Source: Phoronis australis (taxonomy: Eukaryota > Animalia > Phoronida). From it: a stretch of DNA of 45,954 nucleotides. Both the position numbers and the translations under genes were made by a program. Shown one piece after another: positions 1 to 45,954 of this stretch. Within the stretch, counting starts at the first letter, position 1. Each line of letters begins with the position of its first letter. Under the pieces are notes generated by a model. It was given only the letters and a program-made list of their open reading frames with translations. It was not told where the DNA came from and searched no databases. The stretch is from positions 1 through 45,954 of the forward strand of contig NMRA01000057.1 in NCBI GenBank assembly GCA_002633005.1. The letters are read 5' to 3'.

Positions 1-397
1 ATTCAAATTATTTTAATCTGAATTTTCCATTCAGGTGATCTTACACTCTGCTAAAAAGACTTGAAACATGTTTAAAATCGTTTTTGTTTGACAGTCAACT
101 GCTCTTAAAGGTTTAATTATGTGTCATGATTTAGATTTCTCTTATTTTTTTCAAAATTGTGCTTTGAAGTCGTGTTGTGTTTCTTGTTGCTTTCTTACAA
201 TGTGAAGACTCTTAATTAGACATTGAAATAGTTGTGAAGCTTCAATCCTCCAAAACTTGTTCATTGCAGCGTCATTTTTTTAAACCATGCTTGTCGAACT
301 CTATTCTAATGAAAGACTGTTTGGTTGCCATGGTAATAGTTATGCATGTCCACTTTCATATCGTGAACATTGGTCGTGTAGTTGGATCACGTTTGTA
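1..397 (+). repeat. Dispersed repeat, direct copy of 37294-37733
   Basis: Collinear identity, e.g. ccattcaggtg, tttgacagtcaa, ccatgcttgtcgaa, catatcgtgaa-attggtcgtgt. Confidence 0.85.
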
Positions 398-1420
398 GAG
401 TCACTGCATGAGAACGTCAGGCGGTTTGCAATATTATGGGAACATGACATGTCACGAATTTTAAATTTGATATAGTAATTATATCCCTTGGGGTGAATTG
501 GCTACAAAAATATAAAAATTGGTTTTGTATTTCGTCACTTTAAATATATAACGAATAACTAAATCGGGTGAAAAAATAGCATAACCACTTGTGCGCGACT
601 GTTGAAAATGCCCTATGTTTCCATGGAAAATAAACCACTTTGCGGGCGTTTAAAAGATAAAACTTTGATTGAGTTTTACACAACTATCCTTTTTGTAATT
701 GAAAATCCCAAAAATAATTCAGAATGACGTATTTGATATTTTTAAGGAACTTTTGAATGCCTTGCCTCCACGGACCAAAACAGTTACTAATTTGGACCTA
801 TATACAGGTGTAGAGGCCTATGTAATTCAAGCGCAAAAACGCACACCACCCACACATGAGTTCTGTGATAGCTACAGTTCCCGTCTTTGACAAGATATTG
901 TTATTTCCGTGGACAGCACCTTTTTTAATTCTCGAATTTACACTTTAGCGAAGGCACTTTCACCACTTTCACCGGTGTCATACTGCCACCAATAGAGGGA
1001 GGCAAAGAAAGAAATATGAAAAATATGATCCAAATTGGAAGTAAATCGTAATAAAAAATCATATTAAATTTTATTCAAGATAACCAGAATTGCTTCGAGC
1101 GTTTTTTTGCGAAATATTGCGTTATTGACATTTAGTTATGAAACGGAATGAGGTTCGCAAAAATAGGTCAAGCTCTGAAGGAATTGTAAAATACCTGAAA
1201 TGTGTCAACGCACTAGATCACTTGGAAGAACGGGAGTTGATTAGCAATCAGGCGCGAAAGGGAGTGTGCGAGACAAAAGGAACTGGCCAGCCTGTTAGAA
1301 CAAAAGATCATCTATCCAAAGCACCGTAAGTGGCAGTATCCAGGCTGTGAGCCAAGGCGTACATTTGCAGCCTCAGGAATGCAAAGGATGTTCACTACTC
1401 AATCCCAGGACTACGTCAAC

Positions 1421-1824
1421 TTAAAGGCGAAGGCAACCTTTTTCCATGTCATTTTGAGCTAAAATAAGGTTGGTTGGTTATCCTAGACATATTTTCCACT
1501 TAATTACAGCTTTTCGTAATTTGATTAATTACTCGTCCGCTACTCCGGAAGTGACGTTTTAGGAGGCAAGCATTTCGCGCCAATTTCTTTTCATATAGTC
1601 TGACTGTGAGAGCTGCCGAGTCAGTCATTGTTCTACCTCGGTTGTGTTAAGTTCCGTTGTCGTTTGCTTTCATTTACTAGTCAGTCAACATGCCACACTG
1701 TTGCTGCGCACCAGGATGTACTAATTATCGGCTCACGCGCGCTTTGAGAGTACCTTTGCATCGCTTTCCGATGGATGACACACTTCGCCGTACTTGGCTC
1801 GTTTGTGTGAAGAACGCAGCGTTA
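1421..1824 (+). mobile_element. Left end of a probable Kolobok-type DNA transposon with the start of a THAP-domain ORF, truncated by the gap
   Basis: TTAA followed by AGG at 1421-1427 fits the Kolobok target and terminus pattern. CCGGAAGTGACGT promoter-like motif near 1546; THAP ORF from 1690. The partner terminus was not found. Confidence 0.5.
1690..1824 (+). CDS. THAP zinc-finger domain N-terminus (partial; runs into the N gap)
   Basis: MPHCCCAPGCTN...LHRFPMDDTLRRTWL matches the THAP signature C-x4-C ... F-P ... W. Confidence 0.8.
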
Positions 1825-2432
1825 NNNNNNNNNNNNNNNNNNNNNNNNNNNNNNNNNNNNNNNNNNNNNNNNNNNNNNNNNNNNNNNNNNNNNNNNNNNN
1901 NNNNNNNNNNNNNNNNNNNNNNNNNNNNNNNNNNNNNNNNNNNNNNNNNNNNNNNNNNNNNNNNNNNNNNNNNNNNNNNNNNNNNNNNNNNNNNNNNNNN
2001 NNNNNNNNNNNNNNNNNNNNNNNNNNNNNNNNNNNNNNNNNNNNNNNNNNNNNNNNNNNNNNNNNNNNNNNNNNNNNNNNNNNNNNNNNNNNNNNNNNNN
2101 NNNNNNNNNNNNNNNNNNNNNNNNNNNNNNNNNNNNNNNNNNNNNNNNNNNNNNNNNNNNNNNNNNNNNNNNNNNNNNNNNNNNNNNNNNNNNNNNNNNN
2201 NNNNNNNNNNNNNNNNNNNNNNNNNNNNNNNNNNNNNNNNNNNNNNNNNNNNNNNNNNNNNNNNNNNNNNNNNNNNNNNNNNNNNNNNNNNNNNNNNNNN
2301 NNNNNNNNNNNNNNNNNNNNNNNNNNNNNNNNNNNNNNNNNNNNNNNNNNNNNNNNNNNNNNNNNNNNNNNNNNNNNNNNNNNNNNNNNNNNNNNNNNNN
2401 NNNNNNNNNNNNNNNNNNNNNNNNNNNNNNNN
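1825..2432. other. Assembly gap (608 N)
   Basis: Run of n. Confidence 1.
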
Positions 2433-2833
2433 AGTAAACAAATTACATCATCACTGTTCTGACCTCAGTCTTCTAGAAAGTTCCACACTATTTTGTAGTA
2501 AACAAATTACATCATCACTGTACTTAACTTAGGGGTCATGCCAATCAAACAGAATAACAAAACAAAACAATACAACTAAAAATAATGTCAGACTATATTC
2601 TGACACAATCTGAGAACTAGTTTCGGCTGTGTATGTGGTCTGAACAAAAGTTAAATATTTGATGGAATGGAAAATTCTTTCATAGCTTGATTTTTAAAAA
2701 GTACTTGTGTTCTAATGCTTACCACTAAGTTAAATATGTCAACAAGAAAAGTGGTTGCTTGCTTGGAAAGCATATGGGATCGGAGATGGGGTGGTTTTGG
2801 AGGATCCTGCTTCTGATTGCAAACCAGTGGAAT

Positions 2834-3140
2834 CAGTGGCGGATCAAGGATACCATAAGGGCGGGTCCGACATGTTGACTCGGGTAACCGGGCAAAGTGT
2901 ATGTACAGCAGGCCTAAAGTTGCGGGAGCCTGGTATGTGAACCATCTCTTCGGAAAATCTGCCGGTGGCCTAAAAAATATAAACGGGACAACCGCAAGCT
3001 GGGGGCCCCCTTCTCTGCGTCCTAGTTGCTTATTCAATAATTCCTCGCGCTTAGCGCTCTTGCTGTTTTATTCTTGCTTGCGGCAGCTAAGGGGGGTGGA
3101 GGGAGCGGGCTCCCTGGGTCCCCTCCTAAATACGCCTATG
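2834..3140. mobile_element. MITE with CAGTGGCGGATC/CATAGGCG-type termini
   Basis: Starts cagtggcggatcaagg and ends cctaaatacgcctatg (imperfect TIR) with G/C-run subterminal tracts. Related ends at 17661-17804 and near 44303. Confidence 0.55.
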
Positions 3141-5027
3141 GGAACTAGTGGTTGAGGAATGTCATGTTGGATCCTCATTGAGACACTTAACTAGTTTCAA
3201 CAATCGAAAGATGAAGATATTCTTGTGTCAAAAATGGCTGTAACGCTTTTGACCCTAGAAACGAACTCAAGCAACAAGTTATAATGTAGTATGGGCTGGC
3301 ATGATAAACAGCCAACAGCACTTTAAGATCATTGCTGATGTGGAGAGAAAGTGGGCTGCCACGGTCACTTGTATAGAAGGTGAAGTTCATGATCTAACAA
3401 GCATGCTCGTTGAACTCAATTTGGCATCACAAATCCATAAGTTTGACATATTACCTTTGTTGTGCATTTTAGTCACTGACTGTTCCAAGTTGACTTAATA
3501 GTCAACATGGAAATGCGCTGTTTGATGTTTTATATTACAACCCAACAAAAAGTGAAGCTGCTGTGGAACATGCTACTCAACAGCCTGTAGACGCAGCCAT
3601 GGCTTGGACATTCGCACACTTTAAATTTAGGCTGGATTTTTTGACGTGGACAACTCAAACATCACAATTCTCTCACTTATGACCACAGCATTTGGATTTT
3701 GTAAGCTCATTTTGTGAATTCACAAATCATGGCTACCCATCCAAAAATCTTGGCTCCCGGTGTTGCATCCAGCTTTGTTACCTTTAAACACTCTTCAAAC
3801 ACTCTTCCCTGAGTCATGCACATGATTCTTAGTCACGTGAGTTTTTGAACTGATTATTGGTTGCAAAAGCTGTGTTTGATTTGTGTGAATAGGGATCAGC
3901 TTACAATTAGGTTTACACTGTATGAGTGGTCTTCACGAGTGTTTGGCAATTGTTGTTCTGGTAGCCTGCCAATGGACTAGATAACATATATTATGTTTTT
4001 GAGTTTTACATTTGCAGGTGTAGAAATGCTGGCAGCTAGTACCCAAGCAGCAGGGGAGCCATACAGCACAATGGGGTGGGCTCTGAAGTCAGCATAAAGG
4101 TCTGATCTAAATGACTGAAAGCGTAAAAATGTTTTTGACTGATGCATTCAACGAAGGCATGAAAACTGGTCAAAAAGGCGATCCAGTGAGGTGTTCTCAA
4201 CAAACGAGAACCGCGGGACACAATCATAGAATTGCTGTTTGAATATCTTGAGCAGTATCCATGTAGATTGTAATCATCAGTGTTACTGTTTTCTTGTTGT
4301 GCACCTTATGGTGTGTCTATTGCTATGAAGTAATGTTGTTAGTGAGTTTGATTCCATGATTTTTTCTGTGAAATTACTTCTCACCCCAAGAGTGTTCCTT
4401 TAACTGTCATTTCCAGGTTATTCGTATGCATTAATATACAGTACAAGCCAAACGTATCCTGACAAAATAACCCGGAATTCCTTGCCGTTACAGCTGATGC
4501 AAAAGTAGAATTCGTGGTCAAAGTGGTCTTCCTTTGTGACTGAAAATGAAGGGAAACAGGAAAATTAGTATGGTGGCTAAGACATTCTGTAATTAGTGTT
4601 GGTAATAGTTATTACTATTCATTTTTACATTAACAGGACTAGCCATCAAGTGGGGTAAAGATTTATAATGTCTGATTACTTTTGCCTTGTTCTGTATGAG
4701 TGTTTGCAAGCATACGTGTGTAGGCCCATTATGTTGTCATCCCTTGGTGAATGTAAAATTTTACAAATGAGATGACACAAGAGAGTTTTGGAATGTATTT
4801 GACTACCACTGGGCCCCTAGTGGCAACTTTACTTCTTCATGTTAGTCTCTTTTTCTAGCAAGTTCCTTGACTGATTTTCATCAAATGTCGCAAATAAGTT
4901 ACAGTTATGGAGACAGACAAGTTGTCCTATTTCCTGACATACCTATGTACTCTGCACAGAATTATTGCCATTGAGATTAGCACGACTGACACTGATTGTT
5001 GATTGGACGATCTCCTATGGCGCCCTT

Positions 5028-5070
5028 TAATGGCAGTACTGTAGGGGTCACCCCTACAGCACTGCCATTA
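5028..5070. repeat. 43-nt near-perfect palindrome (21-bp arms, 1 mismatch)
   Basis: taatggcagtactgtaggggt-c-acccctacagcactgccatta. Confidence 0.95.
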
Positions 5071-5071
5071 C

Positions 5072-5190
5072 GGTAAAATTAAAGGTAAGTAGGCGCCCAA
5101 AGCCCACCGTATCACCTTGACCACTGAACGTGCGTAGGCACTACGCTCAAATGCCAAAAGGTGGTTGGTTGTGCCTACCTGTGCCTATGC
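5072..5190 (+). repeat. Dispersed repeat; inverted copy at ~36750-36882
   Basis: ggtaaaattaaaggtaagtaggcgcccaaaagcccacc-tatcaccttg is the reverse complement of caaggtgatagggtgggttttgggcgcctacttacctctaattttacc. Confidence 0.8.
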
Positions 5191-8100
5191 GCCACTACAA
5201 CAGTGCTTAATGGCACTTTAGGTTTTCTTTATGTGTGCCTCTATATCTACCAAGTTTGTTGTTGTATTTTCGTGCAATATTGTATATTTGTTTCTGTTGA
5301 GGAAACGAGAACAAACCGCTATTTTCGGCTGGATTTAAAATATTCTGTGCCACTAAAGATTATTATTTCTGGCAGCAGTCTATCTGTCCTTGAAATTGCT
5401 GAGAGGATAGTTCGGAAATTTTGCTCATGTGTTCTTATTGAGATGATCACGACTGACAGATTTTCTGATGGTTGCAATCACCTATGCGCCCGGAGTGGCA
5501 ATTTGTTTGTTTATCTGCACCGCAATATTTACAAAGTTCTGTTGATGAATGTGGGTGCAATTTGATGTATGTGTTTCATTTTTGAAGAGAGTAGGCCCGG
5601 CATAAATTTTATGACATGTCTGAGTGCTGTGGCGTCTTCTAGCGTTCACATTTTTCCGTTGTAATTCGAACGCATAAATGAAAAAATTCTAAAATCCACC
5701 CAGGCCGAAATACGTAACACGTAAATGCCCTGCAATGCAGTTCAAACTTCAAGCGAGAGGCGAAAAAAATTAGATGTTTCTTCTAATGTTGGTTACGAAT
5801 TTAATAACTTACTTAGAATGAAAGTAAATAACTCGAAATACTTGTTTGGGGAATTCCATGATTATAGGGCGATTCTGTGTGTGGCACTGTTTCCCGTCTG
5901 TGCAATACGTAGGTCACCTAGTCACATGCAAAGCAACCTGTTACTTCGGCGGTGAACCACGCCCGGATTTGGCTGTTAGAAGTGCGAGAAAATAATACTT
6001 CTTTTTAAAAATAAATGTGTTGTGGTGGAGTATCAAAAACTGTGATTGACTTTGGACATGATAAGTGTCAATATCAACAAATTGTCCATTTATAATCCAC
6101 TGCAGAAGACGCTATCAACCAGACGTCCCCGGCAGTCACTGCCGACGTCCGTTGCCAAACCCCAGGCGACTCCAAATTTGCAAGTAAAGAGCTCGGAAAA
6201 ACGATGGGAAAACGTAAAAATACGAGCGCCAAATTCAAACAGGGAGTTTTGATGTTTTTTTGGTCGTCATCTTATACGAGGTCAAGTCCAGTTACACAAG
6301 CGCGAGTGCAAAAATATACCGTCCGGTCACTCCTATTTTCGACCGGAGATTTTCGCCTGTTTCGAGTGTCGGTGGGCTTGAGTTGTGAATTTGTTGAGGA
6401 ATGAGGATATCCGTTCGCTGTAGACTTATAAATTGCAAGATAGTTTTCCTCATGTCCTTTTAAATGCAACTTCATTGTTTCACATAAGTGTAAACTGTTT
6501 GCCTAAGCTGCATGAAAGTAATGCACTTCTCTTTTGAGAGCTTCAAGATACATTGAGTTTTGAAGACATGCTGCGAATTATCTGTCGAACATGCAACTCT
6601 ACATAGATTATCTTAAGGATTTAGAGATCTTGATTTTTGCACTCTGGTGACAAAGCACACATCCTGAATGGAACAAACCGTTTGATGTTTGAATAGTCTC
6701 TTTCTTTGCCGTCCTTTGGATTAAAAAACATGCAAACGGTGTCGACTAAAATGCAAGGAAAGTTATCTTTTTGTAAAAATTACATTTTTCTTTCCGTGAA
6801 AGGGGGAAACTTCCTTCCTGACCGCCCCCTCCCGACTCCCCCCTCCCCTTCTGCTGGCCACAGAATCACGCTTCGTGCTAGTCATCATTCTAACAAATTT
6901 GGACCCCTACTTTATCTATTCTAGATGAGTCCCTGTACTTCTGTCCGAATATTTAAAGGGCCAATTTGGTCTTTTAAAAACCGGTCAAAGATTTTTGAAA
7001 AAAGGTATCGTTGTATTTTTTGCTCTAAAGTTAAAAAAATACGATTTTTTATGTTTAACGATGAAGTTAAACAGTCTTCGTCCAGAAAATGAAAATTTAA
7101 CTATTATTTTATCTAAAAACATTTAATGTGCTGGCCATGCCCCCCATACTGCATGAAATAGTCCCAAAATAGGGACGCGACTTAGTTCTCTATATCTACT
7201 GATTATTTATGGACTTGTGAACACACCGATTGTCTTTTATTATGCTGTTTTAGTTTCATTTATGAAGAAAATTAAATCAATTAATTAGTTTCATTACTTA
7301 GTCAACTTTTTGTTTTGATACAAATCGAGACTGAACTCGACGTTGAATTCTCAACATTATCGAAAATGTATCATGCAGCGCTCCTAACTTTGAGACTAAG
7401 TCCTTATTTGTTTTCATTGAATTCAAGGCTCAGTTTTTAGTTTATAAGGCAAAGATGGATAGAAAGAAAAAAGATTACATCTGAGTGTAAGCAAAGACAG
7501 AAATAGGCAAAAAGATTTAGGGAACTTAGTTGAGTCCCTATTATTTTGGAACAGTTTCAAGCAACCCAGCACAGGGTCTGATCATAATTCACTGAGCCGG
7601 TCTTACCGGGGGTCACTAACCGAGTATCGTGTTGTTTCTAGTTTCCATAAATAATGTCTGACGGTAGGTACAGTGTATGAATCAATATTTGGCGTGCAGT
7701 TGACCTGGATCCCCGGTTCAGGGATTTTGGAGGGGTGAAACTGCCTGCGTCATTCAGCGTGTTCACTGATGCAAAAAGTCGTAGTCTCTGCCCGCTTGCA
7801 AATATAAAATATCGTTGGATTACGCCAATGTTTAAATTTTATTTCATTTCAGATTCGATTAACATGTCCATTATTGAGTGTTGAGTTTTACAAAAGTGGT
7901 TGTAACCTTAAAACGCTCGGTAGTACGGTGCTCGGCCGATCGCAGAAACCACCGGAAGTGTAATTTGCTCATTGAGCAGAGTTAAATCATCCACAGAAAT
8001 AGAAAAAATGAAGGGAGGGAAGGAGTCGGTGAAAATCCTCTTAAAAGTGTGTCTTTGAATTTATTTTCATTTATAGAGATGTCTATGTAAAACTTAAGAT

Positions 8101-8924
8101 ATCAAATGAGGCATTTATCAATTTTTTATATTTTTTTTTGTTTGGATGTTAACAAATACGTTAGGCACTTAAAGAATTTAACATTGGGAGAAATGCATTT
8201 TAACTGTGCACTTAAAGACCAAAATCAAGTTAGTGACATCTAATAACCCACGTTCTCTATATGTGTACCAAGTGCCACGCATGTAAAGCGATGACGAAAA
8301 AGACCTCATGAGATTCATTTGCACCTTGTTCAGGAAATAGTCCCTTATGGGGGTCCTTTCTTGATGAGGAACCTCTGTAATTCCTCAGTATACATGTACG
8401 TTCAATTCGTCATGAATATAAAAGCTAATGTAAGCCATCGGTGTCACGCTTTGTTGGGGCAAAATCGCTGAATTGCTGTACATCTGACCCATTCATCCTC
8501 AAAGGTCACTTGCCAGGCAAATTAGATTACCTGTTTGACTGGCAAGGGTTCAACTAAGAAATGGCGAAAGGTAAGCGAACGTTTCTTATCGAGATGTCCC
8601 CTCCCTCCCTCCCTCCCTCCCCCTCTCTCTCTCTCTTTCTGTCTTTTGACACTACGAGCGACTCTGCATCAAGCTGTCAAACAAAAAGTTTAGTAGTGTT
8701 TTCAAAGAATTTTGTGTTAACGAAGGGCTGCTACCAAACATGGATTGGTTGTATTAGCGAAATTGTGCCCGTCAGTTGCAACGTATGCCATTTTGAAAGT
8801 GCCCGAATATTCCCTTTCAAGTATGTAAATTAGCAGTAAATAAATATTGAGATGAGGTCTGATCTAATTGTGAAGCGTATGCTTTCAGTTGTTTAATTTG
8901 AACTGACTGGTGACAGATGCCTGT

Positions 8925-9367
8925 GGATTGTTCTGAAACCCCCTCCATCCCCACGACTCTCTCGACCCACGACCCCCTCCACCCACGGCCAAAACCCCCT
9001 CGTCGACCCAGTCTACATAAGGTCGACTCGCAAGCTTCGACTTGCAGGATGAATGAGTGGGCTGTGGGTAGGCCTGGCTTTTCCCTGTTTTTTTTTTTTG
9101 CAATTGAGATAGTCGATTTGGCAAAATTCAAGGTCAAAAAGATGAAAAAATACAGCGCGGCGTAATCAAACCAAAAGCCTGCGGTTACAAATGTCGTTCC
9201 CGACAGAGAGTAATCGTCTCGTCTGGTCTTCAGTGAATGAAAGATTCTGATCAACCTTTTTTGCCGGCGGAGAGAGTGCGAGGAACCGAACAAAACTGCT
9301 GTGGGTCGAGAGAGTCAGATCGAGGGGGTCGAGGTGTGGGGGGGTCGAGGGGGTTTAAGAACAATTC
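8925..9367. mobile_element. MITE with (GG)ATTGTTC termini and CGACCC/GGGTCG subterminal repeats
   Basis: attgttctgaaacccc ... ggggtttaagaacaat imperfect TIR; inverted partial copy at ~40160-40447. Confidence 0.75.
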
Positions 9368-10158
9368 GATTCCTTTCGTGAGGATATCAAAGAAAATGAA
9401 ATTTACACAAATTTTACATCCTTGAACATTATGCTAAATAGAAAGCGGATGTTTTTCCACGAGAAAGACGTGTATTCTAGGCTGAACAATGTTGCCATTG
9501 AATTTAATGACGAAGGATGTCTTTATTTTTATCGATCTGTCTTAAATGTTTGCAATTCCCTGACGTTAAAACTGGTGTACTGCCACCTGTCTTTGACAAA
9601 TACTAAATTATCAGTCAGTGAATCAACGTTTATATGGCAGTTAATTATATAATTAAAAGCCCCTAAGCTTTGCTGAAGGTGCGCAACTCTTGAAGCTCTG
9701 TCGTGAAGGCAGGTGTCGTACATGTAACTGTTGGTCACACGAACCTGGTCATAGCTATCCTTAGCGTACAGTTGCTGCGCATGCGTGTGTGTAACGTGAT
9801 ATCCTCTACAGGAACACACATTTTAGATTGGACGGATGACAGATTTAATCCTAGGACTAAGGGAGTACACAAACGCACGTTCATCGGCTTACTTTTGAAC
9901 CGAAACGTCTCCCGCTTTTGAAGTTTTCAATTCCAGCACCTTAAAAAAGTTGAAATCTACAATACTCCAACGACCAACTTGAATGAAACATTTACACCCA
10001 CAACGCAAATATGCAGACTGAGAGTACAATGACATGTATACACACGGAAAATGCTAACCATTCTAAATTGCTTGAAGGACGTCATAATGTATTTGCTCCA
10101 GTTTATATCACACATTTTTTGGACTTCTGCGACGTTTCGTTGGGCGATTTTTCAGTGA

Positions 10159-10186
10159 ATGACTAGAGAAATTAAGAACAATGCAG
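10159..10186 (+). CDS. SBP-like gene exon 1 (MTREIKNNA, phase-1 donor)
   Basis: ATG ACT AGA GAA ATT AAG AAC AAT GCA G|gtaatc. The phase matches the exon 2 acceptor and supplies the basic n-region of a signal peptide. Least certain exon because it is short. Confidence 0.65.
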
Positions 10187-13100
10187 GTAATCGTTCACAT
10201 TTATTATTGTACATGTAGTTTTAAAAGAACCTTTTAGTTTCAATTGAGTTGTTGTAATGTCACTGAGTGTATAAAATTCATATACCCAGACAATCCCATC
10301 AAATCAAAAAACTGCAGGCGGTCAGGTCTAACCCAAATACATACTACTTAATAAATGCAAAAGAAAACAGGCATTGGTCTAGTCCATGTGGCTATAATTT
10401 CCTTTCATTTTCAATAGGCAATAGGTCAAAATGAAAGTCAAAGATAGTTCCAGTCACGACTTCAACAATCTAATCAATGCAACCATCGCATTGGCCTATA
10501 GTTGACGTCCACCGCCACACTACTATATGTTCTTTTGTGGCTACTATTGTAAATTATTAATAGGGCCTTTCATGCTAACGCGCACGTTTTGGGGAGTTGC
10601 GGCCAGTACGACCGCTTAACTTCGGTCCTGGATCGAAGTTAAAAGCACCAGTTCACTTCACAGTAAACTATGATGGGCCGTTGGGGGGAAAGTGTCGCCC
10701 GAAAAATACGAGCGTAATCGTGTACATTACGCCGTTAATTACGCCGTAAAATTACGAGCGTAATTTAATTTTTTACGGCGTAAAATTACGCTTGTAATTT
10801 AGTTTAAACTCTTAGCCAATGACGTTGGGTTTTACAATCCACGATCGCGCGCGCTCATGGGAATACTTATTTACAGACGGATTTCATGTCTACGATACAA
10901 GCGCTGAATCATGGCGGATCAAATCGCTGCTGCCATGTCAGCGATTGTGAAAGAACGAGCTGACCAGCAACAGTCGTGTATGCTAGGTCATCACTGATTG
11001 GTTTAAATTTGGAGCGTTCTTAAGGTATTTTACGAGCGTAATTTACGGCGACATTTCCCCCATTTAATTTACGGGCGTAATTTTACTGCAACACTTTTGC
11101 AATTTAACTTACGCTCGTAATTACGAGCGTAATATTACGGCGACACTTTCCCCTCAACGGCCCACCAAACAGAGCGGAGCGTCGACGCTGCGGTGGAGAA
11201 TGAACGGCCAATTTTGGCCCCATCGGAAGTTGTCGACGGGTGCCATTGTTATCGTCAACAATTACAGGCTAGTGTCGTCGATGATAGTTGCTTATATTTT
11301 GCTCTAATAATCACCTATCGAATTAAAAATAAGTTTTATATCAAATTAAAAAATAGTGTGCAGAGTGTAGTTATTTATTAACTTTGAAAAACCGGCCCCT
11401 AGGTTTGGCCTTTTGGTTGCGTAGTGGTACGTAAAGCAACTTGCTAAGTAGCGCCTTTATGAGGCAGACGCTGAGACGTAGCTTTCTGAGACCATTTGCT
11501 GGAGCCTCTCCGAAACGCAAGGTAATTTGCAAGGCATTGTGGCTTAAAATCTTAGCCTATGGAACGGAAATCGCGACTTAATTCCAATAATGCAGAATGC
11601 CAGCCTCATCCCTGAATCTATTCAGTGGCCGCCGTTTCGGTTGTCTACACTAGTCTTTGTTTATGCGTTGTTTACATAAAGCATCCAACTCACCGATCCT
11701 ATGAGCCAGCAGCAGAAAAATAGTCAAAGCGGCGGACCTTTGAGTAAATATCGGGACCACATGTCAAGTATGGGCTGGGAAAATCACCAATATGTCCAAC
11801 GGGTAAATACAAAAAGCACACCGAGAGTGGTGTAGATGAAGTCATACAACCCACAAAACATTAATACGCGGACTAATGTCGAGTGCGATGTGACTTCATC
11901 TACGCTAATCGAGGTACGTTTTGTTTTTGTCCCATACACTACGAATTTCTAACTTTCTATCGTTTTTTCGTAAGATTTTCTTAAATGCTTCACCCAGAGT
12001 GTTCACTTGACGGATCACACCCTATACGTATGTACTTAGGTTACAAGTTTTCTCTAGTAAATTCAACAGTTTTAAATGTAAAGATTTATAAATAGAAAAG
12101 AGGTAAAGAGGGAAATAAAATTAAAACATTAATTGTGCATGAACTTGTAGTATTACCTGAAATTAATTAAATAACAATAACATTTGATACATTTGATATA
12201 GTACATGTAGTTACCAAGAAATCGATGCCTGAGTTGCACACGATTAAATATTTAGCAAAAAAGTTTAGACAGATAACAGTTTTGTACCAGATGTAACGTT
12301 TAGGACCCGATTGCATGTCGAGTGTGATTTATGCTGCTGTGTTTTTCTTACTTTAAAGTAATTTGGGAGAGCTAACGACATCAAGTAGACATTAACCTAC
12401 GTTTTGAACCTTTCACGTCGATAGCAATCAGTTGAAGTAGGCGCGGGAGAGCAATACGGAAAATAATATCACATGGCCGTATTGCACCCGACGTGGTGTA
12501 TGGGATAAAGTTGATAAATGTATTTCGGCGCCTTGTTCACGGCTGTCCGCTGATTGTTGTTGCATGATATTTGGGATTTTTGAAACGTAAAATAGATGAT
12601 GTTCTGACGTCGATGCGTCTACCAGTCATCAGCCGGACGTCAGTGGAAGTCTAACAACTATCTACAGATCACCAGGCTAATGCAGGGCGATCTCGAACAT
12701 GTCCCGATGACCTGCGCCGTCCAACGGTTCATAAGTCGGGCGGACGACGGATTAATTTCATTTTTGCCGGTGGATATTTCTGTCGTTATAAACTTCCGAG
12801 AAGAGCCCGAATGTCGGCCAATTTGACCGTTGTAGCTCCGAAAATGATTAATAATTAGCATCAGAAAGTTATCGTGACCCTGACAGTGCAAGTGATCCGT
12901 CATTCTTAATCCGGCGGATTGGCCGAGTTTCGCTCGATGTATGGGAAAGGTATCAAATTTCAAGCCAGAAAATCTCTTCTTTCATGTACATATAGCTCAC
13001 CTTCATTACACAACACCACAAATTCAACACATTATTCGCTGATTGACAACCCAAAACTAGGTAACTAGGATAAATAATGAATTTATGATCTTAAAATCAT

Positions 13101-16100
13101 CAGTGCATAAAAAAGAATGCACTTATCTAAAACGTCAAAACTATTTCATAATGGCAGATATATAAATTCAAACCATTCGAAAGTATACATTGCAAAATCT
13201 CTAGTTATTTATGTAACGCTAAAGGTAGCAGAGTTAACAGCTTGCACAAGAGACCACCACTAACTCTAGCGAAATTGTTATTCAGAAAAACAATAAATGA
13301 GGGTAGAATGAAATAAATTAAAAGTAACAGAAACCTTTTTCATAATCTATAAACGAGAATTTATGTGTGCTGTGTACATTGAGTGATAAAATGTCTGAAA
13401 ATACCAGAACTTATTCACTGATTTGGGGTGGACTGCATGATATGATTCTACAACATATGTATACGTAAAATGCTGAGCAAAACGAAAATTGAAAATCTGA
13501 TTTTGCACAAAATTCAATACGTATATCTGATGTGCAGTACGTAAATACCAATTCTTTTGAAATCCTCTATTCAATATGCATAACAAATATTGACCACAAA
13601 ATTCTGCACATCTTCAAAATTGATCTACGTACATGTAAATGTTTTTCATTTTTCATTTTGAGAAAGAACGTTTTCAATTTCGTTGTGCATGTTCAAAGCT
13701 GACATAACGAAAATAGCTGAGATTTATGAGTTTCCTCTGTTGCTAACGTAATTGCATGTCCAAAATAACTAGGAAAGCCAACTAAAGAGAACTGTTGCAC
13801 ATGTAAACCTACAGTGTGTTTCTCCTTACTTGTATCTTTTCAGTTCTTATTTCCTCTGTCTTATTTGTGTGCGTCTTGTCATTCGCACGTGCGCGAAGTG
13901 AGGTGACCTGTTTCAGCAGTGACTCCACTTCCGGCAAAGGGAAAAGGATCTACACTATTGCACATGGCCACGACTGGAGAGCGTATTATTATATGTGAGT
14001 ACGACAAGTCGTAATCATTGTCAAGTGATGTTTTCAGACCGACAAATACATGTAAATCCTGTGAACATGTTATTTTTCGAAACCTACTACGATACTTACT
14101 GTCAAAATACTGTTACAATTTTAGACATTGCTTGAAATTTAACATCAAGTCCTAGGGAACGAAAATCCTATGTACTATTTCCTAGAGTTTACTTGGTAAT
14201 GGCCGTTTGTACGGTGATTTCAGTAATCGAAACAGTTTGCAGCATAACTTTTTGTTATTTACAGAAACAAAGACGGTATTATCGATGGGTTTCTGCTCGA
14301 CCTCATCAGAGAAGGTAAGGACACTAGTTCACTTCGTTAAAATTTCGACTATTTAGAAACGGCTATCGCCAATGCACGCGAGTTTCTCGTATGTATATTG
14401 CGAGGGAACTGTTTTTTCAGCCTTCTTATCGTGGGAGCAAAGTGATGAGAACCGCTTATGTCCTTTTGATATACTCATGTCTGAGATCTTGCAAAAATGC
14501 AAATGATACGATTTTTTCATGGACGTCAATGTCGCCGATATAAGATTGAATGTATCGTGCGCCATGATTGAAGACAGCATAATCACTAGTCGGAAGTATC
14601 GAACAGGTAGGGTCAAAATACTTCTGGACGCGCATTGTCGTATGCGAATTCTTGGTTACGATTATTTTTCGTGTCTGAGTAAGGGTTAAGCTCTGTAGAC
14701 GCAAATTTCTCGCGACTTAAGGTTTTGTTCTACTTGCTTGATTGCTCTGCGTGGTGATAATTCTATGCGAAATTCTTGTGGCTATGGAATGCACAAACGA
14801 TATAGATGGTCGCATAGAGATTGGTAAATTGGGGTATCCATTGTTCACTTTGTTTATCTTTGTTGTAATAAAGATAGCGAAAAGCATTTATCGGTAACCG
14901 GCTGTTGTGCACCTAAGTTACGGTATCCGTGCGACCTGTATTGTGAATGTTATATCCAACAAAGACACAACAAAGAAAAATAATAGTTTAGCGGCATGCC
15001 GTTCCCTTGTGCCAGACAAAGTGACAGGTACACCGGTGGCGATTTTTTCGTGTCCACGTCCGAATTTGCTTTTAATCATTTGAGAGACCAATCCGAATAC
15101 CGCTGTGCACTGGCAAATTGTTTTTTGTCTTCACCTCTGTACAATGTATCTTCGAAGCTTACCAAATGGTTTTCATGAAATTCCACAAATATGTTTTGCA
15201 TTAAAGGTTCGCCTGTGCTTTTTTATTTTTGGATGATTTTGATCAATTTTGCCTAAATTTGTTTCATTTTCGGGCCCGTGTTTTGCCGTCCTCCTCTTTA
15301 TTTGCCAAGCCGCTCGACGGATTACGCGACTGTTGTGGCGCCCCCTATTGGCGTTTTCGTTACTTATTGCAGCCTCTGTTGTATTTCCCTTTTTGCATGA
15401 TTTTTGTGAAATTTTGGCGTATCCTCATCAATGTGTCATTGGCTGACCATGACTTTTGGACAACCTAACTACCGCTGTTAACCTTAGTGGCAATTTTATT
15501 TTTTTGCATATGCCTCTACTTCCTCAGAGCTCCTTGTCGGCTTTGATTTAGCGAATAGGTTTATATGGGTTTCGACGCCACCTTTTGGCCATTTTTATTA
15601 ATCTTGTTTTCTTCGTCTGATATTGCATTTAATGAATTTGTCCAGTGAACATCTCTCTGAAACCAATTTTTCTACCTGTGTGGGATGTTGACATAATGCT
15701 ATTCTTAAATTCGCGACCCGTGTTCTTGAGATGTTTAAACACAGCCAATCTACAATACAATCTGTCCATGCTGCCTCCAGTGTTCTAGGAGTTATATTTT
15801 GTGTGTGTGTAATGTTCATCAAACTAGATATAATTCGATTCACAACAAAGTTTCCTTTATTGATAAACAACTACGTTATTTATTTGCATATTTTTCATTA
15901 TCATTGTTATTAGTGATATCATCATTTTTACCGTTGTTATTATGTCCTTCTATGCTCGAGTACATACAGTAGTGACTCGCGTGAATAATGCTAGACTGCA
16001 CTTGATGACTCTAGTACTCTGGTTAAAGTACACTGTATGAATCTAAACTAATTTTTCTTGATATTCGAGGTGTGCTTGAGGCTTTGATGGGATATAAGGG

Positions 16101-19100
16101 TCATCAAGTGCAGACATGGACTAAAAGCTCATATAAGTAAAAAATGTACTCGGTTACAGAGTGGTATGGAGTTCACTCAAAAGTAGAGCATAAAATGGCA
16201 ACAATATGATTTCGAGATCGGTTTTGAATACATAGATTAAATCCTGACCCTTTCCAGGGAATGCGACAGCTTCGAAGACGGCAAAAGTGAAGAAATTTGA
16301 CGTAGTAATTCATGAGAGTTTTACTCAAAATAATAAATATTTTTCCGCGAGATCACTGTTTAACTTTATTTTTGACAGACCAGAGTCCGGGGGTATTTGC
16401 CTTAATACAACATGGGTGTTCCCACGTTCACTGAAAATGTACGTTTTTAGACAAAGTGTGAAGATATGAAAAGGGTCATTTAAAATCATAACATTGTTGA
16501 AATGAAGATTTGGTGTACAGTTGGTTTACATACACAGGAACCACAAAACTCTCACAATATTAGAATCTGAATAAACCACTCGGTATCAATGATCTTTTCA
16601 CCTGCAAATCACTGCAGTTGCATTATTCCTCGTATGAACCTGAGTAAACTAGACGGGAACGTTCGTATCACCGCACACCGCGTTTAATATAGATGTTTTA
16701 TTTTTTCATTGACACTTGGGAATGGGGGTATGTTTTCGTTAAAATTCTTTGTTTCTGCCTAAAGTGTTTTAGGGAATGATATTAAAAACCTGTAGAACAC
16801 TGTGCGACACCCAATTTTGGGATTACGGGATTGGGTAACACCACAGCAGCGTAACAAGTTTTGTCCAGTCGGTTATTTTGAGAGCTGCCCTGTCAGTTTG
16901 TCAGTGCCTGACATTTATTTCTGAACAATAATTAAATCCGACTTGAGCGAAAATGCAAGTGTCTGATAATATGTACGTGCTCATAATTACTTGGCTAAAA
17001 TTTTATTTAGAAACTGTGTAGTGCTATCACAAGAACAACTTTCGGTCTTAATTTGCTCATGATCATACCCCTGGAGTGCACTTGACGACAGCTAACAGAA
17101 AAAGTATTAAATTTTATCTTTAGCTGGTCCCTTCCTTTTACATGTACTGTATCTGAGCAACAGAGACCTCATTCAATAGTAGTACATTCGCTCAGTAACA
17201 TCATTGCGAGGTGTAATATTATACTAATCGCTTTGTGTATTTGACGCAATGGGTTGTCATAACTGCACAACTGTTCATTTTCACATTACTCTAGTTTGTT
17301 CCGCTGTCGGCGTTGACTGTCGCACTGTCCGGGAACCATACCGAAATTGTATCAAGTCGTTGGCGGGCCAACACTCTCGCGCTGGACCAGGACTGATGGA
17401 CCATTGGTATGACGCGTGTGCAGGATGGTTGGTCTCTACTACAAGAATGTCGATTTTCTCGTTCTCCGAGAGCTTCGCGAAGGAAGCGCCCTCGAGCTTC
17501 TACGTGAAATTCAGTGACAACAGTTTTGACCCAGCAAAGTACAGCGAATTCAAAATTGGTAAGGCGACTTGAAACTGATGCTGGGCAAAATTTGTGCACA
17601 CAATTAAGAATGGTAATCGTTATCATCAATGTTCTGTGCGTTTTCCATTCAGTCTGATAACATAGGCGGATTTAGAGACGGGGGATATTCTCTAATTATT
17701 CAATTGAATAGAATTTTATGGCCGGCAAGCCAATTTTAAGGCCTACGACGGCGTTTTCCCCGAAGCCAGTGATAGGCTCCCTTATGACACCTAGATCTGC
17801 CAGTGGATACTATCATACTGATGTTTAGACGATTCATAAGAATACTATCAGAGGAAGTCCATTTATTTGTTTGCCACGTCAGCCATATTTCCGGACGCCA
17901 AAGAAATATGTCCGCCAAGAGACTATTTGGCGATTTTTTGTTTAACCAATTTCAATTCAATCCAAGAACGAGGCGCATGTCATGGATTTGAAAAAGCAAA
18001 GTGCCTTGAAGAAAGTTGGTGTTTAAACACCAGAGGTGGTGCACGTTGGTTTTTATATTTTTAGGACATAAAGGTGAATACACGAGAAGCCAATTTTCAC
18101 TCATACACATGCACTTACAAATGCTCCTCGGTTTCACTCAAATTTTTCCCAATGAGGTAGATGTACATGTACCATATTTCGCATAGAGGCGCAAATTCAC
18201 ATTCATGCGCATGGGCTCAAATAGTTGTCACAAAGCATTTTCACAAGTGAATGATCAACTTATTTTTTGCCAATTACTACTGTTTTAATTTCTGTAGTTA
18301 CAGAAGTATAACTAGACAATCGATTACTTTTGCACTCACGGGTTCACACCTAGCCACACCTGGGACATTAAGGCAAACGTTATTTGCGCGTATGCTGATT
18401 TCAGTGGCACTACGGCACTGGACATAGATTAGCATGTGACTGTAATTTACACATGCGGAGGAAACGTTCACATAAGAGTAGATATTAGAATACCTGAAGG
18501 ACAATGAGAGACTTTCAGGAAGTTAGGATGATTGATCAGGTGGGCCCAGTGACTCACATCGCCACCTAGTTGAACCAGACGTTATAAATAGTTTGCCTCC
18601 GCAACGGGTGGCATAGCGGGGAAACAGATTAATATCGTGAAAATACCCTTTTGCAGTGTATGTGATTAAACGTAAAGCATTTTAAACAAAAGTTATGAAA
18701 TGCCTTCTCTTCATCTAGAGGCCAAGTTGCTATTTGAACATCTCCCATCGGTCCCAGAACTTTTGTGGCTCGTCTTATCAAAGGTCACAAGCTCGGTCGG
18801 TATTGTATTCACATGCATGATTACAAACGCTAAGCATGATTATAAGAGGTAAACGTCGCCACTATTAATTTAAATAAGCTACGGTTTGGGGTTCATGATG
18901 GGTCCTTCTTTTGTACAACAGTCCCATTTTATTGCAGTTGTAAAGAAAAGTACTATTGTAATAAATAAGGGCACACGGATTTGTAAATTTTCTTTTAAAT
19001 CGGCTTTTTGTAACAAATCGGGCCCAGTATAGTGAGATCCGATTTGTTACAAAGCCGAACTTGGTATGCCTTCAAGAATACAGTACAATGTACGTCCGAC

Positions 19101-21309
19101 AGTAGCCAGCTCAGGATTCCTCGCAAGGAACCATCCGGTGTACACCCATTGCCAGTTCGAGTGTACTCCCAAGCAAACCGAAGGCCAGCTGGAGGGTACT
19201 CACAAGGCCAAAATCATGGGATACTTCCAGATCCCCGGCTCGAAGTTGTACTCCCAAGATCAGGTGGGCAATGTATTTTCACGTCTACTAAGTTGTCGTG
19301 CACATGTACGTCCATGGCTGCCGGATGGGTTGCTCGAGAACAGTGACCGAGGTAGTGGAAGCTGTTAGCGACTGTTGGGAATGGTGAAGCGAACGATGAT
19401 GAGGATTGCAGCCATTAAGGATCCACACGAGTACTGAACCTTGGATGTGTGAAACTAACTTTAATTCGAAAGTGATCTGTAATATAAAACTTTACAATAA
19501 CTTTCGTAAACCATTAAATGTGATAACAAATTAAATTACGACGGATTTTAGTTACGACGGAGCATTCTTTCTTTGATTAAGTGGACCACCAGGAACATCT
19601 CAGGTACGATCGTAGCCTAATATTTCTCTTCGCTGTCTGCGCATGTGCGAACTTCAGTGATAGGCATGTCATGTGACTCTCAAACTGGAAAATGATTAGC
19701 CGTATGACTGAAGTATATAAAGAAAACAGTCATCTCCGAGAGCAAATCCGAGGCCACATAAACATCCGATGATATCCGAATGGGCCTGTACGCATACTCA
19801 CTTGATCTGTATTCACAGGTTTTGTTGATGGTTGGGTTTACGACGAGAAGTGCCTCTATCGGCTGTACGGCCAGTTACTGCCACAGAATCGAGTTGTACA
19901 TTACACAACTTCATTGGACCTGCTAAATGACGTGACTGAGGGAAAGGTAAGACTTGAACAGAATATGAGTATTTTGTCACCGCAGCTGAATTACAGCGGG
20001 CGCTTGAAGCAACTACATTTGTCACTGTGTTCCTTGTCGTTGAATAAGTTAGTCATAGTATACAACTCTGGTAACTATGATAGATGTATAATCGACCTGT
20101 GGTATTGTTTTCGCTTAAAGCCTGTCTTGAACGGTAGCACGTGTAAAGCAGAGAATGTACGGGTACGAAATTGTTGATTTTATGACACTTCAGCCTCAGT
20201 TTTCTATTGCTAAATGTGACATCGTCTACAACTCAGGCGCCGATTCTTTGATAACTACAGTACCAAATATTGTTGTTATTTGACTATTTTCAGGATATGT
20301 TACAAGTTCAATAAACATTTGCTTTTGTTTTTACCTTTGTTATTTCTTTTCAAGTAATAAATCGTTACATTTAAAATTGTTTCTATGACTAAAGAAACTT
20401 GTAACCTAACCCACAAGTACATAGTCATATATATACGATGTGTTCCGTCTTCTGAACAGTCTGGGTGAAGGATTTACAAAATCTGCCGAAAATATGAAGG
20501 AAACTTAGGAATTCGATTGGTGTAGACATTGAAGTTGAGTGTCCACAAACAAATATCGAATTACTAGGGCATGACGGAAGTCATCTGTCGCTCTCTCTTC
20601 ATGACGCCAAACAGCTGATGCGAATACAGTACATTCAGCAAAAAGAGACCGCAGCTGATAATTACTTCCACCTTGCCAAGGTGTTCGGTTACTCAGCGAT
20701 TGAAAGTGGGGCAAGTTATCTTAGAATAACTTGGGGAAGCAAGTTCGAATAGTTTAAATAGCATCCAGGCAGCCCTCAAACCTAGCGACAACTTGTTGTA
20801 GGAGTAACTTTTTCTAGGGCATGTCAGTGTTTGGACGGCACTACAGCAATTACATGTATCGCCTACATGTATATTTTGTCACATTTCGTCCGTGTTTTCT
20901 CACGAGAAAATACCTGCAGTCTTCGTTGTCGTCTTTTTCATTCTACATGACGTTACGCGGGCATACCCCAATCTTTACAAACCATTTATTACGCCTTGAG
21001 TACGAACTGTTTACGAACAAAACTTTCCGAGCGCATTGCCAAATTCTACGAAAGAAAAGTAGTCTCTCTGTGTGTTTTATTGACTTACATGGCGATTTTC
21101 CCTTTCTTTTGCTCCAAAAATCGTACATAATGACGCACTATCGCACCATTGCGCTACGAATTATGGGTGCTTCGGTCCACATAGTTCACGGTGTTCGTAA
21201 ATAGTTCTTTTTCATCGTGGGATCAGCTGTTACCCATCAGTAAGCACGGGTACCAGCTCGTACTGTAAAAATACACACCCACAAGAACGTGTACACGCCA
21301 ACTAACACC

Positions 21310-21372
<63 letters not shown>

Positions 21373-21991
21373 ACACACACAGCCTTTTACACACTGGCGT
21401 CCGCACAAATGCACGCCCACACGCATATACACTGTACATGCGTATACTCATTGGCTTAACGTCTGAAAACGGCATGCTGCTGGTGTTCAATTATAATTGT
21501 GGTGTGCAGTTTCTCCTGTGATTGGCTCTTACTCATAAAGATTCGACCACTTACATCAACAGGTTGCAGCTGCCTACATGGGAGACGATATCTTTGGAAT
21601 ATACACGACTGGTTCTAACGCGAAGTTGAAGCGAGTAGGAAACCCTAAACATTGCTCAGTTAGAGGTTACGCTATGATGTCACGTAAAGACTCGGACTTT
21701 CCGGCGATATGGAACGATGGATTCCAAAAGATTGTGTCCAGTGGCGCCTTTAAAAAACTGTGTGATCAAGCAAAGACAATACATAACACAGGTGATTCCT
21801 TTAATCTAAATTGAAAATGTAAATTGGTTGTTCCTATGAAATTTGGCCTGAGTCTTGATATTGCATTTTTATGCCTATCGTATATCTGCTGTAACCAAAA
21901 CTGGCAATGCACTTGTAGACATTTTCAGCAAAAATAACTTTGGTCCTGTTCTATTATTTTAGATGTGAGGGGATCGATTGACTGCATTTGA
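10159..21991 (+). CDS. Spliced 7-exon gene (292 aa) for a secreted type-2 periplasmic-binding-fold protein, SBP_bac_3 / HisJ-ArgT-ArtJ-like amino-acid-binding protein. Exons: 10159-10186, 13844-13994, 14265-14314, 17295-17558, 19819-19946, 21563-21791, 21963-21991
   Basis: All six introns are GT-AG with compatible phases (1,2,1,1,0,1). The joined CDS is 879 nt with no internal stop. It starts with a signal-peptide-like MTREIKNNAVLISSVLFVCVLSFARA. Motifs DGIIDGFLLDLIREVCSAVGVDC, YDA...STTR...FSFS, DLLNDVTEGKVAAAY and GYAMMSRKDS...WNDGFQKIVSSGAFKKLC occur in SBP family 3 order. Confidence 0.88.
10674..11164. mobile_element. Non-autonomous TIR element (possibly PIF/Harbinger-like) in intron 1
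   Basis: 26-bp TIR tgggccgttggggggaaagtgtcgcc / ggcgacactttcccctcaacggccca (1 mismatch); many TTACG(A/G)(G)CGTAA subterminal palindromes. Confidence 0.85.
13844..13994 (+). CDS. SBP-like gene exon 2 (VLISSVLFVCVLSFARA...KRIYTIAHGHDWRAYYY)
   Basis: Polypyrimidine tract plus ttttcag acceptor; AT|gtgagt donor; hydrophobic h-region ending in A-x-A. Confidence 0.88.
14265..14314 (+). CDS. SBP-like gene exon 3 (INKDGIIDGFLLDLIRE)
   Basis: tttacag acceptor and G|gtaagg donor; matches the G-x-x-x-G-F-x-x-D-L motif of SBP family 3. Confidence 0.9.
17295..17558 (+). CDS. SBP-like gene exon 4 (VCSAVGVDC...YDACAGW...SEFKI)
   Basis: ctag acceptor and G|gtaagg donor; lies within ORF 17249..17572; C-x6-C pair as in HisJ/ArgT. 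Confidence 0.9.
17661..17804. mobile_element. Short MITE in intron 4
   Basis: cataggcggatttag ... ctagatctgccagtg imperfect TIR, same terminus family as 2834-3140. Confidence 0.55.
19819..19946 (+). CDS. SBP-like gene exon 5 (GFVDGWVYDEKCLYR...LLNDVTEGK)
   Basis: cacag acceptor and AAG|gtaaga donor; open in the required phase. Confidence 0.9.
21313..21381. repeat. (AC)n microsatellite in intron 5
   Basis: Visible dinucleotide run. Confidence 0.98.
21563..21791 (+). CDS. SBP-like gene exon 6 (VAAAYMG...GYAMMSRKDS...KKLCDQAKTIHNT)
   Basis: aacag acceptor and G|gtgatt donor; overlaps ORF 21578..21814; carries the C-terminal SBP motifs. Confidence 0.9.
21963..21991 (+). CDS. SBP-like gene exon 7 (DVRGSIDCI-stop)
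   Basis: ttttag acceptor, phase 1, TGA stop; the duplicate at 39815-39843 keeps RGxIDCI-stop. Confidence 0.8.
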
Positions 21992-22104
21992 GGAGACGTC
22001 TTCTTTCAGCCATCTAACATAAACAAGAGCACTAAACCAAGAAGGTGTGATATTTAGGTTACGTATTATTAGATTTCTTACTGCTTCATTTAAGTTTAAA
22101 GTGT

Positions 22105-22110
22105 AATAAA
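22105..22110 (+). promoter_or_regulatory. Candidate polyadenylation signal of the SBP-like gene
   Basis: AATAAA about 115 nt after the stop codon; a second AATAAA lies near 22275. Confidence 0.5.
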
Positions 22111-22329
22111 AAACTTCAACTCAAATCTTAATGAATGATATTTCTCTAACAGGATACACTTTTTCAAAAAACGACTACAGTTTAAGCTTTTTAAGTTGAA
22201 TATCGACCGATTTTCTGGTGGTACACCGACAAAATGTTCACAATATATTAAGTTATATTGAGCGTTGTTTAAGTAATAAAATTATTACCTTAGGATATAC
22301 CGTTTCACTCAGTAATGAGTGTTGAATGC

Positions 22330-25300
22330 TTAAATTAACTTTTGTGATTCTCACCAAAATAGAGCTGCAAAACAAGGCATGTTATTTTTAAATCAGTACA
22401 AACACTCCATCTTTGTCTCATGATTCTTTGAAGTTGGCCATTCAATTTCGTCGGAGATGAGTTCAATCTAACCTATCATGGACTGATATCAAATTGTACT
22501 GAAAACAGAACAGTTACATATAGATAATTTACGAAGTATCCTAAGGAGTGGCATCCATTTAGATTGATAACACCCGCTCATTGCTGTAAACTGGATAATT
22601 TTGGGTTGTGTGGTATAAACTCCATTTACATGTAGTTCCCTGTTAGATTCTGCTCTCTTATAATTTTGATTTTAACATTATTTATTTTAACATTTTATCG
22701 TGTATGAACGTTCTAAAATGCTTATAAATGTACGAAATATAAATGGAAGAGCATGGTTTTACTGACAAAGTTTTGTTTGCAAGCCACTACATTTAGGAAA
22801 TACACGACTGTTGAGTGACAATAATTGCAGAGAAAACTCGTTTTTTCAAACTCCACTTAGCAGATTTTCTCACAACTTCCGCGTGCTCCATATAACGAGC
22901 CCTTTTCATTGAACAAGTGTATCCTATATTTGAGATGAACTTAGTTTTCACTGTAGAAATCACCCACTGTTTCTTAATTTTTGTCCACCTTTGCCCATAT
23001 GCTTTTATGAAAATTCTTCGATGTGTGTCACGGTCATCCAAAAGAGATTGTGTTTGAGGTCGGAGCTCAGATGTTGTTTCCTGCATTGAGATTCAACGGT
23101 GGCGTATTTTGTAAATTTTATGCACTGAAGGAAACAAGTTTGGAGACTCCTGAAATAAAGAAAATGCGTGAGCTTCCAATAAAACTGAATTGTGACACTT
23201 GTATTTCGGAAACATTTGGTACACCACTACATATTGATTGCGAAGGCTTCAGTTGAAGAATGGTTATCAGGAAAATTACAACCACATTTGGTATCAAGAT
23301 AATATACTTTGAGCTGACATTTTTCATTTTATTCATCCACATATGATTGTTGAAGCCACAAGACACAAACTTAGCCCACGTTAAAATAATCCCGATGTTC
23401 GTTTACGAAATGGTGTATGACATTCCATCCTAAGGCAGCTACATGTATAAAATTCCGTTCCTTCAGAGAATGTAATGTTTGGACCTTAAACCACTTAGAG
23501 AGCTTAAAACCCCCATTTACATTGTTTTGACAATTGAATACATTGTCAAGTACATCATTAAGCCTTCCTTTATAGCTTTGAACGTTACAGCCGGTCCCAA
23601 AAACGAAAAAATAGGCGACTGAAAAGCGCCTAATTGATCTTCATGAACGTGAATGTAACGCATGAACTCACCCAGAGCCAGTGTGTTATGACCACCAAAA
23701 TGCGAGGTTCTTGTACACGTGTGTGCCATGTCAGCGCTTCTCTGATGTCCTACAGGAATGCGAAAAGACACCCAACGTGCTCAAATGCGGAGTTATCACA
23801 ACCGTCAAAAAGGTAGCTCCTCATTATACTTTTTAGACCACAAACCTCGGGAAAATGAACAGCAACACAATGGACGATGACTTATCCTAAAATTGGTTGT
23901 TCCAATTCTACGTAGTATATATATTAACCCACAAATATTCGTAATTCTAAGTCATCTAGTGTTTAGGGCAATAAAATCTAGCACAGCTTATTCCAACTCA
24001 AATGGGGGCTGGTTTCTGGGCGTGGAAGGAAATGATATTTCCTAATGTTTGAGACCATTTTCGGTGCTTCAAGTGACCCACGCCTTGACGATCCATTTCC
24101 AGAGACTGCTTTCATGCCAATTACGAGCCGTCAGCTCTTTCAAAGCCAGAATCTCTTTAAACTGACTCAGGAACAATTTGAGAGCATTTCATAATGGACC
24201 AAATCATTTTTTTGCGGAAATCTGGTTTGTGTGGATGCTGTAGAACAAGCTTCACGTTCCATGTCGAAGACATTTCTTTTAACTAGAAAGTGTTACACGT
24301 GCATTTGCATGGCAATCATATTTGACTTTACCTGGCTGAAATAAGCTGTTCGAATATCGTTACATTTCAAGCCAGTATATGTAGTGAAATAATGTAAAGT
24401 TCGTCAAAGTTTGCAATATAGGAACAGTGCGCCAAAATATCTGCAGACATTCACGTGAAGGTACAAGAGCGCCCCCTTACGAACTTTCTGAGATATTTAG
24501 TTAAGTAAGGTTGCAAGTCTTTGAGTAAAAATTACCCATGCTGTGTACAGACCAGGCCCTGATATCCTTGTTATGACATATACTGTCGCACTCGAATTAT
24601 ATTGTCTCCACATGGATGATAATTTATGCCGGCAACATTGACACACATTTTTGGGCAACAATATTTGTTAAGTGTGACAATGGCGTCAACATCGACACAT
24701 AGATGTATTCTGGCGACAAAATACTCACTGAACACCGACATATCCTGTAGCCTCTCGACTATGTTGAAATGTAGTCTGCTTATCAGGGTTTTGGAAATAC
24801 AGTCGTATCCAGAGTCAGAGGTAGGTCCAAAACTTTGAGAATGTCCAAACGGTAAACGGTACACCATGTAGCCCCTGATAGTTTACATGTACATGTAGTT
24901 TAGCATGATTGCTACAATTCTCTCCATCAGGCTAGATGTATGTGCGTGTTTCAGCTCCATGTGTTTTAAAAGGCAATAGTAGAGCTTTGGCCATGAAGTA
25001 AGAAGTTTCCACCTCTTCAAAAGCACATTTTATACCTGCAAATATTCCTTCAAATCGCGTAAGCCTTAAATCCTCAAGCAATCTCTTCTTGGGTGAAACA
25101 ATCCATGTCTTTTTGAATTAAGACTGATTTGGAGAAGAATTACAATTATTTCACTTATTTGCTTACTGTGAACTTTTTCAAAGCATAGCCACTAGTAAGC
25201 TTAGGTGATGTCACACGACTTAGGACTGAGGAAGAGGCTTGCAACTTTCTCATACGGGCAACCTTCAAGGGATGATCGGCAAAATTTTATGGATATGCTC

Positions 25301-25930
25301 AAATCAAGTTATGTGGAGTAAACTCTTTTCTGAGTCCTGATATGTGCTAATTGTAACTCATTCTGCGATATGCATGCTTCGATCACTCGGTGTTGTATTT
25401 TGAAATAAGTAATTTTTGAAAGTATTACCTGTACTGCATGACGTTGGACCCAAAACAGGTGCTGCAACGGCCTATTTGACCTGGGAAAAACTCTGTTAGA
25501 TGACAGATAACGACAGTCACTATAAACATGCCTGGTGCCAGCGTCGTTTGCGGAAACGTTACTTTTTCCAACAGGCACATTTGAGATACTAAAGACGTGC
25601 TTTACTCCCTCCAGTTTTCGGTACCCATCACCCGAACTCTGGATCTCCATTGCGCTGCGCTCACACAACTACTTGAGAATCCCTCGGACGGAGGAGTAAC
25701 TTAAGGTCGGGGGTATGAGTGTGTGATATACACAAATATTGTCGATTTAGTGGGGCAAAAAGGAGAAAAACTTGGGCAAAGACAGAAAAGTTGGGGAAGA
25801 AATCCCTCTCAAATTCGCAAAAATGACTTTTTGTAGTTCGTTTCCTTTCTCAAAATTGTGGGTTTTCTTAGTACTCTTATCAAAATGTGTTGTCACTTTT
25901 CTGAGTAAAACTGAAAAAGGTGTAAAAACC
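22330..25930 (-). pseudogene. Possible long decayed intronless coding region, product unknown
   Basis: Successive protein-like minus-strand fragments (ORFs 22793-23086, 23517-23771, 24571-24867, 25309-25668). The same frames stay largely readable in the duplicate at 40.45-41.69 kb. Confidence 0.35.
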
Positions 25931-26679
25931 GGAGCAAACTAGTTTTCCTAAATTTGATTGACTACGAAAACATGGGTACAGATATCAAGGTGAATTAAAT
26001 GAAGTGTGACAATTACGAACAGATACAGAATTTTGCATACTGGTGGTCATTACTTGCGCAATAACTATATTAAATTAATGGTTATTAGAAACATGGAAGA
26101 AAATACCAGTATAATTAACATGTGGTGCTTTTCATCCAGGGTATAAGCACTAGCAGGCTTTTGAATAACAGCTGCCTTAATTTGCTTAAATTCTGCAAAT
26201 TCAGGATTTATCCACATGTAAACCAACTTCACTGAATTCACTGACTTTGGATACGTAGGATAAACATCAACATAATCTATCCGTGGTGATAAAGTTATAA
26301 GCACAAACAGAATTTTTCATAATAGTAGCCTTAATTTGTATTTTAAAAAACTGCTCAGCGCTGATAGCTGAAATTCTTTAGTTGGCGAGCACTTCAAATC
26401 AAGAAAACCCTGATACTACCATGATTTACTAGGTCCCTTGTGGGGACCCTATCGGTGGCTACTAGACTATGAAACCTGTCGCAAAAGTTTGCATTATGTC
26501 TGTTTTACTGAGTGTTGTCATTACTGTTCATCAATCGAGACTCTTGAGGTACCGTTTCATGCAATCAGCGATTTCTCCTCAAAATTACATGTAGTCAAAA
26601 TATCCGGCCGTTACACTGGCCATTCTTTATAGGAACCGACTTGTAGCCTTAGCTGTATGCCGGGAATAGTTTGGCCTCT

Positions 26680-28225
26680 GATATCTTCTAGGATGCAGAC
26701 GTAGAGCCACTTTCGGCAGCCAACCAAACTATGCTAAGAGCTTTTCACCAAGCCATTTTTGGGTGTTAAAACGTTACAGTGCTTTACGGGAAGAACTGAC
26801 GTATGAGTGCTCGGCAGTTAAAAACTTAAATGAAAAAAGTTAGGTCCTAAAACAGATGTGTTTACATTGTAGAGCATTCACACGCACAATAGATGTCTGC
26901 TTCTCCAACTGAAGCGACTGACTTCAAACAGGCATCAACATATAAATTTTTGTTAATTGTTTTTATTGTTTCTGAATTATAGCCCACTTGATTATCTCTG
27001 GCTGTTTTTTGTAAGGGAAAATTGCACAACGTGGGCTGCAAATTCCAGCAATCAAATGGGGGGTCATCGTTTTTCCACCAGAGAAATTGTAGCCAATCAC
27101 GATCCTCTTTATGCACCTTCACTTGCATATACATGACTTCTATGTCTCCCATAAACGCTATGGGTTCTTGTCGGAATTTCAACAAAACTCCGACAAGATT
27201 GTTCATTAAGTCAGGGCCTTGATGCACAGCATCATTCAGGGATTTTCATGAATATCTAGCAGAACATTACACTATTCTGATTTTCTCTGGCTTGCGAGGG
27301 TGAGTAACCGGATGGGGTAGCAAGTACCACGCAGTTTTCTTGTTGTCGGAAGACATCTGTCGTGTCCAGGGCAAACTTCTTCCACACCACCCCTTTTAAC
27401 AGATTCATGGAACTCGTCAAAATATTTTGGCGAGGCTCATTGTTTTTGGACAATCGTCTTCCGAGCATGTCAAGCCGGTGCTTCCCCATGGGATAGTTGT
27501 TAGGCATTTTAGGTGGGTTTTGTTTGAATGGTATTGGCTTTGCAATAGGCTAGATGACTCCCAGAGAGATAATGACACTTTTATTATCCAAAGACGTGGT
27601 TGTTTTTTCCTTACGCAAGGGGTCATCTAACATCCAAAAATTTTTAATTTGCCTTTCCAAGGCAGTGCAATAAGTAGTTCGTTGTTTTCGCCGGGTACCA
27701 GTTGAACTATAGATTTCCAAACCAATGGTGTCCTTGCTGCGAAGGGTTCACCTTCCTTTCCAGCCCGTATCTCTAAGTCAACCAACAAGTGGGCGTCGTC
27801 AGCGCCAATTATCCACCTGTGACACATCAGCGTCCGACAGGTGGATGCCTTTCAAGTGGGCCTTTCGTTTAATATCTCAGAGGTAACACCATTACCCATG
27901 TTGACAATCAGGGTATTTCGGGACATCACATTCCTCAACATGTTAATCCTATTACCATTGAGAGCAGCGACCCCTATGTCAACAACTGTTGCCTCCTCAG
28001 TAATGTGATCTCCATGTAGTGTTGTCAATTCTATGAATTCCTTTGTGCCAGACAGACTATGCTTCTTCCGTAGTGTGTCTGTGCACATAGCTGAGTCAAA
28101 GATACTACAACTATAAAATCTTTGGTTGAGTTGGAACATCTGTCTAACAGAGTATTAAATTTCAACTTGAATTTTGTGGATTGAACCCCGAATCATAAGT
28201 GGCACAATAGTCAGACCAATTGGGC
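26680..28225 (-). mobile_element. Decayed BEL/Pao LTR-retrotransposon pol fragment (protease region to reverse transcriptase)
   Basis: QGPDLMNNLVGVLLKFRQEPIAFMGDIEVMYMQVKV...DRDWLQFLWW and NLYVDACLKSV are BEL/Pao RT motifs. IIGAD...EIRAGKEGEPFAARTPLVW matches the BEL post-protease motif. Many frameshifts and stops; no LTRs seen. Confidence 0.9.
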
Positions 28226-31200
28226 AGCCTTCAATTGTTTCTTTAGTAATTGGTTCACGTACTATTCACGTGTTGCCCAGATGGGTTTTTTGTAATTCGA
28301 TTTCTGAGTAGTAGGCCTGGGGTATTCTGTAGTATGTAGTTCTACAGGAAAAGTTTACATTGTAAAAGAATCCAGTCCAATATTACATGTAAATGTTACT
28401 CACAGCACTTGGCGGTCTGTCCCATTTTTTATTTTTTTCCGCCATCCCTCCACACCAATCAAAATGGTCCGCGTTTTGACACACGACCAAATTGGCATAC
28501 ATGTTCCATATACTATTGTAATGTACCCCGCAACATAGTCATATTTTTGTTTCCTCTCTACTAAAAAGAAAATTGACATTTCATCGGTTTCTGCGGCACG
28601 AGCATTTTCCAATTCGCCTAAAATAACAACAAAATTCCGTCGAAATCTTTTGGGTGTAATATCTGGCGTTAGACAAAAACTCTGCCGGGACACTTCTGTG
28701 TGTTGCAGCAAACATCTCACCCTTGCATTTTGGCTTACATCTCGATATGCTCCGCTTTTTATGCGGATAATCTTGCTTTTCATCTCAGTTGTTGCGTTTT
28801 TTCGTTATTGAATGTTGACCATAGCAACTATGCAACAGTTGTTAAAAAATAGCTCTTGGTTATAAATATTGTGATTTTTCATAGTCCGATTTCTTTACCA
28901 ACATAACAATCGTATAAGTGTGTTTCAGTGTCTACGTAAACTTACACTACGTGCATCACAATCACTTATTTTACTTTCTGAAGAAATGAGTATTGCAATC
29001 AATGCAATACGCTATCCACAGTACATCTCAAATCTACCTAATAGACGTTTGCCTATTTTTAACTATCAGTATACCTTTCGGATATACAATTGGTGTAATT
29101 AGTTCATTACATTTCCCTTAAAGGTCACTGCATCTTGAATTTTTACTGAAGAACGTAATAGCATCAAACAGCAAAATGGTTCCAGCTAACTGTATCATAT
29201 ACAGATGTATAATTTTGAATAAATGCCTGACTAAATTATCCACAGCAACTTTGAGGGATCAATCTTCTAATATCCTTGTCTTTTGTAGGGTACACATTTT
29301 TGTAATCATTGAGATGAAATAATTTCCCTGTTAGTTTGACTATTCACAAATGTAACCTATCCTTTTCTATTTTTCTATGTTACTGTTAATTTATCAACAA
29401 AGTAATGGTAGGATACCAATTATTTCAACACCCGTAAATAACTTAGTTTACTCAAGGAAGAGTGTAGTTTTTAGTGACACTAATTTTGTGTCAGATTTTA
29501 TTCAGTCAGCCTTTTACCCACATCGGCGCAGCTGTATATTTAGTATACAACTTTGCACCACGAGTGAATAAGCTTTTTTGAAGGGCATGAATTCTGTGCA
29601 GTTATATTTGACGTCGTATTTCTGCAGATAAGTGAGTTCACGCGATCACAATTTCGACATGTGCAGCTTGATGTTTGATGTGCAATTTGTGTGTGATGTG
29701 TATGACTACTACTGTAAAGAACCCTCTTTAATGGCTATCGTTTGTGTTAAGGTGTGTATATGACATACTACAACGATTCTGTTAACCCGAGGAAGGAGGC
29801 GGGCGGTGCAGGAAGTAGGAAAACGTGTAAAAACATTCTACATGTGTCGTCAAAGGAACGCATTCCTTACAAACGCAATGTCTACACGGAGACACCACCA
29901 AGTGCGGCAAATTGTGCTAAGGAATATGAAAGACCTCAAGGAAGATCAGCAGCAAGGTTTACATTTTGGCAGATCTGCAGTGAACAGGAAAACAAATGTG
30001 TTGGGTCATCTCAATCAATGTCGGTAGGCTCATTTGTTTATATGGCAACAATATTATCATTTTGATTGAAGACGATGAAAGAGAGAGCCTTGACTGTTGA
30101 GGTAACGGACTAAGCAGAGAAGGCTTCCACACGGATATGCCTTCTATACCAGCAGCATGTGCACAAAAGAAGCTGCCGCTAGGCAGATAATCTTTACAAA
30201 TGTTGGAGAGACTCTTGCCGAATGGGGAAGACCCTTGACTCCTAAAGACGATAAGAGCCCAGCTGATGATAGCCCAGGAGCCAATCCCGACTGGTGTTTA
30301 AATGTTTTGCTTCTCGAACTAGCTAATACATCAGCTCAGTGCTAGTGCTGACCAAATCTATATATGTTAGGTACGGTATTTATGGTATCACATACGGTTT
30401 TGCTTGGTTATATTTCGCTTCTCTTAACCTCTTTTTTACAACAATGAACCGAGTCGTCTGCCATCTTATGTCCAAAAATGACGTCATGTGACAGTTAGTA
30501 GTGACCTGTATGCCAAGGGAATGTATGTTTTAGATTATCTGTGGATGATAGGTGCAAATGGCAAAAATGAAACACTAAGATGTAGAATTGGCTGATTAAT
30601 TGATTAATTGGTCAACAACTAAACTTGTACCGTCTATTAATGATAGTATAATAGTAAAACAAACTTTATATAACTACCTAATTAAACATTTAGGTAGATG
30701 CCTACATTCGAAAACAAAACAATGTGAGATCAGGTGGGAAATTTCTATGAATAGCGACTGGCCGAAGGATAGAAAACCTGCGGTTTGTATTGAAATTTTG
30801 CTCCGACGAAGATTTATGTGCCCAAAAACAATCAGAACTGCCCGCACGGCAATTCCGTTTGGATTGGAAATCGCGAGGGTTTGGACTTCCGCGCCCGCCC
30901 TGTCGGCCGTTTTCATTCGCAATTGAACCGTTGGCGATAATTGAACTGATTCTGTCGGTGAATTTTAAAAATAATGCAGTTTGCACGAGTTGCCTCCATT
31001 CTTGTCGGACGTGGACGGAAATGTATGGACAAACAATGCCGCCCATTAAATTATGCTAACCGGAATCTGACCTCACATGATGGTCGCAAATGCGGTATTT
31101 AAAGTCGTCGTTCTCTTGTAGAGAATTGTTCACAAAGGTCGCCTTGCAACAGCTCCTCTTATGGTTCTTATATAAAATACACTTTGTGCAAATACGTCGA

Positions 31201-31364
31201 TGAGAGCAGTGTTGAAAGTTGTCTTGTGACAATATGCGGCACCAAATGACCAACAAAACTTCAATTGTTTTTGATTTCAACTTCAAGAAACTCCAGCGAA
31301 AAAATATATTTCTTCCTTATCATGTTACCAGTTTTATCATTCCGAATCTGTTTCCTTGGCTCCT

Positions 31365-34300
31365 TGCATGAAGAAACCAACTTTGGCCTTATTGTTGACA
31401 GCAGTTCGTAAATCATTCAATAGGATGGCGCCACCGGTCATCCAAAGCAATATGCTTAAATAGACTGTGACTTATCTTTTTCTACTCAAAGAGATCGCAA
31501 CTTGTTGGTAATGTACCTATTTGCTCTTTTCAAGAATGATGCTCTTCTTGAATTACCCATCCCCTTAAGTTAACATCCTTGTAAACGTCCCCGACCTTTC
31601 TCCTACATGGGAAACAAGGCTTTTTAATGATGTATCAGTGACATCATGCAATTTGATGACAAAACCAACTTTGGCCTTATTGTTAACAGCAGTTCGTAAA
31701 TCATTCAATAGGATGGCGCCACCGGCCATTCAAAGCAGTATGCTTAAGTATACTGTGTTATAAAATATACACTTTTCCCTGCAAAGAGATCGATACTGGT
31801 TGGTAATGTTCCTCTTTGCTATTTTCAAGAATGATGCTCTTCTTGAACTGTCATCCATGTCAACATCCCCGTTGGCGTACCCGAACTTCCTCTTACATGG
31901 AAAGCAAGGCATTTTTTGATGCATTGGTGACCTCATGCAATTTGACCAAGAAAGCAACTCTGGCCTTGGTGTAAACTGAAGTTCTTAACTCGTTCAATAT
32001 GTTGGCGCTACAGGTCATCCGGCGCAGTGTGCTCAAGTAGACTGTGTTATAAGACATACCTGTTTTCCCCGCCAAGAGATAGCAACTTGTTAGAAATGTA
32101 CATCTTTTTCTTGTCAAGAATGTTTTTCTTGAACTGTCATCCTCCTCAACATACCTGTTGACATCCTCGACATTCCTCTTACATGGGAAACAAGAAATTT
32201 TCATGGTGTAATGAACACATCATGCAATTTGATGAAGAAAACAAGTTTGACCGTATTCTTGACAGCAGTTCGTAAATTAGAAAGGCGCCACCGGTCACCC
32301 AAAGCAATATGCTTAAGTAAACTGTGTAAATAGACATACCTTTCTTCCCCTAAAGAGAGCAATTTGTTGGTACGAATGATATTCTTTCTGAATTGCACTC
32401 CTCCTCAATATCCTCGTTGTCGTCTCCGACGTTCGTCCTACATACGAGTCAAGTCATTTTTAGTGATAAATTTTAATGACATCATGCGATTTGATGACAA
32501 AACCAACTTTGGCCTTATTGTTAACAGCAGTTCGTAAATCATTCAATAGGATGGCGCCACCGGTCATCCAAAGCAGTATGCTTAAGTATACCGTGTTATA
32601 AAATGTACACTTTTCCCTGCAAAGAGATCGATACTTGTTGGTAATGTTCCTCTTTGCTCTTTTCAAGAATGGCGCTTTTCTTGAATTTTCCTCCACCTCA
32701 ACATCCCCGTTGGCGTACCCGACCTTCCTCTTACATGGAAAGCAAGGCATTTTATTGATGCATTGGTGACCTCGTGCAATTTGACCAAGAAAGCAACTCT
32801 GGCCTTGGTGTAAACTGAAGTTCTTAACTCATTCAATATGTTGGCGCTACAGGTCATCCGGCGCAGTGTGCTTAAGTAGACTGTGTTATAAGACATACCT
32901 GTTTTCCCCGCCAAGAGATAGCAACTTGTTAGAAATGTACATCTTTTTCTTGTCAAGGCATTTTCATGATGTAATGAACACATCACGCAATTTGATGAAG
33001 AAAACAACTTTGACCGTATTCCTGACAGCAGTTTGTAAATTAGGAAGACGCCACCGGTGACCCAAAGCAATTACGCTTAAGTAAACTGTGTTAATAGACA
33101 TACGTTTCTTCTCCCGAAGAGATAGCAATTTGTTGGTAAGAATGGTATTTTTTCTGAATTGCACTCCTCAATATCCCCGTTGACATCTCCGACCTTCGTC
33201 CTACATACGAGTCAAGCTATTTTTAGTGATAAATTTTAGTGACATGATGCGATTTGATGACGAAACCAAATTTGACCTTTTTGTTGACAGAATTTCGTAA
33301 ATCATTCAATAGGATGGCGCCACCGGTCATCCAAAACAGTAGCAGACCGTGTTATAAGACACACCTTTTTCCCGCAAAGAGATTGCATTTTTGGTAGTAA
33401 AAATCTTTGCTCTTTTCAGGAATGATGTTCTCCTTCTCAACATGCCCGTTAAGGTCCCTCACCTACATCTTGCATGGGAAATAAGGCATTTTTAATGATT
33501 TATTACTGACATCCTGCAACTTCATGAAACACTTTTGCCTTAATGTTGACAGCAGTTCGTAACTCACCCAATAGGATGGCGCCACCGGTCATCCGAAAGA
33601 ATATGCTTAAGTAAAGTGTGTTATTATACATGTCTTTATTTCCAAAACAAATAGCAATTTGTTGGTAATTTACCTATTTGGTCTTTTCAGAAATGGTGTT
33701 CATCTTGAATAGCCCTGCCCTTCAACATCCCTCTTAATGTCCTTGACCTTCCTGCTGCATGGGAAGCAAGACATTTCCAATGATGTATTAGTGACATCTT
33801 GTAATTTAATAACGAAACCAACTTTGGCCTTGTTTTTGATAGCAGTTCCTAAGTCACTAAATAGGATGGCGCCACCTGTCATCCAAAGCAGTATGATAAA
33901 GTAGACGGTTATAGGACACATGCCTTTTTCCTCGAAGAGGTAGCAACATGCTGGTAAAGCGCCTCTTTATTCTTTTAAAGAATGATGTTCTTCTTGAATT
34001 GCCCTCCTCCTCAACTTCCCCGTTTACGTGCACGACCTTTTTCTTGCATGGAAGCAAGGCAGTTTCATGTTGTATTAGTTACTTCCTGCAATTTGTCCAC
34101 GAAACCAACTCTGGCCTTATTACAAACAGTAGTTCACAAATAATTCAACATGATGGCGCCACAGGTCATCCAAAGAACTGTGCATAAGAGGACCGTGTGA
34201 GCAGACATACCTTTCTTCCCTCTAAGTGATAGCAATATGTTGGTAATGTACTGCTTTGCTTCTTTCAAGAATGATGCTCTTCTTGAATTGCACTCCCCCT

Positions 34301-36020
34301 CAACATCCCCGTTGGCGACCCCGACCGTCCTCCTACATGTACATGGGAATCAAGGCACTTTTAATGACGCGTTAGTGAAGTCTTGCAATTTGCTGACGGA
34401 ACTAACTTTGGCCGTATTGTTCACAGCAGTTAGTAAATCAACGAATAGGGTAGCGGCACTGGTAATCCGAAGAAATACACACATGTATGCTTAAGTAGAC
34501 TGGAATATAAGATATATTTTTCTTTCCCAAAGAGATAGCAATTTGTTGGTAATGGACCTATTTGTTATCTTTAGGAATGGTGTTCTTCTTGAACAGTCCT
34601 CCCCTCAACATGCCCGTTGACGTCCCTGACAATCCTGCTGAATGGGAAACAAGACAATTTGATCTTTAATTTGACTCGTGACATTGACAAGTTGCGTTAG
34701 ATTGGCTGCTTTGCGGTCAATACAACGCCGTAGTCATTTGTAAACGCAGCTATTTTTGACAGGCAATTGTTTTTTGTTTGTGTTACGCCGAACTGCATCT
34801 TGTTGCGTTTTTAAAATTCTCCTAAATGATTTAATAAATTGGCGCCACATGTCATACAAAGCAGTGTGTTTAACTAGACTGTTTTATAAGACGTACTGTA
34901 CCTTTTTCCCGCAAAGAGATTGCAACTTTCGAGTAATGTAACTCTTTGGTCGTTTCAACAATGGTGTTTTTGAATTGCCTTCCTCCTCAAAGTCCCCATT
35001 GACGTCCCAGACCTTCCTCTTACATGGGAAGCAAGGTATTTTTAATGATGTATTAGTGACATCATGCAATTTGAAGACGACAACAAATTTGGCCTAAATA
35101 TTGACAGCAGTTCGTAATTCAATCAATAGGATTGCGCTACCGGTCATCCAAAGCAGTATGCTTAAGTAGACTGTGTTATAAGACACACATGTACCTGTTT
35201 TCCCTGCAAAGAGATTGCAACTTGTTGGAAATGTACGTCTTTGCTCTTGTTGTTTTTGAACCGCCCTTCTCTGCAACATTCTATTTGATGTCCCCGACAT
35301 TCCTCTTGCATGGAAAACAAGACATGTTCATGATGTATTAGTGACATCATGCAATTTGATGACGAAATCAACTTTGGCCTTATTGTTGACAGCAGTTTAT
35401 AAATCATTCAGTAGGATGGCGCCGCAATTCATCCAAAACAGTTTGATTAAGCAGCCTGTGTTATAACACTTACCTTTTTTCCGCATAGATCGCAACTTTC
35501 TGGTAAAGTACCTCTTTGATTTTGTCAAGAATGAAGTTCTTCTTGAATTGCCCTCCTCCAACATCCCTGTTGAAGTCCCCGAATTTCCTCCTACATACAC
35601 TGTAGGAACAAGGCACTTTAATGATGTATTAGTAACATGATGCAATTTGATGACGAAACCAATTTTGGCCTTGTTGTTGGCAACAGTTCGCAAATAACCA
35701 AATAGGTTGGCGACATTGGTCATCCGACGCAATATGTTTATGTAGATTGTGTAATAAGACGTACCATTCTTCTCGCAAAGAGAAAGCGGTTTGTTGGTAA
35801 TGTACCTCTTTGCTCTTTCAAGAATGATGCTCTTCTTGAATTGCCCTTCCCCTCAACATTCCCGTTGACGTCTTTGACCTTCTTCCTACACGAGAAACAT
35901 GGCATTTTTAATGTTGTATTAGTGGCATCATGCAATTTGATGACGAAACCATTTGTGGCCGTATTGTTGACAGCAGTTCATAACAAACTCAATAGGATGG
36001 CGCCATCGGTCATCCAAATC
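31365..36020 (-). repeat. Tandem array of 17 diverged ~290-bp units with a coding-like minus-strand unit
   Basis: Marker (t)ggcgcc-ccggtcat recurs near 31426, 31714, 32003, 32284, 32552, 32842, 33047, 33315, 33577, 33867, 34154, 34451, 34840, 35132, 35417, 35708 and 35998. Confidence 0.95.
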
Positions 36021-37293
36021 AGTTATGGTAATAGTTTGAGGTTCATTTCAGGATTATACGTGTTAGAGCTACGCGCTATTGAATAAGTTAAACTGAATAT
36101 TTGCTCGCGGGGTTAAAACGAGATCGATTAGTGACTTTTAGTGTATACAAAAACAGACATTAGTTGAAGGTTGTTTTGATGGTCAGGACGTAAATGAAAT
36201 ACTCCGTACGACAGCGGGCAACAGTTCGAAGGGCCGATATTCCAAAAAAATGATGACACTTCGACTCGCATATAAAATATCAATTTTACACCTTCCTGAA
36301 TTTCTTGATTCTCGAAACTCGCCATGTATCTGACATCAGAAAGGGTAACGTGCAAAAATCTGTAACTAGTCTTGCAGGAAAAGTCAGAAATCATTGAAGT
36401 ACCACTAACTTCGGAATCACGAATGTAGAATAGATACATGTAAACTCAATGCACTCTTTTTGTCCTTTGAATGTAGAAAACATAAACCCCATTGCAACCT
36501 TGTTATGCTATATTTCACAACTTCTTATAAGTTAGCGACTGAACTAGTGTGTGAGACATTGACTAAAAGTAAAAAAAATGTATAACCATACAACAAATTA
36601 CTAAGTACTGTAGCAAAACATTACAATTAACTTAACGTAAGTAGGGCGGTCAAACCATATTTTTTCATTTTGAAGGATTTTGTATTATCATCGGAAAGAT
36701 AATGCATCCTGTTCAATAAAAATTGAAAAATTGTCAAAATCGGGGCAAGTGAGCGTAGGCACACCTAGGCGCAGCTAACCACCTTTTGGCATTTGAACGT
36801 AGCGCTTACTCACCATAAGTTACGGTCAGTGCCCAAGGTGATAGGGTGGGTTTTGGGCGCCTACTTACCTCTAATTTTACCACTACACCACTGAGTGCAA
36901 AAGCATTGTGGCAAAATTTTGCTTACTTGTTTGGATCGGGTCGGCCATCTTGGACGTCTGCGGGATAAGTTACGATTTTAAAACTGCGTATTAATAATTT
37001 TCACCAATTAATAATTTACGGTGAAACTTAGTGAGAATTATCTTTACTTACGATTCTTGCGATCGAACAGTTTTCATCAAATTTCAACCAAGGAGATGTT
37101 ATTTAATGAGTGATAAAATTGCTCACATTTCCGACGGAACCGACAACATGGCAACTTCTGCTGAACTAAAACACATGTTCAACCGGCTACTTTGTATCTT
37201 GTGATGAATTAATTTTTATACATTTTGATGAACGCTGCTGCAAAAAAGCAACTTAGTTCAATTTTCACGTTTAGTGCAAAAAATATCAGAAGT

Positions 37294-37733
37294 ATTCAAA
37301 TTCTTTTACTCTAAATTATTTCCCATTCAGGTGTTCTCACACCCTGCTAAAAATAGTTGAAATACAGTATGTTTCAAACCGTTTTTTGTTTGACAGTCAA
37401 ATGCTCTTCAAGGTTTGATTATGTGTCACATCGTGATTTAGATTTCTTTACATTTTGTGTTAAAATTGTTCTTTGATGTCGTATTTTGTTACTTGTTGCT
37501 TTCTTACTTAAGGTTGCCAAGACAACAATATGAAAAATATTAAATAGATATTGAAATAGATGTTGGATTGTGAAGCTTCAAACCTCCAAAACGTGTTCCT
37601 TGCAACTTCATATTATGAAACCATGCTTGTCGAATTCTAGTGTAAGGAAACTCTATTTGGTCGCCATGGTAATAGGTATGCATGTCCATTGTCATATCGT
37701 GAAAATTGGTCGTGTGGTTGGATAACGTTTGTA
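37294..37733 (+). repeat. Dispersed repeat, direct copy of 1-397
   Basis: Same collinear blocks with small indels. Confidence 0.85.
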
Positions 37734-38752
37734 AAGCTTAAATGTTTCAATGTACTGTGCATTCGAAGTTACTTATTATGGTAAAACGTTAGATTACTTT
37801 GGCTTAAATATTTACGTCACTGTACTGAGATTATTTCAGTTGTGACTTATGTTCAGTAGATGTAACACTCAACTACCTTGAAAGTCTCTTACTCCAGAAA
37901 CCAAATATTGAGTTCCGACTGAAATCACTTGAATTTGATTTGAGCTGTGGAATACTAAACGATTAAACTATAATCGTCTTCTAACTTTTTCTTTCATTTC
38001 AATGAGTGAGTGACCAAAGCTTGATAGAATTAGCTTGCTATAAATAAGGTGCTCACTGGCATCTTCAGGCAACATTTCTTGATGCCTTGGGTTTACTATT
38101 ATTTCAATAGATTAACAAATGAATTTAAAAAAAAACCTTTGCCGATGTTTCTGACCCATTTTTACGCAGTTCTTGATCCTTGGGGAAACAGCTAGTAACT
38201 AAATTCTTTATCTCGCTAACTGTTATTATATCAGCCAGGTACACAACACGTGATGTATAACCTCCCTGCGGCCGGTTCGCCCCCACGCTTGCCGACGTAC
38301 TTGTTTACTGAATAATAATGCATTAACCACAATGCAACATTCTGACCCATTTCCAATATGGCGGGGTTGCAACTCGAATATTACGAGCTGATCTATCTGA
38401 ACGATAACTGAGCTGACACTGAGGCTCACGCCAAGGCCTGAAAGTACAATAATGCAATAAACTAGCCACTACTTTATTAAACTGATCTCGCCTTGACTTG
38501 AACGTAGCTCTCAGACTGCTATGTCCAATAACACAAACTTCAAAACACTTGAAACGTCACGTGACAACAACATGTGTGTTCCTCCAGAGATTTTTCTCGT
38601 GTTGCGGGCTACAATCTAGAGCAGATTTGGACTTAACTTGTAGTTTCTCCTTACTCCACAAGAACTTAAAAATCTTAGAGACGCTATTTGGAAAACTTGA
38701 GGAGGATTTCAGGTAATTTGTTGGGTCGAAGCTGTATTCTTATTCAAGAATT

Positions 38753-41690
38753 TGTCGCTCTCTGCATGACGCCACACAGGTAATGCAAACACATCGTGCA
38801 AAGGAATTCCGCAGCTGAAAATTACTTCCACCTTGCCCGGGATTTCGGCCACACAGCAATAGGAATTGACGCAAGTTACCCTAGAATAACTTACGTACGG
38901 GGACAAGTTGCACTAGTTTAAATAAAACCCAGGCAGCCCTCCAACGTAGCCTTGTCTAGGGTTTGTCAGTGTTTGGACGGCAATAATTCGACCAGTTTTC
39001 CGACCCAGTGCCGACAGCTTAGGCAATTGTTGACGTCTCCTAACACAGGTCTTCCTGGTCTGTTCTGGCGGACAAAATGTGACCTATCTATAATATAAAA
39101 CGGAAAGTTCACACGGATTCCGTCTCCCCCGCTCCACTACAGACCTTCCTTTCGCCCACTTAGGCACTGCATTTGTCCCAGGTAGTGAACTTCGCCTTTA
39201 TTCAGATTCGAACTGTTCTTCTTTTCTCGCGGGCTGTTCTTTTTTCTTGGAAGCTGGCTTGTTTTGTATCGGCCATCGGCCTTGGTGACGTCAGTCCGTC
39301 GTTTTAGATTCAATCTCTCCAAATTCGATCGCATATCTGCTACTTCGGGCCTGTCACTGCCAAACTTGGTACTCGGCTTTTCAGCAATTATCGCCTGTAT
39401 TTTGTCACGCATCGCCTGTGTTTTGTCACGAGAAAAGCACTGCACTCTTCGTTGTCTTTATCATTGTACATGATGTTACGCGGGGACACCGAATGTTTAC
39501 AAACCCTTCATTACGCCTTAGTACAAGACTCGACTGTTTACAAACATAGCTTTCCGAGTGCATTGCTAACATTTACGGAATAAAAATAGTCTCTATGTCT
39601 GTTATACTGACTTACATGGCGATTTTCCCTTGCTTTGGAGATGACTTTCGTTTTATCTAAATGTAAATTTCGTTTGGTTGCTCATATGAAATTGAGCCTG
39701 CGGTCGGATATTGTATTTTACTATAACTATCGTTAATCTGCTGTAACCAAAACTGGCAATGCCTTCGCAGATATTTTCAGCAAAAATAACCTTAGTCGTG
39801 TTTTTTTATTTTACATATGAGGGGACCAATTGACTGCATTTGAGAAGACATCTTCGTTCAGCCATCAAATAAAAACAAATTAAAGCATTTATTCAAGAAG
39901 GCGTAATATTTAAGTTACGTATTATCAGATTTCGTAGTACTTCATTGAAGTTAAAAGTTCTACCCAAATCATTTTAACGAATGCTTTTTCTATAATTTTT
40001 CAAAGAATGACTTCAGTTTAAACTTTTTGTGTTTGAATATCGATTTTTGGTGCTGCAACTACAAAGTGTTCACAACATAATAAGTTATATCTAGCGTTGT
40101 CTAGGTATTAACTTAAAGACTATGGGCCCGTTCCAAGAAACTTAAGTCTAACGTTGGTAGGTCTTTGATTTGATATGATTTGGTCGCGTTTTCTGTTTTT
40201 GACTTTCAAATTTGCCGAATCGACTCTCTTAATTGCAAAAACAGGGAAAAGCCAGTCGAGCTCACCCCCCAACTCATTGGTCCTGCAAGTCGGCGCTTAT
40301 TCTACATGTGTATGTTAAGATCGAGTCGAGCTAGAGTAGACTGGGTTGAGGCGATTGCGGGTCGCGGGTCGAGGGGGTCGTGGATCGAGGGGGTCGTGAG
40401 TGGAGGAGTCGTGGGGTGTGTGGGTCGAGGACGTTTTGGAACAATCCACAAAATACACAGTGAACGCCGACATATACTGTCTCCTCTCGACTATGTTGAA
40501 ATGTAGTCTGCTTATCAGGGTTTTGGAAGCAGCCGGAATCAGAGTCGGAAGGAAGTCCAAGAATTTGAGAATACCCAAAAGACACTGTTGAACGGTAGGC
40601 AATGCATAGGCCTACATGTAGCTCCTACTAGTTTACTTTAGCGTGACTGCTACAATTCAGGCTGATAAGTATTTACGTATTTTAGCTTTATGTGTTTTAA
40701 AAGGGCAGTAGTTGAATTCAGGCCATGAAGTAAGAAGTTTTCACCTCTTCAAAAGTACATTTTTACACTTCAAAATGTCACTCATAAGTATACCTTAAAA
40801 TCTCCAGCAATCCTTTTTCTCGGCGAAACAATCCATGTCCTTTTGAATTAAGACTGATTTGGCGAAGAATTCCACCTTCACTTTTTGGTTGCTGTGAACT
40901 TTTTCAAAGCAATAAACACTAATAAGCGTAGGTGATGTCACACGAGTTACATGCAGGACTGAGAAATATGCCTGCAACTTCCTCATACCGGCAGCCTTTG
41001 AGGGATGATCGCCAAAATTTCATGGATATGCTTAAGTCAAACTACATGTATGTAGAGTAAATTCTTTCAGAGTGACTGTCCTGGCAAGTGCATGTATTAA
41101 TTGTAACTCATCCTGTGCTTCGATCACTAGATGTAATCCGTCGTATCTTGAAATTTGTAATTTTTGAATGGGAAAGAATTACCAATACTGTATGAGGTTG
41201 GGCTCCAAAAGAGGTGATGCAATTGCCTACCTGACGTGGGGAAAGCTCCGGGAGATGATACATGATGATTATAAGCACGCCTGGTGCCAGCGTGGTTAAC
41301 GGAAACGTTACTATTTCCAACAGGCACATTTGGGATACTAAAGACATGTTTTTCTCCCTCCAGGTTGGTACCCAACACTCGAACTCTGGATCTGTAGTAC
41401 GCCCCGCTCTCACAACTACTTGGGCGACCCTCACACAGAGGCGTAACATTTGGTCAGTGGTATGGGGATGCCTTGGCGTACCCAAAAACTGTCGATTTAG
41501 TGGGGCAAAAAGTAGATCACTTGGGCAAGGAAAGAAAAGTTGGGGAAGAAGGCCCTCTCACATTTGCAAAATTTACTTTTTGTAGTCCGTCTGTGATAAA
41601 TTTGCCTTTCCCATAACTGTGGGTTTTCTTAGTACTATTATCAAAATATGTTGTCATTTATCTTGTGAGTAAAACTGAAAGGGGTGTAAA
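38753..41690 (+). pseudogene. Decayed partial duplicate of the SBP-like gene 3' region and its downstream flank
   Basis: Collinear blocks: 38753-38982 ~ 20586-20840; 39382-39637 ~ 20843-21110; ~39640-40110 ~ 21795-22275; 40448-41690 ~ 24716-25928. Exon 6 is absent. The last-exon copy at 39815-39843 has its acceptor AG changed to AC. Confidence 0.8.
40160..40447 (-). mobile_element. Partial inverted copy of the 8925-9367 MITE
   Basis: aattgcaaaaacagggaaaagcca, gtagactgggt, the gggtcg repeats and the end ggaacaatcc are reverse complements of 8925-9180. Confidence 0.75.
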
Positions 41691-41904
41691 ATCCCAACTA
41701 CGCACAAGTTCGCGATATATTACTGTCAGGGCGTTATGACCACTTGTTACTAACTCGACATACTAGTTCCGATGAGTCCACCAGTTAAATATAACCCAAA
41801 GCTTATTCACAAAAATTACCTGTTTTCACAATATTTCACATTTGTTTAGCAAACTTTCTAATTTTCATTGTAGGATTGTAGGGGAACTTTAATTACAAAA
41901 TCTA

Positions 41905-42675
41905 TCCCTCCGTTTTTTTTTAAATTTCCAGCCCACTTATTAGATTTCCCGATCTTTTTTGAAAATCTTCCCGCTTTTTAAGATTTTCCGGCACTTTTAT
42001 TAAATTTTCCGCTTTTTGAGAGATTTCTTGCGCATTTTTAACTTTCCCCACCTTTTTGAAGATATATTCGCCTTTTTCAACATTTTCCCACCCTTTTTGA
42101 AGATTTTCTTGCCTTTTTATTAGACTTTCACGCCTTTTTTAAAACTGTTTCTGCCTTTTTAAGAGGTTGCTGCCTTTTTAGTAGACTTTCTCGCCTTCTT
42201 AAAAAATATTTCCCACCTTTATTTAAGAATTTCAATCCCTTTTTAATTTTCCTGACCTTTTCAAAAATGGCTTCGCCTTTTTTAATTTTCCTGCCCTTTT
42301 TTGAGGATTTTCCGCTTTTTTAAAGATTTTCCTACCTTATTGTTTAAATTTTCCGATTCTTATAAGATTTTCTCGCGTTTTACAAGATTCTTCTGCATTT
42401 TTGAGGATTTTTCCTGCCTTTTTAAAAATTTCTGCCCTTGTTTGAAGATTATCTTGCCTTTTTGGAGTATTTCCCGCCCAGTTTAAACAAAAATCTCCGC
42501 TTTTTAAAGAAAATCCCGCCTTTTTATTAGATTTCTCGCCTTTTTTAAAAGATTTTAGCAACTGTTGATTAGAATTTCCAGCTTTTTTTAAACATTTCCC
42601 ACGTTTGGAATATTTTCTCGCCCTTTTATTAGAATTTCCCTTCCTTTTTAAAGACTTTTCCCGTTTTCTTAAAAT
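41905..42675. repeat. Degenerate T-rich minisatellite, ~20-bp unit (approx. TTTTTAAGATTTTCCCGCC)
   Basis: Recurring gattttc/cgccttttt motifs with strong T/C strand bias. Confidence 0.85.
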
Positions 42676-42895
42676 TCACCTAAGAACAAAAAAGTGATGA
42701 TGATACCATTGTAAATTCTATTTGTGCTTATAGCTGCAGACAGTGTCAGCTACCTCTGGCAACCGTGTTTCTGTGATCAGTTATTTTAATGAAATAGGTG
42801 CTCATGTTGTTGCACGATAAATTTCCATATTTTATGCAAATAAAGGACTCCATTATTTAAAATTATGTTCCTGCTCATAACTTATTTACACTGCA

Positions 42896-42897
<2 letters not shown>

Positions 42898-42947
<50 letters not shown>
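42898..42947. repeat. (TA)n microsatellite
   Basis: Visible dinucleotide run. Confidence 0.98.
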
Positions 42948-42951
<4 letters not shown>

Positions 42952-45029
42952 TTTATATTTCCACCCACGTTTTTGCGGTCAATGAATGTAATAAAAACCA
43001 GTTTGCAGGTCATTAAATAATGAATTTACACAATTGTGACCAGCAAGAGTAGTTTGACTCACCGTCTACTGAAATGACACTGAATGATTTGAGACACTTT
43101 GTGAGACTGTGTCATTAATAGCAAGGTCTGAAATCATTTGTAGAAGTGTGCTCTATTATGGGCCATTATCTTACTCTCACTTCCGTCACTAACAGCATAC
43201 ACCGACATATTCATACAGTAAGTTCATATAGGCGAAACTGTTCGCCATTTGAAAACACAAACCAGGATACATTAAAATTCTGACAGAAATTCACAAATTA
43301 ATATTCATCTGCAGAGCTCGTATCATTGTTATGAGCATTGCTCTTTCAGTGTCTTAGCTATAATTGACCAAGCAGAAACAACAAAGGGGCTTTAAATTCG
43401 TGAGGCTCTGCACATCCACTGGGGTTAGCCCAGTCTCAATAGGCAACTGGCACATCACGGGTCGTCATTGTTAGTCAAGTCTTTTGTTATTCCCTTGTAA
43501 CTGACTGTGTCTGTGTATCATTACTTACTGTTGGGCCTAGCGAGGTGGCCACTATTTTTTCTTCTCATGATGGTGTTTCAATAAATGCCGAATATTGTCA
43601 AGACAGCTTAATCTGTCGTTGTTTTTATTAATTAATGTTGTTTTTATTAATTAATGCTGCCACAGGCTTAAAAATTTTAATAAATCAACAAGTTGGTGTG
43701 CTTAAAAGGGAATTTTCTTTTTCATCAGTTCACCAAATAATTTCTTTCTGTTCCTCAAGTTACGATACTTCTCATAAAGACCGCGTTGGCACATTTTTGA
43801 TGGCGTACATCTCAGTTACACCGCTGGGTGTGTCATCGTCGCAAATAAGACTAGACTGTTGTATCTCAGTCCCAGCCTTCACAAAACAGTCTTAATCAGT
43901 GTTAGAACTAGAATTTTAAGCTGCATTTCGCCCAGTTTCACTGGCTAAGAACAAAAATCACTTACTTTAGTAGTATAACTCTTCTCCATGGAAGGGATCT
44001 ATTTTCGTTACCAACAATGAGTATCTTCATTCCCTATGACTTGAGTCAGTAACAGTATAGAATCTTGTCACGGAAAGAAATGTATGAGACCGTATTTTTG
44101 AAGGAACAATAAACATTTATAAAATTTTACTGTACATAAAAACTATCGCAGTATCGAGGCAGAAACGGAAAAACAGAACTCTTCACTACCTGCCACGGAG
44201 GTTGTCTTCATCGATAGTTCAGTCATAATCATAAATGTTACCGAAATGTCGAACTACATGTATATCGTTCTCATTTCAACAAACTCATCTTGAATATATA
44301 AGTCAGTGGCGGATCTACGTTTTCAGTAAGGGGAGGGTTTAGGATTCCCGCAAAGGTCAAATCCGAGGCGCGTGGCGCCGAGCGGAGGGGGAGGTCGTGT
44401 AAGACAACTTTTTGTTTTTGTAGCCAAACAGTAAAATTTCCATGCATCCTGGTACGTTTCTGGCACTTAACATGTCCCTGGAGTTTTTCTTAAGATAATT
44501 AAAAACCCTTCTCGATTTCGTCACATGAACTTGACTCATAAGTTTCGTGAAACCACATTTGTGCACATCTGGGTATGAGTCACACCACCAGCAAAAATTT
44601 TTGTTGGAACATCTGCTTACACGCACCTTTTTAGCATACGAAAGAGTGTGGTGTGTATACAGGGGTTTAGACAACTACCAAATATCCAAGAGCATAAGGA
44701 GCACCGACGGGGCGTAAAAACTTAAATACATGTACCAGATGATCGCAAAAGCCTTAAGCTGTTTAAGAATGAAGACCTGTACTGTTAGTCCGGAAATAAA
44801 CATGTGTTCTGTCTCGTTACGAGAAAAACTGGCGAACGATGGTGCTCTCAGCTCATAGTCTATTATCAAAAGCGACAATAAACAATTAAGTATCACTTTA
44901 TTAAGCTGAATCACGTTGACAACAATTGAAAAACGTCAAATTTATCAGGAAACAAATCATCTGAAAACAGTTTCACGAAACCAAAACACTCTGTAGACTT
45001 ACATCGTGGTGAAAAGATATACAGGAGCA

Positions 45030-45260
45030 GTTCGCAGAGGGACCGTATGTACACTGAGAGTACACAAAAACTCTGGTCTGGTCCGTCACGAGACCAAAAG
45101 TACAGCTGTGCTTATTATCCCTATAAAAATAGTCGATCTGTCGTGGGACCAAACAGTACTGGTGGCTGAGATAAATAGTTTTACAAGGCACACTTTGGTA
45201 AACTCGATATCTACAAAAATCAAGCTGGCCTGGTCCGTCGCGAGACCTAAAGCGTACTTT
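45030..45260. repeat. Three to four degenerate direct repeats (ggtccgtc-cgagacc-aaagtac core)
   Basis: Copies near 45073, 45133 and 45226. Confidence 0.55.
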
Positions 45261-45334
45261 GCAAAAAAAATTTGAATTGAAAACTTCTCTCTAGACACTT
45301 TTAATCCCCAGTGGTTGCGCATACGTGTAGTTTA

Positions 45335-45954
45335 CACATCTGCTGGTCAACTGCTGCGAGAGGTTGTCCAGGAAGGGTTTTCGCACCGTTCTGTAGTACT
45401 CACTGGAAGATACAAGTATTGAGTACAGGTTAACTACGCACTACGTGAAATAAGATTTTGGATATGAAGCAGATACTCAAGTGGAAATACAAACCAGAAT
45501 CAGTTTCTGTGCGCTCGTAGACACTCTGCTGTACTGGCGGCGTAAATTTGGCATGTCTAAAAATTATTGCTATTTCGTTTTCAGTGTAAACAAGCATATA
45601 AAACCGACATTATTACAAACTGTGTATAATTATAACTTATTACCTGGGTGTTTCTCCAGGAACGTTGGTCCTATCTTTCTGTTGATTAGACTGCCGAGGA
45701 ATCTGTACATCGGATCCAATGGTTTGCTGCTCTTGGAACCATTCTACCCAGACATCTTCGACGTTTATTCCCAACGCTTGCACTTCGTCAACTGCTGTGT
45801 CAATGAGGTTGTACAATGTACGCCTCTACAATGTCAGCATCTCGTTTTGCAGCTCAGCTGGCACTAAGCCCCCTGAGGTTACCAAGTCCACTCAAAAGAC
45901 TTACAGCATGCACAACTAAATTTGATCCGTTCACCATGGACTACTTCAAACCTT
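45335..45954 (-). pseudogene. hAT-superfamily transposase remnant (THAP12/P52rIPK-ZMYM1-like C-terminal region) with an intron at 45403-45643
   Basis: With frameshifts repaired the minus strand reads KRDADIVEAY-NLIDTAVDEVQALGINVEDVWVEWF...IPRQSNQQKDRTNVPGETP|SEYYRTVRKPFLDNLSQQLTSR, matching the R-x-N-V-P...EYYR...PFLD...L..RF motif. The GT-AG intron is in phase 2. Confidence 0.78.

Follow-up and report, generated by a model that had tools for sequence, protein, structure and literature searches.

A stretch of 45,954 nucleotides from the phoronid Phoronis australis (the window) raises the question of what a protein resembling the binding components of bacterial polar-amino-acid importers is doing in an animal genome. 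In animals, this fold is generally described only as a part of glutamate-receptor channels. A sequence-only reading had seen here an intron-containing gene for a secreted, stand-alone protein of the HisJ/ArgT type, transferred from a bacterium and binding amino acids or amines. The reading that we favour, with a probability of roughly 0.55, is an expressed gene for a likely secreted Venus-flytrap protein with the solute-binding protein (SBP) fold, likely capturing a carboxylate solute without a free alpha-amino group.

Spliced from the first exon originally proposed (10159-10186), the gene has a single phase-compatible GT..AG combination of 879 nt, encoding 292 amino acids with one terminal stop and intron phases of 1,2,1,1,0,1, which confirms the seven exons and the intact frame of the sequence-only reading. 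A different first exon now seems more likely, and the features of the gene are the following:

8417..8424, plus strand: TATA-box-like element, about 140 nt 5' of the likely start codon
8561..8570, plus strand: likely true first coding exon, three codons plus one nucleotide, phase 1
10159..10186, plus strand: exon 1 as first proposed, an alternative in-phase start giving 292 amino acids, the weaker candidate
13844..13994, plus strand: exon 2, with the hydrophobic signal core, a predicted A-x-A cleavage site and the start of the binding domain
14265..14314, plus strand: exon 3, 50 nt, collinear with relatives and HisJ
17295..17558, plus strand: exon 4, with Cys78, Cys85, Cys95, Cys118, a family-specific insert, Trp121 and Arg127 (HisJ Arg77)
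19819..19946, plus strand: exon 5, with Gly169-Trp170 (HisJ Gly119-Thr120) and Cys176
21563..21791, plus strand: exon 6, with Gly214 at the position of HisJ Asp161, Cys238 and Cys274
21963..21991, plus strand: coding part of exon 7, with Cys291 and the stop
22105..22280, plus strand: two candidate poly(A) signals in the sequence, at 22105 and 22275

The exon at 8561-8570, which would give a protein of 286 amino acids, is more likely the true first coding exon than that at 10159-10186, because, of six in-phase candidates, it alone is preceded by a TATA box (chance expectation about 0.21 per 260 nt), has the best donor score (6.97) and carries G at -3 and +4. The 115 nt before its start contain no ATG. 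The exon at 10159-10186 has a donor score of 3.62 and a T at -3, lacks both the TATA box and the G at -3 and +4, and lies in a bin (9800-10230) covered by no sense reads. From either start the N-terminus is signal-peptide-like, as had been proposed. The protein has a single N-terminal hydrophobic stretch (KD19 maximum 1.9), and since no KD19 value exceeds 1.5 past residue 40, the hydropathy of the spliced protein also bears out the lack of a transmembrane or channel segment.

The gene is genuine, spliced, transcribed and of animal type. Stranded RNA reads, drawn from runs labelled as the same species (about 18-19/100 of each run was read), cross the predicted junctions between exons 4-5 (n=6), 5-6 (n=4) and 6-7 (n=8) in a base-exact manner, and transcript support for the proposed junctions thus holds for these three, while none of the reads listed crosses junctions 1-2, 2-3 or 3-4. 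X1 and X3 each contribute about one read to exon 3, the sense-strand reads of exon 2 come mainly from a diverged copy, and within the stretch the X4 contigs map to repeats only. Expression is low, and the diverged copy accounts for the majority of the reads in X1 and X2. This last observation would fit a Phoronis copy that is itself a decaying duplicate, its frame left open by chance, as would Ala209 at a position where Asp is usually conserved and a broken duplicate 18 kb downstream:

38750..40111, plus strand: tandem duplicate, now decayed, of the 3' end of the gene, with intron-5 pieces, exon 6 missing

In this duplicate the last intron and exon 7 are recognizable at 76% identity and the acceptor AG is lost. 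The gene itself, however, keeps an open frame across seven exons and 13 kb, retains 8/8 cysteines and Arg127, has an ordinary branch length (0.86) and is represented by near-identical spliced reads in X3, all of which makes its decay very improbable.

A Pfam scan of the four largest exons, taken singly, returned no SBP_bac_3 match; with exon 4, a word-index search yielded 15 candidates, none of them significant, and an atlas search yielded scores of 0.79-0.81 only, and exon 6 found ArtJ in the PDB at an E of only 0.5. The exon 4 search that retrieved the relatives gave 90 matches at E<=0.001, and exon 2 scores 20 bits on the family profile. The assignment to SBP_bac_3 (PF00497) was made through the relatives, 67 of the 69 scanned matching this model and 61 doing so above the Pfam cut-off, and through the joined Phoronis protein, which scores 282 bits on a profile of 54 relatives from which it was excluded. 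The two proteins without a match, P0013 and P0064, were removed as false matches. The fold model is that of the Lingula relative, 46% identical to the Phoronis protein (pLDDT 86.7; Foldseek E 4e-16 to LAO/HisJ; Z 22.7). Pfam, the relatives' profile and Foldseek on this model agree on the proposed PBP2 fold, and the stand-alone, signal-bearing form, judged from the retrieved matches (the exon 4 search, the Pfam-scanned relatives and the named members), is likewise supported for the Phoronis protein.

Because six animal phyla have named members (in a brachiopod, amphioxus, an acorn worm, echinoderms, molluscs and a priapulid), the existence of the family was already annotated, as had been anticipated. 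The earlier view that it is old is supported as well. Among the annotated relatives are those of Lingula (XP_013403832.1) and Branchiostoma (XP_066301533.1; 40% identity to the Phoronis protein), Priapulus (XP_014662490.1, 'histidine-binding periplasmic protein-like'), Anneissia (XP_033121401.1) and Haliotis (XP_067678786.1), 'arginine-binding periplasmic protein-like', and Elysia (GFS25155.1, 'ArtP-like', a label also found in RefSeq); most of the rows that we call animal-like are transcript-length records without names. In the literature covered, largely outside the subscription journals, no paper on the family appears, although gene tables of invertebrate genomes and proteomes may list members; the main text and two supplements of PMC4729200 contain no match for periplasmic or solute-binding terms. 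What is new are the eight conserved cysteines, the mainly membrane-anchored forms and a position in the tree that is not that of a direct HisJ offshoot.

All eight cysteines are present in 63 of 71 animal-like and in 24/24 bacterial-type domains, as against at most two in each of 16 canonical SBPs, and their spacing suggests four disulfides (78-85, 95-118, 176-238 and 274-291) that would brace the protein. At the N-termini of 54 relatives we found a strong anchor in 29, a signal-like stretch in 18 and neither in seven, and no internal transmembrane-like stretch in any of them. The description of the protein as secreted is likely to hold for Phoronis, whose product would enter the secretory path, and does not extend to the family, in which most relatives look membrane-anchored; the Lingula and Branchiostoma proteins carry N-terminal membrane anchors in place of the short signal of the Phoronis protein.

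The same PBP2 fold is found in the ligand-binding domain of ionotropic glutamate receptors (iGluR/IR; PF10613, PF00060), at Z 16-19, and this domain has the same backbone-binding Arg, which together with an acidic residue forms two keys that hold the amino-acid backbone (PMC6307864). A freed animal iGluR/IR domain, the counterpart of the molluscan acetylcholine-binding protein, would account for the shared fold (Z 17-19 for iGluR-type domains, 21 for GluR0) and for the 4/54 members that touch Lig_chan-Glu_bd, the best at E 0.035. SBP_bac_3, however, is matched by 54/54 members with a best E of 2e-21, no iGluR occurs among the best 60 PDB sequence matches, the HisJ-type Cys38-Cys45 pair is kept, and the closest kin are bacterial-type proteins. 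The Phoronis family further differs from iGluR/IR domains in that it lacks channel segments, gives no significant match to their Pfam models and has lost the acidic amino-binding residue. The Phoronis protein aligns to HisJ without a break, its domain is not split into S1 and S2, and no intron or insert lies at the site of the iGluR channel insertion in the alignment. Such an origin is hence highly unlikely, and Pfam, PDB ranking and Z-scores, on which the comparison with iGluRs is based (the tree contains no iGluR sequences), support the earlier view that the protein is closer to bacterial basic-amino-acid binders.

With the bacterial polar-amino-acid ABC binders (PF00497/TIGR01096; HisJ, LAO/ArgT, ArtJ and STM4351; PDB 1HSL, 1LST, 2Y7I and 3I6V), the family has in common the fold, collinear motifs, Cys38-Cys45, Arg77, Gly119 and the export signal, and the look-alike motifs noted by eye are indeed collinear with E. 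coli HisJ (18.6% identity over 220 columns). The Phoronis protein differs from these binders in overall sequence (17-19% identity) and in its introns, and the family in six extra conserved cysteines, an insert of about 10 residues, the replacement of Asp161, Ser72 and Thr120/121, and the many relatives that are type II-anchored or tandemly repeated. Among the open reading frames of the window, none for an ABC permease or ATPase was seen.

The binding pocket was read from alignments rather than coordinates, at HisJ/LAO contact sites listed from the titles of LAO mutant entries. The carboxylate-binding Arg77 (Arg127 in Phoronis) is kept in 69/71 animal-like rows, whereas an acid at position 161 is found in only 3/71, compared with 12/16 canonical proteins and 19/24 of the bacterial-type family. 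Position 72 is hydrophobic in 52/71 animal-like rows (3/16 canonical), position 120 aromatic in 57/71 (0/16 canonical) and position 52 aromatic in 55/71; an aromatic at position 14, by contrast, is kept in only 23/71 (17/20 in the subgroup of the Phoronis protein). Acids at 11 and 30 occur in 6/71 and 8/71. In Phoronis, Asp161, Ser72, Asp11 and Asp30 correspond to Gly214, Leu122, Gly51 and Leu70. With the loss of Asp161 and Ser72, which bind the alpha-amino group, an amino acid or amine bound as in HisJ is not supported as the ligand, and the ligand names given automatically to the invertebrate relatives are not borne out by the predicted pocket. The rebuilt pocket suggests a small organic acid or osmolyte as the likely ligand rather than an ordinary amino acid.

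Ordinary alpha-amino acids might still be bound through a rearranged contact, the protein then scavenging or buffering dissolved free amino acids. The RefSeq names imply arginine or histidine binding, the closest solved structures are Arg, Lys, His or Gln binders, and Arg77 and Gly119 are kept; a shifted amino contact is conceivable because Asp215 adjoins the lost Asp161 position in Phoronis and an acid lies within one position in 22/71 animal-like rows. There is also a precedent in SAR11_1210, an SBP reported to hold arginine in a non-canonical way (PMC11485210). The same study describes ligand prediction from homology as low in accuracy and includes one family member for which no ligand was found (PMC11485210). 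Against such binding, Asp161, Ser72, Thr121, Asp11 and Asp30 are mostly lost in the animal-like rows, and every NCBIfam amino-acid SBP model scores far under its cut-off (on TIGR01096, the relatives reach 13-69 bits, with a curated cut-off of 256). We consider this reading doubtful.

A capture of carboxylate solutes without a free alpha-amino group has a parallel in EhuB, the ectoine binder of Sinorhizobium meliloti (TIGR02995; PDB 2Q89; Z 18.6, 18.8% identity), which like the Phoronis family has Arg77, an aromatic at 52 (Tyr52) and a hydrophobic residue at 72 (Phe72) and lacks Asp161. The aromatics of EhuB form a cation-pi box. EhuB lacks the extra cysteines and the aromatic at 120 and is no close relative in the tree; the likeness is one of parallel design, not of kinship. 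In the Phoronis protein, Arg127 would hold the carboxylate of the ligand, Trp54, Tyr92, Leu122 and Trp170 would form an apolar or cation-pi pocket, and the two lobes would close on the ligand, which may be a betaine-type osmolyte, an ectoine-like compound or an N-blocked amino acid, and would not be Arg or His. As we know of no ABC importer partner in animals, a buffer or carrier role in mucus or body fluid is proposed for the free protein, and the membrane-anchored majority may be surface capture proteins acting alongside the animal's own transporters or chemoreceptors.

The protein might instead be an enzyme acting outside the cell, with the binding-protein fold as its scaffold, as in cyclohexadienyl dehydratase. 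Dehydratase and chorismate-mutase entries of the same fold are among the PDB and structure matches, an Asp or Asn at HisJ position 123 and a His near the C-terminus are conserved, and L001, the one bacterial locus seen, is stand-alone, with no permease or ATPase beside it. Yet most columns that the animal-like rows have in common with the bacterial-type ones hold Cys, Gly or canonical structural residues, and the pocket has no invariant new catalytic residue, positions 72, 121 and 161 varying freely among animal-like rows; catalysis therefore appears improbable.

The nearest kin of this host genomic gene, with its introns and transcripts, lie outside animals among microbes: a single protein of a prasinophyte, and some 50 clusters of bacterial-type sequences that carry the same eight cysteines. 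The bacterial-type family (L001/P0113, P0047, P0005 and P0116-P0164) has the eight cysteines, the insert, Trp71, Arg77, the aromatic at 120 and a LAO-like fold in common with the Phoronis family, and is matched by the profile at E 1e-31, compared with 6e-17 for HisJ; it differs from the Phoronis protein in a ninth cysteine and in mostly keeping Asp161. The algal protein (Prasinococcus capsulatus EP00958 P000938) has three repeats, long inserts, four to six of the eight cysteines and a hydrophobic tail, and bacterial-type and algal proteins are 18-25% identical to that of Phoronis. The cysteine-rich clade is separated from canonical SBPs with a support of 100/100, and in the best tree alga and animals group together (97/84) and have the bacterial-type family as their sister (99/95), with the algal sequence lying between. 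A single clade of animal rows and HisJ/ArgT is rejected (p-AU 4e-9), and with the nearest kin lying elsewhere, the direct HisJ/ArgT origin first proposed is not supported.

The family would descend from bacterial polar-amino-acid binding proteins, share an ancestor with the cysteine-rich bacterial-type family and predate the protostome-deuterostome split. Alternatives to the transfer from bacterium to animal that the sequence-only reading inferred are not rejected: a tree in which the bacterial-type rows nest together with the mollusc-type subgroup is 4.8 lnL worse (p-AU 0.36), and a root on that subgroup is 3.7 worse (p-AU 0.40). Both would suit an origin of the cysteine-rich form in eukaryotes, with the bacterial-type family as recipients rather than descendants of the donors, as would the best E to canonical SBPs (3e-4 for the bacterial-type profile, 5e-19 for the animal profile) and the rarity of the bacterial-type family. 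In two pattern scans of GTDB representatives, 29 and 19 sequences matched the patterns and no relative was confirmed among them, a negative that is weak because the patterns were narrow; a plasmid search found no match for P0047 and one for P0014, at E 0.03. Conversely, the best tree places alga and animals together beside the bacterial-type family, which, like canonical SBPs, retains Asp161 and a Tyr14-x-Pro motif, and the narrower bacterial-type profile itself lowers search sensitivity. On balance, we regard a eukaryotic origin as possible, if on the unlikely side.

Soft-bodied marine invertebrates absorb dissolved organic solutes through the body surface and react to cues carried by the water, and we know of no high-affinity capture proteins for such uptake. 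A multi-copy, cysteine-braced family, free and anchored in six marine phyla, would point to an unrecognised system of extracellular small-molecule handling, and offers concrete, small, expressible candidates for high-affinity solute capture. The analysis also corrects the Arg- and His-binding names in databases, to which the pocket gives no support, and brings to light a bacterial-type sister family without a name; this is tempered by the existing SBP_bac_3-like annotation of the family and by ligand and transfer direction remaining proposals. A broader reading, which we put forward only tentatively, is that of a marine-invertebrate family of secreted or anchored Venus-flytrap proteins, older than the protostome-deuterostome split, that may capture osmolytes or N-blocked amino acids for uptake or chemosensing; it would be a second animal use of the fold, independent of iGluRs, and would also have passed between eukaryotes and bacteria of the environment, possibly from the former to the latter. 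The compounds named in this broader reading are betaines and DMSP-like and ectoine-like compounds, and the form it describes is disulfide-braced.

The sequence-only reading had claimed an intact multi-exon gene at 10159..21991, and at the coordinates it implied one GT..AG, phase-compatible combination yields seven exons, 879 nt and 292 aa with a single terminal stop (intron phases 1,2,1,1,0,1). The product is predicted to be secreted and free of transmembrane segments, as had been proposed: a single N-terminal hydrophobic stretch closes in an A-x-A motif, and hydrophobic segments are absent further on. This protein holds ten cysteines and no N-glycosylation site; GC content is 47% in exons 2-7 and 40% in the gene span. 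Introns, repeats and the relatives found all fit a marine invertebrate. Six in-phase ATG..GT candidate first exons upstream of exon 2 were compared. The one at 8561-8570 has the best donor score of the six and G at both -3 and +4; the 115 nt before it contain no ATG, and a TATA box lies upstream at 8417, which the other five candidates lack (chance expectation about 0.21 per 260 nt). With this start the protein is 286 aa long and opens with a short basic segment ahead of the same hydrophobic core. The bin with 10159-10186 contains no sense reads from the three RNA runs, and the first exon is probably 8561-8570 instead of 10159-10186.

Features of the gene and its duplicate
8561-8570, plus strand, candidate first exon (donor 6.97, TATA at 8417)
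10159-10186, plus strand, exon 1 of the sequence-only reading (donor 3.62, without TATA)
38750-41694, decayed tandem copy of the gene's 3' end plus downstream DNA (exon 6 deleted, exon-7 acceptor lost)

Transcription was followed in three RNA runs of the same species label, with 18-19% of each run covered. Stranded GT..AG splice joints connect 17558 to 19819 (6 reads), 19946 to 21563 (4 reads) and 21791 to 21963 (8 reads), so that the proposed junctions 4-5, 5-6 and 6-7 are joined by reads, while 1-2, 2-3 and 3-4 are without listed joints. Sense-strand reads cover exon 2; exon 3 draws about one read each in runs X1 and X3. Many reads differ at 12-15 positions and carry another exon-7 sequence, which shows expression of a diverged copy as well; in run X3, exon-4 reads show 3-4 differences, and 6/7 reads agree with the window at 21745. 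Over 13844-13994, 17431-17473 and 21745-21791 the diverged transcript, the commoner one, is ~88-92% alike, with an exon 7 unlike both window copies, which suggests another expressed paralogue or else a very distant allele. The decayed duplicate covers the gene's 3' end at 38750-40111 within the longer block, which 20583-22279 and 24716-25930 match at 71-81%. Given this duplicate and the diverged expressed copy, the gene is one of several, with low expression in these samples.

This real gene belongs to a wide family. Single exons gave zero matches in a Pfam scan; searching 1.84 billion representatives with exon 4 yielded 90 proteins at E<=0.001. SBP_bac_3 (PF00497) is matched by 67/69 relatives scanned, 61 of them above the cut-off, which bears out the suggested membership of SBP family 3; the remaining two were dropped as false hits. 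The spliced protein aligns across the whole domain with proteins of Lingula (46% identity) and Branchiostoma (40%), and scores 282 bits against a 54-row family profile from which it was left out. Named members (Lingula, Branchiostoma, Ptychodera, Lytechinus, Anneissia, Elysia, Haliotis, Mytilus, Priapulus) represent six phyla, protostome as well as deuterostome. Sponge, cnidarian, arthropod and vertebrate names do not occur among the matches, most of which are unnamed transcript-length records, so that this gap carries no evidence of absence. By hydropathy, the 54 rows begin with a strong anchor (29), a signal-like stretch (18) or neither (7), none has an internal TM-like stretch, and some members are tandems of two or three domains. 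The proteins themselves are already annotated, as had been guessed, and stand in RefSeq under automatic names ranging from 'uncharacterized' to 'ArtP-like' and 'histidine-binding periplasmic protein-like'. The literature covered, mostly open-access, yielded no description of the family, and neither did PMC4729200 (main text and two supplements) or PMC6307864. The new points are the breadth of the family, its disulfide scaffold, its microbial sister family and its remodelled pocket.

An origin from ionotropic glutamate receptors (iGluRs) has to be weighed against a bacterial one. With a predicted model of the Lingula relative (pLDDT 86.7), Foldseek ranks the bacterial amino-acid binders LAO, STM4351 and HisJ highest (E 4e-16), in line with the fold expected. 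VIA-align Z for this model is 22.7 with a bacterial His/Glu/Gln/Arg binder, 21.0 with GluR0 and 16-19 with animal and plant glutamate-receptor domains, a modest gap. The split is clearer by sequence: all 54 rows match SBP_bac_3, while Lig_chan-Glu_bd is touched by 4/54 (best E 0.035), and the best 60 of 190 matches in a PDB sequence search are all bacterial-type binding proteins or engineered or ancestral forms of these. The family also retains the Cys38-Cys45 pair of HisJ. On sequence and fold ranking, an origin from iGluRs is unlikely.

The exon-4 search also found two proteins with bacterial-type signals and, from the green alga Prasinococcus capsulatus, a protein of three repeats that is a single transcriptome record. 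The latter (P0030), the sole named non-animal eukaryote match, has long inserts and a hydrophobic, GPI-signal-like tail. A metagenome scan yielded one locus, L001, which encodes an intronless, signal-bearing member of 300 aa at 67% GC. Its neighbours are an unknown gene and a flavin oxidoreductase in convergent orientation, and L001 carries neither an ABC permease nor an ATPase. A profile built from these proteins recovered 51 clusters, of which 49 were new and some lie on contigs of 0.4-5.8 Mb. Because two pattern scans of GTDB representatives found no family member, the label 'bacterial' is based on L001, on the sizes of contigs and on the types of signal. In the tree alignment, the same eight cysteines occur in 24/24 bacterial-type and 63/71 animal-like domains, vs at most two in canonical SBPs (n=16); both groups further share Trp71, the insert that follows position 52 and an aromatic residue at 120. 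Animal and bacterial-type profiles match at E 1e-31, vs 6e-17 for HisJ, and a bacterial-type member is predicted to have a LAO-like fold (pLDDT 73.7, E 1e-9). In two bacterial-type proteins (P0120, P0135) the cysteine-rich domain follows a ~290-aa N-terminal region with zero Pfam matches; another (P0047) has two domain copies and a weak MYXO-CTERM-like tail.

FastTree (113 domains) and IQ-TREE (44: 25 animal-like, 2 algal, 8 bacterial-type and 9 canonical, leaving out near-duplicates, fragments and long canonical branches) agree on a cysteine-rich clade separate from canonical SBPs (100/100). Alga and animals form a clade (97/84) whose sister is the bacterial-type family (99/95). A clade of animals with HisJ/ArgT is rejected (p-AU 4e-9), and the direct HisJ/ArgT-like origin first proposed falls with it. 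Of the old bacterium-to-animal transfer, bacterial ancestry of the fold stands as likely, with a single old acquisition as the simplest reading. A tree that places the bacterial-type rows with the mollusc-type subgroup (p 0.36) and one rooted on that subgroup (p 0.40) both survive the AU test, and the branch to the outgroup is long; the route may have led from bacterium to animal, passed through an alga or an earlier eukaryote, or turned back to bacteria.

Pocket residues were read off alignments, with LAO binding-site positions taken from mutant titles in the Foldseek matches; residues of this protein are numbered as in the 292-aa version. Arg77 is retained as Arg127 (69/71 animal-like rows), as is Gly119, and position 52 is aromatic (Tyr92; 55/71). 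Position 161 is Gly214, with an acid in 3/71 animal-like vs 12/16 canonical rows; Ser72 has become hydrophobic (Leu122; 52/71 vs 3/16) and Thr120 aromatic (Trp170; 57/71 vs 0/16), and few animal-like rows have an acid at 11 or 30. Passages of PMC6307864 describe this Arg and this acid as the keys for holding the amino-acid backbone in the related iGluR domain. EhuB, the ectoine binder of Sinorhizobium meliloti, has the same residue pattern at 52, 72, 77 and 161. The protein is thus likely a Venus-flytrap whose apolar or cation-pi pocket holds a carboxylate but no primary alpha-amino group, with a betaine-type osmolyte, an ectoine-like compound or an N-blocked amino acid as candidate ligands. 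Against this reading, Asp215 lies one position beyond the lost acid, and passages of PMC11485210 on SAR11 binding proteins report both a non-canonical arginine mode and a new ligand class, pyroglutamate, and caution that homology-based ligand calls are poor. Because positions 14, 72, 121 and 161 vary among paralogues, several ligands are suggested. Gram-positive bacteria have tethered binding proteins, which the anchored family members resemble in design; anchored members would concentrate solute at the cell surface, and a soluble copy, such as this gene's product, would buffer or carry it.

Repeats occur within the gene and around it. Intron 1 holds an element with short internal repeats (10640-11340), and introns 1 and 5 share an inverted pair (11942-12258 and 20207-20515, 70% alike), both with reads on both strands. 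Within intron 3, a piece of 40 bases (15468-15505) draws >1,000 partial reads per run on one strand and is probably part of an abundant repeat, or of a transcript originating elsewhere. Elsewhere in the window, a THAP domain start (PF05485, E 6e-7) at 1690-1824 is truncated by a 608-base assembly gap. Broken minus-strand frames at 26862-28154, three pieces of which had no Pfam match, resemble by eye a BEL/Pao retrotransposon remnant. An array at 31368-36030 consists of about 16 diverged units (285-290 bp, ~72% alike) in which short minus-strand open frames recur, one unit having no match in Pfam, and a degenerate 20-21 bp satellite lies at 41954-42555.
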